In this document: one piece after another, positions 1 to 15,366 of the stretch
How positions within the stretch are numbered: the first letter of the stretch is position 1
Layout of the letters: each line of letters starts with the position of its first letter
DNA from: Escherichia coli
GTDB lineage: Bacteria > Pseudomonadota > Gammaproteobacteria > Enterobacterales > Enterobacteriaceae
Assembly: GCF_003334315.1 (NCBI RefSeq)
Contig: NZ_QOWR01000075.1
Reading direction: 5' to 3' (one strand)
Length of the DNA: 15,366 bases
Translations under genes and position numbers: made by a program
The notes under the pieces: generated by a model
The model's input: the letters and a program-made list of their open reading frames with translations, nothing else
Databases searched by the model: none
What the model was told of the DNA's origin: nothing

Positions 1-105
1 ATTATATCGAATGTGATTACAATCGGTGGCGGCGGCACAGTTGGTGTGGCGGCCTCAGTCCGGAACAATTTGAAAACAAGAACCTCGCTTAGGCCTGTGT
101 CCATA

Positions 106-483
106 TTACGTGGGTAGGATCAGATCAGGAACAGCTTTAACAGTAGCTTCTTGTTGTGTCTTGGCTTCTTGTCTAGCTTCTTCTTGTGGAATATCTACCA
201 CTTGATAGACATTAGAACTTCCTGGTCGTGCATCTTTTATAATTAACCCCATTTCGAGCAATTTCTTAACCCTTTCCTCTGCTGCTCTTGGTGTTATGCC
301 AAAAACATCGCCTATCTTAGCGTAAGAGGGAAATGCACGATCAAACCCTTTCAGATAGCAGTAAAGATTTTTAGCACTATCTGTAAATTTATGCCCGTTT
401 ACTTGGCTTATTTTTAGAATCCACATAGGAACTTTTACAAATTGTTCTTCATTAATCATTAAAAATCTCCTTGATGTAATCAC
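106..483 (-). CDS. HTH_36-like winged-helix DNA-binding protein, 125 aa (putative replication-initiator-like or regulatory protein of the element)
   Basis: ORF MITSRRFLMINEEQFVKVPMWILK...; the central segment SAKNLYCYLKGFDRAFPSYAKIGDVFGITPRAAEERVKKLLEMGLI has the pattern I associate with the HTH_36 family found in phage/plasmid Rep-like proteins. Strong RBS: the minus strand reads AAGGAGA about 7 nt before the ATG. Last gene of a tightly packed three-gene operon. Confidence 0.55.
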   Translation of the reverse strand: MITSRRFLMINEEQFVKVPMWILKISQVNGHKFTDSAKNLYCYLKGFDRAFPSYAKIGDVFGITPRAAEERVKKLLEMGLIIKDARPGSSNVYQVVDIPQEEARQEAKTQQEATVKAVPDLILPT

Positions 484-512
484 GCTCTATGGCGCTACTA
501 TGGTGATAAAAA

Positions 513-683
513 TCACTTGCTTTTATTTGAGAGTGTTTCAGCCTCTCTTTTCAACATATCAAGAATGTAATCTGTGACAGTGATACGTCTACTTCTGGCT
601 TCTTTAAATAACACCTGAAATACTTCATCAGGAATATGAAAGCAAGTGCGTGGTTGTCTTTTCTTTTCTGTAGTTTCGCTCAT
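513..683 (-). CDS. Small ribbon-helix-helix-like (CopG/Arc-type) protein, 56 aa; absent from the supplied ORF track (below length cutoff)
   Basis: Hand translation of the minus strand: MSETTEKKRQPRTCFHIPDEVFQVLFKEARSRRITVTDYILDMLKREAETLSNKSK, stop TGA (complement at 513-515). The pattern basic N-terminus, beta-strand (TCFHIPDEV), helix (FQVLFKEARSRR), helix (ITVTDYILDMLK) is RHH-like. Strong RBS AAGGAG 6 nt upstream; 19-nt gap to the upstream gene and 29-nt gap to the downstream gene. Confidence 0.35.
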   Translation of the reverse strand: MSETTEKKRQPRTCFHIPDEVFQVLFKEARSRRITVTDYILDMLKREAETLSNKSK

Positions 684-702
684 AGTTTTCTCCTTCTATT
701 CT

Positions 703-891
703 TTACTCTGTTTCAGATTCTTTTTCATTTTTTCTTAATTCATCAATAATCTTGAGTGCTTCATTGAAGCAAGCTGCTCGCTCTGGATAACCTCGACTCC
801 TTGCCATATTACGATTCATTACTATTTGGTGGCGTGTAAGCTCACCTTTTTTAAATGCCGCGACAACGTGTTCCGATGTGAACCATTTCAT
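703..891 (-). CDS. Hypothetical small protein, 62 aa; first gene of the three-gene operon
   Basis: ORF MKWFTSEHVVAAFKKGELTRHQIVMNRNMARSRGYPERAACFNEALKIIDELRKNEKESETE with a strong RBS (minus strand TAAGGAGTTTTTT then ATG). I do not recognise a family. Confidence 0.4.
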   Translation of the reverse strand: MKWFTSEHVVAAFKKGELTRHQIVMNRNMARSRGYPERAACFNEALKIIDELRKNEKESETE

Positions 892-1122
892 AAAAAACTC
901 CTTATTCAGTTAAAAGAAAAACACCTTGCAAGCCTGACGGCTTCAAAGTGCATTGATTTTGATTATTTAGAGAAGAATGTTTTTCTGTCCCTCTAATACC
1001 TATTATTACATATAAAGAAACATTTGTCAATACCTTTTCACAAAAAATCTGATCTTTTTCATGTACTTACATTTTTTCTTAGCAATTCGTGCTCTTCTGT
1101 GTAGTGCTATTCTTCCTTATTG

Positions 1123-1145
1123 TCTAAAACGCTCTAAAACGCGTT
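1123..1145. repeat. Tandem 10-bp direct repeat tctaaaacgc x2 running into the palindrome AACGCGTT
   Basis: Seen directly: tctaaaacgc at 1123-1132 and 1133-1142, followed by a degenerate third unit (gttctaacga). Lies in the non-coding region upstream of the minus-strand operon. Confidence 0.4.
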
Positions 1146-1461
1146 CTAACGAGGTTTTGATAAAAGCAATACATTCCCTTATGTAATGGCTGTTTAGCTC
1201 GCCAGAGGCTTATTTAAGGGGCTTATTTTGTATTTGTTAGGTATATGAAAAGGTGATGGTAGATATAAGATAGAGAGTCACTTTATAAAACGCTCTGTAA
1301 AGCCCTGTAGTGAGTTTATATATGTAGGCAATGCGTTTCCATTCCCTACCCTGCTTAATGCTGTTAGAGAAGCATTTAGACCCCTTATTTTTAATTACCT
1401 AAAGTATCCTCTATACATTCCTGTTATGAAACACCTCTGAATCCTTCATAAAACACATTAT

Positions 1462-1517
1462 GACGCAAAGAACACTTTTCTAAGGTGATTCCCTTCCTGA
1501 ATGCTGTTTCTTGCGTC
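1462..1517. repeat. Imperfect inverted repeat, 13-nt arms (gacgcaaagaaca ... tgtttcttgcgtc), 30-nt spacer
   Basis: Seen directly; 11 of 13 positions are complementary. Possible operator or RNA hairpin. Confidence 0.4.
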
Positions 1518-1560
1518 AAAGAGCTACACAGAGCTTATAAAGCTATTATTAATAATAAAG

Positions 1561-1620
1561 TAGACAAAGTAAGTAAGATAAGTAAGTAAGATAACTAAGA
1601 TAGATAAGATTAATAAGATC
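1561..1620. repeat. Degenerate AT-rich short tandem repeat (aagtaag / ataagat units)
   Basis: Seen directly: aagtaagataagtaagtaagataactaagatagataagattaataagatc. Confidence 0.6.
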
Positions 1621-1630
1621 AGAATTCTCT

Positions 1631-1660
1631 TTCGGTGTCGCCTCTGGCTTTTCCACCGAA
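1631..1660. other. Hairpin-forming inverted repeat ttcggtg-N16-caccgaa
   Basis: Seen directly: 7-bp perfect arms with a T-rich loop (tcgcctctggcttttc), located just before the first 42-bp direct repeat. Confidence 0.35.
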
Positions 1661-1663
1661 AAC

Positions 1664-1828
1664 AATTACACAACTACAGAGAATAACGAGAGTTATTAAA
1701 TGTAGAAAGTGGAATTGTATTGAGGCTTAGTGAAATTACACGAGGAAAGCAGAGTGTAATTGAGCTTTAGCCGCTCTCTCTTCGAGTAATTACACAACTA
1801 CAGAGAATAACAGAGTTATTAAATGTAG
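1664..1828. repeat. Pair of 41/42-bp direct repeats (aattacacaactacagagaataac(g)agagttattaaatgtag) about 124 bp apart
   Basis: Seen directly: copy 1 at 1664-1705, copy 2 at 1788-1828, differing by a single g indel. Each contains the short palindrome aataac...gttatt and is followed by similar sequence (gaaagtggaatt / gagggtaatt). Confidence 0.7.
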
Positions 1829-1917
1829 GAGGGTAATTAAGAGTTAGAGAGAGTTAACACATAAGCAATCAGTATGATTGGTTAGGTGATTACTCTTCTG
1901 CGCACAGCGCAATAGTA

Positions 1918-1960
1918 TTTCTTCGTGGGCGTTACCGCCAACGATAGTTACACGAAGAAA
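1918..1960. other. Strong stem-loop: 10-bp perfect inverted repeat tttcttcgtg / cacgaagaaa enclosing a nested ggcg-ttac-cgcc hairpin, within a locally GC-richer segment (about 1860-2075); candidate structured RNA or protein-binding site
   Basis: Seen directly. The 75-codon minus-strand ORF over this segment has no obvious RBS or protein-like composition, so I favour a structural element over a CDS. Confidence 0.4.
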
Positions 1961-2128
1961 GTAACGCTTTGCTTTCGGTGTGAGCGGAACGGGCCAGCCA
2001 CGAAGCCCAAAGGTAGCGGAGTAAGGCTGCTTGCCAGAGAGTGAAGCTAACGCCGGAAGGCAAAAGATCATATAAATAAATATATAATATTATAATTTAA
2101 TAAGTAATTTAATAAATGATCTAATAGG

Positions 2129-2262
2129 TAACAGAATTCTGTGGGGGTGTCTAACAGTTTTCTGTGGGGGTGTCTAACAGAATTCTGTTAGGGTGGGGTA
2201 ACAGAATTTTGTTAGGGTAAAAATCTCTTTAAAAGTTAAGATTAACAGAATTCTGTGGGGGG
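2129..2262. repeat. Repeat family A: palindrome (t)AACAGAATTCTGT(T) followed by G-runs (gtggggg); direct repeat ctgtgggggtgtctaacag x2
   Basis: Seen directly: copies starting near 2129, 2176, 2199 (degenerate, aattttgtt) and 2243, with a fifth at 2538. ACAGAATTCTGT is a perfect 12-bp palindrome, a likely dimeric DNA-binding-protein site. Confidence 0.7.
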
Positions 2263-2325
2263 TAGCTCACAGTGACCTACCCCCTAGTTCACTATGACCT
2301 ACCCCCCTAGGTCACAGTGACCTAT
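2263..2325. repeat. Iteron cluster 1 (family B): three roughly 21-bp units tag(c/t)tcac(a/t)(g/a)tgacctacccc; the third is the perfect palindrome AGGTCACAGTGACCT
   Basis: Seen directly: 2263-2284, 2285-2307 and 2307-2325; the palindrome is at 2309-2323. Confidence 0.7.
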
Positions 2326-2349
2326 ATAGTATAAAGAATATTATTTATA

Positions 2350-2377
2350 TTATTTAATTATAGTATTTAATTATAGT
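2350..2377. repeat. AT-rich 13-bp tandem repeat (atttaattatagt x2) in a roughly 50-bp A+T tract; candidate DNA-unwinding element
   Basis: Seen directly, lying between iteron families B and C. Iterons next to an AT-rich tract is the classical origin layout. Confidence 0.45.
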
Positions 2378-2385
2378 ATTGGTGG

Positions 2386-2483
2386 AACTCATTTCCTAGG
2401 TAGGTAGGAACTAATTTCCTAAGTAGGTAGGAAACCACTTCCTAGGTTACTTCCTAAATAGATCGGAAATCATTTCCTAGGTG
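2386..2483. repeat. Repeat family C: (a/c)tttcctagg(taggtagga) units at roughly 22-bp spacing (4-5 copies); contains the palindrome CCTAGG
   Basis: Seen directly: tttcctagg at 2392, tttcctaag at 2414, cttcctagg at 2438, cttcctaaa at 2451, tttcctagg at 2473. Confidence 0.6.
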
Positions 2484-2498
2484 TTATTTATACTTATC

Positions 2499-2535
2499 GG
2501 GTATCAGTTTTGATAGGGGTATCAGACTTGATAGG
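2499..2535. repeat. Repeat family D: gggtatcag(tt/ac)ttgatag x2 in tandem, 19-bp period
   Basis: Seen directly at 2499-2516 and 2517/2518-2535. Confidence 0.6.
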
Positions 2536-2556
2536 GGTAACAGAATTCTGTGGGGG

Positions 2557-2618
2557 TAGTTCACTATGACCTACCCCTAGTTCACTGTGAGCTACCCCTA
2601 GTTCACTGTGAGCTACCG
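2557..2618. repeat. Iteron cluster 2 (family B): three head-to-tail 21-bp units tagttcac(t)(a/g)tga(c/g)ctacc(cc)
   Basis: Seen directly: 2557-2577, 2578-2598 and 2599-2618, with exact 21-bp periodicity (two helical turns), as expected for Rep-binding iterons. Confidence 0.75.
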
Positions 2619-2712
2619 TTACATCCAATCATCTGTCGATGTAACATATCGTTACTACCAACTTTCTTACAAAGAGCATTTCAGATAGCTGAATGTAACC
2701 TCTCGTTACATC
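2617..2712. repeat. Palindrome-rich block: gttacatc-N12-gatgtaac, gtaac-atatc-gttac, and cgttacatcc repeated (2617 and 2703)
   Basis: Seen directly. Confidence 0.5.
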
Positions 2713-2729
2713 CATTTGTCACATAGCAC

Positions 2730-3210
2730 TCTGTGTAATGCCTTTCTATGTGTGTGCCATAATCCCCCTATATTCCCTGTGTAAATCATAGAATAATGCT
2801 CTCTATTCCCTGTGTAATTCCCTACTAAAAATCAATGAAAAAGTAGCTTAAAGTTGCAATTCTTACTTTCTTCACTTTTACATCACTTTCGCAAAGCCTT
2901 GTGTAATGCGGCTTACAGAGCACCATCAGAAATTGTTGGCTAAAAATTATTCTGCTTGTTTCTGAACGAGTTTTCTCGTTTGTGCAAATTTTAAAATTTA
3001 TTTTGTTTTTACAGCCTTATTTCGTGTAATGCGTGGCATAGCAAGCCCTTTTCTTGTGTTGTCAAGACATTTGGCAACGTTCAAACATCTGTTTAGAAAT
3101 GCCAAATTGTTGATCTAACAAATAAACCTGTATAAACAGAACACCATTTAATCTATTCCCCTGTGTATCCATTAGGCATACCAAATGAATACAGCTAAAT
3201 CGTGTAATAT
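2730..3210. repeat. Dispersed motif (c)tgtgtaat(g) recurring about 7 times, including the direct repeat tattccctgtgtaa x2 (2770-2818)
   Basis: Seen directly near 2733, 2779, 2811, 2901, 3026, 3161 (variant tgtgtatcc) and 3203. The region is non-coding and leads up to the recombinase gene. Confidence 0.45.
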
Positions 3211-3262
3211 TCCGTACCCATAAGGCTTGAAACAGACCAAATGAATACGGTATACTCATTTG
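3169..3262. promoter_or_regulatory. Putative res/hix-like recombinase binding region: duplicated motif cat(t/a)aggc..accaaatgaatac(a/g)g plus the palindrome caaatga-N11-tcatttg
   Basis: Seen directly: copy 1 at 3169-3194, copy 2 at 3217-3250, palindrome at 3238-3262 with the palindromic core gtatac. The location immediately 5' of a resolvase-family gene is where res sites sit in Tn3-family and plasmid resolution systems. Confidence 0.4.
3227..3256 (+). promoter_or_regulatory. Putative sigma70 promoter of the recombinase gene (-35 TTGAAA, 18-bp spacer, -10 TATACT)
   Basis: -35 at 3227-3232, -10 at 3251-3256, about 45 nt upstream of the ATG at 3302. The -10 lies inside the palindrome, which would suggest autoregulation. 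Sequence-pattern inference only. Confidence 0.35.
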
Positions 3263-3301
3263 CATTTAAGTAGTGCCAAATCGACACATTAAGAGGATTT
3301 T

Positions 3302-3841
3302 ATGAGCAATATCGGTTATAAGCGTGTGAGCACTGTAGATCAGAACACTGATCGCCAGCTTGCAGGAGTAACTCTCGATAAAGTCTTTGAAGATAAGCTG
3401 TCTGGTAAAGACACTAACCGCCCAGGCTTACAAGCGTGTTTAGCCTATCTGAGAGAAGGCGACACCTTACACGTGCACTCTCTCGACCGTTTAGGACGTA
3501 ACACCTTAGACATCCTTGCTTTAGTTGAACAACTTAATAATCGAGGTGTAATTGTTCGATTTCACAAAGAAGGAATCATTGCAGACATTACAAGCGCGAT
3601 GGGAAAGATGATGCTTACGATGTTGTCGGCAGTTGCAACGTGTGAACGTGAACTGATGTTAGAACGTAAACGAGAAGCGCAAGCCGTCAATCCTACAAAA
3701 CGTGGTAATGGAAAAGCAGTGGATCGAGAAGGTATAAAGAAAGCCCTTTCTGATGGCCTGTCAGTGCGTAAAACCGCCGAGAGCTTTAATGTTGCTCCTT
3801 CAACGGTGCAACGTATCAAGAAGGAAGAAGAGGAGGCGTAA
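3302..3841 (+). CDS. Small serine recombinase (resolvase/invertase family), 179 aa
   Basis: N-terminal GYKRVSTVDQ is the catalytic-serine motif of serine recombinases. Conserved blocks FEDKLSG, RPGL, LDRLGR and SAVATCERELMLER resemble the Tn3 TnpR, Gin and Hin layout. A C-terminal HTH is present (LSVRKTAESFNVAPSTVQRIKK). RBS AAGAGGA lies 5 nt upstream. Not identical to the Pin or Gin sequences I recall. Confidence 0.85.
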   Translation: MSNIGYKRVSTVDQNTDRQLAGVTLDKVFEDKLSGKDTNRPGLQACLAYLREGDTLHVHSLDRLGRNTLDILALVEQLNNRGVIVRFHKEGIIADITSAMGKMMLTMLSAVATCERELMLERKREAQAVNPTKRGNGKAVDREGIKKALSDGLSVRKTAESFNVAPSTVQRIKKEEEEA

Positions 3842-3850
3842 TGCCTCCTT
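3829..3850 (+). terminator. Possible hairpin at the recombinase stop (ggaggcg-taa-tgcctcc)
   Basis: 6-bp GC stem spanning the stop codon, followed by ttgatattt. Weak T-tract, so low confidence. Confidence 0.25.
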
Positions 3851-4077
3851 GATATTTGAGAATTGTCGCTGCGTGGACCTGACGGCGCTGATCTTCTCGT
3901 TAAGCGATGATCACGTATGCGCCGATTTCAGAGAAAAAGACAGTAACTGAACTCACTATGAAGGCTAAACGTATCTTTACACTTGATGAAAACGTTCAAA
4001 AAACAACCTAACCCCAAAATTCAACAAATTGCAACACATTGTTTTTAAAAGAAAATTAAATCTACATCAAATATTGG

Positions 4078-4106
4078 TTGACGTAGATTGAGGTGAATAG
4101 TAGACT
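4078..4106 (+). promoter_or_regulatory. Putative promoter for the small hydrophobic ORF (-35 TTGACG, 17-bp spacer, -10 TAGACT)
   Basis: Pattern match only; would give a leader of about 70 nt before the ATG at 4183. Confidence 0.25.
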
Positions 4107-4182
4107 ATTAGGGTAAATTACCACCCTTGTAACATCATTTAATGCATGTTCTAATCTTCCTATCGTAAAACCGGAGGAAGTT

Positions 4183-4341
4183 ATGCATTTACTTTCAAAA
4201 CATCTTCACACTATTCACTTTCTCGTTATTGATGTATTCGTTGTGGCTATTAGTTACCGCATTTGCATCGCTTCCAGTGAAGAGATGGACGCTGTTGCAA
4301 TTATTGCTCAAGCAATGGCGATATTAACTAAACGACTTTAA
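4183..4341 (+). CDS. Small hydrophobic protein, 52 aa (candidate small membrane protein or toxin-like peptide); absent from the ORF track
   Basis: Hand translation: MHLLSKHLHTIHFLVIDVFVVAISYRICIASSEEMDAVAIIAQAMAILTKRL, stop TAA at 4339-4341. Strong RBS GGAGGAAG 5-6 nt upstream. A roughly 20-residue hydrophobic stretch is consistent with one transmembrane helix. Confidence 0.35.
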   Translation: MHLLSKHLHTIHFLVIDVFVVAISYRICIASSEEMDAVAIIAQAMAILTKRL

Positions 4342-4354
4342 TAATTTCACTATC

Positions 4355-4398
4355 AGGCGCATAAACACATCTTTGATCGCTGGATGTGTTATGCGCCT
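4355..4398. terminator. Long near-perfect inverted repeat (aggcgcataaacacatc - N11 - gatgtgttatgcgcct) between the two convergent small ORFs; candidate bidirectional terminator or operator
   Basis: Seen directly: arms at 4355-4371 and 4383-4398, 16 of 17 positions paired with one bulged A. The position between convergent ORFs fits a terminator, though flanking T-tracts are weak. Confidence 0.45.
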
Positions 4399-4407
4399 AC
4401 TGGTGAT

Positions 4408-4560
4408 TCAATCCTTAAGCCATTTCAACTCACTAAGGAGTTTTCTTTCTTCGTTCTCTCGTTGCTTTCGCTCTAGCCAGGCTTTTCCCTCTGGCGTAGA
4501 CAGGAACTTACGAGCGTGAATCTTGCGGTTATTACGTTTTATAGCTGCAATGTTTTTCAT
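4408..4560 (-). CDS. Small basic protein, 50 aa, hypothetical; absent from the ORF track
   Basis: Hand translation of the minus strand: MKNIAAIKRNNRKIHARKFLSTPEGKAWLERKQRENEERKLLSELKWLKD, stop TGA (complement at 4408-4410). A possible RBS (AGAGG) lies upstream. I do not recognise a family. Confidence 0.3.
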   Translation of the reverse strand: MKNIAAIKRNNRKIHARKFLSTPEGKAWLERKQRENEERKLLSELKWLKD

Positions 4561-5166
4561 CGTGTTGCCTCTGTATTCATATGAAAATTAACAAGTTACA
4601 TACTACACAGGGAGACTACGCATAAAACACAATACAAGTAAAGATACATTTTCAAGACAATAGGAGCCATAAAGCGCCTTTGATGGTTATACCAAAAAAT
4701 AAGCGCCGTAGGCGTATCCACTAAAAAGGGCTTTTTCACAAAAGCTATGAAGTCTTAGCAGTTCTTCTCTTATCAGGCACCCGTTGTACTCCGGTGGACG
4801 AAACCGTGCTAGAGCTTGATTCTTTCCCGATCAAGTTAGGTTTTGAAGAGGTGGGCTTTAATCCACTATTGCACTTAAAACTCTTCCCATCATTTAGCCT
4901 GTTTATCCTCTGCAACGTCTCACGACGTGTAGCATCATTGGACACCGCGCCAGGTGTGGAACATCTTGCTAAGAGTTTTGGTAGAAGGTTTAGAGACGGT
5001 GGCACGTCTTCCAGCTTCAAAGGAACTTGTTACGAGGTTGAGCCTGGGAACTACTCGCCCATACGTGTTACACTACCAAAGCCCATAACAACGTATAGGC
5101 GTTTGTAAGTGATAACAGAAGATACAATTTCTTAGAGAAGTTAAGCTAAGTTATTGATTTTCTTGA

Positions 5167-5242
5167 TGGTGCCGATAATAGGAGTCGAACCTACGACCTT
5201 CGCATTACGAATGCGCTGCTCTACCAACTGAGCTATATCGGC
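5167..5242 (-). tRNA. thrW: tRNA-Thr (anticodon CGU), thrW-like
   Basis: The minus strand reads GCCGATATAGCTCAGTTGGTAGAGCAGCGCATTCGTAATGCGAAGGTCGTAGGTTCGACTCCTATTATCGGCACCA: cloverleaf features, anticodon loop TTCGTAA, encoded CCA. It sits downstream of proA as in E. coli. Confidence 0.95.
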
Positions 5243-5356
5243 CCTGAAAGGACATGTTCACGAACGTGAATCACGGTGGACAAGGTTAAAACTAACCGGG
5301 CGATGCGTCAATGGCCTTGTGAATCAAATGGCTACTTTTGCATCACCCGGTTTTAT

Positions 5357-6610
5357 TTACGCACGAATGGTGTAATCACCAATGCCGATCCACTTGTAAG
5401 TGGTCAGTGCTTCCAGCCCCATTGGGCCACGCGCGTGGAGTTTTTGTGTGCTTACCGCCACTTCCGCACCCAGACCAAACTGGCCGCCGTCGGTAAAACG
5501 CGTAGAGGCGTTAACGTAAACAGCGGACGAATCCACTTCGTTAACAAAACGCTGGGCGTTGCGCATATCGCGGGTCAGGATCGCATCGGAGTGTTGTGTG
5601 CCGTGTTCACGAATATGGGCGATGGCATCGTCAAGATCGCTGACGATTTTGACGTTCAAATCTAATGACAGAAACTCATCGTCATACTCTTCGGCTTTAA
5701 CAGCAACCACCTTCGCAGGGCCTGCCTGCAACTGCGCCAGTGCAGCTGCATCTGCGTGTAATGTCACGCCGCTTTCCGCCATTTGTTTGCTTAATGCGGG
5801 CAGGAAGCTATCGGCGATGTTTTTATTCACCAGCAACGTTTCAACCGTATTACATGTGCTCGGACGCTGAGTTTTCGCGTTGACGATCACTTTTAATGCT
5901 TCAGCGATCTCTACACTTTCATCAACGTAAATATGGCATACGCCTATACCACCTGTGATCACCGGGATTGTCGACTGTTCACGGCACAGTTTATGCAAAC
6001 CAGCGCCACCACGCGGGATCAGCATGTCGATGTATTTATCCATACGCAGCATTTCACTGACCAGCGCACGGTCAGGATTATCAATCGCCTGCACGGCACC
6101 CGCCGGTAAGCCACAGGATTTCAGGGCGTCCTGAATCACCGCCACCGTTGCCGCGTTAGTGCGACAGGTTTCTTTGCCACCACGCAGGATCACCGCATTA
6201 CCGGTTTTCAGGCACAGCGAAGCGACATCAACCGTCACGTTCGGGCGCGCTTCATAAATCACGCCAATAACCCCCAGCGGTACGCGACGACGCTCAAGAC
6301 GCAGGCCGCTGTCCAGTACGCCGCCATCGATTACCTGCCCCACCGGATCGGCGAGGTTACACACCTGGCGTACATCGTCGGCAATGCCTTTCAGCCGTGC
6401 GGGCGTCAGTGCCAGACGGTCAAGCATCGCTTCGCTAAGGCCATTGGCTCGCGCGTCAGCAACATCCTGGGCGTTAGCGTTGAGGATGATTTCGCTTTGT
6501 GCTTCCAGTTCATCGGCGATTTTTTCCAGCACGCGATTTTTTTCGCGGCTGGAGAGTTGCGCTAATTTATACGAGGCTTGCTTCGCGGCAATGCCCATTT
6601 GTTCCAGCAT
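5357..6610 (-). CDS. proA: Gamma-glutamyl phosphate reductase (glutamate-5-semialdehyde dehydrogenase), 417 aa
   Basis: Full-length [40 protein letters not shown]... recognised as E. coli ProA, immediately downstream of proB (11-nt gap). Confidence 0.97.
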
Positions 6611-6621
6611 CAGCCTGCTCC

Positions 6622-7725
6622 TTAACGGGTAATCATGTCATCACGGTGAACGGCAACCGGGCCGTATTCATATCCCAGTATTGCATCAATTTCTTGCGAG
6701 TGGTGTCCGGCAATACGGCGTAATGCATCGCTGTTGTAACGACTGACACCGTGGGCGATATCGCGACCTTCGAGGTTGCAAATGCGGATGACTTCACCAC
6801 GCGAGAAATTGCCAGTCACGCTTTTAATGCCTTTCGGCAACAGGGAGCTGCCGCGTTCAAGAATGGCGGCAGTTGCCCCTTCATCTACCGTGATTTCACC
6901 CGCCGGCGGCGCACCGAAAATCCAGCGTTTACGGTTTTCAAGCGGAGTCGCCTGGGCATGGAACAGCGTACCGACGGAAATGCCTTCCATCACATCACCA
7001 ATAACGCCCGGCTTGCTGCCCGCGGCAATAATGGTGTCGATACCCGCACGGCAAGCCACGTCAGCGGCCTGCAATTTGGTACTCATGCCGCCAGTTCCGA
7101 GGCCTGAAACGCTGTCACCGGCAATCGCGCGCAGTGCGTCATCAATGCCGTAAACATCTTTAATCAGTTCTGCCTGCGGATTGCTGCGCGGGTCAGCGGT
7201 ATACAAACCTTTTTGATCGGTCAGCAGCAACAGTTTATCGGCACCCGCAAGAATCGCCGCCAGCGCAGAAAGGTTATCGTTATCGCCGACCTTAATCTCT
7301 GCCGTAGCGACAGCATCGTTCTCATTGATTACCGGAACGATATTGTTATCGAGCAACGCTCGCAGGGTGTCGCGGGCGTTCAGGAAGCGTTCACGGTCTT
7401 CCATATCAGCACGGGTCAGCAGCATTTGCCCGACGTGAATGCCATAAATCGAAAACAGCTGTTCCCACAGTTGAATCAGTCGACTCTGCCCTACCGCCGC
7501 CAGCAATTGTTTCGAGGCGATAGTCGCTGGCAGTTCCGGGTAACCCAGGTGCTCACGTCCGGCGGCAATCGCGCCCGACGTCACAATAACAATCCGATGC
7601 CCGGCGGCATGTAACTGCGCGCACTGGCGAACAAGTTCAACGATATGGGCACGGTTCAGACGGCGCGATCCGCCTGTTAGCACACTGGTGCCGAGTTTTA
7701 CCACCAGCGTCTGGCTGTCACTCAT
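6622..7725 (-). CDS. proB: Glutamate 5-kinase, 367 aa
   Basis: The ORF track opens at 7812, but the ProB N-terminus [19 protein letters not shown] begins at the ATG whose complement is at 7723-7725. A C-terminal PUA-like region is present. Confidence 0.95.
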
Positions 7726-7913
7726 GATTCTCTGCCATTCAATTTTAGGAAAAATGATATCAAACGAACGTTTTAGCAGGACTGTCGTCGGTTGCCAACC
7801 ATCTGCGAGCAAAGCATGGCGTTTTGTTGCGCGGGATCAGCAAGCCTAGCGGCAGTTGTTTACGCTTTTATTACAGATTTAATAAATTACCACATTTTAA
7901 GAATATTATTAAT

Positions 7914-7931
7914 CTGTAATATATCTTTAAC
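7914..7931 (+). promoter_or_regulatory. Putative Pho box (PhoB site) of the phoE promoter: CTGTAAT-ATAT-CTTTAAC
   Basis: Two 7-bp direct repeats separated by 4 AT-rich bp, about 80 nt upstream of the phoE start, matching the Pho-box architecture known for Pho-regulon promoters. An inverted copy (attacagatt) occurs at about 7869-7878. Confidence 0.45.
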
Positions 7932-8012
7932 AATCTCAGGTTAAAAACTTTCCTGTTTTCAACGGGACTCTCCCGCTGAATATTCGCGCGTTAATTAAAA
8001 TCAGGAATGAAA

Positions 8013-9068
8013 ATGAAAAAGAGCACTCTGGCATTAGTGGTGATGGGCATTGTGGCATCTGCATCCGTACAGGCCGCAGAAATATATAACAAAGACAGTA
8101 ATAAACTGGATGTCTATGGCAAAGTTAAAGCCATGCATTATATGAGTGATAACGACAGTAAAGATGGCGACCAGAGTTATATCCGTTTTGGTTTTAAAGG
8201 CGAAACACAAATTAACGATCAACTGACTGGTTATGGTCGTTGGGAAGCAGAGTTTGCCGGTAATAAAGCAGAGAGTGATACTGCACAGCAAAAAACGCGT
8301 CTCGCTTTTGCCGGGTTGAAATATAAAGATTTGGGTTCTTTCGATTATGGTCGTAACCTGGGCGCGTTGTATGACGTGGAAGCCTGGACCGATATGTTCC
8401 CGGAATTTGGTGGCGACTCCTCGGCGCAGACCGACAACTTTATGACCAAACGCGCCAGCGGTCTGGCGACGTATCGGAACACCGACTTCTTCGGCGTTAT
8501 CGATGGCCTGAACTTAACCCTGCAATATCAAGGGAAAAACGAAAACCGCGACGTTAAAAAGCAAAACGGCGATGGCTTCGGTACGTCATTGACATATGAC
8601 TTTGGCGGCAGCGATTTCGCCATTAGTGGGGCCTATACCAACTCAGATCGCACCAACGAGCAGAACCTGCAAAGCCGTGGCACAGGCAAGCGTGCAGAAG
8701 CATGGGCAACAGGTCTGAAATACGATGCCAATAATATTTATCTGGCAACTTTCTATTCTGAAACACGCAAAATGACGCCAATAACTGGCGGCTTTGCCAA
8801 TAAGACACAGAACTTTGAAGCGGTCGCTCAATACCAGTTTGACTTTGGTCTGCGTCCATCGCTGGGTTATGTCTTATCGAAAGGGAAAGATATTGAAGGT
8901 ATCGGTGATGAAGATCTGGTCAATTATATCGACGTCGGTGCTACGTATTATTTCAACAAAAATATGTCAGCGTTTGTTGATTATAAAATCAACCAACTGG
9001 ATAGCGATAACAAATTGAATATTAATAATGATGATATTGTCGCGGTTGGCATGACCTATCAGTTTTAA
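8013..9068 (+). CDS. phoE: Phosphate-starvation-inducible outer membrane porin PhoE, 351 aa
   Basis: Signal peptide [21 protein letters not shown] followed by AEIYNKD...; C-terminal ...VAVGMTYQF with terminal Phe, typical of porins. I chose the ATG at 8013 rather than 8007, based on the SD AGGA at 8003-8006 and the recalled PhoE N-terminus. Confidence 0.95.
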
Positions 9069-9075
9069 TGGATAA

Positions 9076-9098
9076 TGCCGGATGTGATGCATCCGGCA
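9076..9098. terminator. GC-rich hairpin (tgccggatg-tgatg-catccggca) between convergent phoE and crl; probable bidirectional terminator
   Basis: Seen directly: 9-bp perfect stem, 5-nt loop, 8 nt after the phoE stop and 9 nt after the crl stop. Confidence 0.5.
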
Positions 9099-9106
9099 CA
9101 TTTCAC

Positions 9107-9565
<459 letters not shown>

Positions 9566-10810
9566 TTAACACAATCGTTTTTCGATCCAGTCGGTGATTT
9601 CCTGAAGACCTTTGTCAAAATTCCGATACACCGGGTTAAATGGGATCTCTAATAATTTACCGTCAGCAGATGATGAGGTGATTAAGCGTGAGTCCTCTTC
9701 CGGGCTGAACGGATCGTTCTTCCAGTAGCCTGATAACATTGGCGTTGGGCAGCGACGTCCCAGCAATCCTTGCACTTTTAATGAATAACGATTCAGCTCC
9801 ACGCGTAACGCTTCGTCGGAAGCATCATGCATCCCCAAACGACTGGCCAGAACGTCAAGATACATTTCCGGCACCTGTTGCTGGCACTTAAAATCACTCA
9901 ACAGGGTATGAACTACCGGACCAAGACAGGCAACCGCTTTCAGACGCGGCGATTCAAGGTATGCCAGACGCACGGCAACGTTAGCGCCGAAACGGAAACC
10001 AAAGGCCGCGACGCGAGTGTGATCCACCCACGGTACGTTAGGCAGCGCCTTTAAGACGTGCTGATGCAACAGGCTGGAGTCCTGGGTGAGCTTCCATTTT
10101 GAAGAAAAGCCCACCGACGGCATATCAATAGTCAGCATCGCAATGCCGCGCGGCGCAAAATAACGTTCGTACAGGCTGTAATAGTCCGTCTGCATCGCAT
10201 CCAGACCACCACACATTAATACTGTCGGGAACGGGCCATCGCCTTTCGGCATATGCAAAAAGCCGGTGATGGGCGCACCGCCGGGTACGGTAAACTCCAT
10301 CTGCCGCATCGTGCCCGGTAGACGCTGAGCGGCCTCTTCATAGGCGCGGTTTGACAAAGCCTGCGCTTGCTCGGCCAGGTCATCTCCTTTCAGATGAGGA
10401 TAGGCGGCAATGTTGTACAACGTAGCCGCATGCAGCCAGTGACGACCACTGAGTTGCGGATCTTCTTCCGCACAGGCTTTTTGTTGCCACACCATCGCCT
10501 GGGTGGCCCACTCATAAATCCAGTTGCCGCCACGGTAGCCAATCACCGTATCGTATAAATCATCGTCGGTACGTTCGGCATCGCTCATCACAATACGTGC
10601 CTGGACGTCGAGGATTTCGCGTGGGTCAATGCCGCGCCAGATCCACATCAGACGGTTAATCATGCGATACCAGTGAGGGATGGTTTTACCATCAAGGGCC
10701 GACTGCACAGGCGGTTGTGCGCCGTGATTAAAGCGGCGGACTAGCGTCGAGGTTTCAGGATGTTTAAAGCGGGGTTTGAACAGGGTTTCGCTCAGGTTTG
10801 CCTGTGTCAT
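9566..10810 (-). CDS. frsA: Fermentation/respiration switch protein FrsA (alpha/beta-hydrolase fold esterase), 414 aa
   Basis: [35 protein letters not shown]... recognised as FrsA; an alpha/beta-hydrolase nucleophile-elbow-like motif (FGFRFGAN) is present. Confidence 0.95.
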
Positions 10811-10859
10811 GGATGCAGCCTCCAGAATACTTACTGGAAACTATTGTAACCCGCCTGAA

Positions 10860-10894
10860 GTTAAAAAGAACAACGCCCGGCAGTGCCAGGCGTT
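10860..10894 (-). terminator. Putative rho-independent terminator of gpt
   Basis: Hairpin aacgcc-cggcagtgccag-gcgtt (10872-10894), followed on the minus strand by TTCTTTTTAA (complement of 10861-10870), directly downstream of the gpt stop. Confidence 0.5.
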
Positions 10895-10901
10895 GAAAAG
10901 A

Positions 10902-11360
10902 TTAGCGACCGGAGATTGGCGGGACGAATACGACGCCCATATCCCACGGCTGTTCAATCCAGGTATCTTGCGGGATATCAACAACATAGTCATCAACCAG
11001 CGGACGACCAGCCGGTTTTGCGAAGATGGTGACAAAGTGCGCTTTTGGATACATTTCACGAATCGCAACCGCAGTACCACCGGTATCCACCAGGTCATCA
11101 ATAACGATGAAGCCTTCGCCATCGCCTTCTGCGCGTTTCAGCACTTTAAGCTCGCGCTGGTTGTCGTGATCGTAGCTGGAAATACAAACGGTATCGACAT
11201 GACGAATACCCAGTTCACGCGCCAGTAACGCACCCGGTACCAGACCGCCACGGCTTACGGCAATAATGCCTTTCCATTGTTCAGAAGGCATCAGTCGGCT
11301 TGCGAGTTTACGTGCATGGATCTGCAACATGTCCCAGGTGACGATGTATTTTTCGCTCAT
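10902..11360 (-). CDS. gpt: Xanthine-guanine phosphoribosyltransferase, 152 aa
   Basis: [26 protein letters not shown]... with the PRPP-binding motif [13 protein letters not shown]; recognised as Gpt. Confidence 0.97.
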
Positions 11361-11620
11361 GTGAAGTGTCCCAGCCTGTTTATCTACGGCTTAAAAAGTG
11401 TTCGAGGGGAAAATAGGTTGCGCGAGATTATAGAGATCTGGCGCACTAAAAACCAGTATTTCACATGAGTCCGCGTCTTTTTACGCACTGCCTCTCCCTG
11501 ACGCGGGATAAAGTGGTATTCTCAAACATATCTCGCAAGCCTGTCTTGTGTTGACAACATTTTCTGCTAACCCTGTGACCTGCAATACTGTTTTGCGGGT
11601 GATCGACAAGGAGACTTAAC

Positions 11621-13078
11621 GTGTCTGAACTGTCTCAATTATCTCCACAGCCGCTGTGGGATATTTTTGCCAAAATCTGTTCTATTCCTCACCCGTCCTA
11701 TCATGAAGAGCAACTCGCTGAATACATTGTTGGTTGGGCAAAAGAGAAAGGTTTCCATGTCGAACGCGATCAGGTAGGTAATATCCTGATTCGTAAACCT
11801 GCCACCGCAGGTATGGAAAATCGTAAACCGGTCGTCTTGCAGGCCCACCTCGATATGGTGCCGCAGAAAAATAACGACACCGTGCATGACTTCACGAAAG
11901 ATCCTATCCAGCCTTATATTGATGGCGAATGGGTTAAAGCGCGCGGCACCACGCTGGGTGCAGATAACGGCATTGGTATGGCGTCTGCGCTGGCGGTTCT
12001 GGCTGACGAAAACGTGGTTCACGGCCCGCTGGAAGTGCTGCTGACCATGACCGAAGAAGCCGGTATGGACGGTGCGTTCGGCTTACAGAGCAACTGGTTG
12101 CAGGCTGATATTCTGATTAACACCGACTCCGAAGAAGAAGGTGAAATCTACATGGGTTGCGCGGGGGGTATCGACTTCACCTCCAACCTGCATTTGGATC
12201 GTGAAGCGGTTCCAGCTGGCTTTGAAACCTTCAAGTTAACCTTAAAAGGTCTAAAAGGCGGTCACTCCGGCGGTGAAATCCACGTTGGCCTGGGTAATGC
12301 CAACAAACTGCTGGTGCGCTTCCTGGCGGGTCATGCGGAAGAGCTGGACCTGCGCCTTATCGATTTCAACGGTGGCACACTGCGTAACGCCATCCCGCGT
12401 GAAGCCTTTGCGACCATTGCTGTCGCAGCTGATAAAGTCGACGCCCTGAAATCTCTGGTGAATACCTATCAGGACATCCTGAAAAACGAGCTGGCAGAGA
12501 AAGAGAAGAATCTGGCCTTGTTGCTGGACTCTGTAGCGAACGATAAAGCTGCTCTGATTGCGAAATCTCGCGATACCTTTATTCGTCTGCTGAACGCCAC
12601 CCCGAACGGTGTGATCCGCAATTCCGACGTGGCAAAAGGTGTGGTCGAAACCTCCCTGAACGTCGGTGTGGTGACCATGACTGACAATAACGTAGAAATT
12701 CACTGCCTGATCCGTTCACTGATCGACAGCGGTAAAGACTACGTGGTGAGCATGCTGGATTCGCTGGGTAAACTGGCTGGCGCGAAAACCGAAGCGAAAG
12801 GCGCATATCCTGGCTGGCAGCCGGACGCTAATTCTCCGGTGATGCATCTGGTACGTGAAACCTATCAGCGCCTGTTCAACAAGACGCCGAACATCCAGAT
12901 TATCCACGCGGGCCTGGAATGTGGTCTGTTTAAAAAACCGTATCCGGAAATGGACATGGTTTCTATCGGGCCAACTATCACCGGTCCACACTCTCCGGAT
13001 GAGCAAGTTCACATCAAAAGCGTAGGTCATTACTGGACACTGCTGACTGAACTGCTGAAAGAAATTCCGGCGAAGTAA
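11621..13078 (+). CDS. pepD: Cytosol non-specific dipeptidase (aminoacyl-histidine dipeptidase) PepD, 485 aa, GTG start
   Basis: ORF MSELSQLSPQPLWDIFAKICSIPHPSYHEE... recognised as PepD (M20 family). Start codon GTG at 11621, preceded by AAGGAGA. Divergent from gpt across a roughly 260-bp intergenic region. Confidence 0.95.
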   Translation: MSELSQLSPQPLWDIFAKICSIPHPSYHEEQLAEYIVGWAKEKGFHVERDQVGNILIRKPATAGMENRKPVVLQAHLDMVPQKNNDTVHDFTKDPIQPYIDGEWVKARGTTLGADNGIGMASALAVLADENVVHGPLEVLLTMTEEAGMDGAFGLQSNWLQADILINTDSEEEGEIYMGCAGGIDFTSNLHLDREAVPAGFETFKLTLKGLKGGHSGGEIHVGLGNANKLLVRFLAGHAEELDLRLIDFNGGTLRNAIPREAFATIAVAADKVDALKSLVNTYQDILKNELAEKEKNLALLLDSVANDKAALIAKSRDTFIRLLNATPNGVIRNSDVAKGVVETSLNVGVVTMTDNNVEIHCLIRSLIDSGKDYVVSMLDSLGKLAGAKTEAKGAYPGWQPDANSPVMHLVRETYQRLFNKTPNIQIIHAGLECGLFKKPYPEMDMVSIGPTITGPHSPDEQVHIKSVGHYWTLLTELLKEIPAK

Positions 13079-13090
13079 TTATTTGATTTG

Positions 13091-13122
13091 CTGCCGGATG
13101 GCGTTTAATCGCCTTCCGGCAG
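13091..13122. terminator. Hairpin between convergent pepD and prfH (ctgccggatggcg-tttaat-cgccttccggcag)
   Basis: Seen directly: 13-bp stem with one mismatch. Flanking T-tracts are weak, so the terminator call is tentative. Confidence 0.4.
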
Positions 13123-13134
13123 TTTCATCCTTCA

Positions 13135-13692
13135 TTATCCTTCGATAAAAGCCATCCCTGTAAATGTCCGTCGCGGGTTGCCACGTTCAATCTGGTGATG
13201 GAACATTCGCCGCTGCGATTTCAGCGCCGCGCTATTTTCCTGTTGCTGCTGCTCCAGCTTCCAGGCAATCAGCAATCGCGCCAGCCGTTTGTTAGCATGC
13301 TGGCTGCGCTCTGACTGAACCTTCACGCTAATACCGGATGCCAGATGCGTGGCGCGTACCGCCGAGTCGGTTTTATTGACATGTTGACCGCCCGGCCCCG
13401 ACGAACGCAGCGTCTCATAACGGATTGCATCCGATTGTTCCTTCTCATCAGCGGTAAAACGCCCAATGCCCAGAAACCAGTTTTTGCGCCCATGATGAGG
13501 CCGATACGGACTCGGACAAATCCACTGAATAGTGCCACACCAGCTTTCGCTTAATGCCCATGCGTTATCGCCATCCAGAGAAACCAGCGCCGAACGCAGC
13601 GTGTCAGAGTAGCGGCCCGTTTCTGTTTCCAGCACCGTTACAGCGACGTCTTGTCGGGTAAAAACGACCAACAGAGAAGAACGCTGCGCCAA
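13135..13692 (-). pseudogene. prfH: Peptide chain release factor homolog PrfH, 5'-truncated or fused remnant
   Basis: The ORF contains the release-factor GGQ motif ([20 protein letters not shown]). Its 5' end overlaps, in another frame, the end of an RtcB-like fragment, consistent with the deletion-fused rtcB'-prfH' remnant known from E. coli K-12. Whether the product is functional cannot be told from sequence alone. Confidence 0.7.
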
Positions 13693-13870
13693 TCGGGTAG
13701 CCGCGTCCGGGGTGTAAATCTGGCATCCCCACTACGCGCTGCATGTTGGGTAAATTTGCCGTGGTGTGTAATTGTTGGATCGCTAAACTCTCGATCCACA
13801 GGTCATCAGATGCGATGGTAAATACCGCATCGGATAAGGGACGAATATATTTGCCCATGTACCATTCCAT
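13604..13870 (-). pseudogene. ykfJ: RtcB-like RNA ligase N-terminal fragment (ykfJ-like remnant)
   Basis: The 88-codon [67 protein letters not shown]... resembles the RtcB N-terminal region (MPD.H.G.G..IG), then runs into out-of-frame prfH sequence at about 13655-13660. Far shorter than an intact RtcB. Confidence 0.6.
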
Positions 13871-14050
13871 TTATACTCGTCATACTTCAAGTTGCATGTA
13901 CTGCGACTCGAATTATTTAGAGTATATAAATATAAAAATCAGGAAATGGCAGACGAATCCAGGGCAAGAAAAAAAGAATTAATCCTGGAAAGGTCTGCAA
14001 AGAGTCATTGATAAAGGATTTGTCATGATTTACCTCCTTGCAGTTTGTGG

Positions 14051-14090
14051 AATAAGAAAACGCGCACATACCAGGCGGGCGTTATTTTCA
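14051..14090 (-). terminator. Weak candidate terminator downstream of yafP
   Basis: Short hairpin aacgc-N15-gcgtt (14059-14083), followed on the minus strand by TTTTCTTATT. Low confidence. Confidence 0.25.
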
Positions 14091-14103
14091 TTGCAAGCTG
14101 GAT

Positions 14104-14556
14104 TTAATATTGCGGTTTATATCGCATATAAAAATTAGTAAACCACGTTCCCCGGCATTCAACGCGCTGCTGCTTAACTGTCTGAAAACCATAACGTTCA
14201 AAAAAGGGTTTTGCGGTTATGCTGGCGTCCACCGTAAGTTCGGATTCAGACTTAATCAAAGGTTTTAACAAAGCGCAGGCAACCCCGCGGCGGGTGTATT
14301 CAGGGTCAACAAATAACATATCGATATAACGTTCAACGCAGGTAATAAAACCAACCGGTTGTGCATTAATGACGGCAACCCGCACTTGTGATTTCGCGAG
14401 TTTCTCCTTCCAGCGAGATTCGTCAATCTGCGCCCAGGCGGCAATTTGTTGTGGTGAATAATGCTGACTGGAGATCATCGTAACCGCTCTAATGAAAATA
14501 GCGCATAGTTGCTGAAAATCGCCAGGCTGATAGTCTCTTATTTGTATGTTATTCAT
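14104..14556 (-). CDS. yafP: GNAT-family N-acetyltransferase, 150 aa (YafP-like)
   Basis: ORF MNNIQIRDYQPGDFQQLCAIFIRAV... with an acetyl-CoA-binding-like segment (RRGVACALLKPL); 10 nt downstream of yafO, as in the dinB-yafN-yafO-yafP operon. Confidence 0.8.
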   Translation of the reverse strand: MNNIQIRDYQPGDFQQLCAIFIRAVTMISSQHYSPQQIAAWAQIDESRWKEKLAKSQVRVAVINAQPVGFITCVERYIDMLFVDPEYTRRGVACALLKPLIKSESELTVDASITAKPFFERYGFQTVKQQRVECRGTWFTNFYMRYKPQY

Positions 14557-14565
14557 AATATAAAT

Positions 14566-14913
14566 TCAAAAACGCATGCGAAACGCTTCTGCCATTTTCC
14601 CAATTTTATGCATTTGGTTGTTATCTCGAGCCTGTTTATGAGGTTCAGGTTTCAGAATGGCAATGAGCAACCATGCTTGCTCATCAAACGCACCCTGACA
14701 ATATACCAAATGCGCTTCGTCATTCGTTCTGCTGAATTGGCGCAACTGTGGCGGAAATGGATTATTCACATTTGCCAGATGAATATGAGCAACTCGCTCA
14801 AATTTGATTAATGGCCAGGTAAACGAGTCGTCGTAGAGTGCATCGCGACCAAATATATCTGGCAAAACACCGTCACGCTTATAGGAAATAAAATCCGCCG
14901 TTAACGCATCAAG
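14566..14913 (-). pseudogene. yafO: YafO-family toxin gene (type II toxin of YafN-YafO) interrupted by IS1; about 16 N-terminal codons lie beyond the insertion
   Basis: The reading frame continues upstream of the track ORF (...LDALTADFISYKRDGVLPDIFGRDALYDD...) right up to coordinate 14913, where the IS1 terminal repeat begins at 14914. There is no in-frame ATG in the retained part; the track ORF starts at TTG. Confidence 0.8.
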
Positions 14914-15366
14914 GGTAATGACTCCAACTTATTGATAGTGTTTTATGTTCAGATAATGCCCGATGACTTTGTCATGCAGCTCCACCGATTTTGAGAACGA
15001 CAGCGACTTCCGTCCCAGCCGTGCCAGGTGCTGCCTCAGATTCAGGTTATGCCGCTCAATTCGCTGCGTATATCGCTTGCTGATTACGTGCAGCTTTCCC
15101 TTCAGGCGGGATTCATACAGCGGCCAGCCATCCGTCATCCATATCACCACGTCAAAGGGTGACAGCAGGCTCATAAGACGCCCCAGCGTCGCCATAGTGC
15201 GTTCACCGAATACGTGCGCAACAACCGTCTTCCGGAGACTGTCATACGCGTAAAACAGCCAGCGCTGGCGCGATTTAGCCCCGACATAGCCCCACTGTTC
15301 GTCCATTTCCGCGCAGACGATGACGTCACTGCCCGGCTGTATGCGCGAGGTTACCGACTGCGGCCT
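14914..15366 (-). mobile_element. IS1 insertion sequence, partial (runs off the window end); terminal inverted repeat GGTAATGACTCCAACTTATTGAT at 14914-14936
   Basis: Sequence from 14914 recognised as the IS1 end adjoining the insB C-terminus; the encoded protein ends ...[13 protein letters not shown]. Confidence 0.95.
14929..15366 (-). CDS. insB: IS1 transposase InsB reading frame (C-terminal part; 5' end outside the window)
   Basis: Open frame to the window edge: ...[64 protein letters not shown]...HYQ, recognised as IS1 InsB. In IS1 the transposase is made as an InsAB' frameshift fusion. Confidence 0.9.

Follow-up and report, generated by a model that had tools for sequence, protein, structure and literature searches.

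What is a tight cluster of three small minus-strand genes doing next to an insertion sequence near a tRNA gene of Escherichia coli? The question was raised by a stretch of 15,366 nucleotides (contig NZ_QOWR01000075.1; the whole stretch is called the window here), in which an earlier reading made from the letters alone (the sequence-only reading) had seen a compact operon of DNA-binding-type proteins, typical of plasmid copy-control or phage-satellite control modules. Our analysis indicates that this was largely right but incomplete. The reading frames, their ribosome-binding sites, the ribbon-helix-helix (RHH) and Rep assignments and the satellite connection stood, and the start of the third gene, the gene spacing, the wholeness of the third gene and the length of the operon had to be revised. 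We consider it probable that bases 123 to 1030 (minus strand) are the promoter-proximal end of a single long operon on an integrated, satellite-like island of about 12 kb at thrW, which would work by the mechanism set out in the last section.

Coding status and boundaries of the three genes

The three minus-strand frames occupy 703-891 (gene 1, 62 aa), 513-683 (gene 2, 56 aa) and 106-483. As had been claimed, an AAGGAG lies ahead of each: at 898-903 and 690-695, in both cases 6 nt upstream of the ATG (positions 891 and 683), and at 467-472, 7 nt upstream of an ATG at 459. The arrangement AAGGAG-N6-ATG is found window-wide only at genes 1 and 2, which makes two places against 0.13 expected by chance. 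The third gene had been read as 125 aa from a GTG at 483, an artefact of the ORF caller. This start was rejected because the AAGGAG at 467-472, which serves ATG 459, sits within the 125-aa frame, and because a 2-nt indel shifts the GTG out of frame in allele-B relatives; in every relative the protein begins with MIN... after AAGGAG. Gene 3 therefore runs from 459 to 106 and encodes 117 aa. The reported gap of 19 nt between genes 1 and 2 holds, and that of 29 nt between genes 2 and 3 becomes 53 nt with the ATG 459 start.

Whether these frames diverge as coding sequence does was a point on which the sequence-only reading had staked its case. Compared pairwise with relatives, gene 1 gave dN/dS values of 0.06-0.30 and gene 2 values of 0.06-0.24 within its own allele and 0.08 against Enterobacter; in the N-terminal part of gene 3, close relatives showed 0 non-synonymous versus 1-3 synonymous changes. 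Divergence was thus biased to synonymous changes in all three. Because dN/dS is well below 1, and because the ribosome-binding sites and synteny are conserved, we can conclude from sequence comparison that genes 1, 2 and 3 are genuine coding sequence under purifying selection. Their shortness, the lack of a database family for two of them and the weak domain matches of the third would suit chance reading frames in AT-rich island DNA, but the synonymous-biased divergence refutes that idea. The ribosome-binding sites and synteny are moreover kept across genera and the structure models are confident, so that its probability is negligible.

The window begins inside an IS3 element and covers the tRNA-proximal 5 kb of the island. 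Bases 1-122 are the terminal 122 nt of an IS3-family insertion sequence, which interrupts the rep gene: its inverted repeat, TGATCCTACCCACG..., runs inward from base 122, window bases 1-125 are 100% identical to an "IS3-like element IS3 family transposase" entry (3590 E. coli genomes), and homology to the island begins at base 123. The last five codons of gene 3 (LILPT) and its stop are supplied by the IS3 end, with the L codon straddling the 122/123 junction. The third frame had been taken for a whole gene; it is an IS3-cut fragment, roughly half of a 217-aa protein (217-218 aa in intact homologues). The native part, 459-123, encodes a complete winged-helix HTH_36 DNA-binding domain, and residues from about 112 to 217, including a ...DFDIPF tip, were lost. 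Since the C-terminal half is gone, at most a DNA-binding stub would be made, and this copy of the replicon is very probably dead; as read from its sequence, the window's gene 3 is not a complete protein fit for replisome recruitment. Taken alone, the locus would be an ordinary dead copy of a small replicon, and it is the family that matters.

The island and its spread

The trio had been described as a self-contained compact operon. In intact relatives, the same strand runs on unbroken from the trio into about nine more genes, one of them for the major capsid protein. Comparison with these relatives places the trio at the front end of a replication-control operon on a phage-satellite-like island of about 12 kb at a tRNA-Thr gene. 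Besides the trio, the island encodes an integrase, proteins of capsid, tape-measure-like and Dit-like type and a small recombinase, and it has a non-coding region rich in iterons. Intact relatives, about 12 kb in size, are bounded by a tRNA-Thr or tRNA-Gly gene on the near side and by a tyrosine integrase gene on the far side. In the window, the integration site is tRNA-Thr(CGU) (thrW) at 5167-5242 (minus strand), after which the chromosome continues with proA, proB, phoE and onward. The small recombinase is a 179-aa serine recombinase at 3302-3841 (plus strand), with res-like direct repeats just upstream (3177-3192 and 3233-3248); the Enterobacter island and one other (L030) have a small tyrosine recombinase in its place.

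Among 5426 complete E. coli genomes, 707 (about 13%) have the leader plus gene 1, and the E. coli search gave 808 matching places, 807 chromosomal and one on a plasmid. All 18 IMG/VR loci that reach far enough upstream have the order gene 1, gene 2, Rep. So do the E. coli copies at thrW and at a tRNA-Gly, the Enterobacter copies and one distant member, whose gene 1 has little identity to that of the window. Annotation gives the family just as "hypothetical protein" or "transcriptional regulator", and literature searches on thrW satellites and on satellites of Phapecoctavirus/Stephanstirmvirinae gave no description of it.

The mention of a phage-satellite control module in the sequence-only reading fits the tyrosine integrase, the Phage_cap_E capsid protein, the tape-measure-like protein (phrog_16051, 2.6e-53) and the Dit_like protein, all encoded on an element at a tRNA gene. 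Like known satellites, the island is a small integrated element with an integrase, a tRNA site and an incomplete set of virion genes: portal, terminase, protease and sheath or tube genes were neither annotated nor detected in intact relatives. Its capsid protein has no likeness to those of coliphages and reaches at best about 24% identity, with Pseudomonas phages, so that the helper cannot be deduced from the structural genes. We regard the island as a putative helper-dependent phage satellite, and 95-100% identical DNA is shared between it and four virulent phages. It resembles the PICIs and cf-PICIs of Enterobacteriaceae in its small size and integrated state, in its terminal integrase, in combining a replication module with morphogenesis genes related to those of phages, and in being common in E. 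coli. It differs from them in lacking their defining genes, since a Stl-like repressor, AlpA, a pri-rep primase-helicase, terS, portal and protease were all missing from the annotation, PHROG scans and Pfam matches of intact relatives, and its structural genes are one Phage_cap_E capsid gene, a tape-measure-like gene and a Dit-like gene.

A different account would see here a plasmid-type copy-control replicon, carried by an integrated plasmid or generic island and independent of phages. The copG-repB pair of pMV158 is an RHH-plus-Rep copy-control cassette of this type, in which CopG exerts feedback on repB. The trio is like it in having a gene for an RHH protein of about 45-56 aa directly upstream of rep on the same transcript, and the iterons and the resolvase-like recombinase are plasmid-like too; one of the 808 matching places is indeed on a plasmid, and the helper phage is putative only. 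However, 807 of the 808 are chromosomal, the copies examined adjoin tRNA genes or other chromosomal loci with a tyrosine integrase at the far end, the operon runs on into capsid, tape-measure-like and Dit-like genes, 18 such loci are in IMG/VR, and virulent phages share 95-100% identical segments of the module. The trio also departs from pMV158 in that its Rep would be an iteron-binding winged-helix initiator and not a rolling-circle nuclease, that no antisense RNA was found, that an extra conserved gene precedes the RHH gene, and that its promoter does not change with the RHH allele. A phage-independent plasmid replicon is therefore unlikely, and we proceed with the satellite-like island.

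Promoter, leader and proposed functions of the trio

Upstream of gene 1, a predicted sigma-70 promoter (1002-1030, minus strand) reads TTGACA-17-AATAAT with an extended -10 TG (11 of 12 matches), and its -35 element is invariant across all relatives. Between this promoter and gene 1 lies an intrinsic-terminator-like element (911-951, minus strand), in which a 13-bp hairpin (921-951) is followed by UUUUUCUUUU. RNAalifold gave 13 pairs, two with compensatory double changes in Enterobacter, and one locus (L019) has a paired deletion in the hairpin. Distant members keep the same promoter-leader architecture, and one of them (L031) has a different hairpin and U-run at the same place. A hairpin and U-tract under selection point to a Rho-independent terminator at 911-951, which the description of the module as strongly translated had overlooked.

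Lambda pR'-tR' and the P4 leader are promoter-proximal terminated leaders. The island resembles them in its strong, constitutive-looking promoter, in a terminator within about 90 nt and in a long operon with structural genes; it differs in that it shares no sequence homology with phage leaders and no antiterminator was identified, so that the likeness is one of analogy only. Hijacking of a Q-type antiterminator through a phage-like late promoter likewise stays an analogy: comparison of the promoter and leader with phage late promoters returned only chance AT-rich matches. Rfam searches of the whole window at the gathering score, and of 880-3320 at E<=1, gave only the tRNA and one chance sRNA match.

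The basic protein encoded by gene 1 (703-891) belongs to an orphan family not seen outside these islands; a confident structure prediction gives it three helices. Searches of Pfam, PHROGs, NCBIfam and fold libraries matched it to no toxin family. An NCBIfam match to an "RNA-binding regulator" (E=0.035) was dismissed as chance, being absent in ten homologues, and PDB profile matches near the DNMT1 C-terminus (E=0.23) were not significant. Of the island proteins scanned with PADLOC, that of gene 1 gave a single weak match (PDC-S05, E=0.005) and the seven others none.

The 56-aa product of gene 2 (513-683) had been called RHH-like. Its AF2 model (pLDDT 85) is extended over residues 11-18 and helical over 19-31 and 36-55; as a monomer, it has no strand assigned to the extended N-terminal stretch. 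Foldseek against the PDB gave top probabilities of 0.94-0.98, with Arc (1par, 0.98), CopG (2cpg/1ea4, 0.96), MazE6 and AmrZ, and almost all of the top 50 matches were RHH proteins; the Sulfolobus ORF56 structure was, with CopG, among the matches. By its modelled fold, gene 2 is an RHH protein of the Arc/CopG type, a beta-alpha-alpha unit of about 45-55 residues. The assignment is carried by the predicted fold; profile searches did not bear it out, giving no Pfam or PDB match and a PHROG Arc-like repressor only at E=0.017.

Many of the RHH fold matches are antitoxins (MazE6, AtaR, TacA, VapB), and genes 1 and 2 are small, adjacent and only 19 nt apart. They could accordingly be imagined as a toxin-antitoxin pair that stabilises the island, with the RHH protein as antitoxin and gene 3 as a separate regulator. 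Against such a pair, the 56-aa protein has no C-terminal toxin-binding extension, and its gene lies downstream, not upstream, of the would-be toxin gene, which matches no toxin family apart from the one weak PADLOC hit. A single gene-1 type occurs with RHH alleles A, B and C, an independent assortment that speaks against a specific protein pair, and the phage-borne RHH gene accompanies rep, not gene 1. We rejected the type II toxin-antitoxin reading as very improbable.

Gene 2 would rather act as a repressor in copy control. Its alleles A (the window's), B and C are swapped between loci as a cassette. The 53-nt spacer between genes 2 and 3 (460-512, minus strand) contains a tandem repeat, CCATAGTAGCG / CCATAGAGCG, at 483-503, within ATCAC...GTGAT. 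The motif, CCATAG(T)AGCG x2, occurs in this spacer only, against 0.04 expected, and the repeat is kept from E. coli to Enterobacter despite saturated synonymous sites; it is our candidate for the RHH operator. The RNA fold of the spacer was no better than that of shuffled sequence (z=-0.14). A k-mer association over 19 loci confined the differences between RHH alleles to gene 2 and its 3' spacer and found no allele-specific operator in the promoter region, which does not vary with the allele; this test is a weak one, as alleles A and B hardly differ in the strand residues predicted to face the DNA (R-x-C/Y-x-H). Variation of the spacer with the allele could simply reflect recombination breakpoints.

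The HTH_36 assignment of the third protein was borne out by Pfam (E=3.2e-4, residues 26-73). The gene 3 fragment matched PHROGs 270, 391 and 8540 at 5e-8 to 5e-6, and the full-length protein at 7.6e-11. All five Rep alleles independently match PHROG replication-initiator or O-like families. These matches, with the covariation of Rep allele and iteron family described next, uphold the Rep-like label and strongly support gene 3 as a winged-helix, HTH_36, O-like replication initiator.

The presumed origin region (2070-2720) has AT-rich tracts at 2070-2131 and 2338-2380 and four iteron families. F1, TAACAGAATTCTGTGGGGGTGTC, is found at 2129-2265 and 2538-2560 and is the family that goes with the window's Rep allele; F2 (2259-2328 and 2553-2619), F3 (2384-2482) and F4 (2499-2544) go with other Rep alleles. 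The 23-nt F1 array at 2129-2221 adjoins the AT-rich tract at 2093-2131. Each of the 11 type-I loci had three or more copies of F1, and each of the 13 remaining loci had 0-2, a covariation that overstates the number of independent events because the loci are not phylogenetically independent. All type-II loci contained F2, and the single type-III locus contained F3; TRF found no clear tandem iterons at type IV and V loci, and L031 has an unrelated P-loop protein in the Rep position. A locus whose trio is 98.6% identical to the window's (L002, from strain ST70, NZ_CP102244) has just an AT-rich tract and 3.9 copies of F1, the classical arrangement. In the window and in L001 there are also iteron sets that go with Rep types not encoded there.

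Although their C-terminal regions otherwise diverge, Rep proteins end in EDFDIPF, YDSIPF, QSTIPF or DEDQCPF. The C-terminal motif of SSB is DDDIPF (PMC5872125), and the ...DFDIPF tip of intact Rep appears to resemble this peptide, a likeness that rests on a short terminal motif.

The HTH_36 domain leaves room for a different role. Winged helices of this kind are also found in regulators, the Pfam E-value is modest and RefSeq uses the label "transcriptional regulator", so that gene 3 might be a transcription factor, the trio a Cro/CII-like developmental switch and the repeats its operators. However, all five alleles match replication-initiator PHROGs and not regulator families, the co-varying repeats are tandem arrays of 21-23 nt abutting AT-rich tracts, an acidic linker and an SSB-like tail are traits of proteins that recruit the replisome, and the phage chimeras described below parallel an origin-directed nuclease. 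A regulatory switch is hence quite unlikely, and gene 3 is treated here as an initiator. Its best sequence-family match is to the lambda O, O-like and DnaD-like initiators (PHROGs 270, 391, 428, 678 and 8540). The predicted binding of an N-terminal winged helix to tandem iterons beside an AT-rich tract is as in lambda O; unlike the iterons of lambda O, those of the island are non-coding and lie about 1.2 kb upstream, not inside the gene, and the island has no P-like helicase-loader gene, with an SSB-Ct-like tip in place of a P-binding domain.

Probable capture by virulent phages and the proposed mechanism

Four Stephanstirmvirinae phages, Mt1B1_P17, BI-EHEC, muut and inny, each encode a protein with two tandem Rep-type DNA-binding domains and a C-terminal domain. 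In the protein of Mt1B1_P17 (QNJ49226), HTH_36 is matched twice (5e-5 and 2.6e-3), one domain being 83% identical to Rep type I and the other near-identical to type III, and the C-terminal domain matches the phrog_681 "endonuclease" family (2.4e-18) and the Pfam families MUG113 (1.2e-3) and T5orf172 (0.16). The proteins of muut, inny and BI-EHEC have the same architecture. At the DNA level, phages and islands share segments of 240-720 bp with 95-100% identity; for BI-EHEC and the window itself the figure is 95.7%.

A comparable case is known from Vibrio cholerae, where Odn of phage ICP1, which acts against the satellite PLE, is a phage chimera of the DNA-binding domain of satellite RepA and a T5orf172/GIY-YIG-type nuclease (Barth et al. 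2021, PMC8263062); the two DNA-binding domains are 42% identical as proteins (PMC8263062). The coliphage genes have this Odn-like architecture, a virulent-phage gene that joins a copy of a satellite initiator's DNA-binding domain to a nuclease domain of the GIY-YIG clan. The island itself is like PLE in having an initiator with a predicted N-terminal iteron-binding domain and a non-coding iteron origin that are swapped between islands as a module. It differs in its hosts (Escherichia and Enterobacter), in its phages (Stephanstirmvirinae) and in its domain, which is HTH_36 and not RepA_N. The coliphage proteins differ from Odn in carrying two different Rep-type domains in tandem, with an RHH gene in two of the phages; phage-island identity is here 95-100% at the DNA level, and the nuclease role is predicted from sequence.

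On this basis, we propose the following mechanism. Transcription would start from the near-consensus sigma-70 promoter (1030-1002), and the transcript would meet the conserved intrinsic terminator about 45-85 nt downstream (951-911). With a terminator ahead of gene 1, the operon would be expressed only by read-through, the control of which may be supplied by an infecting phage. Gene 1 would then provide the three-helix protein, a conserved partner in the trio. The RHH protein of gene 2 would most likely exert negative feedback on rep, as CopG does on repB, and the conserved repeat at 483-503, ahead of rep, is its candidate site. The gene 3 initiator would place its HTH_36 winged helix on the F1 iterons (ACAGAATTCTGT core), with the AT-rich tract alongside, about 1.2 kb upstream, and the C-terminal half of an intact Rep, with its acidic ...DFDIPF tip, may recruit proteins of the host replisome or primosome. 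Virulent Stephanstirmvirinae coliphages would have captured RHH and Rep DNA-binding segments repeatedly and fused the Rep domains to a nuclease, which would make the module a target of conflict with phages.

More tentatively, with slightly less than even confidence, we suggest that the island belongs to a widespread family of satellites of Enterobacteriaceae that encode a capsid protein, seem not to have been described before and occur in about 13% of complete E. coli genomes. This family would parasitise the large virulent Stephanstirmvirinae (phAPEC8/phi92-like phages) as an E. coli counterpart of PLE-ICP1. The phages would respond with origin-directed nucleases of dual specificity, assembled from captured Rep DNA-binding domains, and the satellite initiator would engage the host replisome by mimicking the C-terminal peptide of SSB. 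If true, nuclease pressure would be behind the observed exchange of Rep, iteron and RHH alleles and behind the composite multi-iteron origins. The module bears two hallmarks of a satellite-phage arms race, Rep/iteron swapping and predicted chimeric phage nucleases, that have so far been documented for Vibrio PLE and ICP1. Confirmation would make the conflict of satellites with virulent phages tractable in an E. coli model, and it would add an initiator whose SSB-tail mimic may serve to recruit the replisome. It would also bear on the host range of phAPEC8/phi92-like phages, which are being isolated against pathogenic E. coli.

The Rep-type pairs in the phage proteins were I+III, V+III and IV+III; type II gave a single weak match, in inny. 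RHH allele B was present in muut and inny, in both with its ribosome-binding site and spacer, and the protein of muut was 100% identical.

Coding status and proteins of the three-gene cluster

The first part of the window, bases 1 to about 5166, is low-GC island DNA (36-44% G+C) that directly abuts a tRNA-Thr(CGU) gene (5167-5242), beyond which lie ORFs matching E. coli proA, proB, phoE, crl, frsA, gpt and pepD at about 97% identity. The three minus-strand ORFs described in the sequence-only reading exist (gene 1, 703-891, 62 aa; gene 2, 513-683, 56 aa; gene 3, 106-459), and each has AAGGAG 6-7 nt upstream of an ATG. Gene 3 had been given as 125 aa with a gap of 29 nt behind gene 2. However, its start is ATG 459 rather than GTG 483, so that the product is 117 aa and the gap 53 nt. 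The AAGGAG of gene 3 lies downstream of GTG 483, the equivalent of this codon is out of frame in relatives carrying gene 2 allele B (2-nt indel), and the N-terminus reads MIN... in every relative. Window bases 1-122, the terminal part of an IS3-family element, match copies in some 3600 E. coli genomes at 100% identity, and homology to related islands starts only at base 123. Gene 3 is therefore truncated; of a gene for 217-218 aa it retains codons 1-112, after which the IS3 end supplies 5 further codons (LILPT) and the stop.

Comparison with relatives gave dN/dS values well below 1, namely 0.06-0.30 for gene 1 and 0.06-0.24 within the same allele for gene 2 (0.08 against Enterobacter, where synonymous sites are saturated), and the changes in the N-terminus of gene 3 in close relatives are all synonymous. 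Judged by this synonymous bias, all three are real genes, conserved as coding sequence. Profile searches supported the HTH_36 domain proposed for gene 3, and gave no Pfam match for gene 2 and no family match for gene 1. The model predicted for gene 2 is confident (pLDDT 85), with an extended N-terminal segment and two helices, and in PDB it comes closest to Arc, CopG, MazE6, AmrZ and ORF56, a copy-control protein of a Sulfolobus plasmid; as the sequence-only reading had proposed, gene 2 is thus predicted to encode a ribbon-helix-helix (RHH) protein. Gene 1 is confidently modelled as a three-helix bundle, for which neither PDB nor AFDB offers an informative structural neighbour. Only 31 clusters came out of an exhaustive profile search against 1.84 billion representatives, and the protein is an orphan confined to this island family.

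In intact relatives the island spans about 12 kb, in the order tyrosine integrase, Dit-like protein, 609-aa tape-measure-like protein (phrog_16051, 2.6e-53), Phage_cap_E capsid protein, six small genes, Rep (the gene 3 product), RHH protein, gene 1, 2-2.4 kb of non-coding DNA, a small recombinase and a tRNA. Since the genes from gene 1 through the Dit-like gene all lie on the same strand with short gaps, the trio opens an operon of about 12 genes; its members are adjacent as claimed, but they do not constitute the whole operon. The earlier observation is real but mis-measured, and it missed the IS3 truncation, the longer operon and a leader terminator between the promoter and gene 1.

A near-consensus promoter, TTGACA-17-TGtAATAAT (11/12 matches), is located at 1030-1002 on the minus strand. 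The leader terminator, a 13-bp hairpin followed by UUUUUCUUUU (951-911, minus strand), lies about 45 nt downstream of the likely start. The −35 element shows no variation in any relative, and the hairpin is conserved in Enterobacter, where two base pairs show compensatory changes, and in locus L019 through a paired deletion, while the distant locus L031 has another hairpin and U-run at the same position. The succession of promoter, short terminated leader and operon is therefore under selection, and operon expression presumably depends on read-through of the terminator. Searched against phages, the leader gave no homologue.

Covariation of gene 3 with iteron families

All five allelic forms of gene 3 match PHROG replication-initiator and lambda-O-like families. 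Comparison of 25 loci shows a mosaic trio, in which gene 2 alleles (A in the window, B and C), Rep N-terminal DNA-binding types (I in the window, to V) and several divergent Rep C-terminal forms assort largely independently. The upstream non-coding region contains several tandem-repeat families with 18-23-nt units, adjoining AT-rich tracts. At least 3 copies of the F1 repeat (core ACAGAATTCTGT) occur in each of the 11 type-I loci, against 0-2 in the 13 remaining loci; all type-II loci contain F2, and the type-III locus contains F3. As the loci are related, these counts overstate the number of independent events. Such covariation is what is predicted for an iteron-binding initiator, and natural allele variation thus identifies gene 3 as the putative initiator. 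The proposal that a satellite or plasmid control module here combines an RHH protein with a Rep-like HTH protein was essentially right.

In strain ST70, whose trio is 98.6% identical to that of the window, the region holds an AT-rich tract and 3.9 F1 copies and nothing more, which by its sequence is a textbook origin arrangement. The window (2070-2720) has a composite region with F1 plus full arrays of F2 (6 copies), F3 (3-4) and F4 (2.6), a layout shared with L001 (strain GPEC128-620) and L021. In other islands F2, F3 and F4 accompany Rep types II and III, so that the window and L001 hold arrays for Rep types not encoded there.

The only DNA that varies with the RHH allele is the RHH gene and the 53-nt spacer before rep. 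The spacer, whose RNA fold is not significant, holds a unique tandem repeat, CCATAGTAGCG/CCATAGAGCG, that is conserved in Enterobacter and is a candidate RHH site by analogy with CopG-RepB.

Intact Rep has an acidic linker and ends in ...YEDFDIPF, or in other forms in ...YDSIPF, ...QSTIPF or ...DEDQCPF (seen in L001 11682-12335 and the Rep genes of L003, L015 and L030). These tips resemble the conserved C-terminal peptide of SSB, DDDIPF, a docking site for DnaG, chi, PriA and other proteins (PMC5872125, PMC3632105). From this likeness we infer that the Rep tip would recruit host replication proteins to the origin. Since IS3 has removed the tip, the replicon of the window has most likely lost its function; its gene 3 could still give a DNA-binding stub.

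The gene order of the trio is unchanged in the distant L030, whose gene 1 has little sequence identity to that of the window. In L031 the position of Rep, after gene 1 and the RHH gene, is occupied by an unrelated P-loop protein (1551-2138; GSGKST motif, phrog_2467), which suggests that an unrelated gene can take the place of the third one entirely.

Putative Rep-nuclease chimeras in virulent phages

When 50,697 phage records were searched by tblastn with Rep, matches were confined to six records of four Stephanstirmvirinae phages, the Phapecoctavirus members Mt1B1_P17 and BI-EHEC and the Justusliebigvirus members muut and inny. Each phage encodes a protein of 321-367 aa (L026 4001-4987, L027 1180-2397, L028 1161-2484, L029 1501-2466), annotated as 'hypothetical protein' or not at all, with two tandem Rep-type DNA-binding domains (types I+III, V+III or IV+III). 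The C-terminal domain matches phrog_681 'endonuclease' (2.4e-18) and Pfam MUG113/T5orf172, and is a putative GIY-YIG-clan nuclease domain. The gene ahead of the chimeric one in muut and inny is RHH allele B, with the RBS and spacer of the island, and the muut protein is 100% identical to island allele B. DNA identity between phage and island reaches 99-100% over 240-355 bp, and is 95.7% between BI-EHEC and the window. Such near-identity argues that phages and islands recombine inside the same cells.

The predicted chimeras have the same architecture as the origin-directed nuclease Odn of ICP1, which mimics PLE RepA, cuts the PLE origin and selects for replicon swapping among PLEs (PMC8263062). 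This analogy makes it probable that the island family parasitises Stephanstirmvirinae phages or serves as a defence against them, and the shuffling of Rep, iteron and RHH alleles would be the footprint of island-phage conflict. No description of the island family or the chimeras was found in the searchable literature, where an earlier one is still possible.

Distribution of the islands and minor features

The leader and gene 1 are present in 707/5426 complete E. coli genomes, chromosomal almost without exception. The island is integrated at thrW in GPEC128-620 and at tRNA-Gly in ST70, and the Enterobacter island adjoins the trp operon, between yciO and rluB-like genes. In GPEC128-620 (L001 1-5600) it lies in tandem with the island of vat (vacuolating autotransporter toxin) and a remnant integrase, so that islands are stacked at thrW in that strain.

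The window contains 13 copies of the heptamer ATTACAC versus 2.2 expected, nine of them forming two opposite-orientation clusters that flank the iteron core in the non-coding region (1665-3208). This pattern is conserved in most E. coli islands irrespective of Rep or RHH allele, and is absent from Enterobacter islands. Window 1500-2070 is a conserved, GC-richer non-coding stretch with two 41-nt direct repeats (1664-1705 and 1788-1828) and no Rfam match, and may be an unrecognised RNA or protein-binding region. The 75-aa ORF within it (1844-2071, minus strand) is frameshifted in several relatives and is therefore probably non-coding.

Between the recombinase gene and the tRNA lies a small basic ORF of about 50 aa (MKNIAAIKRNNRKIHARKF..., 4411-4569, minus strand), annotated as hypothetical in relatives (L001 16133-16291). 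The recombinase is a 179-aa serine recombinase (3302-3841, plus strand), upstream of which the direct repeats CAnACCAAATGAATAC (3177-3192 and 3233-3248) look like a res site. Enterobacter and L030 islands have a small tyrosine recombinase (185-205 aa) in its position, a non-homologous replacement that suggests a function in multimer resolution or inversion.

Follow-up and report, generated by a model that had tools for sequence, protein, structure and literature searches.

A degenerate TAAGAT repeat tract with mild length variation in the non-coding region of a satellite-like element at Escherichia coli thrW

The host element and its control region

The window analysed here, a stretch of 15,366 nucleotides, is a segment of the Escherichia coli chromosome carrying proA, proB, phoE, crl, frsA, gpt and pepD. 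The thrW tRNA-Thr gene occupies positions 5170-5242, and to its left lies the right end of an integrated element of ~12.6 kb, a satellite-like element inserted at this tRNA gene. A complete copy found elsewhere (L001, 6446-19100) encodes a tyrosine integrase, a serine recombinase, proteins resembling a baseplate or tail fibre, a tape measure and a major capsid protein, and several small unknown proteins. It additionally encodes a 217-aa O-like replication initiator, Rep (PHROG 270/391, replication initiation; Pfam HTH_36), a ribbon-helix-helix (RHH)-like protein and a protein of 60-62 aa, and it contains a gene-free stretch of 2.4 kb. No portal or terminase is annotated in L001, and neither was matched by PHROG among the ten proteins scanned. 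The element is therefore small and integrated, with an integrase and its own Rep and iteron origin and without annotated portal or terminase, as is characteristic of PLE-like satellites.

Three genes of the element form a leftward operon in the window, encoding a 62-aa protein (703-891), the RHH protein (513-683) and the N-terminal winged-helix part of the O-like Rep (106-483, minus strand), the last recognised by its translation and by matches to PHROG 270/391 and Pfam HTH_36. An IS3 element, whose end occupies positions 1-122 and is 100% identical, interrupts the rep gene after about codon 118. A consensus sigma-70 promoter for the operon (TTGACA-17-TGtAATAAT) lies at 1002-1030 on the minus strand, where a promoter scan found 11 of 12 matches plus the TG extension. 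The repeat tract that is the subject of this study, at 1561-1620, lies between this promoter and a set of iteron cassettes that can be exchanged, with a block of conserved hairpins directly to its 3' side. The original prediction had assigned the tract to the control region of a mobile element, and this placement holds: the tract belongs to the 2.4-kb non-coding region of the integrated element.

The element is widespread, being present in 8-13% of complete E. coli genomes. A 2.3-kb non-coding query found matches in 729 of 5426 such genomes and the tract region in 424-432 of the same 5426; the copies are almost always chromosomal and occupy several different chromosomal positions. Searches for relatives were less productive. 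An Rfam E-value search of positions 1-5400 returned the thrW tRNA only, phage and plasmid collections searched by BLAST with the non-coding region gave nothing informative, and a scan with the hairpin core for distant relatives yielded true matches in Escherichia only, the rest being chance. In the literature, no account was found of this element or of any phapecoctavirus satellite.

Repeat anatomy of the tract

The tract (tagacaaagtaagtaagataagtaagtaagataactaagatagataagattaataagatc; non-coding and unstranded) contains 32 A, 3 C, 11 G and 14 T, corresponding to 77-79% A+T with 72% purine on the plus strand. Tandem Repeats Finder (TRF) describes an array at 1567-1619 with three alternative periods: 13 (3.2 copies, 86% matches, score 63), 9 (6 copies, score 48) and 4 (7.8 copies, score 41). 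Self-identity reaches 0.75 at lag 9 and 0.70 at lag 13, values attained by none of 5000 dinucleotide-preserving shuffles of the tract's own sequence (P<2e-4), and the same test gives P=0.006 at lag 4. The repetition is thus not a by-product of composition at lags 9 and 13, and the degenerate short tandem repeat first read from the letters is borne out by both TRF and the shuffle test. Tandem arrays are frequent in the element's non-coding region (14 TRF rows); the chromosomal part of the window (~5250-15366) has one, a weak array at 9536-9565 with a score of 39.

The tract consists of two layers, a fixed TAAGAT array on the 3' side and a length-variable 5' half. TAAGAT hexamers start at 1574, 1587, 1596, 1605 and 1614, at spacings of 13, 9, 9 and 9 bp. 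The last four head the 9-mers of the fixed array (TAAGATNNN; 1587-1622, plus strand), which was delimited from hexamer positions, a spacer test and an alignment of 21 copies. These 9-mers have identical hexamers followed by four unlike spacers, AAC, AGA, TAA and CAG. Departures from the column majority number 5 in 12 spacer cells and 0 in 24 hexamer cells (P=0.002); retention of the hexamers while the spacers differ is not the signature of recent slippage. The array ends in GATC at 1617-1620, the only GATC of the tract. TAAGAT also shares the -10-like positions T1, A2, A5 and T6.

The 5' half (1567-1595) is composed of AAGT/TAAG tetranucleotide units, of which 2-3 are contiguous, and of a 13-mer (AAGTAAGTAAGAT) present in two copies. 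Read as 13-mers on the minus strand, the tract becomes GATCTTATTAATC, TTATCTATCTTAG and two copies of TTATCTTACTTAC. Elsewhere in the region, a motif map places TAAGAT only singly, at 1266 and 2237, with no second cluster. In a scan of IMG/VR for four phased TAAGAT hexamers, unlike spacers occurred only in this element family; all 57 of the 57 matches outside it were perfect 9-mer satellites with identical spacers, unrelated to the element family and sharing no context with it.

Intrinsically bent DNA is characterised by A-tracts of at least 4 bases phased at ~10-11 bp. The tract has no A-run longer than 3, its longest T run is 2, and its periods of 4, 9 and 13 bp compare poorly with ~10.5 bp, so the suggestion that it might form a bent region is not supported.

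Length variation among homologues

Every tract indel in the 21-copy alignment falls within the 5' half. The alleles observed are 0, +2, -4 (in two independent forms), -5, -9 and -13, and a length-neutral variant, in which AAGAAGATT replaces AAGTAAGAT, is found in about nine copies. The hexamers at 1596, 1605 and 1614 are unchanged in 21 of 21 copies and also in L113; the hexamer at 1587 differs in copies with the AAGAAGATT allele, and in L008 it is TAAGAC. Escherichia sp. E1V33 also has the -13 allele, its 3' array being intact. Within the left module the tract is a local hotspot of change, as 1320-1560 and 1620-2070 are almost invariant; the conservation bins across 1440-1499, for example, hold 2 minor alleles among 21 sequences.

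A broader survey applied a 126-nt query to an evenly spaced sample of 59 of the 424 E. coli copies and recorded span differences, a few of which may include 2-bp indels in the flanks. No difference was seen in 38 of the 59; the others were +1 (1 copy), -4 (5), -5 (1), -8 (1), -9 (7) and -13 (6). About 64-70% of E. coli copies accordingly share one tract length, and ~30-35% of the ~424 vary. Within the block of the sample having 98.4% identity, which includes many O26/O111 EHEC strains, tract length is equal in 15 of 15 copies. Change in tract length is slow, and the tract is not a fast contingency locus.

The original prediction had proposed comparing tract length among related elements and had taken invariance in homologues as the mark of chance low-complexity sequence. 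The comparison reveals length alleles, in steps matching the units of 4, 9 and 13, so the tract is not invariant. Correspondence of the indel steps to the repeat periods points to slippage. The proposal of a slippage-prone region fits the 5' half, which varies by unit sizes, but does not extend to the fixed TAAGAT array on the 3' side or to any fast switch. Tolerance of indels that are not multiples of 3 also identifies the tract as non-coding, and a 49-aa open reading frame overlapping it (1524-1673, minus strand) was rejected on this ground. A crossover site for the serine recombinase was likewise rejected, the repeats all being direct and the recombinase gene lying 1.7 kb away.

The surrounding non-coding module

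Folding predicts no pairing of the tract on either strand, and its flanks are strongly structured and nearly invariant. Upstream, a long imperfect inverted repeat (TGACGCAAAGAACA ... TGTTTCTTGCGTCA) spans 1461-1518 and is itself nearly invariant. Downstream, the tract is adjoined by a degenerate copy of a type-A iteron (GATCAGAATTCTCTTTCGGTGTC; 1617-1639, plus strand; repeat family D1), which includes the tract's GATC, is 74% identical to TAACAGAATTCTGTGGGGGTGTC and is conserved whatever the Rep type; TAAGAT and iteron A occur together a second time at 2237-2265. Directly 3' of the tract, folding predicts a hairpin at 1630-1661 (TTTCGGTG, 16 nt, CACCGAAA), in which L004 and L009 have a CC insertion in the loop with the stem intact.

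Three successive long palindromes built on AATTACAC / GTGKAATT follow at 1663-1850, according to folding and the motif map, with individual coordinates of 1664-1716, 1727-1768 and 1775-1850. The fold z-score of this block is -5.7 on the plus strand and -3.2 on the minus strand. It includes direct repeats at 1664-1705 and 1788-1828 and, among copies, an indel of a 19-bp palindromic tip, and a GC-rich structured stretch lies beyond it on the 3' side. Positions 1-3600, when read through, showed no C/T-rich stretch complementary to the tract.

The variable origin cassettes occupy 2060-2620, as delineated by TRF, a repeat search and duplex stability. They include AT-rich segments at 2067-2127 (92% A+T) and 2320-2380 (90% A+T, with a 13-mer in three copies) and iterons of families A (2129-2265 and 2538), B (2259-2328 and 2553-2619), C (2384-2482) and D (2499-2534). 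Neither a DnaA box nor an IHF consensus was matched anywhere in 900-3300.

Comparison of the window with 26 other copies reveals a mosaic. Positions 900-2126 and 2640-3300 are 92-96% identical even where the Reps are only 36-58% identical. The intervening 2129-2620 is made up of exchangeable cassettes, each an AT-rich repeat segment plus iterons, that co-vary with Rep type. Rep N-terminal domains fall into five types, four of which track iteron families: type 1 with family A (TAACAGAATTCTGTGGGGGTGTC), type 2 with family B (TAGTTCACTGTGAGCTACCCC), type 4 with families C and D, and type 5 with family E; type 3 has no assigned family. A second, shorter class of left module (L017-L022 and L098) is without 1222-2071. 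Copies of this class have no TAAGAT array at the equivalent place and carry other low-complexity runs there, TTG-rich or TAGAT-containing; in the L017 class, the TTG-rich run is accompanied by a CAA-rich complement downstream.

A putative helper phage

Searches with the Rep N-terminal domain led to lytic phapecoctaviruses. In phage Mt1B1_P17, the 328-aa protein QNJ49226.1 is 99-100% identical over residues 1-105 to the type-1 Rep of L017-L022, and over residues 112-210 it shares 85% identity with the type-4 Rep of L008 and L014. The C-terminal domain is an endonuclease (PHROG 681, E=2e-18; Pfam MUG113, E=0.0012; T5orf172 weak). Phapecoctaviruses thus appear, from these alignments, to encode a nuclease joined to two DNA-binding domains captured from satellite Reps. 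Mt1B1_P17 also has homologues of the element's baseplate-like (55% identity), tape-measure-like (29-43%) and capsid-like (21.5%) proteins, and the element looks like a PLE-like satellite of these lytic phages. A k-mer comparison with 150 kb of the helper genome found no common pac/cos or regulatory stretch; the longest shared k-mer is a 15-mer, TTAGCAATTCGTGCT, located outside the tract.

QNJ49226.1 closely parallels Odn of phage ICP1, a chimeric nuclease with a DNA-binding domain taken from the RepA of PLE (PMC8263062). Odn cuts PLE origins at their iterons and is believed to be behind the swapping of replicons, which in PLE have a modular make-up (PMC8263062). By this parallel, a nuclease bearing satellite Rep DNA-binding domains would explain why Rep/iteron cassettes are exchangeable between constant non-coding modules in the E. 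coli element.

Candidate functions of the tract

The reading that best accommodates these observations, to which we give a probability of roughly one in three, is that the -10-like TAAGAT hexamers make up a promoter-like or recognition array firing rightwards, with slippage tolerated upstream. The tract would then act in cis, as a low-complexity segment that melts easily within the conserved, non-coding control module (~900-2126), and its functional part would be the fixed, phased 3' array ending at the GATC. RNA polymerase, on its own or assisted by a factor of the satellite or helper, might enter at or recognise such an array, and transcription would proceed rightwards into the hairpin block, producing a satellite non-coding RNA, running toward the iteron origin, or both. 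The 5' half would be an upstream AT-rich zone in which replication slippage is tolerated, and the length alleles would be explained by that tolerance.

Several features argue for a promoter-type array. The distribution of differences in the 9-mers, with hexamers kept and spacers free, fits recognition of the hexamer better than recent slippage or AT-richness alone and suggests that TAAGAT itself is recognised. In Mt1B1_P17, the putative helper, at least nine promoters of the TTGAC(A) type use TAAGAT as their -10 element, and several have a 5' hairpin immediately after them; in the element, the hairpin at 1630-1661 begins at +11 relative to the last hexamer of the tract (1614-1619). Variation is confined to the promoter-distal 5' half, the tract is the fourth least stable 60-mer in the 15.4-kb window and stands at the 5' margin of the module's most conserved and most structured block, and the structured module around it is conserved across elements with divergent Reps. 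The hexamer pattern, the -10 usage of the helper, the adjoining hairpin, the conserved structured block and a likeness to the SviR region of PLE together favour the promoter-type array.

SviR is a PLE sRNA transcribed from a helper-induced promoter in an ORF-free intergenic region and shows high conservation in all PLEs, and its promoter is flanked by inverted repeats (bioRxiv 10.1101/2022.04.08.487710). The tract and the SviR promoter region of the Vibrio cholerae PLE / ICP1 system are alike in their setting, a small satellite with a large intergenic region devoid of ORFs. Unlike SviR, to which it has no sequence or Rfam similarity, the tract belongs to a different host, helper and Rep family, and the TAAGAT array has no described PLE counterpart.

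Conventional promoter criteria give a mixed picture. All five TAAGAT hexamers carry the A2 and T6 of a sigma-70 -10 element, and a sigma-70 consensus scan of 1500-1700 called no promoter. By eye, the -35 windows 16-18 bp upstream of the five hexamers match TTGACA at no more than 3 of 6 positions, and none of the hexamers is preceded by TGn. The sole downstream terminator-like site, at 1899-1911, is weak and within chance expectation. The lack of a TAAGAT counterpart in the L017-L022 and L098 class also counts against a promoter. Finally, a single allele that spread recently may account for the lack of variation in the 3' half, because the neighbouring 1620-2070 is equally invariant.

A more specific form of the promoter reading is less probable. 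In this form, a conserved non-coding RNA of ~290 nt (~1625-1915), rich in hairpins, would depend on the array as a promoter responsive to the helper or as a site where polymerase is loaded. The RNA would belong to a family of E. coli satellites, previously undescribed, that live as parasites on lytic phapecoctaviruses. By copying the -10 that the helper favours, the array would let the satellite fire when the phage reprogrammes transcription, and the slippage-prone upstream half would tune its strength.

The next most probable account, tentative though still a serious contender, is that the tract is a neutral low-complexity spacer with no sequence-specific role, persisting through recent spread of the module and gathering unselected slippage indels. 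On this account one would expect the local concentration of indels and substitutions in the tract between flanks that hardly vary, the tolerance of 4-, 5-, 9- and 13-bp changes with no preference for helical phase and the existence of an L017-class module without any tract. The module as a whole has diverged by only 1-5%, and 30 bp without change are thus no evidence of constraint on their own. What sets a neutral spacer at a disadvantage is the confinement of all 9-mer differences to spacers (P=0.002), a repeat structure far beyond compositional expectation, and the avoidance by every indel of the 3' hexamers (1596-1619) in the 21 aligned copies and L113.

Recognition of the hexamers by something other than polymerase, namely a small protein binding phased TAAGAT in the manner of Cox/Xis or RHH arrays, is a somewhat less likely possibility; candidates would be a factor of the helper phage, a nucleoid protein of the host or a satellite regulator such as the 62-aa protein encoded first in the rep operon. 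Short direct repeats bound by small regulators are known from P2 Cox boxes, lambda Xis sites and the operators of omega/ParG-type RHH proteins. The tract shares with them identical direct motifs at a fixed spacing of up to one helical turn (9-bp phasing here), free spacers and a location in the control region of a mobile element, and two small putative DNA-binding proteins are encoded next door. The 62-aa protein, moreover, has one N-terminus in the window class of the module and another in the L017 class. Against this reading, no consensus of the Cox, Xis or RHH type is matched by the TAAGAT motif and its 9-bp phasing, the region offers the two single hexamers rather than a further cluster, and DnaA-box and IHF consensus matches are lacking. 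The adjacent RHH protein does not co-vary with the tract: it is nearly the same in the window and in L017, which has no tract, and it is divergent in L001, which has one. The tract was therefore rejected as an operator of this protein.

It is unlikely that the tract is a DNA-unwinding element or the relic of one, the segment at which an additional or former origin cassette would melt. AT-rich 13-mer repeats form the unwinding regions of oriC and of iteron replicons such as RK2 oriV, and the tract resembles these in its A+T content, ~13-bp direct repeats, terminal GATC, low duplex stability and placement in an origin-containing intergenic region with an initiator-type, iteron-A-like site adjoining; the true cassettes have a like layout of AT-rich repeats plus iterons. 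Unlike these unwinding regions, the tract stands apart from the iteron arrays, its end at 1620 being 500 bp from their start at 2129; DnaA boxes are missing from 900-3300, and a whole 13-mer is dispensable. The adjoining iteron-like site is single and degenerate and is kept under other Rep specificity types. The iteron arrays also have far less stable AT-rich segments of their own: nearest-neighbour stability, in kcal/mol per step, is -0.905 for 2067-2127 and -0.916 for 2320-2380 as against -1.023 for 1543-1603. With these segments abutting the iterons, the tract was rejected as the main unwinding element.

Contingency repeats such as the tetranucleotides of Haemophilus and Neisseria are long perfect runs, typically of six or more units. 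A phase-variation repeat of this kind, switching the element's control region on and off by frequent slippage, is very improbable here: the tract does have tetranucleotide units and alleles differing by unit sizes, with at least two independent -4 events, but its 2-3 copies each of the 4-mer and 13-mer are far too few, most copies share one length that is stable among near-identical copies, and the variable part lies outside any ORF and not between a -35 and a -10.

Biological significance

The tract is real and mildly length-variable, a minor feature that probably has a promoter-like or recognition role. By itself it carries little weight, as another AT-rich repeat of a mobile element with modest evolutionary variation in length. 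It serves as a landmark where a variable zone upstream gives way to a hairpin block that hardly varies, within a 1.2-kb non-coding module that stays constant while neighbouring Rep/iteron cassettes swap. The surroundings, a satellite-helper system, are of greater interest than the tract. Should the TAAGAT array prove to be a helper-responsive promoter, it would offer an entry point to phage sensing by this E. coli element.

Modular organization of the control region

Comparison of loci L001-L027 identifies window 2129-2620 as a set of exchangeable iteron cassettes that co-vary with the N-terminal type of the O-like replication initiator, Rep: type 1 is paired with iteron family A, type 2 with B, type 4 with C and D together, and type 5 with E. 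The non-coding modules on either side of these cassettes retain 92-96% identity. At least four iteron families are found together in the window, as they are in several other copies. The window begins within an IS3 copy (1-122) that matches the F-plasmid IS3 with 100% identity. This insertion interrupts the Rep gene (106-483) after approximately codon 118, and this copy of the element is probably replication-defective. IS1414, IS1, ISKpn26, and IS903B are inserted within the non-coding region in several copies. Some E. coli genomes harbor 2-5 copies of the control region, and copies have been located at several chromosomal positions, near 0.3, 1.1, 1.8, 3.1, 3.8, and 4.2-4.6 Mb.

To the left of the cassettes, window 1664-1850 contains three long palindromes built on AATTACAC / GTGKAATT; within it, 42-nt direct repeats occupy 1664-1705 and 1788-1828. 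Escherichia sp. E1V33 (L113 4746-5000) carries a deletion between the two direct repeats. Copies also differ in whether they contain AGAATAACGAGAGTTATTA, a 19-bp palindromic indel at a hairpin tip. In the second, shorter class of left non-coding module (the L017 class), ATTGCAC replaces the palindrome motif; in step with this change, the window class and the L017 class have different N-termini in the adjacent 62-aa protein. The palindromes are followed by a GC-rich, almost invariant stretch (1860-2062) with a hairpin core at 1897-1912, in which neither a credible ORF nor an Rfam match was found. Of this stretch, only the hairpin CTGCGCACAGCGCAA and the motif GTGAGCGG recur in the divergent L017 class. 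The GC-rich stretch may represent a structured RNA or, alternatively, a signal in single-stranded DNA.

Additional candidate regulatory motifs

Several shorter motifs were also observed. GTGTAAT, the reverse of ATTACAC, occurs six times in a single orientation in window 2733-3209, upstream of a gene for a serine recombinase (3302-3841) and of the promoter predicted for it (3227-3256); this candidate array could be res-like or bind a regulator. A 15-mer, TTAGCAATTCGTGCT (1079-1093), lies just upstream of the rep-operon promoter and is kept in both module classes. Phage Mt1B1_P17 carries it too (L091 8173-8187), in an intergenic region among early genes where CGAATTGCT is repeated. Because four 15-mers common to element and phage were observed against ~0.7 expected in 150 kb of phage DNA, the match may reflect either chance or a common regulatory site. 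Two tandem copies of TCTAAAACGC (1123-1142) and a third copy, AAAACGCTCT (1286-1300), resemble the boxA sequence (CGCTCTTA) of lambdoid nut sites, and the stretch containing them gave the only DNA match in the phage database, 46 bp in Klebsiella phage KPN4.

Possible relationship to lytic myoviruses

In the complete copy of the element, the region at L001 7803-11713 encodes homologues of structural proteins from Mt1B1_P17 (L092, phage 77.7-86.8 kb): a baseplate-like protein with 55% identity, a tape-measure-like protein with 29-43% identity, and a capsid-like protein with 21.5% identity. These homologues, together with the lack of any annotated portal or terminase gene in the element, suggest a PLE-like satellite of a lytic myovirus with a 150-kb genome; the literature searched yielded no account of such a satellite.

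A 328-aa protein of lytic phapecoctaviruses consists of two winged-helix domains and a C-terminal endonuclease domain. In the Mt1B1_P17 protein, QNJ49226.1 (L089 2501-3487), residues 1-105 share 99-100% identity with satellite Rep type 1 and residues 112-210 share 85% identity with Rep type 4. For the nuclease domain, the matches are to PHROG 681, MUG113, and, weakly, T5orf172. An unannotated counterpart is present in phage BI-EHEC (L090 2501-2866). Each winged-helix domain was apparently captured from a different satellite Rep type. The same architecture is seen in Odn of ICP1, an origin-directed nuclease against PLE (PMC8263062). The phapecoctavirus nuclease apparently has dual specificity.

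Follow-up and report, generated by a model that had tools for sequence, protein, structure and literature searches.

One known counterpart of the locus reported here is PLE, a satellite of Vibrio cholerae, in which a non-coding origin of semi-palindromic iterons is bound by a RepA_N initiator, and in which the origin and the DNA-binding domain of the initiator are exchanged between satellites as one module (Barth et al. 2021, eLife; PMC8263062). The phage ICP1 has acquired the satellite's domain on a T5orf172 nuclease, Odn, which was shown experimentally to need the PLE iterons in order to cut, and PLE escapes by restructuring of these iterons (PMC8263062). For Escherichia coli, a similar system has been predicted (Barth, Dunham & Seed 2023, NAR Genom Bioinform; PMC10448857): satellites of Stephanstirmvirinae phages, about 13 kb long and located beside a tRNA, with a tyrosine integrase, major capsid, tape-measure-like and baseplate-like proteins and an initiator of the RepA_N type whose N-terminal domain is modular, and phages such as Mt1B1_P17, Muut and Inny, which carry matching domains fused to T5orf172 in Odn-like RepA_N-T5orf172 nucleases. 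According to that study, homology between the second RepA_N domain of these nucleases and the cognate satellite repA could not be detected. The origin itself was left undescribed for the study's 224 elements, and the term "iteron" is absent from the full text of that study.

Parts of the same layout are known from lambda and from iteron plasmids. The locus described here shares with lambda ori and O an initiator composed of an N-terminal DNA-binding domain and a C-terminal recruitment domain, and four to five tandem dyad-symmetric sites of about 19-23 bp with an AT-rich tract next to them, without DnaA boxes. However, lambda ori lies within the O gene, whereas our arrays are situated 1.2-1.7 kb from the initiator gene, further than in lambda, in a 2.4 kb non-coding region, and no recognisable P-like helicase-loader gene is present. 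With iteron plasmids (pSC101, RK2, F, R6K) the locus has in common phased direct repeats beside an AT-rich unwinding element and a Rep gene in cis, but it differs in that each unit is itself palindromic, in that DnaA boxes and IHF consensus sites are missing, and in that the element is integrated, satellite-like and devoid of partition genes.

The window, i.e. the whole stretch of DNA that was analysed (15,366 nucleotides; assembly GCF_003334315.1, contig NZ_QOWR01000075.1), is a piece of the E. coli chromosome in which thrW lies beside proA. Because of an IS3 copy it contains just the right 5 kb of an island of about 12.6 kb (Table 1), and homology to other islands begins at 123-125. The intact island L004 shows the complete order: integrase, baseplate-like, tape-measure-like and major capsid protein genes, several small genes and the initiator, followed by the non-coding stretch, a serine recombinase and tRNA-Thr. 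Island proteins match phrog_29 (major head), phrog_16051 (tape measure) and phrog_817 (tail), and neither the RefSeq annotation nor a PHROG scan of eight island proteins revealed a terminase gene. The intact islands L004, L006 and L007 agree with the satellites predicted in 2023 in their size of about 13 kb and in the tyrosine integrase beside a tRNA; all three possess major capsid, tape-measure and baseplate-like genes and lack a terminase, a portal or a tail set. Judged by this gene content, the island at thrW is a member of this predicted family of Stephanstirmvirinae satellites.

About 985 E. coli genomes, or one in six, have such an island, strain GPEC128-620 being an example with an intact copy, and 1129 of the 1131 places at which the family occurs are chromosomal. 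An earlier note on the window, made from its sequence alone, had proposed a plasmid or phage replicon; the element appears instead to be a chromosomally integrated, phage-satellite-like island. A megablast search of 900-3300 against 72,556 plasmids returned two partial matches, one of them to a mislabelled chromosome, and a plasmid origin was rejected. An origin taken from the helper phage was likewise rejected, as a blastn search of 2100-2720 against 50,697 phage records gave no match to an Escherichia phage; at blastn sensitivity, none of these records contains the arrays. A database search for similar arrays had been recommended in the earlier note; here, 28 islands were typed. A scan of 1-5400 with Rfam covariance models (E<=1) matched the tRNA-Thr region alone, where only the tRNA reached its gathering score, and a structured RNA was discarded as an explanation. 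RNA folding of a GC-rich block at 1880-2070 gave z-scores of no more than -2.4 (plus strand) and -1.4 (minus strand).

Table 1. Positions of the features of the island and its borders within the window.
Feature	Position	Strand	Remarks
IS3 copy, terminal part	1..123	.	99.2% identical to L001 15001-15123, where an annotated IS3 transposase copy ends
Truncated initiator gene, allele a1	106..483	-	N-terminal winged-HTH DNA-binding domain kept; true start MINEEQ at 459
Island, right end	124-5166		about 12.6 kb island at tRNA-Thr (thrW); left side cut by IS3
56-aa small protein of initiator operon	513..683	-	RHH-like by eye; no significant family match
62-aa protein, first gene of leftward operon	703..891	-	no family match
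Sigma-70-like promoter of leftward operon (62-aa, RHH, initiator)	1002..1030	-	TTGACA-17-AATAAT + TG, 11/12; consensus match
AT tract left of leading array	2066..2128	.	88.9% A+T; candidate DNA-unwinding element
Family A array	2129..2265	+	5 units of about 23 bp, core ACAGAATTCTGT + G-run; putative cognate iterons of allele a1
Family B, cluster 1	2259..2328	+	3 units, core TAGnTCACnnTGAnCTA + C-run; putative cognate iterons of a3
Second AT tract	2329..2380	.	92.3% A+T; candidate unwinding element of a2-type module
Family C array	2384..2482	+	4 units, core GGAAn5TTCC; putative cognate iterons of a2
Family D	2499..2544	+	2.6 units of 18 bp, core TATCAn4TGATA; putative cognate iterons of a4
Lone family A unit	2538..2560	+	within trailing cassette
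Family B, cluster 2	2553..2619	+	3 units, exact 21-bp phasing
Family E	2617..2712	+	GTAACn4-5GTTAC units + half-sites; putative cognate iterons of a5
Promoter toward recombinase	3227-3256	+	
Small serine recombinase, 179 aa	3302..3841	+	conserved beside origin region
tRNA-Thr (CGT) thrW	5167..5242	-	chromosomal boundary of island

The region 2129-2712 comprises five families (A-E) of tandem units with palindromic cores, plus two tracts of about 90% A+T, and can be written as A5 B3 / AT / C4 D2 A1 B3 E2. The 23-bp units of family A, of the type TAACAGAATTCTGTGGGGG, start at 2129, 2152, 2175, 2199 and 2243, spaced by 23-24 bp with one gap of 44 bp. Their palindrome, which had been described as perfect, combined with G-runs and repeated five times, is indeed accompanied by G-runs but occurs in six copies, four of them perfect and two with one- or two-base variants. 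Family B matches its first description: six cores at 2263, 2285, 2308 and 2557, 2578, 2599, spaced by 21-23 bp and arranged in two clusters, the second one in exact 21-bp phase. Family C recurs as had been reported (GGAAn5TTCCTA at 2384, 2407, 2430 and 2465), at intervals of 23, 23 and 35 bp instead of a uniform spacing of about 22 bp, and family D, GGGTATCAGnnTTGATAG at 2499 and 2517, is a tandem pair with a period of 18 rather than 19 bp and a partial third unit. The fifth family, only half listed before, is family E; its cores are located at 2641 and 2695, and its half-sites are found from 2617 onward. The 13-bp AT-rich unit TTAATTATAGTAT is present between the arrays in 3.1 tandem copies (TRF) at 2341-2380.

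That this dense array is real, as the earlier note maintained, is borne out by a chance check: consensus patterns of 20-22 nt, with at most three mismatches, matched 6, 6 and 2 times for families A, B and C, versus 0.00 matches expected from 200 dinucleotide-preserving shuffles. The view that no coding capacity explains the region likewise holds, since the sole ORF of at least 50 aa overlapping it (2550-2726, plus strand, 58 aa) runs through the repeats, and the NCBI annotation leaves the homologous stretch without genes in every island fetched. As in iteron origins, at least three tandem, regular repeats of about 17-30 bp adjoin an AT-rich tract, and the initiator is encoded by the same element. 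The DnaA boxes and/or IHF site of iteron plasmid origins are not found: both the DnaA box TTWTNCACA and the IHF consensus WATCAAN4TTR are absent from either strand of 892-3301. Such an absence would be acceptable for an origin of the lambda type, unlike for one of an iteron plasmid.

The candidate initiator is a protein with a weak match to Pfam HTH_36 (1.1e-3). Its full-length homologue of 217 aa in L004 (16682-17335) matches PHROG families of replication initiation and O-like proteins (phrog_270, 7.6e-11; phrog_391, 1.2e-7); NCBIfam, a PDB sequence search and Pfam Phage_rep_O gave no significant match. Aligned with one another, the initiators share a conserved C-terminus, while their N-terminus is swappable. 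On the grounds of this remote homology the "HTH_36" protein is taken to be the O-like or RepA_N-like initiator of the island, and we infer that its C-terminal domain recruits a helicase or the replisome. In the window, IS3 interrupts the gene at about residue 112 and has removed the C-terminal half of the protein together with everything to the left of it; therefore the origin is probably orphaned and would fire only with an initiator supplied in trans. Because of this truncation the origin of the window may be inactive.

The 56-aa neighbour of the initiator had been put forward, as an RHH-like protein, as a second candidate for binding the repeats, but it does not covary with the arrays: an identical protein, WP_000005056.1, is encoded by a1 islands (L001, L004, L008) and a3 islands (L007, L009, L011, L012). 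A solitary motif of the C type, located upstream of a2 initiator genes, was considered as an autoregulatory operator, and this idea was dropped because the motif sits in an unannotated 42-codon ORF.

A correlation between the initiator and the arrays becomes obvious when islands are compared. The DNA-binding domain is modular, with five or more alleles, and every allele has a repeat family of its own (a1 with A, a2 with C, a3 with B, a4 with D, a5 with E), and in all 28 typed islands (a1 n=6, a2 n=7, a3 n=13, a4 n=1, a5 n=1) the array beside the left AT tract fits the initiator allele. Under random pairing such perfect concordance has a probability of about 7e-14, a value which ignores that the islands are related and not independent samples. 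Family A occurs in at least five copies in 6/6 a1 islands and in at most two in the 22 others, and leads the array in a1 only. Family B leads in all 13 a3 islands and is the sole A-D family in eight of them (with at most one trailing E unit besides), while family C leads in 7/7 a2 islands, where the second AT tract precedes it. In L010, the only a4 island, family D leads and is expanded to four or more units. The pairing of a5 with E was predicted before L020, the single a5 island, was inspected, and was then found: five E units form its sole family. An AT-rich tract lies directly before the leading cognate array in each of the 12 islands whose variable region was read.

Allele and array are never uncoupled, although 1.2-1.7 kb of DNA with 94-96% conservation separates them. 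The a2-C pairing is kept even in another lineage of islands, whose initiator C-terminus and flanks are different; there, L017 and L033 possess family C only, and L033, taken from more distant islands picked by 70-72% identity of the capsid gene, again carries allele a2. From island to island, single arrays are present or missing, which gives a nested series, but their order (A, B, AT-tandem, C, D, A, B, E) stays the same. Since the array family switches together with the initiator allele, the reading of the locus as an iteron-type origin with the HTH_36-like protein as its Rep, suggested in the earlier note, gains support from the PHROG matches and the covariation alike. The supposition that this protein would deal with the repeats at large needs to be narrowed: in the window, only family A would be the cognate array of the encoded protein, and B, C, D and E would belong to other alleles. 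Family B cluster 1, next to the A array, would accordingly be non-cognate here, as its presumed cognate allele is a3.

We consider it probable that 2066-2712 is the vegetative replication origin of the island, with a modular pair of initiator and array, and that its repeats are at the same time targets of phage nucleases. The initiator, which resembles lambda O and RepA_N proteins, would read DNA with its N-terminal winged-helix domain, and its dimers would bind the palindromic cores of the tandem array. A nucleoprotein complex assembled on four to five phased sites may then melt the AT-rich tract directly left of the array. The window would accordingly hold an a1 module (AT tract and five A units), three B units and a complete a2-type module (AT tandem, four C, two D, one A, three B and two E units), the extra arrays being origin modules of other alleles that have been retained or acquired by recombination.

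The second part of this proposal rests on the DNA-binding domains that the islands share with phages. The T5orf172 nucleases of Mt1B1_P17 and BI-EHEC contain an a1-type (84-88% identity) and an a2-type domain (85-90%), the former being 91-96% identical to island a1 at the nucleotide level; the nuclease of Muut combines a4 (100%) with a2 (91%), and that of Inny a5 (96%) with a2 (91%). The accessions of the nucleases are QNJ49226.1 for Mt1B1_P17, QHR65951.1 for Muut and QHR69854.1 for Inny. In all four proteins the domains are fused to a C-terminal MUG113/T5orf172 domain; hence the N-terminal domain of the initiator has its homologue in the DNA-binding part of phage RepA_N-T5orf172 proteins, as in the satellites predicted in 2023. 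The a2-type domain is common to all four and the other one is variable (a1, a4 or a5), a composition of two satellite-type domains which differs from ICP1 Odn. The second domain, for which no homology to the cognate repA had been detectable, is 85-91% identical to allele a2. With the nuclease C-terminus as query, a word-indexed protein search remained empty and an exhaustive HMMER search was required. Allele a3 was found on no known phage nuclease and is the most frequent allele (267 genomes, compared with 225 of 5,426 complete E. coli genomes for a2 and 185 genomes for a1).

As ICP1 Odn does with the PLE origin, the nucleases of Stephanstirmvirinae phages would cut the arrays, and this pressure could lead to swaps of allele and array and to the deletion of arrays. 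PLE and Odn are, however, known from experiments, whereas our evidence is computational only. Each PLE element also contains just one family of iterons, about three copies of 30 bp, in contrast to up to five families in tandem here.

Two explanations of the composite arrays go beyond our proposal. On the one hand, the composite array might be both a multi-key origin, whose five arrays could each be fired in trans by any initiator allele, and a record of an arms race, in which each array is also a landing pad for a nuclease and the loss of arrays and the rise of a3 with family B represent escape; we advance this tentatively. On the other hand, and with a similarly modest likelihood, all arrays may be functional and under selection as a "master-key" origin, replicable by any a1-a5 initiator of a co-resident or incoming satellite. 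The latter does not exclude our preferred reading and differs from it only in that the non-cognate arrays would be under selection instead of being carried along as passengers. It would account for a trailing cassette (AT tandem, C, D, A, B) that amounts to a complete a2-type origin, for the constant order of arrays across islands, for genomes with up to four copies of the island family, and for the window itself, whose origin, deprived of its initiator, would depend on one supplied in trans. In six of seven comparisons among a1, a2 and a3 islands, the trailing cassette is moreover 96.7-99.3% identical, versus 94-96% for the flanking non-coding DNA; however, this pattern would fit selective constraint or recent exchange by recombination alike.

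The extra arrays are dispensable, because 13 of the 28 islands do without them. Apart from the cognate array, none of the 13 has more than a single stray B unit and a single trailing E unit; the cognate family is A in L008, L027 and L030, B in L012, L014, L021, L022, L024, L026 and L029, C in L017 and L033, and E in L020. Added arrays would also be added targets for the four phage nucleases, each with a domain of the a2 type.

A regulatory role of the arrays is less probable than either of these and, in our estimation, unlikely: they would serve as operator or titration sites for the HTH protein, while replication would start at another site or be left entirely to the helper phage. RefSeq labels the protein a "transcriptional regulator", iteron arrays serve copy control in plasmids as well, and the arrays lie between two divergent promoters (Table 1). 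Nevertheless, they overlap neither promoter, being about 1.1 kb away from that of the initiator and about 0.5 kb from that of the recombinase, and the tract of about 90% A+T that abuts each cognate array gives the layout of an origin. The PHROG matches are to replication initiators and not to repressors, and phages have repeatedly fused these very domains to a nuclease, which in the experimentally studied parallel targets an origin.

We regard it as quite improbable that the arrays are a packaging signal (pac/cos-like) or res/inversion sites of the adjacent serine recombinase, even though the gene of this small enzyme is always beside the region and GTGTAAT motifs flank the arrays on the left (1665-1795, three of four on the minus strand) and on the right (2733-3208, all five on the plus strand). 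Arrays do not track the recombinase, because the identical WP_000065234.1 accompanies both A-led (a1, L008) and C-led (a2, L006) arrays; they track the initiator domain perfectly, and the island has no recognised terminase gene that could supply array specificity. Because the covariation is with the initiator domain alone, an integron is rejected together with recombinase sites, and so is, as the least credible of all readings, the centromere of an integrated plasmid-like element that the earlier note had offered as an alternative: tandem palindromic repeats are similar to some parS/parC arrays, but a ParA/ParB/ParM-type gene is annotated in none of the intact islands examined, and the nearly always chromosomal element comes with an integrase and a tRNA attachment site.

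Our proposal of a replication origin with modular initiator and array thus adds to what was known. The satellite family and the nucleases had been predicted before; the origin, the pairing of alleles and arrays and the composite arrays are new and go beyond the 2023 study, which did not identify the DNA target of the satellite initiators and of the nucleases that mimic them. The locus supplies a candidate for this target: five families of short palindromic repeats that can each be attributed to one initiator allele, and four of them also, via common domains, to specific coliphage nucleases. An Odn-like arms race in E. coli thereby becomes open to testable predictions as to which protein binds or cuts which 20-bp site, and a typing scheme for the compatibility of satellites and phages can be offered from sequence only. 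Stephanstirmvirinae phages are used in phage-therapy cocktails. The tandem layout of several families, together with the nested deletions, represents an unusually legible case of replication modules being swapped and pruned. If the composite arrays are indeed a multi-key origin and a record of the arms race, the specificity classes of satellites and phages would be readable directly from sequence.

The stretch is E. coli chromosome (proA, proB, phoE, crl, frsA, gpt and pepD are present), in which the right end of a putative phage-satellite-like island abuts the tRNA gene thrW. Intact islands of about 12.6 kb (L004, L006 and L007) carry, in this order, a tyrosine integrase, baseplate-like, tape-measure-like and major capsid genes, small genes, the HTH protein, a small RHH-like protein, a 60-aa protein, 2.1-2.4 kb of non-coding DNA, a 179-aa serine recombinase and thrW. 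In the window, an IS3 copy cuts the "HTH_36" initiator gene (106-483) at about residue 112 of 217, with loss of the C-terminal half, and the left part of the island with the integrase, capsid and tape-measure genes was deleted or displaced by this IS3. In APEC-type strains the island lies between yagU and thrW beside vat, an autotransporter toxin gene (L004 3445-7575); by this adjacency it appears to belong to the region generally regarded as the thrW/vat pathogenicity island.

Repeat finders and shuffles bear out the multi-family array with an AT-rich tandem that the earlier note had described at 2129-2712. Every unit of all families has a palindromic core, and a consensus search allowing up to three mismatches returned 6, 6 and 2 copies of families A, B and C; the expectation from shuffles was 0.00. 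Family B does comprise six units in two clusters, the second in 21-bp steps; other details need amendment: family A has six copies instead of five (the additional one at 2538), the period of family D is 18 rather than 19 bp, and the C units are spaced by 23, 23 and 35 bp rather than by about 22. Two tracts of about 90% A+T are present (window 2066-2128 and 2329-2380). Coding capacity, as had been supposed, does not explain the region: the sole overlapping ORF (2550-2726, 58 aa) simply reads through the repeats, and the repeat stretch is without annotation in all RefSeq genomes fetched. In the database search for similar arrays that the note called for, 985 of 5,426 complete E. coli genomes carried the island family, nearly always in the chromosome; arrays A-E were absent from all phage records searched by blastn.

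Features of the window, initiator alleles of the fetched island loci (L numbers) and phage nuclease loci
Feature	Position or locus	Description
IS3 copy end	1-123	99.2% identity to annotated IS3 in L001
Island right end	124-5166	
tRNA-Thr (thrW)	5167-5242	
Family A	2129, 2152, 2175, 2199, 2243; 2538	23-bp units TAACAGAATTCTGTGGGGGTGTC; repeat finders
Family B	2263, 2285, 2308; 2557, 2578, 2599	21-23-bp units, core TAGnTCACnnTGAnCTA; repeat finders
AT-rich tandem	2341-2380	13-bp unit; repeat finders
Family C	2384, 2407, 2430, 2465	core GGAAn5TTCC; repeat finders
Family D	2499, 2517, partial third unit	18-bp units GGGTATCAGnnTTGATAG; repeat finders
Family E (fifth family)	2617-2712	GTAACn4-5GTTAC; repeat finders
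Allele a1	window, L001, L004, L008, L027, L030	
Allele a2	L006, L015-L018, L025, L033	
Allele a3	thirteen islands	
Allele a4	L010	
Allele a5	L020	
Phage nucleases	L002 5348-6334; L005 3001-3966; L031 801-1799; L032 1001-2104	

The reading of this region as a replication origin, with the nearby HTH protein as its candidate Rep, which the note had put forward, is supported by matches of the protein to initiator families and by covariation with the arrays. The full-length protein matches PHROG replication-initiation/O-like families (7.6e-11 and 1.2e-7); Pfam gives a weak HTH_36 match only. In alignments the C-terminal half is conserved and the N-terminal winged-helix domains are unrelated between alleles, of which five were found (a1-a5), a3 being the most frequent in complete E. 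coli genomes (267), followed by a2 (225) and a1 (185).

The variable block between two conserved anchors (window 2046-2729) was printed and read in 12 islands, and a motif scan turned 28 of 28 islands into array strings. Next to the left AT tract stand A units in 6/6 a1 islands, C units (following the AT tandem) in 7/7 a2 islands, B units in 13/13 a3 islands, D units in the one a4 island and E units in the one a5 island; the last pairing was predicted ahead of looking at L020. Family A has at least five copies in every a1 island and at most two elsewhere, and leads the arrays in a1 only. The a2-C pairing is repeated in a second island lineage with another initiator C-terminus and other flanks. 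Allele and array lie 1.2-1.7 kb apart, the intervening DNA being 94-96% conserved, and perfect linkage across this distance in a visibly mosaic family argues for co-function. Under random pairing such concordance has P ~7e-14, a figure that overstates the evidence because the islands are related. No such covariation holds for two other island proteins: an identical recombinase occurs with A-led and with C-led arrays, and an identical RHH-like protein in a1 and a3 islands.

Array order is constant across islands (A, B, AT-tandem, C, D, A, B, E), each island being a sub-series that opens with its own cognate array. The window string, A5 B3 / AT / C4 D2 A1 B3 E2, reads as an a1 module, B units and then a complete a2-type module. 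Its trailing cassette shares 99.3% identity with the one in the a2 island L006 and exceeds the flanks in conservation in 6/7 comparisons, which would fit selective constraint as well as recent exchange. That all arrays would be used, as in a master-key origin, seems to us rather unlikely. Thirteen islands have no A-D family but the cognate one, or add to it no more than a single stray B unit and a single trailing E unit; such nearly single-family islands indicate which array set would be sufficient. Alternatively, the arrays might be operator or titration sites, but both predicted promoters lie far from them and an AT tract stands beside every cognate array. Recombinase sites or a packaging signal are very unlikely, since array type does not follow the recombinase and neither RefSeq annotation nor a PHROG scan of eight island proteins revealed a terminase gene; equally unlikely is the centromere that the note had offered as an alternative, no partition gene being annotated in the island.

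The a1 domain has 91-96% nucleotide identity to a gene of the Phapecoctavirus phages Mt1B1_P17 and BI-EHEC, whose product has the a1 domain followed by another winged-helix domain and, at the C-terminus, MUG113/T5orf172 (among this protein and 40 homologues of its C-terminal domain, MUG113 matched 24/41 and T5orf172 15/41 at E<=0.1). By blastp, the second, constant domain of four phage nucleases is allele a2 (85-91% identity), and the first domain alone varies between a1, a4 and a5: the Muut nuclease combines a4 (100%) with a2, the Inny nuclease a5 (96%) with a2. No counterpart of a3 was found in any phage of the collection. A second piece of DNA common to the island and the Phapecoctavirus group is window 3850-3928 (about 80 nt, just 3' of the serine recombinase gene), with about 83% identity to many phAPEC8-like genomes, in most records of which the matched stretch is unannotated.

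From the observed repeats, AT tracts, alleles, allele-array co-occurrence and domains common to phage nucleases, we infer an origin in which initiator dimers would occupy the palindromic cores within the cognate array and, assembled over four to five phased sites, melt the AT tract next to it. A helicase or replisome of the host or helper phage would be brought in by the conserved C-terminal domain. No DnaA box or IHF consensus was found at 892-3301, which fits a lambda-type rather than a plasmid-type start. The phage nucleases may cut the arrays via the same domains, and such cutting would select for swaps of allele and array and for loss of non-cognate arrays. Given its truncated initiator, the origin in this genome is probably silent unless an initiator comes in trans.

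Several further features lie outside the arrays. Window 1122-1170 contains 46-49 nt (TCTAAAACGC twice, then GTTCTAACGAGGTTTTGATAAAAGC) for which many of the 190 phage records matching the non-coding query, mostly T5-like (Demerecviridae), have a conserved non-coding counterpart of 82-92% identity; the stretch is conserved in all main-lineage islands and largely retained in the second lineage (L016-L018). Phage KPN4 (L003 3001-3046) has it next to DnaA-box repeats, within the terminal repeat's 2-kb untranslated region, which appears to be Davison's repeat region or injection-stop region (bioRxiv 10.1101/866236). GTGTAAT heptamers number 13 in the window, where 2.06 would be expected, and 9/13 lie in the non-coding region: left of the arrays (1665-1795) 3/4 copies are on the minus strand, and to their right (2733-3208) 5/5 are on the plus strand, so that the motif brackets the origin in mostly inverted orientation; another protein of the island, e.g. 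the recombinase or RHH protein, may bind it. Directly left of the origin, window 1880-2065 (47% A+T, the highest GC of the non-coding region) is nearly invariant in the main lineage and holds a terminator-like hairpin TGCGCACAGCGCA followed by a T-rich run; the hairpin is found again in the divergent second lineage. RNA folding of this block gave z = -2.4 (plus strand) and -1.4 (minus strand), it had no Rfam match, and an unannotated 75-aa ORF (1844-2071, minus) overlaps it. Two copies of a 41-42-bp direct repeat, AATTACACAACTACAGAGAATAAC(G)AGAGTTATTAAATGTAG, are spaced by 124 bp (1664-1705 and 1788-1828), the first being partly deleted in L004, L006 and L007, and a AAGTAAGAT-type tandem (1567-1619) differs in copy number among islands. 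In a2-type islands an unannotated ORF of 42 codons, MNINFDSATYNALLNRAKAEGKSIPKLVNELLITVLTKEELK (L006 9301-9426, minus; also L017), RHH-like by eye, lies immediately 5' of the initiator gene, where other alleles have a 55-56-aa RHH gene.

A precedent exists in Vibrio cholerae, where Odn of phage ICP1, a RepA_N-T5orf172 chimera, cuts the origin of the satellite PLE and requires the PLE iterons; PLE escapes by iteron restructuring or module exchange (Barth et al. 2021, PMC8263062). The element studied here belongs to a published, purely bioinformatic satellite family: Barth, Dunham & Seed (2023, PMC10448857) predicted exactly the same E. coli family with 224 elements, and Odn-like genes of Inny, Muut and Mt1B1_P17. 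They reported no detectable homologue in the cognate satellites for the nucleases' second domain; in contrast, we find it 85-91% identical to the satellite allele a2. The full text never mentions "iteron", so the origin of the E. coli elements is not described there, and our literature search found no later paper on them. To that study our analysis adds, besides the origin itself, the pairing of five alleles with five arrays, the composite layout and the identification of the constant nuclease domain.

Follow-up and report, generated by a model that had tools for sequence, protein, structure and literature searches.

Island origins of the SaPI/PICI kind are Rep-specific iteron origins with a flanking AT-rich region; the SaPI Rep proteins are helicases and the iterons are short (about 6 bp). 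In the Vibrio PLE, the RepA_N domain and the semi-palindromic iterons covary, the C-domain being conserved, and the ICP1 protein Odn, a RepA_N mimic fused to T5orf172, cuts the PLE iterons (PMC8263062). The O proteins of lambda and Stx phages, in turn, bind as dimers on iterons beside an AT-rich tract, and the AT tract together with two iterons is enough for unwinding (PMC7466680). The dyads described here, found in a non-coding region of the Escherichia coli chromosome, are very likely the iteron cores of a modular vegetative replication origin belonging to an uncharacterised Escherichia chromosomal island, itself probably a phage satellite.

The likeness to PLE is manifold, i.e. a chromosomal island, a (putative) origin in non-coding DNA, semi-palindromic iterons, covariation of N-domain and origin, and a common C-terminal part of the initiator; as with ICP1, lytic phages carry chimeras of an island DNA-binding domain and a candidate nuclease domain of the T5orf172/GIY-YIG clan. 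There are also differences. The island Rep matches the HTH_36 and O-like families, whereas that of PLE is RepA_N; five modules are found instead of two, and many of the origins combine arrays of several specificities in a compound or layered form. Furthermore, the coliphage proteins stack two domains of apparent satellite origin where Odn has one, and two of the coliphages also carry the island RHH gene. Finally, the host is Escherichia, the phages are phi92/phAPEC8-like, and the system is so far known from sequence alone.

The window, i.e. the whole stretch of 15,366 nucleotides that was analysed (contig NZ_QOWR01000075.1 of assembly GCF_003334315.1), is chromosomal E. coli DNA, in which proA, proB, phoE, crl, frsA, gpt and pepD are present. 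Positions 123-5166 are a low-GC island remnant inserted at thrW. The alignment of related islands to the window starts only at about 123, and locus L001 has an annotated IS3 at the place matching the IS3-family end in the window. About 2.3 kb without a convincing ORF (about 1000-3300) separates the gene of a 62-aa protein from that of a serine recombinase. The elements that frame this region are the following.

1-122, strand not given: end of an IS3-family element, truncating the island rep gene (from the alignment with related islands)
123-483 (ORF 106-483), minus strand: truncated gene of the Rep-like initiator (HTH), type 1 N-terminal winged-helix domain kept
513-683, minus strand: RHH (CopG-like) gene, variant a, 56 aa
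703-891, minus strand: gene of the conserved 62-aa protein (MKWFT...), first in the small-protein/RHH/rep operon
1002-1030, minus strand: sigma-70-like promoter by consensus match only, TTGACA-17-AATAAT with TG extension (11/12), facing small-protein/RHH/rep
1880-2060, plus strand: GC-rich block (54%) with a moderate predicted fold, adjoining the putative origin and kept in related islands
3227-3256, plus strand: promoter-like site preceding the recombinase gene, by consensus scan only
3302-3841, plus strand: serine recombinase of the Pin/Hin-like DNA invertase family, 179 aa, right border of the non-coding region
5167-5242, minus strand: tRNA-Thr (CGT, thrW), island attachment site

The truncated Rep of the window retains its N-terminal domain (MINEEQFVKVPMW...) and has lost the C-terminal one; since IS3 interrupts the type 1 Rep beyond its DNA-binding domain, this copy of the island is probably not autonomous. 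A GC-rich block beside the origin is also present in L006, L007 and L038. The stretch 2720-3300 is conserved as well and has TGTGTAAT repeats. When the whole window was scanned at the Rfam gathering thresholds, tRNA-Thr alone was returned, with no known RNA family over the non-coding region.

Of 5426 complete E. coli genomes, 729 have homologues of the non-coding region of about 2.3 kb, at 1039 places in all and at up to 5 places per genome; in the 40 records listed, the matching stretch bears no annotation. Fuller copies of the island span about 8-13 kb and comprise an integrase, variable cargo and a conserved core, which runs in the order 91-aa gene, Rep-like gene, RHH gene, 60-62-aa gene, non-coding region, serine recombinase. 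Among the attachment sites seen are thrW, the TPP riboswitch of thiM, a tRNA-Leu and a tRNA-Gly. The cargo consists either of capsid-like, tape-measure-like and tail-tube-initiator-like genes or of a GmrSD gene; patches of the tail-tube-initiator-like gene are 83-91% identical to phi92-like phages. The capsid-like protein shares no more than 22-26% identity with the capsid proteins of Pseudomonas phages and is uninformative as to the helper phage. Nearly all of the copies found are in Escherichia and Shigella, and their proteins bear generic names only. A scan of genome contigs with the 62-aa protein returned 4 loci, 2 in Escherichia and 2 in MAGs labelled Bacillota, and a search of the plasmid collection gave only mislabelled E. 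coli chromosomes and weak matches to Pseudomonas oriV. No description of this island element was found within the limits of the library searched.

The Pseudomonas matches deserve a comment. In the oriV of IncP-9 pWW0 and of pF045_2, the repeats GGGGTAGCTCA...TGAGCTACCCC upstream of rep resemble one of the dyad families of the window (family B, see below), with 77-80% identity over about 55-70 nt, and a serine recombinase gene is adjacent there too. However, the plasmid dyad is TAGCTCA-N7-TGAGCTA, as opposed to TAGnTCAC-N1-GTGAnCTA in family B, and the similarity of the pWW0/pF045_2 Rep to the island Rep is marginal, being confined to the HTH region (E 0.007 over 20 residues). The relationship is thus to be taken as a lead, and not as demonstrated.

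Within the non-coding region, five families of dyads are found beside two AT-rich tracts of 7-12% GC. Their cores and copy numbers in the window are:

Family A: core TAACAGAA/TTCTGTTA (ACAGAATTCTGT) with a GGGGT tail, 6 copies
Family B: core TAGnTCAC-n-GTGAnCTA with C-run flanks, including AGGTCACAGTGACCT, 6 copies
Family C: core TAGGAA-N5-TTCCTA, 4 copies
Family D: core TATCA-N4-TGATA with GGGG flanks, 2 copies
Family E: core GTAAC-N5-GTTAC, 2 copies and a half-site

Families C, D and E come in addition to those of an earlier note on this DNA, made from the letters alone, in which several perfect palindromes had been pointed out. The palindromes are real and non-random, with some corrections of detail. 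The sequence AGGTCACAGTGACCT lies precisely at 2309-2323, as reported; it had been called a perfect dyad, and it consists of 7-bp arms flanking a central A, so that its reverse complement differs at the centre. On the other hand, ACAGAATTCTGT is indeed a perfect palindrome of 12 bp. Three of the four copies listed for it, at 2131-2142, 2245-2256 and 2540-2551, are where they had been placed, and the fourth, given as 2178-2189, is off by one, its true place being 2177-2188; two further copies are degenerate, the one at 2154-2165 having 2 mismatches and the one at 2201-2212 having 1. When up to 2 mismatches are allowed, the ACAGAATTCTGT pattern has 7 matches against 0.58 expected, a number reached in 0/200 shuffles. 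The pattern AGGTCAC... (that of AGGTCACAGTGACCT) has, at up to 3 mismatches, 12 matches on both strands, i.e. 6 sites, against 0.20 expected, and again 12 matches were reached in 0/200 shuffles. CCTAGG, also singled out, occurs four times (2306, 2395, 2441 and 2476), always within a B or C repeat unit and three times in array C; its count is not significant, 14/200 shuffles containing at least 4 copies. The dyads had moreover been taken as a class of sites separate from the direct repeats and interleaved with them. Instead, every direct repeat, about 21-24 bp long, is built around a single dyad that forms its conserved core, as is apparent from the following arrangement of the arrays.

2061-2128: AT-rich tract 1, 12% GC, starting AAGATCAT and abutting array A; putative DNA-unwinding element of a type 1 origin
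2129-2265, plus strand: array A, five 23-bp units each followed by GGGGT, cores at 2131, 2154, 2177, 2201 and 2245; putative type 1 cognate
2263-2324, plus strand: first block of array B, three units (2263, 2285, 2308); putative type 4 cognate, non-cognate here
2325-2380: AT-rich tract 2, 7% GC, abutting array C and resembling the AT tract of type 3 origins (cf. L004)
2384-2482, plus strand: array C, four TAGGAA-N5-TTCCTA(GGT) units (2384, 2407, 2430, 2465); putative type 3 cognate
2500-2537, plus strand: array D, two units of GGTATCAnnnnTGATAGGGG; putative type 2 cognate
2538-2615, plus strand: a single A unit (core 2540-2551), then the second block of array B (2557, 2578, 2599)
2617-2711, plus strand: remnant of array E, a half-site at 2617-2633 and dyads at 2641-2655 and 2695-2709; putative type 5 cognate

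The layout is, therefore, GC-rich block, AT tract 1, A x5, B x3, AT tract 2, C x4, D x2, A x1, B x3, E. Units of families A-D stand about 18-24 bp apart within the arrays, with the symmetric core conserved in each; the individual spacings are 23/23/24/44 bp in array A, 22/23 bp and 21/21 bp in the first and second block of array B, and 23/23/35 bp in array C. Thus, arrays A, B and C each consist of at least three tandem repeats of about 20 bp, phased at roughly two helical turns. An AT-rich tract directly abuts an iteron array also in L004, L006, L007 and L035, and most of the 29 tabulated loci contain one or more E units. The origin stretch is devoid of DnaA boxes.

A candidate for the protein that binds the dyads is suggested by the comparison of related islands. 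Full-length homologues of the Rep-like protein have 217-243 aa and are named 'transcriptional regulator'. They match PHROG 'replication initiation / O-like' families with E 8e-11 to 1e-7 and, weakly, Pfam HTH_36 (E 1e-3 to 5e-5); the match to Pfam Phage_rep_O is not significant (E 7.7), and a sequence search of the PDB gave no significant match. In the protein, an acidic linker joins the winged-helix domain at the N-terminus to a C-terminal domain, the last residues of which are D-x-[IL]-P-F. Its N-terminal ~100 residues exist in five unrelated versions (types 1-5), whereas the C-terminal half is common across loci. Among the 29 Escherichia loci tabulated, 28 have a readable Rep, and in 28/28 of these the type of the N-domain predicts which array lies next to the AT tract:

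Type 1 N-domain: A first, 10/10 loci
Type 2 N-domain: D first, 3/3 loci
Type 3 N-domain: C first, 4/4 loci
Type 4 N-domain: B first, 8/8 loci
Type 5 N-domain: E first, 3/3 loci

Perfect concordance by random pairing would have a chance of 4e-16, a figure that ignores shared ancestry and overstates the case, the loci being related. For the same reason, linkage across about 1.7 kb could account for some of the concordance. A stronger argument than the count is that the pairing of type and array persists while the RHH gene and the Rep C-terminal half reassort. Indeed, the RHH gene sits between rep and the origin, and its variants a and b are both found with types 1/A-first and 4/B-first; for each of types 1, 3 and 4, two or three distinct C-terminal domains of Rep are encountered; and, for types 1 and 4, the intervening non-coding DNA and the attachment sites differ between loci as well. 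Types 2 and 5 are each represented on one background only. Reasoning of this sort also underlies the definition of the modular RepA_N/ori replicons of Vibrio PLEs (PMC8263062).

These findings bear on the nature of the ligand, for which the earlier note had proposed dimeric HTH or RHH repressors. The HTH half of that proposal is supported, in that the HTH_36-like protein is the best candidate; the RHH half is not, since variants a and b of the RHH protein are not tied to particular arrays. Neither is the HTH_36-like protein well described as a plain repressor, given its matches to the phage 'replication initiation O-like' families and the prediction of the AT-proximal array by its N-domain type in every readable locus. 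That the dyads are operators for an RHH or HTH dimeric repressor, distinct from direct repeats bound by Rep and controlling the island genes, would agree with their form, since perfect dyads of 12-17 bp are typical of operators, and with the presence of an RHH gene in the same operon. RHH variant c, moreover, is always found with type 3 and C arrays (4/4), an association that is confounded, and the phages muut and inny described below carry RHH-b, from which it would follow that the RHH protein matters in the conflict. This explanation is nevertheless quite improbable, as the dyads are the cores of direct repeats and RHH variants a and b each accompany both A-first and B-first origins. The arrays (2129-2711) are, by the consensus scan, separated from the operon promoter by about 1.1 kb and from that of the recombinase by about 0.5 kb, and promoter-like sites of the flanking genes would be expected nearer to operators; the same scan gave one weak match (9/12) inside the arrays, at 2317-2344. 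An arrangement of four or five copies in phase, next to DNA of 7-12% GC, is instead the geometry of an origin.

Some known centromeres consist of tandem ~20-bp repeats to which RHH proteins bind, and the RHH gene is present here, so that the arrays might also be read as centromere-like or handcuffing sites in partition or incompatibility, on the model of ParR/parC. However, the islands examined showed no gene for a partition ATPase, the element is integrated in the chromosome, the arrays do not covary with RHH variants a and b, and AT tracts together with an O-like initiator fit an origin, all of which makes a partition function extremely improbable.

The serine recombinase was considered in the same way. 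Sites of the Pin/Hin-like recombinase family are roughly 26-28 bp long and composed of two half-sites. Were the dyads res/hix-type sites of the adjacent enzyme, serving multimer resolution or inversion, the position of its gene at the border of the region would be accounted for, as would, possibly, the sharply different array content of otherwise near-identical islands, which could suggest site-specific rearrangement; the recombinase gene of IncP-9 pWW0, too, lies beside similar repeats. Yet the dyads, at 12-17 bp, are shorter than the sites of the family, they form direct tandem repeats rather than the two or three subsites of res, and the arrays covary with the Rep N-domain, while the recombinase variants (179, 183 and 185 aa) are spread across the array families and track none of them. 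Such a role is highly improbable. Both the RHH protein and the serine recombinase were accordingly rejected as binders of the dyads for want of covariation with the arrays.

The preferred reading is, then, that of an origin served by Rep. By analogy with lambda O, the Rep N-domain would bind each dyad as a dimer; oligomers of Rep would next form over four or five units, set about two helical turns from one another, and would open the AT-rich tract alongside. The specificity of the system would be modular, with type 1 pairing with A, type 4 with B, type 3 with C, type 2 with D and type 5 with E. The C-terminus of Rep (…DFDIPF or …YDS[IL]PF) may mimic the C-terminal tail of SSB and in this way recruit host replication proteins. 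No helicase or primase gene was found among the annotated island genes of L005 or L006.

With lambdoid phages the island shares four to six iterons beside an AT-rich tract, an initiator made of an N-terminal DNA-binding and a C-terminal recruitment half, and the PHROG O-like match. However, the lambdoid origin lies inside the O gene, whereas in the island some 1.7 kb, in which the RHH and small-protein genes lie, would separate the origin from rep; and a P-like helicase loader gene is not present in the island, the Rep C-termini of which are instead SSB-tail-like (D-x-[IL]-P-F). An identification as lambdoid O/ori specifically was rejected on account of the origin outside the initiator gene, the absence of a loader gene and the E value of 7.7 with Phage_rep_O. 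As for SaPI/PICI, the island Rep differs in being without a helicase domain, and no alpA or pri-rep genes were seen.

Many of these origins contain more than the cognate array. The order of arrays is nested, being E for type 5, B,E for type 4, A,B,E for type 1, D,A,B,E for type 2 and C,D,A,B,E for type 3. In the window and in L005, L008, L010, L039 and L048 a whole second module follows the cognate array; that of the window has its own AT tract, and its four C units differ at one base from the cognate type 3 origin of L011. The window carries, to judge from its arrays, a compound origin, in which a type 1 origin (AT tract, A x5, B x3) is joined to a complete type 3-style module. As the reported 15-mer AGGTCACAGTGACCT belongs to family B, the putative cognate of type 4, it is non-cognate in the window. 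Compound origins may stem from serial replacement leaving relics, or may serve cross-activation by the Rep of co-resident islands or titration of Rep.

The first of these possibilities, taken strictly, has it that only the AT-proximal cognate array works and that the B, C, D and E copies of the window, including AGGTCACAGTGACCT, are leftovers of module replacement or unequal recombination. Several observations agree with it: the nested order looks like successive insertions beside the AT tract with older units left behind, the first E unit of the window is truncated at the B/E junction, and simple origins without extra arrays do exist (L007, L009, L028). Against it, the second module of the window is complete, with an AT tract of its own and C units a single base away from those of L011, and compound origins are common, with 143 genomes covering at least 80% of the 2.3-kb region. 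Furthermore, with up to 5 related places per genome, a supply of Rep in trans is plausible. We regard this explanation as a serious possibility, somewhat short of an even chance.

The same N-domains are found in phages. When the type 1 N-domain, the only domain compared as protein, was searched against 50,697 phage records, two lytic Phapecoctavirus phages were matched with 93-96% identity. As read from the translations, Mt1B1_P17 (QNJ49226.1) and BI-EHEC encode a chimera made of type 1, a linker, type 3 and a C-domain of about 110 aa; in muut (QHR65951.1) type 2 is followed by type 3, and in inny (QHR69854.1) type 5 by type 3, each with the same C-domain as in Mt1B1_P17. At the DNA level the chimeras are 95-100% identical to island rep genes for all four of the domain types found in phages: nt 1-314 of the Mt1B1_P17 gene are 100% identical to three islands, and nt 1-369 of that of muut are 99.7% identical to one island. 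No carrier of the type 4 domain was found in the phage collection. In muut, an RHH-b gene identical to the island copy lies just upstream of the chimera, and inny has in the same place an RHH-b copy that differs from that of the island only at the C-terminal end.

The C-domain of the chimeras matches PHROG_681 'endonuclease' (E 3e-19) and, weakly, Pfam MUG113 (E 1.2e-3) and T5orf172 (E 0.16), and remoter homologues carry annotations as homing or GIY-YIG endonucleases. Searched on its own against the protein database, it gave no match at E <= 1e-20; the full-length query did give matches. Neither megablast nor sensitive blastn of the origin region against the phage collection returned a coliphage match, the one hit, to a Microbacterium phage, being spurious. 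Since no coliphage in the collection matches the origin region, the DNA that the chimeras would recognise is in the islands. The iterons are thus likely to be also the targets of putative origin-directed nucleases of the phages, which would cleave them, and phage pressure on the iterons would explain the diversification of the Rep/iteron modules. Within the limits of the library searched, no paper on a tandem-domain chimera in coliphages was found.

Taken further, these observations incline us, by a modest margin over the contrary, to regard the islands as satellites or parasites of lytic phi92/phAPEC8-like (Stephanstirmvirinae) phages, engaged with them in an arms race over iterons in the style of PLE and ICP1. 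The islands would diversify their Rep-domain/iteron modules, at least five in number, and assemble compound or layered origins; on the other side, the phages would repeatedly capture the 5' segments of island rep genes, sometimes along with the RHH gene, and would stack two DNA-binding domains on one nuclease, thereby widening the range of targets.

The reading of the dyads as a modular origin would give a function to an unannotated region of about 2.3 kb and would amount to a code of five pairs, each made of a protein domain and its DNA site. The conflict may be the first coliphage counterpart of that between Vibrio PLE and ICP1 with its Odn, and the tandem-domain nucleases and compound origins would be new examples of the exchange of recognition modules between parasites and hyperparasites. 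The Stephanstirmvirinae concerned here have therapeutic interest, with APEC, UPEC and EHEC strains as the targets. Should such phages be restricted by the islands, and the restriction be overcome by the chimeras, host range could be predicted from the Rep/iteron type of the strain and the domains that the phage encodes.

Nearly all full-length proteins of the island Rep family, the lambda-O-like initiators whose C-terminal half is exchangeable, end in D-x-[IL]-P-F (e.g. …YEDFDIPF, …IYDSLPF, …IYDSIPF and …DFDLPF; a Rep-like protein with an end of this class is found at L005:12813-13466, minus strand, in another island), and this end is kept even between C-terminal domains that are otherwise unrelated. 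The C-terminal tail of E. coli SSB, DDDIPF (PMC5872125), is similar, and the Rep end may be an SSB-tail mimic recruiting host replication proteins. The window itself lacks the Rep C-terminus because of an IS3-family element (window 1-483, element end at approximately 122), which truncates rep past the DNA-binding domain; in a second locus, L048, IS911 interrupts rep. Despite the truncation, the family A iterons, with which type 1 Rep is paired, might remain bound by a free type 1 DNA-binding domain. Distant type 1-like Rep proteins (P0107, P0108 and P0100), with the C-termini …SSDDIVF, …SSDDIAF and …RFGTPF, are found in Serratia and Raoultella and, therefore, the module family reaches beyond Escherichia.

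On the DNA side, the family B iterons of the window resemble oriV repeats of two Pseudomonas plasmids, pWW0 (IncP-9) and the small plasmid pF045_2 (GGGGTAGCTCA…TGAGCTACCCC; L002:1490-1660 and L003:2500-2560, respectively). In the plasmids the repeats have a serine recombinase gene on one side and rep on the other, with the motif AGATCATAAGAA upstream; in the window, AAGATCAT is likewise located upstream. The non-coding region of the window contains further features:

window 1664-1705 and 1788-1828: direct duplication of 41-42 nt, AATTACACAACTACAGAGAATAAC..AGAGTTATTAAATGTAG
window 1880-2060: GC-rich (54%) block directly left of the AT tract, conserved among related islands
window 2732-3032: 4-5 direct copies of (CC)CTGTGTAAT(GC) in the conserved DNA that precedes the serine recombinase gene

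The GC-rich block, which includes the hairpin TGCGCACAGCGCA and has a predicted RNA fold z of -2.4 (+ strand), may serve as a signal for priming or for assembly of a primosome, or else as an RNA. The copies of the duplication differ only by one added base in the first, and are surrounded by several ATTACAC motifs within the non-coding region. Candidate proteins to act on the (CC)CTGTGTAAT(GC) copies are the recombinase, the CopG-like RHH protein and the 62-aa protein encoded in the same operon.

The same island core is found in L006 (12051-21037) and L038, where the insertion site is the thiM TPP riboswitch, duplicated in L006 with one copy at each island end. A GmrSD restriction gene replaces the capsid-like and tail-like genes in L006, which suggests a hotspot for defence cargo. 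An island gene annotated as 'phage baseplate protein' (L005:6803-7516) contains patches of 83-91% DNA identity to the 'tail tube initiator'/gp135 genes of phi92-like phages, and this sequence similarity supports a putative structural link to such phages as helpers.

Four lytic Stephanstirmvirinae phages contain chimeric genes that encode two island Rep DNA-binding domains in tandem, fused to a GIY-YIG-clan nuclease-like domain, and two of these phages also contain an RHH gene:

L049:3001-3987 (Mt1B1_P17): chimera, Rep domain types 1+3
L050:2914-4017 (inny): chimera, types 5+3
L051:868-1866 (muut): chimera, types 2+3
L052:877-1866 (BI-EHEC): chimera, types 1+3
L051:649-816 (muut): RHH variant b gene, same sequence as the island copy
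L050:2694-2876 (inny): RHH variant b gene copy, departing from the island version at the C-terminal end only

The BI-EHEC chimera gene is without annotation. The Rep-domain segments of the chimeric genes share 95-100% DNA identity with island rep genes and, in muut and inny, the RHH gene lies immediately upstream of the chimera. The phage RHH gene may be a regulator captured from the island and turned against it.

Follow-up and report, generated by a model that had tools for sequence, protein, structure and literature searches.

The stretch of Escherichia coli DNA analysed here (15,366 nucleotides of contig NZ_QOWR01000075.1, assembly GCF_003334315.1; hereafter the window) carries on its plus strand, at positions 3302-3841, a gene for a small serine recombinase of the resolvase type, which is preceded by the ribosome-binding site AAGAGG (3290-3295). 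The 179-amino-acid product, which starts with MSNIGYKRVSTVDQ, comprises a Pfam Resolvase domain (residues 4-128; 1.3e-33) and a C-terminal helix-turn-helix (HTH) region (HTH_38, HTH_23 and HTH_7 matches at residues 141-175). Small serine recombinases are about 180-200 amino acids long, and those of the IS607 type have an N-terminal HTH. With its nucleophilic serine in the catalytic domain, its C-terminal HTH and its length of 179 residues, the protein belongs to the small serine recombinases, and both a large serine integrase and an IS607-type enzyme are ruled out by its length and by the position of its HTH. In structure searches it was matched over the full length by gamma-delta resolvase (4e-29; the alignment extends to gamma-delta residue 181) and also by Tn3 resolvases, and the Gin invertase structures scored near the resolvases (4e-26), with Sin at 4e-17. 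The domain content and the full-length gamma-delta match agree with the original prediction of a small serine recombinase rather than a large integrase.

The 15 residues conserved in Tn3 numbering, namely Y6, R8, S10, Q14, Q19, D36, S39, R45, D59, D67, R68, R71, E118, R119 and R125 (PMC2794168), are all identical in the present protein, in which they are Y6, R8, S10, Q14, Q19, D31, S34, R40, D54, D62, R63, R66, E115, R116 and R122. The protein has E115-R116 and E121-R122 pairs at the conserved E/R positions of Tn3 and, judging from these residues, it is catalytically competent. Against the allele of the related locus L001, dN/dS for the entire gene, including the catalytic domain, is 0.04, a value that shows strong purifying selection.

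Directly upstream of the gene, positions 3165-3287 (123 bp) contain six 13-bp half-sites with the consensus GCCWAATGARTAC, paired as dyads of 28, 35 and 36 bp, which we interpret as the recombinase's own res-like site. Site I, the candidate crossover site (3165-3192; 28 bp), is made of GTATCCATTAGGC-AT-ACCAAATGAATAC, with its central AT at 3178-3179. Site II, presumably accessory (3214-3248; 35 bp), is made of GTACCCATAAGGC-9 bp-ACCAAATGAATAC, both half-sites of which match the 13-mer on the expected strands. Site III, presumably accessory and a candidate operator (3252-3287; 36 bp), is made of ATACTCATTTGCA-10 bp-GCCAAATCGACAC, both halves of which match the motif at no more than four mismatches. 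At that threshold, the 13-mer has five matches in 3150-3301, as compared with 0.4-0.5 expected. A crossover dyad accompanied by accessory dyads beside the gene is, at the sequence level, what characterizes a Tn3-type res.

Two of the features in this region had been noticed at the outset, a duplicated motif and a 25-bp palindrome overlapping a TATACT hexamer, and both are present in the sequence. The motif ACCAAATGAATAC occurs in two exact copies, at 3180-3192 (not 3181-3193, as first reported) and 3236-3248, and a 13-nt exact direct repeat within 100 bp was found in 0/1000 dinucleotide shuffles of 3000-3301. The palindrome caaatga-N11-tcatttg (3238-3262) is imperfect, with 10-nt arms that are 9/10 complementary; taken alone it is within chance, an equally good inverted repeat being found in 138/1000 shuffles, and it is almost invariant among homologues with saturated synonymous sites. 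That these motifs are part of a res-like site overlapping the promoter of the gene is supported by the conserved register of the six half-sites. Their reading as a duplicated site with one palindromic operator gives way to four of the six half-sites of a three-dyad res: the two ACCAAATGAATAC repeats form the right half of site I and that of site II, and the palindrome is the right half of site II standing back to back with the left half of site III, i.e., of the neighbouring dyad. The likely crossover site is a different dyad, at 3165-3192, which had not been listed originally.

Among the 13+2+13 dyads in the 200 bp preceding the gene, site I scores best (10/13 complementary); it is also the best conserved block, with a core, CATTAGGCATACCA, that is invariant in the 82-83% identical homologues. 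The blastn homology to the related loci L013 and L014 starts at 3164, the outer edge of site I. The centre of the dyad lies at -123.5 from the ATG, an offset that is identical in L050, and the top-scoring dyad lies at -115.5 in L004 and at -122.5 in the 2-kb plasmid L010. Scored on a single sequence, the site I dyad is weakly significant (93/2000 and 53/2000 shuffles), and the dyad score is not significant for L013, L014 or L010. As such single-sequence dyad statistics are too weak, the case rests on the conserved register across homologues, for which there are the following lines of evidence. First, the res regions of the window, L001, L013, L014 and L050 form a gapless 123-bp alignment with spacers of 2/21/9/3/10 bp in all of them, the layout being kept in exact register in five homologues, to 69% protein identity. 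Second, the positions of site II and its 9-bp spacer are identical in L013, L014 and L050, the left half of site III is identical in the window, L013 and L050, and the register and 10-bp spacer of site III are conserved in the homologue alignment. Third, the half-sites are much better conserved than the spacers (85% vs. 47%, Fisher 1e-5; 69% vs. 49%, p=0.02), over a comparison in which the synonymous sites of the recombinase gene are saturated. Fourth, T7 and A12 of the half-site are invariant in 18/18 half-sites. The pairing of site III is uncertain because, read by eye, the gene-proximal half-sites of the L004 and L011 alleles resemble direct repeats and not an inverted pair. We propose that the recombinase most likely binds res at the three dyads as a dimer on each, and that strands would be cut and exchanged at site I, where the crossover is likely to occur at the central AT (3178-3179).

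A sigma-70-like candidate promoter of the recombinase gene lies on the plus strand at 3227-3256 (TTGAAA at 3227-3232, an 18-nt spacer and TATACT at 3251-3256). It has 10/12 consensus matches in a consensus scan, in which promoter-like sites were not in excess of those of shuffled sequences, and the TTG of its -35 element and the TAwACT of its -10 element are kept in L013, L014 and L050, so that we regard TTGAAA-TATACT as a plausible promoter. The -35 element falls inside the spacer of site II, and the -10 element at the junction of sites II and III. These accessory sites would cover the promoter from the -35/-10 spacer onward, and bound recombinase should therefore repress its own transcription; the gene is most likely autoregulated. 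The same overlap of binding sites and promoter might mean that the protein is now a DNA-binding repressor alone, or that it is decaying without recombination activity, as could befit an element that in the window is already damaged by an IS3. We consider this very improbable, since the catalytic residues are all intact, the dN/dS of 0.04 extends to the catalytic domain, and the best conserved block is the putative crossover site, which is unnecessary for repression.

The pair most resembles the TnpR-res systems of Tn3 and gamma-delta. These share with it the two-domain protein, the 15 conserved residues, a res directly upstream of the gene, three dyads and the overlap with the promoter. In Tn3, res comprises a 28-bp site I separated from site II by a 22-bp linker, the three sites being 28/34/25 bp long within 114 bp (PMC2602789; bioRxiv 10.1101/2021.12.07.471667). 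The present site I is likewise 28 bp long with a central AT, the linker is 21 bp vs. 22 bp, and site II is 35 bp vs. 34 bp, whereas site III (36 bp vs. 25 bp), the total length (123 bp vs. 114 bp) and the half-site sequence differ. The proteins also differ: the similarity to gamma-delta resolvase is moderate, the present protein has a 5-residue deletion after Q19, and the R-interface residues of Tn3 resolvase (R2, R32, K54 and E56) are not conserved in it, as read from the structure-match alignment. Unlike a Tn3-family transposon, the locus lacks an adjacent transposase gene and terminal inverted repeats; neither a tnpA (DDE transposase) ORF nor the 38-bp repeats were found in the island part of the window or in the 12-13 kb element to which it belongs. 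The recombinase would work like TnpR, outside any Tn3-family transposon.

The Hin/Gin/Cin/Pin invertases have the same protein fold and size, and it had been suggested that the recombinase might flip a segment between two inverted hix-like sites, thereby switching expression in the element. This would accord with the best PHROG match of the protein (PHROG_125, labelled 'DNA invertase'), with the Gin score of 4e-26, close to those of the resolvases, and with the resemblance of the palindrome to a single dyad site. The search for an inverted partner, which had been proposed as a check, disclosed, in the window and in 35 kb of L001, no second copy of the 13-mer (at most two mismatches) or of the site I core (at most three mismatches, at chance level) inside the element, on either strand. 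Furthermore, every blastn match of 100 bp or longer that the window has with L001-L003 is collinear, and among the 156 genomes that cover at least 80% of 2950-3900 every full-length match listed (13 listed) is one single collinear piece; none of those listed starts at site I. Unlike the invertase loci, the present one has no inverted site pair, invertible segment or orientation polymorphism; its six half-sites spread over 123 bp form a multi-dyad, resolvase-type layout instead of a single 26-bp hix or gix site, and the central AT is symmetric. An invertase role is accordingly highly unlikely, and multimer resolution is the better supported of the two functions proposed originally.

The element hosting the module is a 12-13 kb satellite-like element, inserted at thrW of E. 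coli by its own tyrosine integrase. In the window, thrW (tRNA-Thr, CGT) occupies 5167-5242 on the minus strand, and the 20-bp att core ATGGTGCCGATAATAGGAGT, the 3' end of thrW, occupies 5166-5185 on the same strand; in strain C2, each end of the element carries this 20-bp sequence, as a direct repeat. A tyrosine integrase lies at the far end of every element. The recombinase was considered as the element's integrase and rejected in view of this separate integrase and its tRNA att repeats, and of the recombinase-less elements that are nevertheless integrated, at thrW and at tRNA-Gly; the att core is, besides, unrelated to the res half-site. The element encodes an O-like initiator, a lambda-E-type capsid protein, TMP-like and Dit-like proteins, no portal and no terminase. 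Its presumed origin is a non-coding region (900-3160) with at least five different iteron-like tandem arrays of 18-23 bp periods, extending over about 2 kb; in 1-5300, Rfam matched the tRNA alone, with no family in 900-3160, and the iteron region had no blastn match in the phage collection. The initiator gene is represented in the window by its N-terminal half (106-483, minus strand), which matches PHROG replication-initiator families and residues 1-110 of the 217-aa L001 protein. It is cut by the end of an IS3 (window positions 1-122 match the end of an annotated IS3 at 100% identity), and the module may therefore have no substrate in this particular copy. PADLOC defence models matched neither the recombinase, nor its neighbours, nor the ORFs of the alternative cassettes. 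The host was first taken for a plasmid-like element; it does carry a replication module, but it is integrated in a tRNA gene by a tyrosine integrase, no free circle or plasmid form of it was found in PLSDB, and one integrated copy sits on an IncF plasmid.

The res site, the recombinase gene and 570 bp downstream make up a variable slot of the element (3175-4409), in place of which related elements have about 810 bp of unrelated, unannotated DNA. The blastn alignments of the window with L002 and L003 break at 3171-3174 and the L002 match resumes at 4410; tblastn detected no recombinase remnant in the replacement DNA of L002 and L003. An origin of the border in a crossover at site I is not supported: the break lies 4-7 bp leftward of the centre of site I, and nothing resembling res is present at the right border (4409/4410). 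This allele is present in about one third of the related E. coli elements, and some of them lack a recombinase altogether; the res-recombinase module is thus optional, or dispensable, for the element. About 3% of complete E. coli genomes contain the recombinase subfamily, which is also present on very small plasmids: a 56% identical homologue is the sole annotated gene of a 1,985-bp plasmid record, two more records, each about 2 kb long, also match, and a 69% identical homologue with the same res layout resides on a circularly permuted replicon of about 4.4 kb. The closest plasmid homologues are on plasmids of 2-6 kb.

Such a distribution could mean that the res-recombinase pair is a passenger, captured from a small plasmid into the variable slot, self-contained and playing no part in the life cycle of the element. 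The presence/absence and allelic polymorphism with sharp borders, the unrelated DNA that replaces the module in L002 and L003, the differing cargo downstream of the gene in L013 and L014, the 2-6 kb plasmids bearing the nearest homologues, and the homologues lying in remnants of unrelated islands at glyU, a hot spot in Enterobacter and Citrobacter, all speak for it. Against it, the position and orientation of the gene, across the ~2-kb non-coding region and divergent from the structural operon, are kept in the 62-65% identical allele of L004 and in the 60% identical L047 and L048, the gene is under strong purifying selection, and the module always adjoins the presumed origin. On balance we regard a mere passenger as unlikely.

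Instead, we propose that the res-resolvase pair acts as an autoregulated system resolving multimers of the element while it is excised and replicating, a function that is the most likely one and that we consider probable by a modest measure. We assume that the element has an episomal, multimer-forming stage. It would enter and leave thrW through its own tyrosine integrase, the excised circle would replicate with the O-like initiator and the iterons, and the recombinase would join two directly repeated res copies on multimers of this circle, thereby converting them into monomers. The following points favour this role. First, the element possesses a tyrosine integrase and 20-bp att repeats of its own, and recombinase-less elements are found integrated. 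Second, the O-like initiator and the iterons are adjacent to the module. Third, homologues reside on replicons of about 2 kb and 4.4 kb, and the gene position is kept in a 60% identical relative. Conversely, no free form was found in PLSDB, the initiator is truncated by the IS3, the module is dispensable, and site III is 36 bp long vs. 25 bp in Tn3. Resolvases with a Tn3-type res act only on two directly repeated res copies in one supercoiled molecule; there is one res copy per element, as fits a dimer-resolution substrate.

This monomerising job, and a res located beside the gene and an origin, are features of the plasmid multimer-resolution resolvases, i.e., ParA-res of RK2/RP4, Sin of staphylococcal plasmids, and beta of pSM19035, from which the present system differs in that its host is integrated in a tRNA gene and is not a plasmid. 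A functional analogue is Cre-lox of phage P1, in which a recombinase of a mobile element acts apart from integration to resolve dimers, even though Cre, a tyrosine recombinase, is not homologous and uses one 34-bp site without accessory sites. Sin is a far more remote relative of the present protein (4e-17), and its res consists of two dimer sites and an HU/IHF site (bioRxiv 10.1101/2021.12.07.471667).

The capsid and tail genes invite a further reading. As it has a lambda-E-type capsid and TMP-like and Dit-like proteins with no portal or terminase, the element resembles a phage satellite, the 12-13 kb genome of which might be packaged as multimers in a full-size head. The recombinase might then serve transfer, by monomerising or circularising concatemers after packaging by a helper phage, in the manner of Cre/lox, or by fusing the element to another res-bearing replicon, as the copy on the IncF plasmid might suggest. 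We judge this quite improbable: no helper phage is known, and exact matching of the site I core against IMG/VR returned five copies of the same element plus 26 chance matches in unrelated contigs. Moreover, linear concatemers should be poor substrates, as a resolvase that uses accessory sites normally requires a supercoiled circle (PMC2602789).

Resolvase-res pairs are textbook systems, and the present one, close to the Tn3 layout, is of an ordinary kind in a little-studied host element. Its practical value lies in a precise site map (the AT at 3178-3179, six half-sites and a putative operator over the promoter) for an uncharacterised subfamily. It also points to the host, a compact island of capsid and tail genes at thrW/glyU with an unusually rich iteron region; we found no description of it, and nothing usable in the literature on the thrW element or on resG of SGI1. 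The element family is apparently undescribed and may be a new kind of phage satellite, characterized by the lambda-E-type capsid, TMP-like and Dit-like tail proteins, the O-like initiator, a 2-3 kb multi-iteron non-coding region and the tyrosine integrase. We tentatively raise the idea, doubtful as it is at present, that the res-resolvase pair is the maintenance module of this 12-13 kb tRNA-integrated satellite-like family, reducing replicated or head-packaged concatemers to monomers. If this were true, it would be a task comparable to that of Cre/lox, and one so far undescribed in phage satellites.

The recombinase gene, an ORF at 3302-3841 on the plus strand, encodes a protein of 179 amino acids that starts with MSNIGYKRVSTVDQ. 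It comprises a Pfam Resolvase domain (residues 4-128, 1.3e-33) and C-terminal helix-turn-helix domains (141-175), and aligns over its full length with gamma-delta resolvase (4e-29) and Tn3 resolvase (4.5e-28), Gin invertase being nearly equal (4e-26). The original prediction of a small serine recombinase with a C-terminal HTH and its catalytic residues is thereby confirmed, as 15/15 of the residues listed as conserved across this group (PMC2794168) were found in the window protein. As compared with the allele of L001, a related E. coli element, dN/dS is 0.04 (dS 0.26), and annotation shows an intact gene in those related genomes that were examined. Judged from its sequence, the protein is a competent-looking resolvase.

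Upstream of the gene, both predicted copies of ACCAAATGAATAC are real, the second lying at 3236-3248 as announced and the first at 3180-3192, one base away from the reported position. None of 1000 dinucleotide shuffles contained an exact direct repeat of 13 nt within 100 bp. The inverted repeat caaatga-N11-tcatttg (3238-3262) and the -10 element TATACT (3251-3256) were also found where predicted. The palindrome alone is not significant, since an equally good inverted repeat occurred in 138/1000 dinucleotide shuffles. Together with TTGAAA (3227-3232), at 18-nt spacing, the -10 element forms a putative promoter with 10/12 consensus matches.

A scan of 3150-3301 with the 13-mer yielded five matches at no more than four mismatches, versus 0.4-0.5 expected, and a sixth match at five mismatches. 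The six half-sites alternate in strand, at 3165(-), 3180(+), 3214(-), 3236(+), 3252(-) and 3275(+). Pairing them as inverted pairs predicts three dyads: site I (3165-3192; 13+2+13 = 28 bp, centre AT), site II (3214-3248; 13+9+13 = 35 bp) and site III (3252-3287; 13+10+13 = 36 bp), with linkers of 21 bp (I-II) and 3 bp (II-III). It follows from this half-site map of 3165-3287 that the two direct repeats represent the right-hand half-sites of I and II. On the predicted map the palindrome is II-R and III-L back to back around the 3-bp linker, both overlying the spacer and -10 of the promoter-like site. Hence, the res- or hix-like layout originally proposed stands as a three-dyad res and falls as a single palindromic site, the palindrome being made of halves of two neighbouring dyads.

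The evolutionary comparisons are as follows. First, synonymous sites are saturated (pS 0.81-0.84) between the window and the metagenomic homologues L013 and L014 (82-83% protein identity), and despite this saturation the upstream blocks CATTAGGCATACCA, AAGGCTTG, CAAATGAA.AC..TA.ACTCATTTGCAT and TGCCAAATCG..ACA are unchanged; blastn homology to both begins at 3164, with none further left. Second, L050, a 69% homologue, has six half-sites at offsets from the ATG equal to those of the window. Third, the 123-bp res regions of the window, L001, L013, L014 and L050 align without gaps, and identity to the window is 85%, 81% and 69% in half-sites versus 47-49% in spacers (Fisher 1e-5, 1e-4 and 0.02). 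Fourth, the consensus over 18 half-sites is GCCWAATGARTAC, with T7 and A12 invariant and C3 present in 17/18. Individual scores for the top 13+2+13 dyad in the 200 bp upstream are weak; its position is -123.5 (window), -125.5 (L013), -115.5 (O104:H4 allele) and -122.5 (homologue on a 2-kb plasmid). The model is at its weakest in the pairing within site III, because the gene-proximal half-sites of the O104:H4 and L011 alleles, read by eye, look like direct rather than inverted repeats. At the sequence level, we could show that the upstream region is organized as a three-dyad res. That the protein acts as a repressor only, or is a decaying remnant, is very unlikely given the conservation of both the catalytic residues and site I.

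Tn3 res is 114 bp long; its sites measure 28, 34 and 25 bp (PMC2602789) and its I-II linker 22 bp (bioRxiv 10.1101/2021.12.07.471667). In the window, site I, the I-II linker and site II agree with it within 1 bp, whereas site III is longer (36 vs 25 bp). The window recombinase does not belong to a Tn3-family transposon, since the tnpA gene and inverted repeats of these transposons are both absent; with its res, it would nevertheless work like the Tn3/gamma-delta resolvase-res and plasmid multimer-resolution systems. An invertase acting on inverted partner sites had been proposed besides multimer resolution. We regard it as highly improbable: no second copy of the upstream site, in either orientation, occurs in the window or in 35 kb of L001, no orientation variants were seen between the window and L001-L003 or among the full-length E. 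coli matches listed, the multi-dyad layout is resolvase-like, and the paired inverted crossover sites that define Hin and Gin are lacking. Multimer resolution is retained as the more probable role, in keeping with the three-dyad res and the small-plasmid homologues.

The window is E. coli-type chromosome (proA, proB, phoE, crl, frsA, gpt, pepD) with an IS1 at its right end, and left of the tRNA-Thr(CGT) gene thrW (5167-5242, minus strand) it holds the end of an integrated 12-13 kb element (window 1-5242; L001 7000-19973; L015, another copy, 4495-18237). In related complete genomes the order is thrW, about 0.6 kb, two tiny ORFs, the recombinase, 2.4-3 kb free of ORFs, two tiny ORFs, a protein of 217 aa whose N-terminus is that of an O-like replication initiator, several small ORFs, a capsid protein (342 aa; Pfam Phage_cap_E, 6e-13), a protein of 609 aa without a Pfam match (PHROG 'tape measure'), a Dit-like tail protein (237 aa, 2.6e-29) and, at the far end, a tyrosine integrase. 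Strain C2 has the element on its own, with thrW on one side and the pao genes on the other, and 20 bp of the tRNA 3' end are directly repeated at the borders of the element; a relative that has another tyrosine integrase lies at the tRNA-Gly adjoining actS, and another copy is on an IncF plasmid. The gene set (lambda-E-type capsid, TMP-like, Dit-like, O-like initiator, tyrosine integrase) includes no portal and no terminase, and the capsid protein has at most 24% identity to any phage protein in the collection. Window 1-122 is the terminal part (last 122 bases) of an IS3 and is 100% identical to an annotated copy; this IS3 cuts the initiator-like gene (106-483, minus strand) after about 110/217 residues, so that the window copy is probably replication-defective.

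Between the initiator and the recombinase, 1100-2720 is an ORF-free stretch of about 1.6 kb containing shorter repeats and five or more distinct tandem arrays of iteron-like units. The array periods are 23, 23, 23, 18 and 21 bp, each unit has internal dyad symmetry, and content and length vary among related elements; the region has no Rfam match and no blastn match in phages. A G+C-rich island (1850-2075) lies within this AT-rich non-coding region. Its plus strand folds at -77.6 kcal/mol (z = -4.4, 0/200 shuffles as good), the minus strand being weaker (z = -2.3), and its function may be that of a structured RNA or of a single-strand initiation signal; the 75-aa ORF 1844-2071 (minus strand) has no PHROG match. 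The motif (C)TGTGTAAT(G/T)C occurs in 4-6 irregularly spaced copies in the 450 bp 5' of the res site (2732, 2811, 2900, 3023; also 3162, 3201), two of them longer (CTnTATTCCCTGTGTAA). On the 3' side of the recombinase, 4059-4560 comprises a hairpin with 12-bp arms, a promoter-like TTGACG-17-TAGACT and a hydrophobic 52-aa ORF (4183-4341, plus strand), convergent with a basic 50-aa ORF (4408-4560, minus strand); a GC-rich inverted repeat, noted by inspection, lies between them (about 4357-4398). In related genomes both ORFs carry the annotation hypothetical protein, and neither has a PHROG or PADLOC match.

Among 5,426 complete E. coli genomes, 2950-3900 has a partial match in 492 and a match over at least 80% of its length in 156; the remaining matching genomes have either 2950-3174 alone or the 3' end of the gene alone. 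The former group (e.g. O26:H11; Ecol_224, at tRNA-Gly) has no recombinase: about 810 bp of unrelated, unannotated DNA, in which no recombinase remnant was detected, replaces 3175-4409. The latter (e.g. O104:H4) encodes a 62-65% identical protein allele at an unchanged position. The breaks fall at 3171-3174 and 4409-4410 in the window, the corresponding stretches being 9227-10036 in L002 and 9224-10040 in L003 (both recombinase-less elements). The left break cuts into the left half-site of res site I, at a distance of 4-7 bp from the centre of that site. The 810-bp filling, common to elements at two different tRNAs, has no annotated gene and one unannotated 127-aa ORF on the opposite strand. 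As read from these alignments, the slot is variable, with at least two alternative fillings, of which the recombinase segment is one. Since elements devoid of the gene are integrated, and a tyrosine integrase is present in all elements, the serine recombinase should have a role other than integration.

We propose that recombinase dimers would bind the three dyads and repress their own promoter, and that two directly repeated res sites would synapse, with strand exchange at the AT of site I. As there is one res per element, the natural substrate would be the excised circle in dimeric or higher multimeric form, such as the adjacent initiator gene and iteron arrays would generate. An episomal stage is assumed here; against it, no free form of the element is found in PLSDB. 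A 56% homologue is the sole annotated gene of the 1,985-bp plasmid L010 (NZ_CP116175.1), the remaining 1.4 kb or so being repeat-rich and non-coding, and two further E. coli and Salmonella records, each about 2 kb (NZ_AP027492.1, NZ_CP130129.1), match equally well. The 69% homologue (L050-L052) is carried by contigs of about 4.4 kb, circularly permuted between samples, hence a circle of about that size. A 60% relative keeps the synteny, namely recombinase, about 2 kb of non-coding DNA and an operon ending in TMP and Dit genes.

Other homologues (54-76%) lie in Enterobacter cloacae (L007, 10001-10537) and Citrobacter gillenii (L008, 10001-10555) islands beside actS, at the glyU hot spot also used by the E. 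coli element. They adjoin PAAR, acetyltransferase, Abi_alpha and invasin genes, with no capsid or tail genes nearby, a setting that points to remnants of other islands or to exchange with them.

That the module is a passenger captured from a small plasmid is plausible from the variable slot and from its relatives on plasmids, but rather unlikely in view of the conserved synteny and the purifying selection on the gene. A role in transfer, by monomerising packaged concatemers or by fusion to a helper, is attractive because the element resembles a satellite without portal or terminase; it is rather improbable, as no helper was found and an exact scan of IMG/VR for the site I core revealed no external site. 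Although the module is dispensable and the window copy of the element is crippled by IS3, the plasmid and circle homologues and the synteny support a role of the resolvase in replicon maintenance. The host element looks like an undescribed phage satellite, and neither the searchable literature nor the phage collection yielded a description of it; with its multi-iteron region, it is a more unusual object than the recombinase.

Follow-up and report, generated by a model that had tools for sequence, protein, structure and literature searches.

A stretch of Escherichia coli DNA of 15,366 nucleotides, referred to here as the window, contains about half a kilobase of non-coding sequence (positions 2730-3210) through which one short word recurs on a single strand, a little before a serine recombinase gene at 3302-3841. 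What this word belongs to, and what might read it, is the question that the locus raises. A sequence-only reading had described an octamer repeated about seven times in the lead-up to the recombinase gene, and had taken the copies for clustered binding sites of an unknown factor, distinct from the iteron families to their left. Our analyses place the word in the replication-origin region of an integrated, satellite-like element where, by its distribution, GTGTAAT (RTGYAAT across the family) is a cis-acting word of the non-coding DNA. A word that reads outward from an origin and survives mosaic replacement of its surroundings is a concrete and mutable handle on the control logic of the element; together with a structured domain across the origin, it makes the timing of element replication relative to a helper phage directly testable.

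The host element

The window holds the right end of an element of ~12.5 kb integrated at tRNA-Thr, beyond which proA, proB, phoE, crl, frsA, gpt and pepD follow in an E. coli-like order. Its landmarks are:

~2060-2620: replication origin region between the two arms of the array, with AT-rich tracts, several iteron families and mosaic content
5170-5242, minus strand: tRNA-Thr

Gene order in the element runs from a tyrosine integrase through a leftward operon and non-coding DNA to an optional small recombinase and a conserved attR-proximal segment. Among the members of the leftward operon are the gene for a major capsid protein of the lambda-E type (Pfam Phage_cap_E), some tail-like genes and the gene for an O-like replication initiator (phrog_270/391). 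Intact copies (L001, L002 and L003) are each ~12.5 kb in length and possess 1.7-3.0 kb of non-coding DNA, and in the window's element the origin region accounts for ~2.4 kb. Since the initiator gene of the window (ORF 106-483) is interrupted and shortened by the end of an IS3 element, this particular copy is probably replication-defective. No primase or helicase is recognisable among the element's proteins, the initiator being O-like, and scans against PHROGs, NCBIfam and Pfam detected neither ParA nor ParB among them; ParB could also be supplied in trans. Non-coding DNA makes up about a fifth of the element, in which no repressor gene can be recognised, and hence the control logic must sit in this DNA or its RNA.

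The segment at 2620-3320, which includes the block 2620-3174, is present in ~740 of 5,426 complete E. coli genomes (~14%), at ~860 places in total, and the element itself is found in up to four copies in some genomes. Carriers include the O26:H11 and O104:H4 outbreak lineages, and the product of an adjacent 62-aa gene has relatives in Klebsiella, Leclercia, Raoultella, E. albertii and E. ruysiae. The element contains neither a lambda nor a P2 cos sequence. Comparison of 1300-3300 and of 2790-3010 with 50,697 phage records gave no meaningful match that would point to the cos/pac site or the origin of a helper phage (noise only for 2790-3010, at E <= 10), in a search that shared sites shorter than ~25 nt would escape. 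The searchable literature yielded no description of the element; EcCIMP1, integrated at this tRNA-Thr as well, is another PICI and encodes AlpA and a primase. We take the element to represent an uncharacterised family of capsid-encoding, satellite-like integrative elements.

Recurrence of the word

The exact octamer TGTGTAAT occurs three times on the plus strand of 2730-3210 (at 2732, 2811 and 2900), the heptamer GTGTAAT five times (2733, 2812, 2901, 3024 and 3202) and the 5-mer GTGTA seven times, the additional sites being 2779 (GTGTAAA) and 3163 (GTGTATC, or GTGTA-T). The minus strand of the same interval has no copy of either GTGTAAT or GTGTA. Thus the earlier count of about seven copies, all on one strand, stands only when GTGTA or degenerate copies are counted, whereas for the exact octamer it drops to three. 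The irregular spacing described previously was recovered (46, 33, 89, 123, 139 and 39 bp), as was the longer repeat TATTCCCTGTGTAA, found twice (2771-2784 and 2804-2817) with a looser third copy, CTATTCCCCTGTGTA, at 3153-3167. The individual copies are as follows:

2733-2739, plus strand: copy 1, cTGTGTAATGcc, of type B (GTGTAATGC)
2768-2787, plus strand: copy 2, long type-A unit CTATATTCCCTGTGTAAATC, with core GTGTAAA at 2779-2785
2801-2820, plus strand: copy 3, long type-A unit CTCTATTCCCTGTGTAATTC, with core at 2812-2818
2854-2860, plus strand: degenerate copy, gTTGCAAT in the window
2901-2907, plus strand: copy 4, ccTTGTGTAATGCGGCtt, of type B
3024-3030, plus strand: copy 5, ttTCGTGTAATGCGTGGC, of type B, in the subfamily-specific segment 3004-3174
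3153-3167, plus strand: copy 6, type-A-like, the looser copy named above, with a shortened motif (GTGTA-TCC)
3202-3208, plus strand: copy 7, atCGTGTAATatt, within the recombinase module and flanked by two ACCAAATGAATAC repeats

The five copies of GTGTAAT in 2730-3210 compare with 0.11 +/- 0.34 expected, and not one of 5,000 dinucleotide-preserving shuffles of the interval reached five, which rules out chance as the source of the recurrence. As a control for post hoc choice of the motif, any 7-mer attained five or more copies in 2.4% of shuffles. Across the whole window there are 13 copies against 2.06 expected, a number equalled in none of 200 shuffles. The motif also extends beyond the interval originally described, with four further exact copies at 1665-1795, three of which are on the minus strand. 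In the rest of the element GTGTAAT occurs at chance level; hence the array is local and confined to within ~1 kb of the origin.

The copies are parts of longer shared units of 11-20 nt with conserved flanks, which read TATTCCCTGTGTAAT in type A and GTGTAATGCG in type B. More type-A-like copies lie in conserved non-coding DNA at 1170-1187 (plus strand) and at 4595-4613 (minus strand), the latter just upstream of a small ORF. An inverted-repeat search found no partner, and so no dyad symmetry, for any right-arm copy. When a 20-nt core pattern was scanned against a collection of genome contigs it was encountered in E. coli only, besides chance matches, and a 15-nt type-A pattern returned chance single matches and the same element from IMG/VR.

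Among relatives, the sites vary in how well they are kept. The core of copy 3 is intact in 20 of the 23 E. coli relatives first tabulated, all 23 of which have RTGTAAT there. The degenerate site at 2854 reads GTGCAAT in 17 of 23, and the site of copy 1 reads GTGCAAT in L003-type relatives. At the site of copy 6, relatives that lack the recombinase module have a full GTGTAAT, and the junction of the module lies no more than ~10 nt downstream.

Polarity about the origin

The cluster at 2730-3210 is one arm of a strand-polar array that flanks the origin, an arrangement which the sequence-only reading had missed. Polarity was assessed across 30 distinct E. coli loci that span several divergent lineages, one with a different replication protein (L178) among them. 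In the right arm, RTGYAAT was counted 158 times on the plus strand and twice on the minus strand (8.4 and 12.3 expected), and in the left arm 108 times on the minus strand and 32 times on the plus strand (~16 expected on each). The word therefore points outward from the iteron- and AT-rich origin on both flanks, and its strand switches at the origin in every lineage examined; in L176, for instance, the last minus-strand copy is at 1426 and the first plus-strand copy at 1486. Position 4 of the right-arm word is T or C only.

The centre of the non-coding region (~2060-2620) is exchanged between elements together with the N-terminal domain of Rep. This domain differs among L001, L002 and L003 (the whole proteins having 50% and 16% identity), as do the iterons, yet the motif is constant and its copies at -55 and +35 persist. 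True iteron families occupy 2129-2619, and the earlier view that the word is distinct from them is borne out: its spacing is irregular, where iterons would form tandem repeats of 17-23 bp, and it does not co-vary with Rep. The left arm of L003-type elements is unrelated in sequence to that of the window and still carries ATTGCAC copies, the right arm of these elements mixing GTGCAAT with GTGTAAT.

Elements of the ATTACAC type have kept GTGTAAT at -55 (14/14) and at +35 (10/14), and six of the 14, the window included, have lost GTGCAAT at -12, through four different mutated forms. In ATTGCAC-type elements, GTGCAAT at -12 is kept in all nine, and GTGTAAT is intact in six of nine at -55 and in five of nine at +35, the remainder being mutated. 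The type of the left word seems, therefore, to be matched to the words of the right arm, although this is only suggestive because the counts are not phylogenetically independent.

BLAST comparison with relatives reveals a modular region: a 200-bp core block (~2775-3004), within which copy 4 falls, is common to all E. coli element types, 3004-3174 is restricted to a subfamily, and the recombinase module begins at ~3168-3175. Exchanges of segments between element types start and stop beside motif copies. A phylogenetic footprint among close relatives showed no significant excess of conservation in motif columns over their surroundings (P = 0.48). Klebsiella and Leclercia have different sequences at the homologous positions, a search of these relatives revealed no polar word of the kind, and the word is missing from Klebsiella relatives that bear the same replication module. 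Hence, the word in its exact form belongs to the E. coli lineage alone.

A structured domain in the left arm

Across the origin from the cluster, the word recurs in the stems of hairpins that belong to a structured domain, which likewise had gone unnoticed. Its features are:

1617-2070, plus strand favoured: structured RNA-like domain of ~450 nt holding M1-M3, indicated by covariation and with no Rfam match
1664-1717, plus strand: hairpin M1, 5' half AATTACAC (1664-1671; GTGTAATT on the minus strand) paired with GTGGAATTG (1709-1717)
1734-1761, plus strand: hairpin M2, AATTACAC (1734-1741), a 12-nt loop and GTGTAATT (1754-1761)
1788-1839, plus strand: hairpin M3, AATTACAC (1788-1795) paired with GGTAATTA (1832-1839)

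The left-arm copies of the window are thus three identical 5' stem halves, AATTACAC, opposite 3' halves that vary (GTGGAATTG, GTGTAATTG and GGTAATTA). Compensatory changes are found in five of the six pairs of the M3 helix, and in Klebsiella the two stem halves, those of M2 among them, change together. The domain as a whole is kept in Klebsiella, Leclercia and Raoultella relatives. Folding of 1617-2070 gives -162.9 kcal/mol on the plus strand, with z = -9.3 relative to shuffled sequence, and z = -5.8 on the minus strand. For covariation, the 5' domain (1634-1913) was aligned in ten sequences from E. coli, Klebsiella, Leclercia and Raoultella, which share 56 consensus pairs, with 95.4% of cells paired compared to 30-42% when the partners are slid. 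Two-sided, compensatory changes affect 12 pairs (0-3 in slid controls), and the covariation score is 0.198, against no more than 0.045 in those controls. The balance of G-U over A-C oppositions (24 to 5) and the alifold energies (-32.3 and -20.5) both favour the plus strand, and the favoured interpretation is a plus-strand RNA that would run toward the origin. A search of Rfam with 1-5400 at E <= 1 returned tRNA-Thr only, and so no known RNA family for the domain.

The right arm shows no such RNA structure (z = -0.23 and -0.97), and its copies have no local pairing partner. The unit at 2792-2819 nonetheless resembles the whole M2 module, with 71% identity over 28 nt, and its degenerate 5' half, AATAATGC, is still able to form seven of eight pairs. 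Inverted k-mer matches between the arms are enriched by ~4 SD in two E. coli lineages, whereas direct matches are not; in Klebsiella and Leclercia this enrichment is absent. Type-A units can pair with the M2 loop through seven Watson-Crick and two G-U pairs of 12, and complementarity of the flanks beyond the core word is weak (P ~0.02 for the best of 28 pairs). The word lies outside obvious hairpins in L003-type left arms.

Relation to the recombinase gene

The sequence-only reading had treated the interval as the lead-up to the recombinase gene, and in this it did not hold up. Many carriers, O26:H11 strain 11368 among them, possess the whole motif block with no adjoining recombinase, in other E. 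coli elements the position is taken by another serine recombinase or by a small tyrosine recombinase, and small tyrosine recombinases occupy that position in Klebsiella, Leclercia and Raoultella relatives. Given this distribution, the motif is not part of the control region of the recombinase gene. The copies have the proximity that res accessory or crossover sites of the adjacent serine recombinase would have, and the copy at 3202 is situated inside its module, but we consider that they are almost certainly not such sites and rule this out: the block is independent of the recombinase, the copies lack the dyad symmetry of ~12-bp half-sites and all lie on one strand, and no inversion between the arms was seen in the 30 loci. 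An inverted repeat, CAAATGA-N11-TCATTTG at 3238-3262, overlaps the predicted recombinase promoter (TTGAAA-18-TATACT) and has direct copies of ACCAAATGAATAC nearby; palindrome and direct repeats together are plausibly a much better candidate site for the window's recombinase.

Discussion

The single most likely reading, to which we tentatively assign a probability of about 0.3, is that the copies are orientation-dependent recognition sites for one putative factor that acts at the origin region. This sequence-specific factor, shared by the family's E. coli members and supplied by a gene of the element, of a helper phage or of the host, would recognise the outward-reading copies, and would thereby organise the origin region or act on it directionally, whether in replication or in origin-proximal transcription. 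As leads for its manner of action one may take P4 ori/crr with its dispersed octamers, P1 parS with its box A heptamers, and the asymmetric, dispersed C1 operators of P1. The clustered sites for a factor proposed in the sequence-only reading are thus retained; binding by a protein, the identity of the binder and the consequence of binding are what we infer beyond the observed enrichment, polarity, conserved flanks and independence of Rep and recombinase.

Several observations argue for factor sites. The word is enriched both in the interval and in the window, its polarity switches strictly at the origin, and a pyrimidine alone is allowed at its fourth position. The shared units of 11-20 nt have the size of a protein footprint and are therefore counted in favour. 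Furthermore, the word outlasts replacement of the sequence around it, as in the ATTGCAC copies of L003-type left arms, it is independent of Rep specificity, type-A-like copies recur elsewhere in conserved non-coding DNA, and the matching of the arms points the same way. Against these observations stand the want of dyad symmetry and of regular spacing, the restriction of the word to the E. coli lineage and its lack of excess conservation among close relatives. A duplex-binding protein by itself, moreover, needs no uniform orientation of its sites, and since hairpin stems of the RNA type account for the left-arm copies of the window, one half of this lineage's polarity is structural in cause. 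No candidate binding protein emerged from the small conserved proteins of the element: one that has a weak RHH match is absent from several members, and the conserved 62-aa protein, for which three helices are predicted confidently (pLDDT 86), has no fold match in the PDB with E < 1. PHROGs, NCBIfam and Pfam scans gave no useful information on the small proteins or on a 609-aa protein.

The structured domain allows a different account, possible but unlikely, in which a ~450-nt plus-strand RNA bearing AAUUACAC three times pairs with GUGUAAU targets or competitors on the same strand of the right arm, and so exerts an antisense-type control of rightward transcription or replication, as P4 CI RNA does with seqA and seqC, and the c4 RNA of P1/P7 with its a and b sites. 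The covariation and the preference for the plus strand are both consistent with this, as is a right arm that is unstructured and pyrimidine-rich, and the identity of the three 5' stem halves opposite variable 3' halves means that the 5' word is more constrained than the hairpins alone require. The excess of inverted over direct inter-arm matches and the extension of type-A complementarity into the M2 loop also count for it, and the matching of the arms fits wobble pairing, because AUUGCAC pairs with both GUGCAAU and GUGUAAU and AUUACAC with GUGUAAU only. However, the complementarity amounts to just 7-9 nt with a weak extension into the flanks, the AAUUACAC words are buried in stems and not exposed in loops, and in Klebsiella and Leclercia the right-arm sites do not covary with the changed left-arm words, nor are the inter-arm matches enriched. 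The L003-type left arms, with the word outside obvious hairpins, are a further difficulty, no promoter is predicted for either RNA, and the main Rep/capsid operon is transcribed away from the sites, leftward from a predicted promoter at 1002-1030, with no motif site in its leader or ribosome-binding site. Were it correct, which we think unlikely, a capsid-encoding satellite-like family would control its origin through a ~450-nt RNA whose three 8-nt AAUUACAC words pair with five to seven GUGUAAU sites across the origin, in effect an RNA-guided switch of replication or immunity that is multivalent and works through short seeds, akin to P4 CI RNA but of another architecture. Interest in the word would rise substantially if its link to the structured RNA proved functional. 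The same resemblance between the arms can also be read as history. The right-arm copies could be decayed hairpin half-modules of the left-arm domain, spread by local duplication and with no present function, which are kept by hitchhiking and are of use at most as microhomology in local mosaic recombination, in which case the value of the word would be limited to a corrected annotation. We consider this, too, unlikely. The likeness of unit 2792-2819 to M2 speaks for decay, as do the two type-A units, which with their 33-bp spacing look like a local duplication, the background conservation of motif columns, the lack of the word in the counterparts of this core block in Klebsiella and Leclercia, and the segment swaps that begin and end beside its copies. 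Yet neutral decay should strike both halves of a hairpin alike, whereas here seven 3'-type halves keep GTGTA(AT) with their partners gone; a right-arm polarity of this order across lineages with differing flanks, a fourth position open to Y alone, and the arm-matching pattern likewise argue against neutrality.

Alternatively, the copies could be single-stranded DNA signals read by a machine that moves outward from the origin, as preferred priming sites or protection signals near it. The word is always on the lagging-strand template of outward forks, along which a DnaB-type helicase tracks 5' to 3', and its placement agrees with that of primase sites, ssi signals and correctly oriented Chi. The strand switch at the origin in every lineage examined agrees with this, absence of dyad symmetry and irregular spacing are what one-strand signals would be expected to show, and, as the O-like initiator is accompanied by no recognisable primase or helicase, both must be recruited. 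Against it, the 7-nt word is not known to match any E. coli signal: DnaG uses CTG, which precedes only four of the seven copies, Chi is GCTGGTGG and the core of Ter is GTTGTAAC. The primase sites that are known span 3-5 nt, no helper phage came to light, and the Klebsiella relatives with the same replication module do without the word, all of which leave such signals rather improbable. More improbable still are sigma-70 -10 hexamers (TGTAAT), a reading that we reject, and weak DnaA boxes (ATTACACA against TTATNCACA). TGTAAT does agree with TATAAT at five of six positions, but the essential A at -11 (position 2 of the hexamer) is replaced by G, there is neither a consistent -35 at 15-19 nt nor a consistent downstream -10 (-35 matches being 2-4/6 with varying spacers, except at 2901, with 5/6 and a 19-nt spacer), and a promoter scan of 2700-3200 was empty. 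For DnaA, the location beside an origin is suitable, and TGTGTA is the reverse complement of the 3' part of an R2-type box. DnaA boxes are 9-mers, TTATNCACA, with at most one or two mismatches and 2-bp gaps in arrays, whereas AATTACACA or CATTACACA matches on inspection five of its eight specified positions, and the copies here are 33-139 bp apart, unlike DnaA arrays. A TGT-N12-ACA site of the P2 Ogr or P4 Delta type fits, again on inspection, the copy at 2900-2917 only and is not conserved.

Comparison with known systems

Recognition sites for an origin-acting factor have their nearest counterparts in phage satellites and plasmid prophages. The type-I octamers of P4 ori/crr (TGTTCACC) are bound by the alpha protein, the element's own initiator. 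They resemble the present array in being a short word at irregular intervals and in set orientations near a satellite origin, apart from tandem iterons; they differ in that the word here does not depend on the type of Rep, the element has no gene for an alpha-like primase-helicase, and the two words are unrelated in sequence. In parS of P1/P7, the helix-turn-helix of ParB binds box A heptamers (ATTTCAC / GTGAAAT). The apparent resemblance lies in the GTGNAAT form of the heptamer, in its several copies of fixed orientation and in the two arms around a centre. Here, however, N is T or C only, each arm spans ~0.5 kb compared to a total of ~100 bp in parS, and no ParA or ParB homologue is detected in the element.

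Other likenesses are more partial. The res sites of Tn3/gamma-delta and the hix/gix sites of DNA invertases also lie in non-coding DNA immediately ahead of the gene for a small serine recombinase, but they consist of dyad-symmetric 12-bp half-sites, which are lacking here, where the cluster exists without a recombinase and the likely site of the enzyme is at 3238-3262. Chi, KOPS, Ter and primase sites share the switch of polarity at the origin and the placement on the template for the lagging strand at outward forks; in sequence the word agrees with none of them, and the array stays within ~1 kb of the origin and is not replicon-wide. P4 CI RNA (seqA/seqB/seqC) and P1/P7 c4 provide a possible parallel of a structured RNA-like domain in a non-coding control region, accompanied by short complementary repeats on the same strand, with the differences that the complementarity here is only 7-9 nt long, and that the words are in stems and the putative targets outside the leader of the replication/structural operon. 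The feature is, in sum, a variant of origin-flanking or antisense-type repeat systems, situated in a common and previously undescribed element.

An integrative element family and its attR-proximal end

The element that occupies positions 1-5242 of the window, and its relatives at loci L001-L003, L043-L048 and L169-L179 in other genomes, belong to an apparently undescribed family of integrative elements of approximately 12.5 kb. Family members carry genes for an integrase, a lambda-E-like capsid protein and an O-like replication initiator (Rep), together with genes of decoration-protein size and tail-like genes, and their non-coding origin region is very large. Genes for a terminase, a portal protein or a repressor were not recognised. 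Approximately 14% of the complete genomes of E. coli contain the element, which also occurs in other Enterobacteriaceae. The window itself begins within an IS3 element, the end of which (1-125) is 100% identical to the IS3 ends found in over 3,500 genomes of E. coli. This insertion has cut the O-like Rep gene, and the copy of the element in the window is therefore probably defective.

ORFs and a repeat copy of the element
106-483, minus strand: ORF, remnant of the O-like Rep gene, cut by IS3 after about 118 codons
4408-4560, minus strand: 50-aa ORF in the attR-proximal segment
about 4598-4608, minus strand: type-A-like copy TCCCTGTGTAG (type A being the long repeat unit of the right arm), inside the attR-proximal segment

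The attR-proximal segment of about 800 bp (4410-5212) is far more conserved than the remainder of the element, being 94-99% (mostly 97-99%) identical whichever E. coli element types are compared, even those with a capsid gene only 72% identical. Approximately 600 bp of this segment is non-coding.

The region upstream of the recombinase and its possibly exchangeable slot

Sequence features upstream of the serine recombinase gene
3069-3114: inverted repeat TTTGGCA-N24-TGCCAAA
3177-3192 and 3233-3248: direct repeat CA(T/G)ACCAAATGAATAC
3227-3256: predicted promoter TTGAAA-18-TATACT
3238-3262: palindrome CAAATGA-N11-TCATTTG, overlapping the predicted promoter

Judging from the palindrome, the promoter and the direct repeat, the serine recombinase probably binds at the predicted site 3177-3262 and regulates its own expression there. 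The inverted repeat at 3069-3114 is 85% conserved across its 46 nt in Klebsiella and Leclercia relatives, where it is located upstream of tyrosine recombinases, and is present also in E. coli elements that have no recombinase.

The position corresponding to 3300-3850, which adjoins the non-coding region on its right, was compared in L046, L048, L169-L172, L176 and L178, and was found to contain, depending on the element, a serine recombinase, a small tyrosine recombinase (181-205 aa), a Dam methylase with a tyrosine recombinase, or nothing. This variation in occupancy suggests an exchangeable slot for multimer resolution or cargo. A stretch of 56 nt shortly 3' of the recombinase gene (3850-3905) is 89% identical to Klebsiella phage ZCKP1, which was the only phage-database match to positions 1000-4200.

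The origin region and its flanking arms

Structured domain adjoining the origin
1617-2070, plus strand: structured RNA-like domain of about 450 nt
1634-1913, plus strand: 5' domain of this structure

The RNA-like domain has a minimum free energy z-score of -9.3. It shows 56 consensus pairs in sequences from E. coli, Klebsiella, Leclercia and Raoultella, and compensatory changes affect 12 of these pairs; G-U counts favour the plus strand, and Rfam returned no match. It may represent a new, large non-coding RNA of the element family.

In loci of the L003/L005/L174 type we observed a second short word, AATAGATT / AATCTATT (for example, at L003 13360-13640 and 14140-14150). Its layout in L003-type elements resembles that of RTGYAAT, the strand-polar word of both arms, with three plus copies spread over the left part and the centre, and a single minus copy in the right arm; another minus copy, far to the left, departs from this arrangement. 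The arms of these loci also share an 11-nt complement, ATCAATCTATT / AATAGATTGAT.

Positions 2129-2619, bounded by an AT-rich tract on either side, are crowded with iterons of several unrelated families and with ACAGAATTCTGT palindromes. It appears that specificity cassettes make up the origin as a mosaic. Between elements, the C-terminal half of Rep is conserved and the N-terminal, winged-helix half is variable (alignment A2), the same division that is seen in the O proteins of lambdoid phages.

Follow-up and report, generated by a model that had tools for sequence, protein, structure and literature searches.

GTGTAAT repeats as candidate dispersed binding sites in the control region of a capsid-encoding integrative element at thrW in Escherichia coli

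The stretch of Escherichia coli DNA analysed here (the window; 15,366 nt) carries the chromosomal genes prfH, pepD, gpt, frsA, crl, phoE, proB and proA, and its positions 123-5166, to the left of a tRNA gene, belong to an integrated element, of which they form the right part. The complete element measures about 12.3 kb in relatives and encodes a tyrosine integrase, a Dit-like tail protein, a 609-aa protein, a lambda-E-type major capsid protein and small ORFs, followed by a lambda-O-like HTH initiator, two small genes, about 2.4 kb of gene-free DNA, a small serine recombinase and the attachment end at thrW. The features of this part of the window are as follows.

106 to 891, minus strand: start of a leftward operon, encoding a 62-aa three-helix protein (703-891), a 56-aa ribbon-helix-helix protein (513-683) and the initiator (106-483).
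1662 to 1960, mostly minus strand (four copies minus, one plus): second cluster of the motif described below, with a 28-bp palindrome AATTACAC-N12-GTGTAATT at 1734-1761.
2129 to 2711, no strand: presumed replication origin, with iteron families, AT-rich tracts and TGTAAC/GTTACA palindromes (2618-2645, 2693-2711).
2800 to 3004, no strand: module D, the universal noncoding block.
3162 to 3194, no strand: 33-bp palindrome TGTGTATCCATTAGG-CAT-ACCAAATGAATACAG, a putative recombinase dimer subsite with a size like that of a 'site II'.
3227 to 3256, plus strand: predicted sigma-70-type recombinase promoter, TTGAAA-18-TATACT.
3238 to 3262, no strand: 25-bp palindrome CAAATGA-N11-TCATTTG, overlapping the recombinase promoter.
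3302 to 3841, plus strand: small serine recombinase of 179 aa, with a Resolvase N-terminal domain including the catalytic-serine motif and a C-terminal HTH.
5167 to 5242, minus strand: tRNA-Thr(CGT), thrW, the integration point of the element.

The lambda-O-like initiator gene is truncated at about position 123 and encodes 125 aa, compared with 189-239 aa in relatives. The first 122 nt of the window match the end of Escherichia phage phi467 at 100% identity and the ends of PPompW-type prophages at about 81%, and the E. coli relatives of the element align from position 123 onward only; another prophage appears to have been joined to, or inserted in, the element at this point. With its initiator gene cut short, this copy of the element is probably replication-defective. 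At the other side, positions 13135-15366 depart from the related locus L003: prfH encodes 185 aa against 204 aa there, and L003 has an RtcB-family gene after prfH that the window lacks. At the right window end yafO is shortened to 99 aa, and a fragment of an IS1 transposase lies at 14929-15306.

The conserved block of the element is present in 740 of 5426 complete E. coli genomes, and outside Escherichia the conserved region occurred in none of the genomes searched. A DNA search of 401 genomes of the family returned one real match, in the same genus, a scan of species genomes with the capsid protein returned one locus, in Escherichia, and homologues of the 62-aa protein were found in Escherichia only. 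Related copies also adjoin thiM (L012 and L017), cas3 (L016) and sopAB on an IncF plasmid. In the last case (L001; plasmid pEND_Eco 19019-1, NZ_CP126938.1), a module of small ORFs, noncoding DNA and recombinase, interrupted by an IS3 element, lies beside sopAB on a conjugative plasmid. Identity with the O157 Sakai prophage Sp1 (CP-933H) at thrW was rejected, since Sp1 is a different lambda-like remnant. Our literature search found no paper on this element or its motif, and the family seems to be undescribed. Two segments resemble phapecoctaviruses: about 80 nt after the recombinase stop (3850-3928) share about 83% identity with a site that lies in a gene-free stretch of 1.5 kb in many of these phages (phAPEC8, ESCO13, ZCKP1 and others), and the initiator fragment at 129-500 is 91-96% identical to a gene of the phapecoctaviruses Mt1B1_P17 and BI-EHEC. 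Such similarity may point to exchange with these virulent phages of 150 kb, or to a dependence on them. Despite the two similar segments, GTGTAAT is absent from the phapecoctavirus stretches that were fetched, and we rejected the idea that it is a regulatory word of a helper phage.

The 2.4-kb noncoding control region is a mosaic of exchangeable modules, and positions 2730-3210, on which this analysis centres, lie in its right part. Module A (739-1303) is universal and carries the leftward promoter, module B (1303-2100), with the left motif cluster, occurs in some lineages only, and the iteron module varies. Module D is 76-86% identical in every lineage, whatever the iterons or the type of recombinase, and its core (2866-2892) is nearly invariant; the final 300 nt or so of the noncoding region travel with the recombinase gene. 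The recombinase cassette (3004-4410) is likewise exchangeable, and in several elements 3174-4410 is replaced by unrelated, recombinase-less DNA (the loci listed for cassette exchange are L085, L053, L056, L061, L066, L081, L011 and L015). Within the nearly invariant core, three ACTTTY hexamers (ACTTTC, ACTTTT and ACTTTC) follow one another 10-11 nt apart at 2864-2890, a helical phasing that suggests a protein on one face of the DNA. An Rfam scan of positions 1-5400 returned the tRNA only.

A preliminary description of this DNA had reported that the octamer tgtgtaat recurs about seven times on the same strand, with irregular spacing, in the noncoding lead-up to the recombinase gene. Indeed, seven copies were recovered on the plus strand of 2730-3210 and none on the minus strand, with gaps of 46, 33, 89, 123, 139 and 39 nt between successive copies. 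The exact octamer TGTGTAAT accounts for only three of them (starts 2732, 2811 and 2900), the others being CGTGTAAT (starts 3023 and 3201, with the GTGTAAT core at 3024 and 3202) and the one-mismatch forms TGTGTAAA at 2778 and TGTGTATC at 3162; GTGTAAT itself is therefore present five times. The copies are distributed as follows.

2732 to 2739, plus strand: copy 1, TGTGTAAT, in the context gcactcTGTGTAATgcc, at the junction of the variable iteron module and the conserved block.
2778 to 2785, plus strand: copy 2, TGTGTAAA, in the first unit (2768-2787) of a 33-bp duplication.
2811 to 2818, plus strand: copy 3, TGTGTAAT, in the second unit (2801-2820) of the duplication, at the left edge of the universal block.
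2900 to 2907, plus strand: copy 4, TGTGTAAT, where the universal block is most conserved, as part of an imperfect palindrome TGTAA-N6-TTACA (2902-2917).
3023 to 3030, plus strand: copy 5, CGTGTAAT, in the part specific to the cassette of the 179-aa recombinase, to the left of the res-like site.
3162 to 3169, plus strand: copy 6, TGTGTATC, at the outer end of the left half-site of the 33-bp palindrome.
3201 to 3208, plus strand: copy 7, CGTGTAAT, within the res-like region, to the right of the 33-bp palindrome and ahead of the -35 of the recombinase promoter.

The longer repeat that had been seen twice is present as described: tattccctgtgtaa occurs twice within a 20-nt repeat (2768-2787 and 2801-2820) whose units are 90% identical and 33 nt apart, and a third near-copy, TCTATTCCCCTGTGTATCC, lies at 3152-3170. 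Copies 2 and 3 thus constitute a local 33-bp tandem duplication. The flanks of five copies are unrelated, so these five are not simple duplicates. In terms of the modules, copies 1 and 2 lie at the left junction of module D, copies 3 and 4 inside it, copy 5 in cassette-specific sequence and copies 6 and 7 next to the gene. Rather than one homogeneous array, the seven copies are of mixed kinds.

To assess whether local AT-richness would account for the repeats, we compared their number with shuffled and simulated backgrounds. GTGTAAT is expected 0.10 times on one strand of the same 481 nt, and none of 1000 first-order Markov simulations contained it at least five times. When the post hoc choice of the word was corrected for, any 7-mer reached five copies in 1 of 2000 simulations and any 6-mer reached six copies in 2 of 2000, whereas an exact 8-mer at three copies is unremarkable on its own (100 of 2000). 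On both strands of the whole window, 13 occurrences of GTGTAAT were counted against 2.06 expected from dinucleotide shuffles, and within 2600-3300 the TGTAA core occurs 14 times on both strands against 3.4 expected, an excess of about fourfold; the chromosomal part of the window showed no excess of TGTAA or of the motif. The motif is real and non-random, with an informative core of 6-7 nt and a pyrimidine-rich 5' flank.

The motif also extends beyond 2730-3210. A second cluster of five copies lies at about 1662-1960, with GTGTAAT on the minus strand at 1665, 1735 and 1789 and on the plus strand at 1754, and GTGTAAC on the minus strand at 1947. It includes two 24-nt repeats beginning AATTACACAAC (1664 and 1788) and two near-palindromes, GTGWAATTWCAC and the 28-bp one at 1734-1761. 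A position matrix built from the motif copies, whose consensus is approximately YYCYYGTGTAAT with a pyrimidine-rich 5' flank, gave high scores (15 bits or more) within the 15-kb window in the two clusters only, at 1662-1960 (mostly minus strand) and 2726-3033 (plus strand), and the same restriction to two clusters was found in a related locus of 29 kb. The two clusters point away from each other and bracket the iterons, the two AT-rich tracts and the TGTAAC/GTTACA palindromes. The iterons are tandem units of 21-25 bp at 2129-2619; the motif has no such regular tandem spacing and is, as the preliminary description had held, distinct from them. An invertible segment between the clusters was considered and rejected, as all of the roughly 45 related loci run colinear with the window and none gives mixed-strand matches.

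Where a lineage is without the left module, it keeps just two or three copies of the motif. Three loci of this sort (L013, L014 and L010) carry other dispersed 8-mers in the counterpart of window positions 1303-2700, namely AATAGATT in 5-6 copies, TCGTTAGA in 3-5 and ATTGCACA in 3-4, and every lineage may carry scattered recognition words of its own. A GC-richer segment of about 230 nt (1840-2075, plus strand) has a predicted RNA fold of -81 kcal/mol (z = -4.26 against shuffles; z = -2.48 for the minus strand) and is about 98-99% conserved among 15 distinct relatives; their differences include several single-base indels that would shift the frame of a called 75-aa ORF. The segment has no Rfam match and is not annotated as coding in RefSeq relatives; it is a candidate for a noncoding RNA or a structured DNA element beside the origin.

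Comparison among relatives suggests that the motif is probably under constraint. Eleven of 66 motif columns are variable compared with 754 of 2342 other noncoding columns, and the mismatch rate is 0.041 in the motif and 0.092 elsewhere; since the 35 distinct relatives compared are not independent, these figures overstate the support, and the column comparison argues modestly for constraint. At 1666 and 2812 the motif is retained where the flanks have diverged, and 29 of 35 relatives have an unchanged GTGTAA core at copy 3, where the mismatch rate is 0.029 against 0.14 in the flanks. Copy 5 is intact in all 13 aligned relatives, as are all five copies of the second cluster in 15 of 15. Copy 4 (2900) is conserved no better than neighbouring positions of its block and, because that block is conserved as a whole, its conservation is uninformative on the octamer. 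In several lineages copies 3 and 4 carry G-to-A changes (TATGTAAT). Both clusters are intact in the recombinase-less elements L053, L056, L061, L066, L081 and L085.

The protein encoded next to the right cluster has a resolvase fold. Its best solved match is gamma-delta resolvase (E 4e-29), with Tn3 resolvase also among the closest, although the PHROGs label of its family is 'DNA invertase'. Elements of this family carry a recombinase of 179 aa or one of 183 aa (63% identical, each with an upstream site of its own), or none. The 25-bp palindrome recurs, together with its -35 and with GGCTTG in front of the palindrome, 5' of four related recombinases in unrelated contexts (L038, L089, L090 and L091; proteins 67-83% identical). 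Across these four loci the words GTATTCA and CAAATGA are conserved and GTGTAAT is not; L038 and L089 have a homologous palindrome of the 33-bp type with ATGT ends, and their counterparts of copies 6 and 7 retain only a TGTA core (that of copy 7 reads TTGTAAAC). In the 183-aa lineage there is a 32-bp palindrome, GTGTAGTGATAAAG-CAGG-CTAAATCACCACAC, with GTGT ends, and a further site, GGTGTGTAAAGGAC.

Given the promoter, the palindromes shared with relatives and the resolvase fold, we read 3162-3262 as probably the res/operator region of the recombinase, to which copies 6 and 7 would belong. Within the control region, this segment alone lies directly upstream of the resolvase gene and overlaps its promoter, and inverted pairs of half-sites of about 12 bp, spanning the 25-34 bp of a res subsite, are found in its two palindromes. 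The motif as a whole is not compact as a res site of about 100-130 bp would be, since it stretches over 477 bp (2732-3208), with the further cluster at 1662-1953. Copies 1, 2, 3, 5 and 7 have no inverted partner at such a spacing, and copy 4 has one only in TGTAA-N6-TTACA, over 16 bp. CCAAAT units are restricted to 3069-3281, and the distal copies are without the CCAAAT/CATTWGG inner part of the clear half-sites. Two of the seven copies appear to be explained by the resolvase's res site.

From these patterns we infer that a protein binds the motif at all, which protein that would be and what its binding would do. Tentatively, and with clearly less than even confidence, we take the GTGTAAT copies to be oriented recognition sites, of mixed kind, for one or more DNA-binding proteins, with the HTH of the recombinase as the single most likely binder. 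Dimers of the recombinase would bind the res-like site that includes copies 6 (3162) and 7 (3201), resolve multimers of the replicating element and repress their own promoter. Copies 1-5 and the five at 1662-1953 would form two opposed clusters flanking the iterons and AT-rich tracts of the origin, as half-site-like 'landing' sites with the consensus YYCYYGTGTAAT; their binder would be the C-terminal HTH of the recombinase, some other protein of the element being nearly as likely. The preliminary description had spoken of clustered binding sites for an unknown factor. Enrichment, strand bias, the inverted second cluster and the less variable columns speak for putative sites, although these are of mixed kinds and include the duplication of copies 2 and 3. 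Since the res-like site of the neighbouring recombinase includes copies 6 and 7, their factor is probably not an unknown one, whereas for the other copies there are several candidate binders.

That the recombinase also binds the copies beyond 6 and 7 is a possibility we regard as somewhat doubtful. It is suggested by the GTGT/ATGT outer ends of its sites, by a shared recognition helix and by a flank common to copies 2, 3 and 6. The HTH of gamma-delta resolvase, in its complex with site I (PDB 1GDT), reads the outer 6 bp or so of each half-site (TGTCYR); the outer ends of the clear half-sites here read (G/A/C)TGT(A/G)(T/G) in both lineages, and both recombinase types share the recognition helix TVQRIKKE and the arm KRGNGKA. 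On their 5' side copies 2 and 3 agree with copy 6 (CTATTCCCTGTGTA in the former, CTATTCCCCTGTGTA in the latter), and CTATTCCC(C)TGTGTA is common to all three. The reading is weakened by the missing inner part of the half-sites, by the scarcity of inverted partners and by the persistence of the clusters where the recombinase is absent. Resolvases, moreover, bind inverted pairs within about 120 bp, not lone sites spread over 480 bp and 1.5 kb.

We give some probability, as a minority view, to the distal copies and the left cluster being operators for another protein of the element, the 62-aa or the 56-aa ribbon-helix-helix protein, which would control promoters or origin firing on both sides. 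The extended consensus, with its pyrimidine-rich 5' flank, is asymmetric and unlike the recombinase half-sites, the near-palindromes of the left cluster would suit a dimer, TGTAAT occurs in the -10 region of the leftward promoter, and the clusters are kept where the recombinase gene is absent. The 56-aa protein is predicted to resemble Arc and CopG (Foldseek probability 0.9-0.98), but L012 keeps the left cluster without the ribbon-helix-helix gene. Of the two variants of the 62-aa protein, one is found together with the left module; this may reflect linkage within an adjacent haplotype block, and lineages with the other variant still have the two copies of the universal block. The model of the 62-aa protein is a confident three-helix bundle with no structural neighbour of E below about 3, so DNA binding by it is neither supported nor excluded. 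Rather unlikely, in our judgement, is that most copies are functionless debris of local duplication and module shuffling, derived from a res half-site fragment and the TGTAAC palindromes. The mosaic of swappable modules, the 33-bp tandem duplication that made copies 2 and 3 with a flank matching copy 6, the exact 8-mer count that is within chance at the 5% level, the conservation of copy 4 no better than that of its block and the G-to-A changes (TATGTAAT) at copies 3 and 4 would all be in keeping with such an origin. Debris would not, however, be expected to show a strand bias of 7:0 and an opposed second cluster, nor five copies with unrelated flanks, nor motif columns half as variable as the rest with survival at 1666 and 2812 between strongly diverged flanks.

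Two further explanations seem improbable to us. The seven copies share the strand of rightward transcription, and the word could act in RNA, within a long rightward leader or noncoding transcript, or as a promoter element, copy 4 alone perhaps being an activator site of the P2 Ogr / P4 Delta type for a promoter switched on by a helper. TGT-N12-ACA is exact at 2900-2917, with -10-like hexamers about 40-45 nt downstream in both lineages, and the TGTAA/TTACA pairing of copy 4 is kept by paired changes in L056 (TGTAG/CTACA) and a single, wobble-type change in L064 (TGTAG/TTACA). Yet the conserved block has no consensus RNA structure on either strand, the 2890-2925 hairpin is as stable as its shuffles (z = 0.11), TGT-N12-ACA fits one motif copy only and the left cluster is on the opposite strand; TGTAAT is also a poor -10 hexamer, with no A at position 2. 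Equally slight is the chance that a host protein, be it a nucleoid-associated protein, a regulator or a replication factor, reads the motif. Two copies are conserved in all lineages despite variable element proteins, and opposed polar clusters are formally like Tus-Ter fork traps, but the noncoding region has no match to the Ter core GTTGTAAC, a DnaA box, the IHF consensus or a LexA box, and the chromosomal part of the window has no excess of the motif. To our knowledge, the motif fits no consensus spacing of CRP, TyrR, the GalR/LacI family, CpxR or OmpR, which we offer as a lead rather than a test.

If the sites are functional, with the recombinase as their preferred reader or another protein in its place, they would define part of the cis-acting control region of a widespread and apparently uncharacterised element that combines a capsid gene, a lambda-O-like initiator, a resolvase and a 2.4-kb noncoding mosaic. 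Once the reader of GTGTAAT is identified, it would become apparent how replication, multimer resolution and perhaps exploitation of a helper are coupled in such elements, and there would also be a sequence signature with which to find relatives. If the copies are only debris of a res site, the finding is an ordinary one. There is also an outside chance, hardly greater than that of an RNA or host-protein role, of something new: opposed clusters of an asymmetric site of about 12 nt (YYCYYGTGTAAT), set on either side of the origin and read by a protein not so far recognised (e.g. the orphan 62-aa one), could constitute a cis-acting system that confines replication or couples it to resolution or packaging, through polar barriers or handcuffing across the origin, in a family of capsid-encoding integrative elements of about 12 kb that is restricted to Escherichia and seems undescribed.

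Several known systems offer partial parallels. An invertible segment of the Hin/Gin/Pin type differs from this region, which has a single orientation in about 45 related loci. The late promoters activated by P2 Ogr or P4 Delta have a TGT-N12-ACA dyad about 55 nt upstream of the start; copy 4 (2900-2917) is the only copy with this dyad, and no Ogr- or Delta-like gene was seen in the element. Operator arrays of ribbon-helix-helix proteins (omega, CopG, Arc, ParG), which have at least two short subsites side by side and the gene of their protein close at hand, come to mind since such a protein is encoded at 513-683, but the motif copies are not adjacent to each other and L012 keeps its cluster without this gene. 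Tus-Ter shares asymmetric sites with a TGTAA core in two clusters of opposite polarity; here, however, the clusters flank an origin rather than a terminus, no Tus-like gene was seen in the element, and the Ter core has no match in 1-5166, its only match in the window lying inside proB at 6733. Classical iterons of plasmids and phages are likewise repeated words near an initiator gene and AT-rich tracts, but they are tandem units of 17-25 bp, whereas the motif is short and irregularly spaced (33-139 nt) and true tandem iterons adjoin it at 2129-2619. In the satellite phage P4, octamer 'type I iterons' (word TGTTCACC) in ori and in the distant crr are bound by the alpha protein. The likeness lies in an 8-bp word irregularly repeated in two separate clusters in the replication-control region of a small, phage-related integrative element; the word is a different one, the initiator here is a lambda-O-like HTH protein instead of the alpha primase-helicase, and separate iterons of 21-25 bp are present. 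Like the res sites of Tn3 and gamma-delta, 3162-3262 lies directly 5' of a resolvase-fold recombinase of 179 aa and over its predicted promoter, has 33- and 25-bp palindromic subsites whose half-sites carry TGT-like outer ends, and keeps this architecture among relatives of the recombinase. Unlike those res sites, three canonical subsites cannot be delimited here, and only copies 6 and 7 fall within the site of about 100 bp, with five single copies on the same strand 130-530 nt further upstream and five more 1.3-1.6 kb away on the other strand. Set beside these systems, the copies of the motif are candidate sites of a known kind, namely the dispersed binding sites of a mobile-element control region.

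Follow-up and report, generated by a model that had tools for sequence, protein, structure and literature searches.

A strand-biased array of GTGTAAT words in the non-coding control region of a satellite-like island of Escherichia coli

Here we describe an array of the heptamer GTGTAAT in the non-coding control region of a satellite-like island of Escherichia coli; the window, that is, the whole stretch of DNA that was analyzed, comprises 15,366 nucleotides. The word is enriched, biased in strand, restricted to non-coding DNA, and retained or independently gained in different variants of the island, and one of its copies forms a dyad at a fixed position; its occurrence is independent of both the initiator domain and the recombinase of the element. 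As judged from the sequence, the array most likely belongs to a familiar kind, namely repeats in the control region of a mobile element that act in cis as protein-binding sites. More specifically, with a confidence that falls a little short of an even chance, we propose that the GTGTAAT words are oriented sites or half-sites for one putative lineage-specific DNA-binding protein in the origin and regulatory region; the binding of a protein, its identity, and the effect of binding are what we infer.

In the first-pass annotation, the octamer was thought to recur about seven times on one strand between positions 2730 and 3210, with irregular spacing and twice within a longer repeat. Seven copies are indeed found if the seven-base core with one mismatch is counted, but the exact octamer TGTGTAAT occurs only three times on the + strand of this segment (2732, 2811, and 2900). 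The core GTGTAAT is present there five times (2733, 2812, 2901, 3024, and 3202), and GTGTAAA at 2779 and GTGTATC at 3163 are one-mismatch variants on the same strand. The consensus is about YYYT-GTGTAAT-K. The longer repeat was described correctly: two exact copies of the 14-mer TATTCCCTGTGTAA occupy 2771-2784 and 2804-2817, and a third near-copy, TATTCCCCTGTGTA, lies at 3154-3167. The irregular spacing is likewise borne out, with start-to-start distances between the seven right-hand copies of 46, 33, 89, 123, 139, and 39 bp and no helical phasing in this range of 33-139 bp. Sites that are bound cooperatively do not usually show such spacing without phasing, a point against the preferred reading. 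ATTCCCT is a second, co-enriched word (6 observed versus 0.17 expected) and is joined to the GTGTAAT core in three copies.

Local AT-richness, which had been named as a possible trivial cause of the recurrence, does not account for it in either Markov simulations or shuffles. Five + strand copies of GTGTAAT were observed in 2700-3310 versus 0.10 expected under a first-order Markov model built from the same AT-rich segment, and none of 1000 simulations reached five; it is the most frequent 7-mer of that segment. For the longer interval 1600-3310, nine copies compare with about 0.36 expected (0/1000 simulations). In the whole window, TGTGTAAT was found six times versus 0.51 expected, with 0/200 shuffles reaching six, and GTGTAAT 13 times versus 2.06 expected in dinucleotide shuffles (0/200). 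The motif stretch contains no annotated CDS in any homologous E. coli record, and the approximately 8 kb of island coding DNA holds about one copy of GTGTAAT (L003 and L005, the complete islands introduced below).

About the right-hand two thirds of the window consist of ordinary Enterobacteriaceae chromosomal DNA, where thrW, the gene for tRNA-Thr(CGT) (5167-5242, - strand), is followed by proA, proB, phoE, crl, frsA, gpt, pepD, and prfH, and all DNA to the left of thrW is the right end of the integrated island. The island is truncated in the window, since bases 1-122 are identical to the end of the phage record phi467; complete copies of about 12.4 kb are present in E. coli GPEC128-620 (L003) and O26:H11 11368 (L005). 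The gene order starts with a tyrosine integrase, a Dit-like 'baseplate' protein (PF21821, 3.4e-29), a tape-measure-like protein of 610 aa (phrog_16051, 2e-108), a capsid-E-like gene, and several small ORFs; an O-like initiator, two small proteins, 2.4-3 kb of DNA lacking annotated genes, a small recombinase in most variants, and thrW follow. The tape-measure-like protein is 35% identical to the tape measures of Phapecoctavirus and Justusliebigvirus phages of about 148 kb. Among 5426 complete E. coli genomes, about 740 contain DNA similar to 2620-3310, nearly always in the chromosome. We found no account in the literature of the thrW element as a satellite; Sakai Sp1 and Sp2 are reportedly located at thrW.

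Within the window, the retained part of the island encodes on the - strand a truncated O-like replication initiator identified by sequence matches (125 aa, 106-483), a 56-aa protein designated RHH-like from language-model features only (513-683), and a 62-aa three-helix protein known from a structure model (703-891; pLDDT 87). The iteron origin (2129..2620) contains several iteron families around an AT-rich core at 2320-2380, with a spacing of 21-24 bp. These families change between variants along with the N-terminal wHTH domain of the initiator, whose identity between variants is as low as 13-23%; a search of the phage with the same initiator domain, allowing up to three mismatches, revealed no iterons. 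On the + strand, the promoter-like site TTGGCA-17-TAGAAA (3071..3099) is part of a cross-genus conserved 37-mer (3069-3105), which precedes serine or tyrosine recombinase genes in different genera; the site may act as a promoter. The serine recombinase itself (3302..3841, + strand; Resolvase and HTH_7 domains, PF00239 7.5e-34, phrog_125 1.3e-54) belongs to the DNA invertase family.

The individual copies differ considerably in their surroundings. From left to right, all on the + strand, site 3 (2732..2739) reads cTCTGTGTAATGCc in the window and GTGCAAT in L025-type variants. Site 4 (2771..2785), TATTCCCTGTGTAAA, is a composite form with ATTCCC; it is carried by window-type variants, L005, and L028, and the L025 type is non-homologous at that place. 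Site 1 (2804..2822), TATTCCCTGTGTAATTCCC, marks the start of a conserved non-coding block of about 140 bp (2806..2945) that contains sites 1 and 2. Its word, CCCTGTGTAATTCC, is nearly invariant in the 16 E. coli variants, and its upstream flank is non-homologous between types. Site 2 (2896..2921), GCCTTGTGTAATGCGGCTTACAGAGC, reads CCTTGTGTAATGCGGCTTACAGAGCAC within the block and is the only dyad among the seven copies (TGTAA-N6-TTACA at 2902-2917); the other six have no inverted partner. Site 5 (3021..3033), TTCGTGTAATGCG, lies in a segment present only in the window type, L003, and L005. Site 6 (3154..3169), TATTCCCCTGTGTATC, is degenerate in the window and has the full GTGTAAT in the homologous L005 copy. 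Site 7 (3199..3213), ATCGTGTAATATTCC, is situated between two candidate recombinase dyads.

Further copies of the core precede the iterons: three are on the - strand (1665, 1735, and 1789) and one, at 1754, is on the + strand, all within 1664-1795. The motif thus brackets the iteron/AT-rich origin (2129-2620). This left cluster (1664..1828, - strand), in which the copies sit inside a 124-bp duplication, includes two direct repeats of about 42 bp (1664-1705 and 1788-1828), each beginning with ATTACAC, that is, GTGTAAT on the - strand; the palindrome AATTACAC-N12-GTGTAATT is located between them at 1734-1761. The cluster is retained in L003, L005, and L028 and is absent from the L025 type. The strand bias is strong, with every right-hand copy on the + strand and three of the four left-hand copies on the - strand.

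This arrangement bears on the main rival explanation, in which the words act in cis, and only in one orientation, as the signal for some DNA transaction that proceeds outwards from the origin and depends on a factor of the helper or the host rather than of the island; a lagging-strand priming or helicase signal, polar fork pausing, and pac-like repeats read by a helper would be examples. The orientation mirrored about the iteron/AT-rich core favors it, and by the inferred geometry 5'-GTGTAAT-3' would lie on the lagging-strand template of the departing forks. The motif is independent of every variable island protein, the confinement of the copies to Escherichia would suit an E. coli-specific helper, and the tape-measure-like protein and the initiator domain both link the island to the phages of about 148 kb of the genera Phapecoctavirus and Justusliebigvirus. 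However, the mirror is not universal: variants of the L025 type lack the left cluster and have one inverted right-hand copy, which weakens this explanation, and degenerate + strand copies occur to the left of the origin, at 1097 and 1176. The Phapecoctavirus Mt1B1_P17 has neither enrichment nor a cluster of GTGTAAT (22 copies versus 24 of a control word), the motif region matches none of 50,697 phage records, and the matching viral contigs are all provirus records of isolate genomes and hence show no packaged ends. On balance, we regard an outward-acting signal of this kind as rather unlikely.

The preferred reading, a set of sites for one DNA-binding protein, draws mainly on the comparison of homologous elements. 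In an alignment of 16 distinct E. coli variants, the region is a mosaic with at least two unrelated alleles both upstream and downstream of the 140-bp block, which is the only part common to all of them (75-98% identity). The motif is present in every E. coli variant examined, whatever the initiator domain, the iteron family, or the recombinase. Only the copies at 2812 and 2901 are universal, the others being lineage-specific additions, and the conservation of these two is not specific to the motif, since the surrounding block is conserved throughout. Variants of the L025 type lack the segments of sites 3-7 and have copies of their own, at L025 positions 3932 and 3989 (+ strand) and 4546 (- strand). 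Site 2 is degenerate in L027, which counts against the preferred reading. In L049, the two core sites alone are present, each with the identical G-to-A change that yields ATGTAAT. Because the extra copies differ in place between lineages, the motif must have been kept or gained in several non-homologous contexts. Apart from the GTGTAAT sites and the 140-bp block, no part of the region stays constant while the modules of replication specificity and recombination are swapped.

The mosaic structure would also fit another possibility, which we consider unlikely, that the copies have no function and are leftovers of small duplications and gene conversion in recombination-prone, AT-rich DNA. In line with it, 14 bp of TATTCCCTGTGTAA are common to three copies if the near-copy is included, GTGTAATGC is likewise common to three copies, and the left cluster is a 124-bp duplication; mosaic breakpoints fall at motif copies (2775-2779, 2804, and 3167-3174). 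That the L049-type variants do with two copies speaks for this possibility and against the preferred reading. On the other hand, copies in mutually non-homologous modules share only the 7-9-bp core, the strand bias is strong, the word is nearly missing from the island coding DNA, and site 1 is conserved across genera. Moreover, for the three copies that can be aligned between the window and the L025 type, 20 of the 21 motif positions are identical against a background of about 77% (binomial P about 0.03).

The array had been presented as part of the lead-up to the recombinase gene. Our data do not uphold this association: copies lie on both flanks of the origin, and variants without the recombinase retain the motif. 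Thus it is very improbable that the copies are res-like or gix-like binding or crossover sites of the adjacent serine recombinase. Such a role would fit the proximity of the gene, the inverted copies about 1 kb to the left, and the homology breakpoint at site 6, which precedes the start codon by about 140 bp and just past which the homology between recombinase-bearing and recombinase-less variants stops; in addition, TTCCCTGTGTAAA loosely resembles a gix half-site. But the recombinase-less L005 and L027 have not only kept the motif but gained one copy in an alternative right-hand module, and the motif also accompanies other recombinase types (L025 and L049), be it another serine allele or a tyrosine enzyme. 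Six of the seven copies are not dyads, and the separate dyads formed by CCAAATGAATAC at 3166-3191 and 3237-3262, which overlap a promoter-like site at 3227-3256, would be better candidates for a res or crossover site, that being a dyad of 24-34 bp composed of inverted half-sites. Every other recombinase allele has a distinct upstream repeat of its own (AATCAMCAC in L025, ACTAC in L042, and TTAATC in L049), and an inverted arrangement was seen in neither the genomes nor the RNA-seq contigs.

The array was also suggested to be distinct from the iteron families further left. The spacing supports the distinction, 33-139 bp in the array versus about 20-24 bp typical of origin iterons, which are regularly spaced beside the AT-rich region; furthermore, GTGTAAT does not co-vary with the DNA-binding domain of the initiator, whereas the large iteron families do. 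We therefore reject an identity with origin iterons. The separation is nevertheless incomplete in sequence, as two GTAAC-N5-GTTAC dyads between the iterons and the array (2641-2655 and 2695-2709) share the GTAA core. The L025 type has four to five such units immediately beside its AT-rich core, one with the sequence GATGTGTAATATCGTTAC.

Islands in other genera were found via the 62-aa protein and the 37-mer, the 62-aa protein as a query yielding only two loci. These homologous islands have tandem iterons, but the GTGTAAT cluster is absent from them. The most informative comparison is provided by L042, from another genus, which is colinear with the window, shares the TAACAGAATTCTGTGGGGG iterons, and encodes an RHH-like protein with a near-identical beta-strand (PRTCLHIP versus PRTCFHIP). 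It reads ATAGCAC, CTTGCAC, and GTGAACT at the places of the left-cluster copies, and site 1 alone is retained, as CCCTGGTGTAATTCCC. The flanks of site 2 are kept in L023, L024, and L042, with the dyad swapped for CGCYGT-N7-ACAGCG, that is, CGCTGT-N7-ACAGCG in L023 and CGCCGT-N7-ACAGCG in L024 and L042. In the window and in the other genera alike, the center of the dyad is about 53 bp upstream of the cross-genus element TTGAACGAGTTTTC (2962-2975), which in L023 is the -35 box of the near-consensus promoter TTGAAC-17-TGtTATAAT. Site 2 behaves in these sequences as expected of a dyad operator, having a fixed position relative to the promoter and arms that change together between lineages; such a dyad with lineage-specific arms looks like an operator, and we designate it a putative one. 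The spread of one dyad half-site word over the control region is, in this comparison, specific to the Escherichia lineage.

Most of the known identities considered for the copies were rejected. In a consensus scan of 2620-3220, no sigma-70 promoter-like site, with a -35 and a -10 element spaced by 16-18 bp, was found at any copy, all copies lie clear of predicted -10 and -35 elements, and the region as a whole has fewer promoter-like sites than its shuffled versions (5 versus 9.7). The DnaA box is the 9-mer TTATNCACA, with the reverse complement TGTGNATAA; by inspection against this consensus, the copies match TGTG-N-A and differ at the last three positions (TGTGTAATG/T versus TGTGNATAA). The spacing of the array is unlike that of the DnaA-box arrays of oriC, but DnaA might still bind weakly. 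A helper-phage promoter or a genome-wide phage motif was rejected, since Mt1B1_P17 has six copies of TGTGTAAT versus four of a control word and no cluster of them. A cos or pac site shared with a known phage was likewise rejected: in a blastn search of 900-3310 against the 50,697 phage records, the motif region was unmatched, the only match being 46-53 bp at 1114-1167 (Klebsiella phages KPN4 and phiKp_27 and one Pseudomonas phage).

A role at the level of RNA, where GUGUAAU would be carried by a long non-coding transcript that runs rightward or by the 5' leader of the recombinase, could be envisaged as a protein-sponge or processing motif, by analogy with the GGA motifs of CsrB. The copies on one strand with irregular spacing would be consistent with it, as would a conserved rightward promoter-like site near 1060-1075, which has a perfect extended -10 in L025, and further rightward promoter-like sites at 2962-2999 and 3071-3099. 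Moreover, the region is spanned by RNA-seq assembly contigs of several studies; contigs from four runs cover it, one of them starting at 3077 with higher depth. However, the contigs show neither strand nor ends, and carry-over of DNA could explain them. Consensus structure and covariation were found on neither strand (RNAalifold energies of -10.8 and -12.9 kcal/mol over 226 columns, compensatory pairs being practically absent), the Rfam search returned tRNA only, a transcript of this kind would carry the left-cluster copies in antisense, and there is no evident partner RNA-binding protein. An RNA motif thus appears quite improbable.

Clustered binding sites for some factor, as originally proposed, remain the best-fitting reading of the enrichment, the strand bias, the retention, and the dyad, with both the binder and the binding being putative; the proposed comparison with homologous elements adds that the motif is kept in all E. 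coli variants examined, and that only two of its copies are universal in them. Among the candidate proteins, none co-varies with the motif. The O-like initiator is excluded as the binder because its DNA-binding domain varies (13-23% identity) while the motif does not. The RHH-like 56-aa protein is unlikely: L042 has nearly the same beta-strand and no cluster, and a PDB sequence search with this protein gave no significant match; in E. coli, it is represented by two alleles, 46-48% identical, both of which accompany the motif. For the 62-aa protein, the confident three-helix model (pLDDT 87) has no fold match and no recognizable DNA-binding fold, and Pfam revealed no DNA-binding domain in the remaining small island proteins. 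Since no island protein could be nominated, the factor may be encoded by a helper or by the host.

If the sites are bound, the binder would be constant across the Escherichia variants of the island, and its sites would lie in the 2.4-kb non-coding control region of the element, to the left and to the right of the iteron origin. The two core sites in the 140-bp block would have been supplemented by single sites, added in differing modules in different lineages. The bound protein might then wrap the origin and the promoters that read outwards from it into a nucleoprotein complex, and this complex could control the firing of the origin or the copy number, rightward transcription, or both.

Various features of the proposed system have counterparts in well-studied replicons. 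Control repeats of iteron replicons include P1 incA, the distal iterons of R6K, and half-iteron operators, and the ori and crr of P4 contain the octamers TGTTCACC. Like the GTGTAAT words, these are short repeats outside the core origin, on one or both sides of it, direct and inverted, and with dyad versions. However, in iteron replicons and P4 it is the initiator of the replicon itself that binds the words, which co-vary with this protein, whereas GTGTAAT is independent of the initiator domain, and its spacing of 33-139 bp is irregular in comparison with iteron-replicon repeats. Operators of the P1 C1 type are similar in that single asymmetric sites are scattered over a control region, and phage dyad operators in that the dyad of site 2 has a fixed place upstream of a conserved -35 element; in contrast to the C1 type, no repressor or activator gene was recognized here, and no copy overlaps a predicted -10 or -35 box. 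Finally, the SRL/SRR heptamer arrays by the terminal repeats of T7 and the hexamer clusters of P1 pac consist of short same-strand words, which resemble the array in their irregular spacing in non-coding phage DNA. These sit at genome ends or packaging sites; GTGTAAT is shared by no helper phage examined.

A recent preprint describes F5 'SUSP1 satellites' of E. coli, which are satellites of a large virulent myophage and encode tape-measure and baseplate proteins together with a functional non-coding region (bioRxiv 10.64898/2026.10.15.759431). They are integrated between tonB and yciI at the attB CAATGACCCTTGA and have no capsid genes; the function of their non-coding DNA is that of solo vrRNAs, defined as a tandem GGYNN array of at least four units followed by a conserved tail (bioRxiv 10.64898/2026.10.15.759431). 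The thrW island is similar to the F5 elements in its Dit-like and tape-measure-like genes, recognized by domain matches, and in its non-coding region of 2.4-3 kb. It is dissimilar in its location at thrW, tyrosine integrase, and capsid-like gene, and its tape-measure-like protein matches Stephanstirmvirinae rather than Ounavirinae phages. The F5 attB CAATGACCCTTGA is absent from the island even with two mismatches allowed, and neither strand of 1-5300 contains a GGYNN run of at least four units at 85% or higher conformity, which rejects a VIPR solo vrRNA. Thus, by its attachment site, its capsid-like gene, and the lack of a vrRNA, the island is not an F5 satellite.

A more far-reaching, and in our opinion decidedly unlikely, version of the binding-site proposal is that the heptamer array is a putative code, read in cis, by which a family of E. 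coli phage satellites not yet described is recognized. It would build on the location of the islands at thrW or tRNA-Gly, on their Dit-like, tape-measure-like, and capsid-like genes, and on the links to Stephanstirmvirinae (about 148 kb, virulent). A conserved factor encoded by the helper or the satellite would read the array, and the satellite would in consequence be fired or packaged. The initiator domain and the iterons would diversify rapidly around this unchanging factor, possibly in an arms race with the phage gene that shares the domain.

The control of this element is of some importance for E. coli, as the island or a close relative is present in about one in seven complete genomes, including EHEC O26, O103, and O111 and APEC strains, and its non-coding region of 2.4-3 kb is unusually large for a 12-kb element. 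If the sites are ordinary operators, the array would be a useful cis-element annotation, and the surrounding element may merit more attention than the motif. Identification of the factor that reads the GTGTAAT words would provide a handle on the control of the element and on the mobilizing phage, if there is one.

The island (window 1-5150; 5410-18068 in L003 and 3859-16203 in L005, the complete copies of E. coli strains GPEC128-620 and O26:H11 11368) has the look of a phage satellite not yet described, with genes for an integrase, a Dit-like, a tape-measure-like and a capsid-E-like protein and an O-like initiator, together with an iteron origin; its annotation lists no genes for terminase, portal or lysis. 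The tape-measure-like protein is approximately 35% identical to the tape measures of the ~148-kb Phapecoctavirus and Justusliebigvirus phages. In other strains, the same island type is found at tRNA-Gly and also beside thiM.

The DNA encoding the N-terminal DNA-binding domain of the initiator (window 165-493, minus strand) shows 95% identity to the start of a 329-aa gene (L004 3296-4282) in the Phapecoctavirus phages Mt1B1_P17 and BI-EHEC. The three main iteron families of the window are absent from that Phapecoctavirus when searched with up to three mismatches allowed. Among the island variants, this domain is hypervariable (13-23% identity), and the iterons change along with it. The domain common to the island and the phage could reflect a decoy or arms-race relationship. 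In the genome studied here the island copy is truncated (window 1-165); the end of the phi467 record, an Escherichia phage, matches bases 1-122 with 100% identity. The open reading frame of the initiator comprises 125 aa rather than 217-230 aa.

Several further features were observed to the left of the iterons. The repeated word TAAAACGCTCT (window 1114-1167 and 1286-1317) resembles boxA; the segment 1114-1167 matches one Pseudomonas phage and the ~110-kb Klebsiella phages KPN4 and phiKp_27 at 85-92%, and just upstream lies a conserved rightward promoter-like site (approximately 1060-1075), which is a perfect extended -10 in the E. coli variant L025. At 1560-1615, AAGATAAGTAAG-like units form an unusual stretch of low complexity that is retained in L003 and L005. 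Inside the left of two 42-bp direct repeats, the dyad AATAAC-N4-GTTATT (1682-1697) corresponds to GATAAC-N4-GTTATC in L042, a relative from another genus; this compensatory change of both arms suggests a second conserved protein site or a hairpin. Finally, the relatively GC-rich (~45%) conserved segment immediately left of the iterons (1890-2060) contains several inverted repeats able to form stems, CTTCGTG...CACGAAG among them. It may represent a structured RNA or a primer region, and it matches no Rfam family. The segment is retained in L003, L005 and the variant L028, and is partly different in sequence in the L025 type.

On the recombinase side, the 37-mer ATTTGGCA...AAATGCC (window 3069-3105; L009 1501-1537; L024 6141-6177) is 92-95% identical in at least five other genera, in every case upstream of a small recombinase gene of either serine or tyrosine type, and reads as a putative sigma-70 promoter (TTGGCA-17-TAGAAA or TAGACT). 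The serine recombinase itself may bind at two ~26-bp dyads built from CCAAATGAATAC (3166-3262). These dyads overlap a promoter-like site (3227-3256), which would point to autoregulation of the kind known from Tn3-type resolvases. The upstream repeat differs for each other recombinase allele.

Several homology breakpoints of the mosaic variants (2775-2779, 2804 and 3167-3174) coincide with copies of the dispersed GTGTAAT motif, which may only reflect its local conservation; recombination at the copies is a possible alternative. In L043 and L044, relatives from other genera, another word is scattered through the non-coding regions: AAATGATC(AT), which includes GATC and occurs in 4-5 copies, compared with an expectation of about 0.1-0.4. 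Such dispersed words, with a sequence specific to each lineage, may be a general feature of the island family.

Follow-up and report, generated by a model that had tools for sequence, protein, structure and literature searches.

Introduction

In the type I toxin–antitoxin (TA) systems of enterobacteria, such as hok/sok, tisB/istR-1, zorO/orzO, shoB/ohsC, and ldr/rdl, the toxin is a peptide of fewer than 60 amino acids (aa) with one transmembrane (TM) helix. The toxin gene has its own promoter and a long leader that occludes the Shine–Dalgarno (SD) sequence and the start codon, and it is located on a mobile element. A second point of comparison is offered by anti-phage hotspots. In P4-like and P2-like elements (PMC9122126) and in the defense islands of Escherichia coli (PMC10121019), a slot lies between conserved genes of a satellite-like element integrated at a tRNA gene, and it holds restriction–modification (R-M), Abi, STAND-ATPase, and toxin genes. 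Where two genes converge, bidirectional intrinsic terminators form a stable GC-containing stem-loop exactly between the stop codons. Small arginine-rich phage regulators and recombination directionality factors (RDFs), including the lambda N-type ARM peptides and Xis-like proteins, are small and very basic, begin with a helix rich in lysine and arginine, and lie near an attachment site (att), next to structured RNA.

One locus that invites comparison with these systems lies at positions 4183 to 4560 of a 15,366-nucleotide stretch of E. coli DNA (GCF_003334315.1, NZ_QOWR01000075.1), referred to here as the window. A sequence-only reading had described it as two convergent open reading frames (ORFs), a hydrophobic one of 52 aa on the plus strand and a basic one of 50 aa on the minus strand, on either side of a long inverted repeat. 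The analysis presented here leads to a different arrangement. The two small genes are probably neighbors across a boundary at which two independent modules meet, close to the tRNA-proximal end of a genomic island. The main value of this reading is clarification, as what looked like a toxin-type pair would be two neighbors across a module boundary. The first module, conserved and on the minus strand, would consist of a structured RNA followed by a 50-aa Lys/Arg-rich protein folded as a helical hairpin; it would be transcribed inward from the att end and would head the variable cargo slot in relatives. The second, on the plus strand, would be cargo, a self-contained cassette made up of a sigma-70 promoter, a leader of about 70 nt that locks the SD and the AUG, and a 52-aa single-TM peptide.

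A tRNA-Associated Island and Its Cargo Slot

Between 3900 and 4800, the window agrees with E. coli DCE7 (NZ_CP090611.1) at 100% identity, and this part is matched in 589 of 5,426 complete E. coli genomes, nearly always on the chromosome. In these matches, the gene order is the island, thrW (tRNA-Thr), proA, proB, phoE, crl, frsA, gpt, and pepD. The annotated genes of the island run from a tyrosine integrase, a “phage baseplate protein,” a 610-aa protein, and a major capsid protein through several small hypothetical proteins, an HTH protein, and a gene-less gap of about 2 kb to a “recombinase family protein” and two small hypothetical proteins. Among the island proteins, PHROG matches include tail/Dit-like, tape-measure, major head, and replication initiator families. 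The tRNA-Thr gene (thrW) is on the minus strand at 5167..5242 (Rfam tRNA, 71.8 bits; tRNA-Thr in PGAP), and its 3' end is the attachment site of the island. A 20-nt copy of this 3' end (window 5166–5185) is found beside the integrase, about 12.6 kb away (607–626 in locus L001), so the att repeats delimit an element of roughly 12.6 kb. In locus L004, homology stops within the tRNA, at 5212. Taken together, the copy and the break place the small ORFs 0.6–1 kb inside the tRNA-proximal end. The island is a satellite-like element that bears capsid and tail genes and is integrated at thrW, beside proA. A literature search on the thrW island family, on satellites with a tape measure, and on CP-933H, which we take to be a relative of the thrW island, found nothing specific. 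The tail genes of CP-933H are reported to be antibiotic-induced in EDL933 (PMC4048457).

In the related islands of Klebsiella, Enterobacter, and Raoultella, tRNA-Thr and att are followed by about 0.6–0.8 kb of non-coding DNA, the 50-aa gene, variable genes, a small recombinase, and the core of the island. This recombinase is of the serine resolvase kind at some loci, and others have a tyrosine recombinase of 183–185 aa. The slot enclosed in this way has conserved flanks, its content varies between relatives, and recognized defense genes are part of that content. Depending on the locus, the cargo is a type IIG R-M system (Eco57I/BsuBI-type), Abi_C, an nSTAND/AAA_16 ATPase, DUF2971, or an HTH protein with DUF3944. 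In one relative, the gene for the toxin YafQ adjoins the ATPase gene, and further loci hold unidentified genes. Read against this layout, the 50-aa gene of the window is the fixed flank of the slot and the 52-aa gene its occupant here. The inner flank is a small serine recombinase of the resolvase/invertase type (3302..3841, plus strand; 179 aa; phrog_125, DNA invertase, E 1e-54; “recombinase family protein” in PGAP). Position is what suggests that the 52-aa peptide may have a cargo or defense role, and as the slot in E. coli holds only this peptide, guilt by association comes mainly from the other genera. A PADLOC search assigned the 52-aa gene to no known defense system.

Each small gene has a distribution of its own, independent of that of the other. 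Among the 562 matching E. coli genomes, the majority carry only the 50-aa part. The whole 4100–4620 stretch is present in about 170 E. coli genomes, many have only 4410–4620 (the 50-aa gene alone), and some have 4297–4620, which corresponds to one of the diverged forms of the 52-aa gene described below (allele C), the hairpin, and the 50-aa gene. In 74 E. coli genomes the match is at 60–80% identity, and the listed examples among them cover 4100–4334 only, which corresponds to another form (allele B). The allele B locus L005 is in an island at tRNA-Gly and has a YecR lipoprotein gene downstream, with neither the hairpin nor the 50-aa gene. The 50-aa gene, for its part, is found beside many unrelated cargos, in genera without the peptide, and in circular elements that also lack it. 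Since the 50-aa gene goes with many cargos and the peptide is also encoded where the 50-aa gene is absent, the two are not a functional pair, and the view of the ORFs and the repeat as one locus has to be given up. A cooperating pair, for example a membrane toxin and a basic immunity protein or regulator with the repeat as shared operator or terminator, would agree with the adjacent and convergent arrangement in the 170 or so genomes, and a basic protein could in principle bind nucleic acid. The distribution of the two genes already appears to refute such cooperation largely, and it is now highly improbable.

The Conserved Flank: A Small Basic Protein and a Structured RNA

The 50-aa gene, which forms the conserved outer flank of the slot, occupies 4408..4560 on the minus strand, with an ATG start, exactly where the sequence-only reading had placed an ORF. 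It is preceded by a GAGG ribosome-binding site (RBS) at 4568–4571. The product is as highly basic as had been said, with 15 Lys/Arg residues and a pI of 10.5. Its family comprises 57 protein clusters in Escherichia, Shigella, Klebsiella, Enterobacter, and Raoultella and has the invariant core NN.KIHARKFL.T. The differences by codon position are 10/7/27, with saturated third positions. The ORF, kept across genera of the Enterobacteriaceae with an excess of third-position changes, is coding, and the family is under strong purifying selection. The AF2 model is a two-helix hairpin (pLDDT 91) with helices at residues 4–20 and 23–49. The protein had been said to match no recognized family, and searches of Pfam, PHROG, NCBIfam, and PADLOC indeed gave nothing usable; no match was found by tblastn against 50,697 phage genomes or by Foldseek of the model against the PDB.

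A homolog with 71% aa identity occurs in circular elements of about 13.5–14 kb, recognized by 30-nt terminal overlaps or a 13,531-bp period. These elements have almost nothing else in common with the thrW island, and the peptide is absent from them. An excisionase or RDF of the Xis/AlpA/Cox kind was considered for the 50-aa protein and found no support, as Pfam, PHROG, NCBIfam, and PDB fold searches gave no match and the homologs sit in circular elements of about 14 kb in which no integrase gene was called. Within the 50-aa mRNA, 4385–4399 could pair with 4617–4631, a 5'–3' pairing that is expected by chance according to a rough estimate.

The DNA between att and the 50-aa gene contains blocks whose conservation equals that of the gene, and the 1-nt indels within them show that they are not coding. 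The 50-aa gene is preceded, in the same direction, by a structured RNA-like element (core 4747..4980, minus strand; 170.9 bits with the covariance model R1), and tRNA-Thr has this direction as well. From nine sequences, RNAalifold predicted 66 pairs, 20 of them with compensatory changes. When 54 pairs were evaluated on a MAFFT alignment of eight sequences, 98.1% of the cells were paired, compared to 30–44% in slid controls, and 17 pairs were compensatory, compared to 0–4 in the controls. None of 500 shuffles of this alignment reached the observed cells paired, compensatory changes, or covariation score; further pair types showed no excess over shuffles (227/500). On a model-fitted alignment of 22 distinct sequences, 97.1% of cells were paired over the 54 pairs, and the number of compensatory pairs was 21. 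One covarying helix closes about 210 alignment columns, and the conserved G-U pairs are compatible with no strand but that of the 50-aa gene.

Every thrW-type island examined has the RNA, as do 37 IMG/VR contigs and single genomes of Pantoea, Citrobacter, Winslowiella, Enterobacter, Kosakonia, Raoultella, Erwinia, and Escherichia. Rfam does not account for it: only the tRNA passes the gathering threshold in the window, and nothing overlaps 4747–4980 at E <= 5. In 29 of the 32 loci checked, the 50-aa gene follows 157–229 nt downstream, and the exceptions are two from Pantoea and one at a contig end. An Erwinia locus has a transposase-like ORF in place of the 50-aa gene. The circular elements share motifs of the RNA (GATAAACAGGC; CACGGTTTC...CACCGG...CCTGATAA) and score only partially with R1. 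The element may act on the slot as a leader or regulator, or it may be a partner of the basic 50-aa protein.

This flank, which joins a non-Rfam RNA to an invariant small basic protein in at least nine genera of Enterobacterales, could matter more than the junction from which the analysis started, and it may account for the way in which cargo is regulated in such islands. The junction itself is ordinary, and the neighboring module of RNA and small protein is the more novel of the two. The 50-aa gene marks the cargo slot in a poorly described family of thrW islands bearing capsid and tail genes.

The 52-aa Peptide and Its Leader

The 52-aa gene (4183..4341, plus strand, ATG start) also coincides exactly with the ORF that had been claimed, and the RBS proposed for it, GGAGGAAG, is present at 4172–4179, 3 nt ahead of the ATG. 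Both small ORFs had been called invisible to the ORF track. They do fall under its 60-aa limit, but RefSeq/PGAP annotates both as hypothetical proteins (WP_165352201.1, WP_000550449/50.1, and WP_000788776.1 in matching genomes). Two diverged alleles of the 52-aa gene have no RefSeq annotation.

In all, the gene exists as three diverged allele types with 35–58% aa identity, each of them intact, 52–55 aa long, and with start and stop aligned. Allele A, the slot cargo of the window and of L001, L004, L014, and L015, serves as the reference for identities. Allele B, from the tRNA-Gly island, has 58% aa identity to A, and allele C (L003, L016, and L017) has 35% aa and about 53% nt identity to A. 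The loci fetched for the three groups are all from E. coli, and a profile search with the three alleles against 1.84 billion representative proteins found no groups beyond the same three. The differences by codon position are 22/17/35 for A versus C and 27/19/33 for B versus C, with dN/dS of about 0.2–0.6 across the alleles. Because frame, length, start, and stop are kept at about 50% nt identity and third positions change in excess, the 52-aa ORF is coding. It could be supposed that one ORF or both are open by chance in AT-rich intergenic DNA, given their shortness and their lack of family matches, but the observations just described, together with the conservation of the 50-aa family across genera, leave this scarcely credible.

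Each allele has a single hydrophobic segment, at about residues 11–31, in which the 19-residue Kyte–Doolittle maximum is 1.9–2.1 (2.1 in A); the single TM helix that had been suspected is thus predicted. The segment is followed in each case by an acidic linker and a C-terminal helix of the form AII..A.A...K/R. AF2 models the peptide as a single long helix, with a pLDDT of 82 obtained from a thin alignment. The statement that this ORF, too, matches no recognized family agrees with searches of Pfam (even at E <= 10), NCBIfam, and PADLOC, none of which gave a match. The sole PHROG match is to a family of unknown function (E 0.05).

At the left edge of the cassette is a conserved 48-nt block (3896..3943, plus strand), which overlaps the start of a 34-aa ORF (3907–4011). 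The block is 95–100% identical between alleles, and the adjoining sequence is only about 50–70% identical. A promoter had been thought possible at 4078–4106, and the scan found a sigma-70-type site there (TTGACG-17-TAGACT, plus strand, 9/12 matches), the -10 of which is inside the palindrome AATAGTAGACTATT; the scan returned no more sites than in shuffles. Alleles A, B, and C, which are otherwise about 50% identical, do not vary in the -35 TTGAC or in the -10 region (GTGAATAGTA..CTATTA). On the opposite strand, the terminator scan called a hairpin with a U-run resembling an intrinsic terminator (4045..4089), which overlaps the -35 of this promoter. Its stem (4089–4059; dG -12.5 kcal/mol, z -5.7) is followed by UUAAUUUUCUUUU. 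The counterpart in allele C is, by eye, a weaker hairpin plus a T-run.

The leader forms a hairpin (4141..4189, plus strand) with a dG of -13.5 kcal/mol and a z of -3.3, in which the anti-SD CUUCCU pairs with the SD AGGAAG and UGCAUG pairs with the start-codon region. The SD and the AUG are paired in the MFE structures of all three alleles (dG -13 to -14 kcal/mol, z -2.7 to -3.7). The pairs are compensatory, with CUUCCU/AGGAAG in A, CCUCCU/AGGAGG in B, and GAUACCU/AGGGGGUAUC in C, and in every allele an upstream GCAUG pairs with the start region. By analogy with type I toxins, such sequestration of the SD and the AUG reads as the signature of a product under tight translational control.

The Hairpin between the Convergent Stop Codons

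The inverted repeat reported at 4355–4398 is real and somewhat longer than described. Its 16–17-bp core, which has one bulge, is extended by 6 bp to a hairpin at 4347..4406. The RNA has a dG of -32.4 kcal/mol on the plus strand and -28.8 kcal/mol on the minus strand (z -7.8 and -5.7), and none of 200 shuffles was as stable. The two convergent stop codons are 6 nt and 2 nt away. Natural variation in the stem is scarce: one variant turns a pair into G-U, and a second change is disruptive. The hairpin is found in one place per genome, at most two, in 226 E. coli genomes, and no second copy was found in the island.

Several known kinds of element were compared to the hairpin and set aside. A REP/BIME, a dispersed repeat, or a MITE is ruled out by its single-copy state. 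As an integron attC-like site, it has R-box-like motifs that, by eye, mismatch RYYYAAC/GTTRRRY and lie in mid-stem, and there is no IntI gene. A promoter switch inverted by the serine recombinase would call for flanking repeats, the best pair of which (4022–4041 and 4548–4567) is only 75% complementary, and the orientation is the same in every fetched relative.

Homology breakpoints fall at or near the hairpin, at 4297, 4334, and 4410, and the hairpin marks a mosaic junction. One could consider it a DNA-level site, either for recombination or as a cassette boundary at which cargo is exchanged, possibly by the neighboring small recombinase. The clustered breakpoints, the recombinase gene flanking the slot, and an IS66-family insertion 17 nt from the hairpin in L004 (target duplication 4423–4430) are consistent with such a site. 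However, most islands with the same slot and recombinases lack the hairpin (L002, L005, and the Klebsiella loci), the island has only the one copy, and both orientations of the flank were never seen among the fetched loci. Arms of 16 bp with a spacer of 9–11 nt are also unlike the crossover sites of serine recombinases. A DNA-level role is for these reasons improbable.

A role at the RNA level is the more natural reading of the hairpin. In relatives with convergent neighbors (L009, L011, and L028), canonical bidirectional terminators occupy the same position, and relatives with co-directional cargo have no terminator there. The hairpin of the window has no U-tract 3' of the stem on either strand (the tails are UACUGGUG on the plus strand and UGAUAGUG on the minus strand), which makes its termination efficiency doubtful, and the terminator scan leaves 4347–4406 uncalled. 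Most likely, it insulates or stabilizes the two convergent transcripts. At the meeting point of the modules it would serve as a stabilizer of RNA 3' ends and as a partial, non-canonical bidirectional stop, thereby limiting antisense read-through.

Is the Peptide a Toxin?

The locus had been called reminiscent of small toxin or membrane-peptide loci. This holds in part for the peptide alone, given its single TM segment, its locked SD and AUG, and a slot that carries defense or toxin genes in relatives. It does not hold for the ORFs and the repeat as a unit, and neither a toxin family match nor a conserved antisense promoter was found. Of the generic features of type I toxins, the 52-aa product has a length below 60 aa, hydrophobicity with a predicted TM helix, and a sequestered SD and start; homology to Hok/Gef, Ldr, TisB, ShoB, Ibs, ZorO, DinQ, Fst, and others was sought and not found.

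A complete type I TA system would require the 52-aa peptide to be a membrane toxin under double repression, from the leader hairpin and from an antisense RNA of the minus strand. The antisense RNA would arise by read-through of the large hairpin from the 50-aa transcript, or from an internal promoter near 4327–4300, and it would end at the terminator at 4089–4045. The small single-TM peptide with its charged C-terminus, the conserved promoter, and the compensatory locking of the SD and the AUG in all alleles are what such a system would show, and read-through is plausible since the large hairpin has no U-tracts. The terminator-like hairpin and U-run lie just upstream of the toxin promoter, and an antisense RNA ending there would cover the whole gene. 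As this stop would halt read-through only past the entire 52-aa gene in antisense, the model of antisense regulation stays alive. The locus also adjoins a resolvase and an iteron region, and plasmid stability modules cluster beside regions of this kind. Against the model, there is no match to Hok/Gef, Ldr, TisB, ShoB, Ibs, or any other toxin entry of Pfam, NCBIfam, PHROG, or PADLOC even at permissive thresholds, the candidate antisense promoters are weak and their positions are not conserved in the three alleles, and no antitoxin RNA of Rfam was found. The allele B locus lacks both the downstream hairpin and the 50-aa gene, which excludes antisense read-through as a mechanism common to all alleles. 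With these points on both sides, a type I TA system at this locus is doubtful.

A divergent sRNA that pairs with the leader, of the IstR or OhsC type, was also considered and rejected. The only repeat of this sort, 4040–4054 with 4188–4202, has the wrong polarity for a minus-strand RNA.

For the 52-aa gene by itself, the most likely function is that of a membrane-active cargo peptide, toxin-like or anti-phage, and this assignment is put forward tentatively. Such an effector would be kept translationally silent until triggered. In any event, it is reasonable to list the peptide among candidates for new small membrane toxins or anti-phage effectors. A more ambitious proposal would go further on both sides of the junction at once, taking the covarying RNA, of about 235 nt or more, and the 50-aa protein at the att end as an undescribed RNP or cis-regulatory unit and the peptide as a new locked toxin or anti-phage effector. 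That combination is unlikely. If it were true, the RNA and the 50-aa protein would control either the expression of the slot cargo or the life cycle of the satellite, and the diverged alleles of the 52-aa gene would reflect an arms race. The arrangement as two independent modules that meet at the hairpin remains the preferred reading.

Comparison with Known Systems

Placed beside the enterobacterial type I TA systems, the 52-aa gene is alike in the size and single TM helix of its product, in having its own promoter and a long leader that occludes the SD and the start, and in its location on a mobile element. It differs in that its product, a candidate toxin, matches no toxin family and no antitoxin RNA was identified. 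It also differs in having three alleles with 35–58% identity, carried in a swappable cassette.

The 50-aa protein shares some features with small arginine-rich phage regulators and RDFs. Like the lambda N-type ARM peptides and Xis-like proteins, it is small and very basic and has a K/R-rich N-terminal helix, and its gene lies near att, next to a structured RNA. The likeness is one of composition only, without a sequence or fold match.

With bidirectional intrinsic terminators, the hairpin shares a stable GC-containing stem-loop located exactly between convergent stop codons. Its stem is unusually long in comparison, at 16–17 bp plus the extension. It has no flanking A- or U-tracts and thus falls outside the standard definition of an intrinsic terminator.

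The closest parallel to the slot is found in the anti-phage hotspots of P4-like and P2-like elements and in the defense islands of E. coli, which likewise place a slot between conserved genes of a satellite-like element integrated at a tRNA gene. The slot in relatives of the present island likewise holds R-M, Abi, STAND-ATPase, and toxin genes. The cargo here, in contrast to that of the described hotspots, consists of one 52-aa peptide without a PADLOC match. The island belongs to another family of elements; it has no P4 alpha, sid, or psu and instead encodes capsid, tape-measure, and Dit-like proteins. The flanks differ as well: this slot is bordered on one side by the 50-aa gene and the structured RNA and on the opposite side by the small recombinase.

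Structured RNA and the basic-protein gene

Linked to the gene for the 50-aa basic protein (window 4408-4560, minus strand) is a conserved structured RNA-like element at window 4747-4980 on the same strand, lying between the thrW att site on one side and the 50-aa gene on the other. Its covariation is strong, with 21 covarying pairs and 97% of cells paired across 22 distinct sequences, and a long-range closing helix is present. The conservation around it probably extends further, as far as about 5045 on the upstream side and about 4695 on the downstream side. Rfam has no match for the element, which occurs across nine or more genera of Enterobacterales. The linkage of the RNA with the 50-aa protein is frequent but not absolute, since in two Pantoea loci (L072 and L077) the RNA is detected at about 128-130 bits and no homolog of the protein is found within 700 nt downstream of it.

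In the relative locus L004, an IS66-family element (ISCro1-like, 6332-9030) is inserted at a point corresponding to window 4423-4430, 17 nt from the hairpin that separates the convergent 50-aa and 52-aa genes, with an 8-bp target duplication. This insertion, in strain E2528-C1, cuts the last codons of the 50-aa gene. A 22-nt inverted repeat (window 894-915 and 4423-4444, 86% complementary) joins the 3' ends of the 50-aa gene and a 62-aa gene (903-1091) and may be due to chance.

The 52-aa cassette

Directly after the gene for the small serine recombinase lies a 48-nt block (window 3896-3943) that is 95-100% identical across island variants; the recombinase there is 69% identical and the downstream cassette about 50%. 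The block is overlapped by a 34-aa ORF (3907-4011), whose N-terminus, MIT(Y/F)APIS(E/D)KK, is kept in islands with allele C of the 52-aa gene. Of the three diverged alleles of this gene, RefSeq annotates a CDS for allele A only, the form in the window. Alleles B (L005 and about 74 E. coli genomes) and C (L003, L016 and L017) are intact and carry no CDS annotation.

The gene-less gap and its recombinases

Upstream of the recombinase is a gap of about 2.2 kb without genes (window ~1091-3302, especially 2125-2620), which is 87% identical, with indels, to that of the closest genome. The matching gap is unannotated in all relatives too, where it measures 1.5-2.9 kb. At least four families of tandem palindromic iteron-like repeats occur in it, with units of 18-25 bp and a spacing of 21-23 bp (TAACAGAATTCTGT..., CCCCTAGTTCACT.TGACCTACCCC, GGAACTCATTTCCTAGGTAGGTA and GGGTATCAGTTTTGATAG), as well as a direct repeat (1664-1705 and 1788-1828) with copies about 124 bp apart. 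The gap probably serves as an origin or an operator array.

The place of the recombinase gene (window 3302-3841) is taken in eight relative loci (L006-L009, L024, L025, L027 and L030) by small recombinases of non-homologous kinds, again adjoining the iteron gap. Some are serine resolvases of about 180 aa and others are tyrosine recombinases, unusually short at 183-185 aa. Such unrelated enzymes in the same place beside the iterons suggest a role in multimer resolution of a replicating circular form.

Circular relatives

Contigs from isolates and metagenomes (L010-L013 and L028-L029) include elements of about 13.5-14 kb that are circular or concatemeric. They carry a homolog of the 50-aa gene (71% identical), preceded by a diverged form of the structured-RNA motifs. 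Gene calls on these elements give no integrase, portal or terminase; they do include a capsid-sized protein, a tape-measure protein (TMP_3), a Dit-like protein and an HTH_36 replication-type protein. The circular elements may be a family of very small replicons, satellite-like or phage-like in nature.

Follow-up and report, generated by a model that had tools for sequence, protein, structure and literature searches.

Evidence for a large structured RNA gene in a stretch without protein genes at the thrW end of a genomic island of Escherichia coli

What does an island inserted beside a tRNA gene keep in the several hundred base pairs that separate the tRNA from its first recognisable gene? The window (the whole stretch of E. 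coli DNA that was analysed, 15,366 nt) has a tRNA-Thr(CGU) at 5167-5242 on the minus strand, as detected by ARAGORN and by the Rfam tRNA model (71.8 bits); because proA and proB adjoin it, this tRNA was identified as thrW (RefSeq context proA-thrW). The right part of the window carries pepD-gpt-frsA-crl-phoE-proBA and then thrW, and positions 1-5166 are the island. Its last 606 bp, 4561-5166, are free of genes, and the identical RefSeq copy annotates nothing from a 50-amino-acid CDS (start at 4560) to the tRNA. The original prediction took this segment to be non-coding and, expecting an integrase there, left three options for it: an integrase remnant, an att-proximal structured region or an RNA gene. 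The non-coding character was confirmed, as the segment has no credible protein gene; as for the options, the last two apply together, the segment being both att-proximal and structured and very probably holding a structured RNA gene on the minus strand, while the integrase remnant had to be abandoned.

Regarding coding potential, the two ORFs that had been described as overlapping on opposite strands are present (Table 1), and the protein homology that would have made either of them a real CDS was not found among the NCBIfam families. Reading frames are not kept between relatives of the segment: the longest open frame ranges from 47 to 131 codons across variants, and the indels are mostly not multiples of three, already at 92-94% identity; three of the four indels in one relative (L003) and six of the seven in another (L004) break the frame. 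A decayed protein gene, either an integrase remnant or one ORF that is real, could be proposed from the existence of frames of 91 and 104 codons, and from the fact that many islands inserted in tRNA genes keep their integrase adjoining the tRNA. However, seven recombinases used as tblastn queries (five being tyrosine integrases of related islands, the others a small tyrosine recombinase and the serine recombinase that this island encodes) gave as their best match over the 606 nt a run of 8 amino acids with E = 0.21, and the same tyrosine-integrase queries recovered the integrase of a related island (L016) at 1e-62 to 1e-82. Together with the lack of NCBIfam matches, the indels that break frames even at 93% identity, and the integrase found at the opposite end of intact relatives, this leaves a decayed gene with a practically negligible probability; the integrase remnant was rejected on the noise-level tblastn result and on the tRNA-distal integrase.

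Indeed, the premise that an integrase is to be expected on the tRNA side is false for this island family, because the intact relatives place it at the other end. The intact island is about 12.3 kb long in strains NGF1 (inserted at tRNA-Gly), F5505-C1 (leuX) and AR_0128 (thrW), and in the intact relatives L016, L017 and L066 the tyrosine integrase lies at the tRNA-distal end, about 12 kb off, with a partial tRNA copy beyond it, as seen past the integrase at the far end of the leuX relative. Strain 90-3040 (L015), which has a 100% identical copy at thrW, has apparently lost the distal part at an IS3. As for the gene content, the relatives encode a capsid protein of the HK97 type, with about 24% identity to its counterparts in Pseudomonas myoviruses, a tape-measure-like protein of 611 amino acids, a Dit-like tail protein and an O-like replication initiator; the genes typical of P4 (alpha primase, Sid, Psu, Delta) are absent from the island. 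A stretch of about 2 kb is poor in ORFs, and in the window it contains several sets of iteron-like tandem repeats of 21-23 nt, at 2129-2617. The small serine recombinase of the window is replaced in type B islands by a small tyrosine recombinase, and the interval between the recombinase and the RNA is occupied in relatives by a type IIG restriction-modification (R-M) enzyme, Abi_C, a STAND/AAA ATPase, a YafQ toxin or Eco29kI R-M. Judged by these predicted genes, the island looks like a phage-satellite-like element with a slot for defence cargo; a published account of such a satellite family was not found in the literature searched.

The segment does not correspond to ordinary conserved thrW-flanking sequence, the other possibility raised at the outset, given that only about 9% of E. 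coli genomes have it: with a 607-nt query, it occurs at a coverage of at least 80% in 478 of 5,426 complete E. coli genomes, mostly with at least 99% identity. The carriers, about one in 11 of these genomes, include the O26:H11 strain 11368 and the O104:H4 strain 2009EL-2050. A more sensitive search returned diverged copies, 70-94% identical, in other islands, where they too are unannotated and occupy the corresponding position, next to leuX, a tRNA-Gly gene or thrW; pattern scans added copies in Raoultella, Kosakonia, Citrobacter and an Escherichia sp., and those of Klebsiella and Enterobacter were found by searching with the neighbouring protein, ORF50. In IMG/VR, 39 loci carry the RNA element; in most of them the element abuts a partial tRNA copy only, with another prophage separating it from the intact tRNA, and partial copies of the thrW 3′ part likewise abut the element where islands stand in tandem. 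By blastn, the phage collection had no match to the segment, and the plasmid collection had two E. coli records, one of them chromosome-sized. The RNA always lies between the tRNA (Thr, Leu or Gly), or a partial copy of it, and the remaining island, on the strand of the tRNA. No second copy was detected in the ORF-poor 2.4 kb of the window with the covariance model of domain 2 and filters off.

Conservation within the family is uneven. Between islands of types A and B most of the RNA segment aligns, in blastn pieces of about 72-80% identity, while against the type B locus (L004) the remaining island of the window yields no more than three short blastn pieces, of which one falls within ORF50; the RNA segment is thus among the best-conserved parts of the island. 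Its body is 92-94% identical between islands inserted at thrW and at leuX.

The modelled RNA is read from the minus strand, as thrW is, and begins about 65 nt past the 3′ end of the tRNA gene; the core extends from about 5100 to 4692, that is about 400 nt, and reaches up to about 480 nt with its conserved flanks. The model consists of sixteen helices, two of them pseudoknots, in two domains plus a 3′ part, with hairpins capped by GNRA loops (Table 1). These helices were derived by eye from the alignments, with the minus strand in mind, the hairpins being first seen to pair despite sequence change.

Table 1. Features of the RNA locus and its surroundings, listed from thrW leftwards (coordinates of the window)
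Feature	Coordinates	Strand	Remarks
thrW, tRNA-Thr(CGU)	5167..5242	minus	island attachment-site core (attL side) in its 3′ part
Spacer, tRNA 3′ end to first RNA helix	5101..5166	minus	holds repeat R1
Repeat R1	5119-5131		AAGATACAATTTC on the plus strand; direct repeat D1
Chance ORF antisense to RNA, 104 aa	4794..5108	plus	GTG start; not a gene
Chance ORF inside RNA gene, 91 aa	4745..5020	minus	TTG start; not a gene
RNA domain 1	4977..5100	minus	modelled helices P1, P1b, P2, P3, PK1
P1	5100-5092/5065-5057	minus	long hairpin, domain 1
P1b, extension of P1	5089-5086/5070-5067	minus	domain 1
P2	5056-5054/5036-5034	minus	closes conserved 17-nt loop UAGUUnCCAGGCUCAAn
P3	5009-5005/4998-4994	minus	domain 1
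Pseudoknot PK1	5080-5074 with 4983-4977	minus	P1 loop (5080-5074) is the first strand; domain 1
RNA domain 2	4753..4974	minus	closed by long-range helix P4
P4, long-range	4974-4967/4760-4753	minus	closes domain 2
P5	4957-4953/4946-4942	minus	domain 2
P6	4928-4924/4919-4915	minus	GUGA loop, domain 2
Conserved junction	~4906-4881	minus	GAUAAACAGGCnnAAUGnUGGGAAGA; domain 2
P7/P7b insert	4886-4845	minus	type A only; domain 2
P8	4835-4830/4820-4815	minus	domain 2
P11	4814-4811/4770-4767	minus	domain 2
H-type pseudoknot	P9 4806-4803/4795-4792 + P10 4799-4796/4782-4779	minus	domain 2
RNA 3′ part	4692..4745	minus	P12, then P13 and U6
P12 hairpin	4745-4740/4735-4730	minus	GNRA loop: GUGA in window, GCGA in types B and E
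P13, short GC hairpin, then U6 (4699-4694)	4714-4711/4707-4704	minus	possible weak terminator
Conserved tail past U-tract	4640..4691	minus	small hairpin GGUAUAACC, GGCUCCUAUUGUC, repeat R2
Repeat R2	4641-4653		AAGATACATTTTC on the plus strand; direct repeat D1
ORF50, conserved 50-aa basic protein	4408..4560	minus	KRNNRKIHARKFL.TPEGKAWL; RefSeq CDS WP_000788776.1
Small serine recombinase, 179 aa	3302..3841	plus	Resolvase domain and HTH; Pfam PF00239, 1.3e-33; not the integrase

The helices are supported by compensatory changes. In the MAFFT alignments, which are strand-neutral, 87.8% of the cells of domain 1 are paired and 13 of its 28 pairs have changed on both sides, against 30-46% and 1-2 pairs in controls with the pairing partners slid by 1-3 columns; for domain 2 the values are 98.7% and 22 of 55 pairs, against 36-45% and 2-4 pairs. 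Two covariance models built from these alignments realigned more sequences, those of the Klebsiella clade and of types C and D (the latter two types matching one domain each), and the resulting values, which lean towards the model as model-based alignments do, are 86.6% paired cells with 13 of 28 two-sided pairs in domain 1, type C and Klebsiella included, and 95.9% with 31 of 45 pairs in domain 2 (slid controls, 31-40% and 3-8 pairs). Over all slid controls, pairing was 30-47% and the number of pairs changed on both sides 1-8. The covariation score was reached by none of 500 shuffles; since the sequences represent only about 5-6 lineages, many of the cells counted are inherited changes and not independent events.

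Individual elements differ in the strength of this support. In P12, all five pairs change on both sides, and PK1 is found as UUUGGUA/UACCAAA, UCAAGUA/CACUUGA and AUUGGGA/UCCCAGA, its outermost pairs being often unpaired. P13 covaries, yet it is just 83-91% paired, and P7, P7b, P9 and P11 show little or no variation and are hence unproven. For a proposed second pseudoknot, PK2, the CCAG/CUGG extension was dropped because it needed plus-strand wobbles; its remainder, GGCUCAA with UUGAAGC, is invariant, hence a candidate only. Folding energy gives no hint of this structure, being ordinary for the single sequence on both strands (z = -0.8 and -0.7), so that thermodynamics alone would overlook the RNA; RNAalifold on the MAFFT alignments of all types returned messy, strand-ambiguous structures, and the initial automatic helix scans were too permissive.

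Watson-Crick covariation is blind to the strand, and it is the one-sided changes that are informative. Within the modelled helices, G·U pairs of the minus strand account for 56 cells in 13 pairs, and A·C combinations, which would be G·U on the plus strand, for 16 cells in 6 pairs, a count somewhat biased by a manual choice of helices already oriented to the minus strand. At helix-internal positions the figures are 7 pairs for the minus strand and 1 for the plus strand, the latter due to a local misalignment. In addition, the loops of P12 and P6 read GUGA, GCGA or GNGAU on the minus strand, while the plus strand would read UCAC or UCGC. The locus thus combines compensatory changes above the controls with strand asymmetry and RNA loop motifs, the sequence-level features of a structured non-coding RNA.

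As for the flanks of the RNA, the spacer sequence varies between island types, and the conserved tail past the U-tract may be part of the RNA too. Both contain a copy of the direct repeat D1 (R1 and R2: 13 nt, 92% identity, 478 nt apart), and flanking repeats of this type, 13-22 nt long, differ between island types. If they were integrase arm sites, copies might be sought on the integrase side, where type B has no clear one; this 13-22 nt motif, at 4641 and 5119 in the window, may be a candidate for a promoter that consensus scans do not recognise. The GGCUCCUAUUGUC element of the tail resembles the 3′ end of tRNA-Thr, with local alignments scoring at the top of the shuffle range, and the 8-nt match CTCCTATT to tRNA-Thr has a length within chance.

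These same flanks bear on whether the conserved hairpins act as DNA, for instance as a long attP arm with integrase or excisionase sites, as a packaging signal or as a single-strand origin. The segment adjoins the att core, its 13-nt direct repeats vary by island type as protein-binding sites do, and a degenerate copy of the tRNA 3′ end lies past it. Double-stranded binding sites, in turn, give no compensatory changes in about 35 base pairs, no pseudoknots and no long-range helices, and would not explain why a change on one side alone is accepted just where it leaves a G·U pair on one particular strand, the same that carries the GNRA loops. Moreover, the replication protein is of the theta/iteron type and iteron-like repeats lie elsewhere in the island, so that no single-stranded stage is expected; a role as DNA is consequently judged very unlikely.

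The position of the RNA gene also recalls elements whose recombination is guided by RNA, like the IS110 bridge RNA or the IS1111 seekRNA, and in such a scheme the RNA would aid the choice of the tRNA target. It is placed at the very end of the element by the recombination site, and in an excised circle attP would have the RNA gene on one side and the integrase gene on the other; the otherwise different leuX-associated types A2 and C have the P1 hairpin sequence in common. Against this, the longest exact run, complementary or same-sense, that the RNA shares with its cognate tRNA is 6-9 nt in a test that scored exact runs only, the same as with non-cognate tRNAs and with shuffles; the one exception (L064), a 13-nt copy of the tRNA-Leu 3′ end, is located beyond the RNA core. 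The near identity of the RNA body in thrW- and leuX-inserted islands, given above, does not suit a guide either, and the integrases are ordinary full-length tyrosine recombinases, enzymes that need no guide. Guidance of recombination is accordingly rated highly improbable.

Regarding the gene that follows the RNA, ORF50 is a genuine gene that often, though not always, accompanies the RNA. It lies directly downstream on the same strand, about 130 nt past the hairpin and U-tract, and its 57 homologues are all from Enterobacteriaceae and all without a Pfam domain. ORF50 itself has no informative match in Pfam, PHROG or NCBIfam and no detectable similarity to N; its N-terminus is rich in arginine and lysine (KRNNRKIHARK). 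In each of the nine loci fetched via ORF50 homologues, a tRNA-Thr or tRNA-Leu is followed by the RNA and then by the homologue. In other islands the position is filled differently: types A2 and D (L002 and L005) have an unrelated basic ORF of 99 amino acids in its place, type C (L006) has R-M genes, and in L003 no minus-strand ORF of at least 30 amino acids is found downstream of the RNA.

Such an arrangement could be that of a long cis-acting 5′ leader that controls ORF50 and what lies beyond, be it riboswitch-like, autoregulated by the protein or based on antitermination of the nutL-N type. The orientation and spacing of ORF50, the constant presence of the RNA upstream of its homologues and a consensus scan that detected nothing promoter-like in the interval from the RNA to ORF50 all fit with a leader; in the same direction, the basic N-terminus of ORF50 together with the two hairpins that have GNRA or GNRA-like loops recalls N/boxB. 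However, the RNA persists without ORF50 in types A2, C and D and in L003; its 400-nt fold with two pseudoknots is far larger than the known nut or put sites, and an inverted repeat (arms 4347-4364 and 4389-4406, 83% complementary) ends the unit right after ORF50, the next genes being oppositely oriented. A leader is therefore considered unlikely. The variable downstream gene favours a stand-alone RNA, and the recurrence of small basic neighbours suggests a ribonucleoprotein.

On balance, the preferred reading, based on sequence comparison, is that of a stand-alone structured RNA of the island, a predicted transcript, with a probability of roughly 0.7 against the alternatives discussed. It would act as RNA, possibly forming a particle with the small basic protein of the adjacent downstream gene. 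In the integrated state, read-through from the host tRNA promoter would transcribe it, and the RNA would then be cut free. The consensus scans of three island types found no sigma-70 promoter between the tRNA and P1, and flagged no terminator after the tRNA or after the RNA; with no consensus promoter before the RNA and no terminator after the tRNA, read-through is probable in the integrated state. That it is the main source of the predicted transcript is plausible, at somewhat under even odds: in most IMG/VR loci, which have just a partial tRNA copy, the tRNA promoter cannot drive the RNA directly, and the RNA possibly has an unrecognised promoter of its own. At its 3′ end, where an intrinsic terminator would show a GC-rich stem of at least 5 bp and then a U-run, type A has a 4-bp GC stem followed by U6, possibly a weak terminator; types B and E have longer stems with broken U-tracts, degenerate in type E.

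As for the job of this stand-alone RNA, it would more likely concern the life cycle of the island than host metabolism, with control of the leftward gene set, immunity or helper-phage exploitation as candidates; any single specific molecular role is at best a tentative assignment. A wider proposal, doubtful at present, is that it represents an undescribed class of large functional RNA, a ribozyme or the core of a ribonucleoprotein, which would be essential to an unnamed family of Enterobacteriaceae satellites bearing capsid and tail genes; activated by the host tRNA promoter upon integration, it might report or enforce the integrated state, or serve upon the arrival of a helper phage.

Few bacterial RNAs extend over several hundred nucleotides and combine many covarying helices with pseudoknots; to our knowledge, where a function has been worked out, it was that of a ribozyme, a guide or the scaffold of a molecular machine. 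The RNA of the window, a core component of its island family, delimits these apparently uncharacterised islands on the tRNA side; in relatives the slot adjacent to it is taken by anti-phage defence cargo (R-M, Abi and STAND-type genes), and it could thus serve as a marker to find such islands; it may also bear on their control or mobilisation. Its presence in E. coli, Klebsiella and Enterobacter makes it testable at once by standard genetics.

Regarding its novelty, a search of the whole window with Rfam 15 (4,227 models, including GOLLD, ROOL, HEARO, RNase P, group I and II introns, C4, isrK and riboswitches) returned only the tRNA above the gathering threshold, and at E ≤ 10 the region 4300-5300 had few non-tRNA hits, all far under their thresholds. 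No counterpart of a structured RNA adjacent to thrW or leuX appeared in the literature searched, which included surveys of bacterial structured RNAs and a survey of E. coli defence islands. The RNA is accordingly regarded as a separate, new family that resembles the large ornate RNAs in kind; an earlier description is possible.

Among the systems with which it can be compared, the P4 CI RNA and the c4 antisense RNA of P1 and P7 are likewise regulatory RNAs, of a satellite-type element of about 12 kb that inserts at tRNA genes such as leuX. Both are cut from longer transcripts by host RNases. They are, however, about 70-80 nt long with a simple fold, the window RNA has no Rfam match to C4 or isrK, and the gene content of the island is not P4-like. 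The nut/boxB sites of lambda, with N, and the put sites of HK022 also present GNRA or GNRA-like loops at the head of a unit, followed by the gene for a small arginine/lysine-rich protein; the window RNA is 5-10 times larger, has pseudoknots and a long-range closing helix, and its partner gene is dispensable in several island types. Of the features expected for an N/nut system, the RNA shows GNRA hairpins similar to boxB, a clear boxA could not be recognised, and ORF50, with its 50 amino acids, has no Pfam or PHROG match to N. The IS110 bridge RNA, the IS1111 seekRNA and the omega RNA of IscB and TnpB are, like the window RNA, structured RNAs at the extremity of a mobile element beside a recombination junction; unlike these, the window family has a classical tyrosine integrase, no loops complementary to target or donor in the test of exact runs, and an RNA body that is constant across target tRNAs. 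With all these RNAs, that of the window shares just position or loop motifs.

The closest resemblance is with the large ornate RNAs. GOLLD (RF01998) and ROOL (RF03087) are large RNAs of prophages and phage-like elements, found close to tRNA genes (PMC5737381). With GOLLD, ROOL, HEARO and OLE the window RNA has no Rfam 15 match in sequence or structure, the resemblance being one of kind and not of membership; it occurs in Enterobacteriaceae, whereas the GOLLD/ROOL class belongs mainly to Firmicutes and other phyla, and it comes close to the tRNA by site-specific integration into a tRNA gene, whereas that class does so via phage tRNA clusters. Like all four, it extends over hundreds of nucleotides in many helices with pseudoknots and has no adjacent gene that explains it and, like GOLLD and ROOL, it resides in phage-like elements in the proximity of tRNA (PMC5737381).

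The structured RNA predicted on the minus strand is modular, judging from the covariance models built for its two domains, since island types C and D each match one model only. Type C (L006/L008, at leuX) scores 122 bits with the domain-1 model, the only one that it matches, and its 3′ half is different; type D (L005/L016, at tRNA-Gly) matches the domain-2 model only, weakly (35 bits), and it is the 5′ half that differs. A second, distant RNA copy was found by the domain-2 model in the type-E element L055, at 11084-11451 of the plus strand (25.7 bits, E~6e-7). This copy contains the AAUAAACAGGC junction, one hairpin capped by GUGAU and another that runs into U6. It shares the strand of the main RNA and lies ~5 kb downstream of it, within the ORF-poor part of the element. 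No second copy was detectable with this model in window 1-4600.

As for ORF50, the coding sequence directly downstream of the RNA, it is a real and conserved gene product; its homologues are restricted to Enterobacteriaceae, and it had no match in Pfam, PHROG or NCBIfam. Other island types have an unrelated, lysine-rich 99-aa ORF in its place. The inverted repeat that follows ORF50 is probably the end of both this unit and that of the convergent 52-aa ORF.

Features of the island and its relatives
Feature	Sequence	Position	Strand	Description
ORF50	window	4408-4560	minus	conserved 50-aa basic protein, KRNNRKIHARKFL.TPEGKAWL
Inverted repeat	window	4347-4406		18-nt arms, 83% complementary, 24 nt spacing; between ORF50 and 52-aa ORF
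52-aa ORF	window	4183-4341		convergent with ORF50
Bracketing direct repeats	window	4641-4653 and 5119-5131		
Bracketing direct repeats	L064	2364-2376 and 2930-2942		
Bracketing-repeat/tRNA-3′-end-copy region	L004	~5840-5870		
Tandem repeats	window	2129-2212, 2263-2324, 2384-2447, 2557-2617		iteron-like, 21-23 nt units, at least 4 sets; within ORF-poor stretch
O-like replication initiator	window	106-483		gene fragment; adjoins ORF-poor stretch

Short direct repeats occur on both sides of the RNA gene, and their sequence varies with the island type. Beyond the gene comes a degenerate repeat of the tRNA 3′ end, which reads CUCCUAUUGUC in the window; in a Klebsiella leuX island this copy is exact over 13 nt, GCCTTCGGCACCA. 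Because of these bracketing repeats and tRNA-end copies, the RNA may lie between two att-like sites, in the fashion of a small cassette, with modest statistical support.

Farther from the tRNA, ~2.4 kb of the window (~900-3300) have no ORF longer than 75 codons. This stretch is 93-96% identical to that of the NGF1 island, an intact relative at tRNA-Gly, and is hardly alignable with type B islands.

Regarding the records that carry the island, in most of the "viral" contigs (the IMG/VR loci L018-L053, together with L013 and L054) it adjoins only a partial copy of thrW, the tRNA-Thr gene, because a larger prophage lies between the island and the intact tRNA; thrW is thus occupied in tandem, and the neighbouring prophage may be the reason for the viral call. 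The RNA segment also occurs with 100% identity at 44527-45017 of NZ_CP126938.1, a 166-kb record classified as a plasmid by PLSDB; the only other matching record in that collection, OL790696, is chromosome-sized (4.8 Mb).

Finally, the slot between RNA/ORF50 and the small recombinase gene contains only small ORFs in the window (about 3850-4400). Across the other islands (L057-L064, L006) it holds different anti-phage or restriction genes, namely a type IIG Eco57I-like enzyme, Abi_C, a STAND/AAA_16 ATPase, a YafQ toxin, or the Eco29kI restriction-modification system; given this varying gene content, the slot looks like a hotspot for defence cargo.
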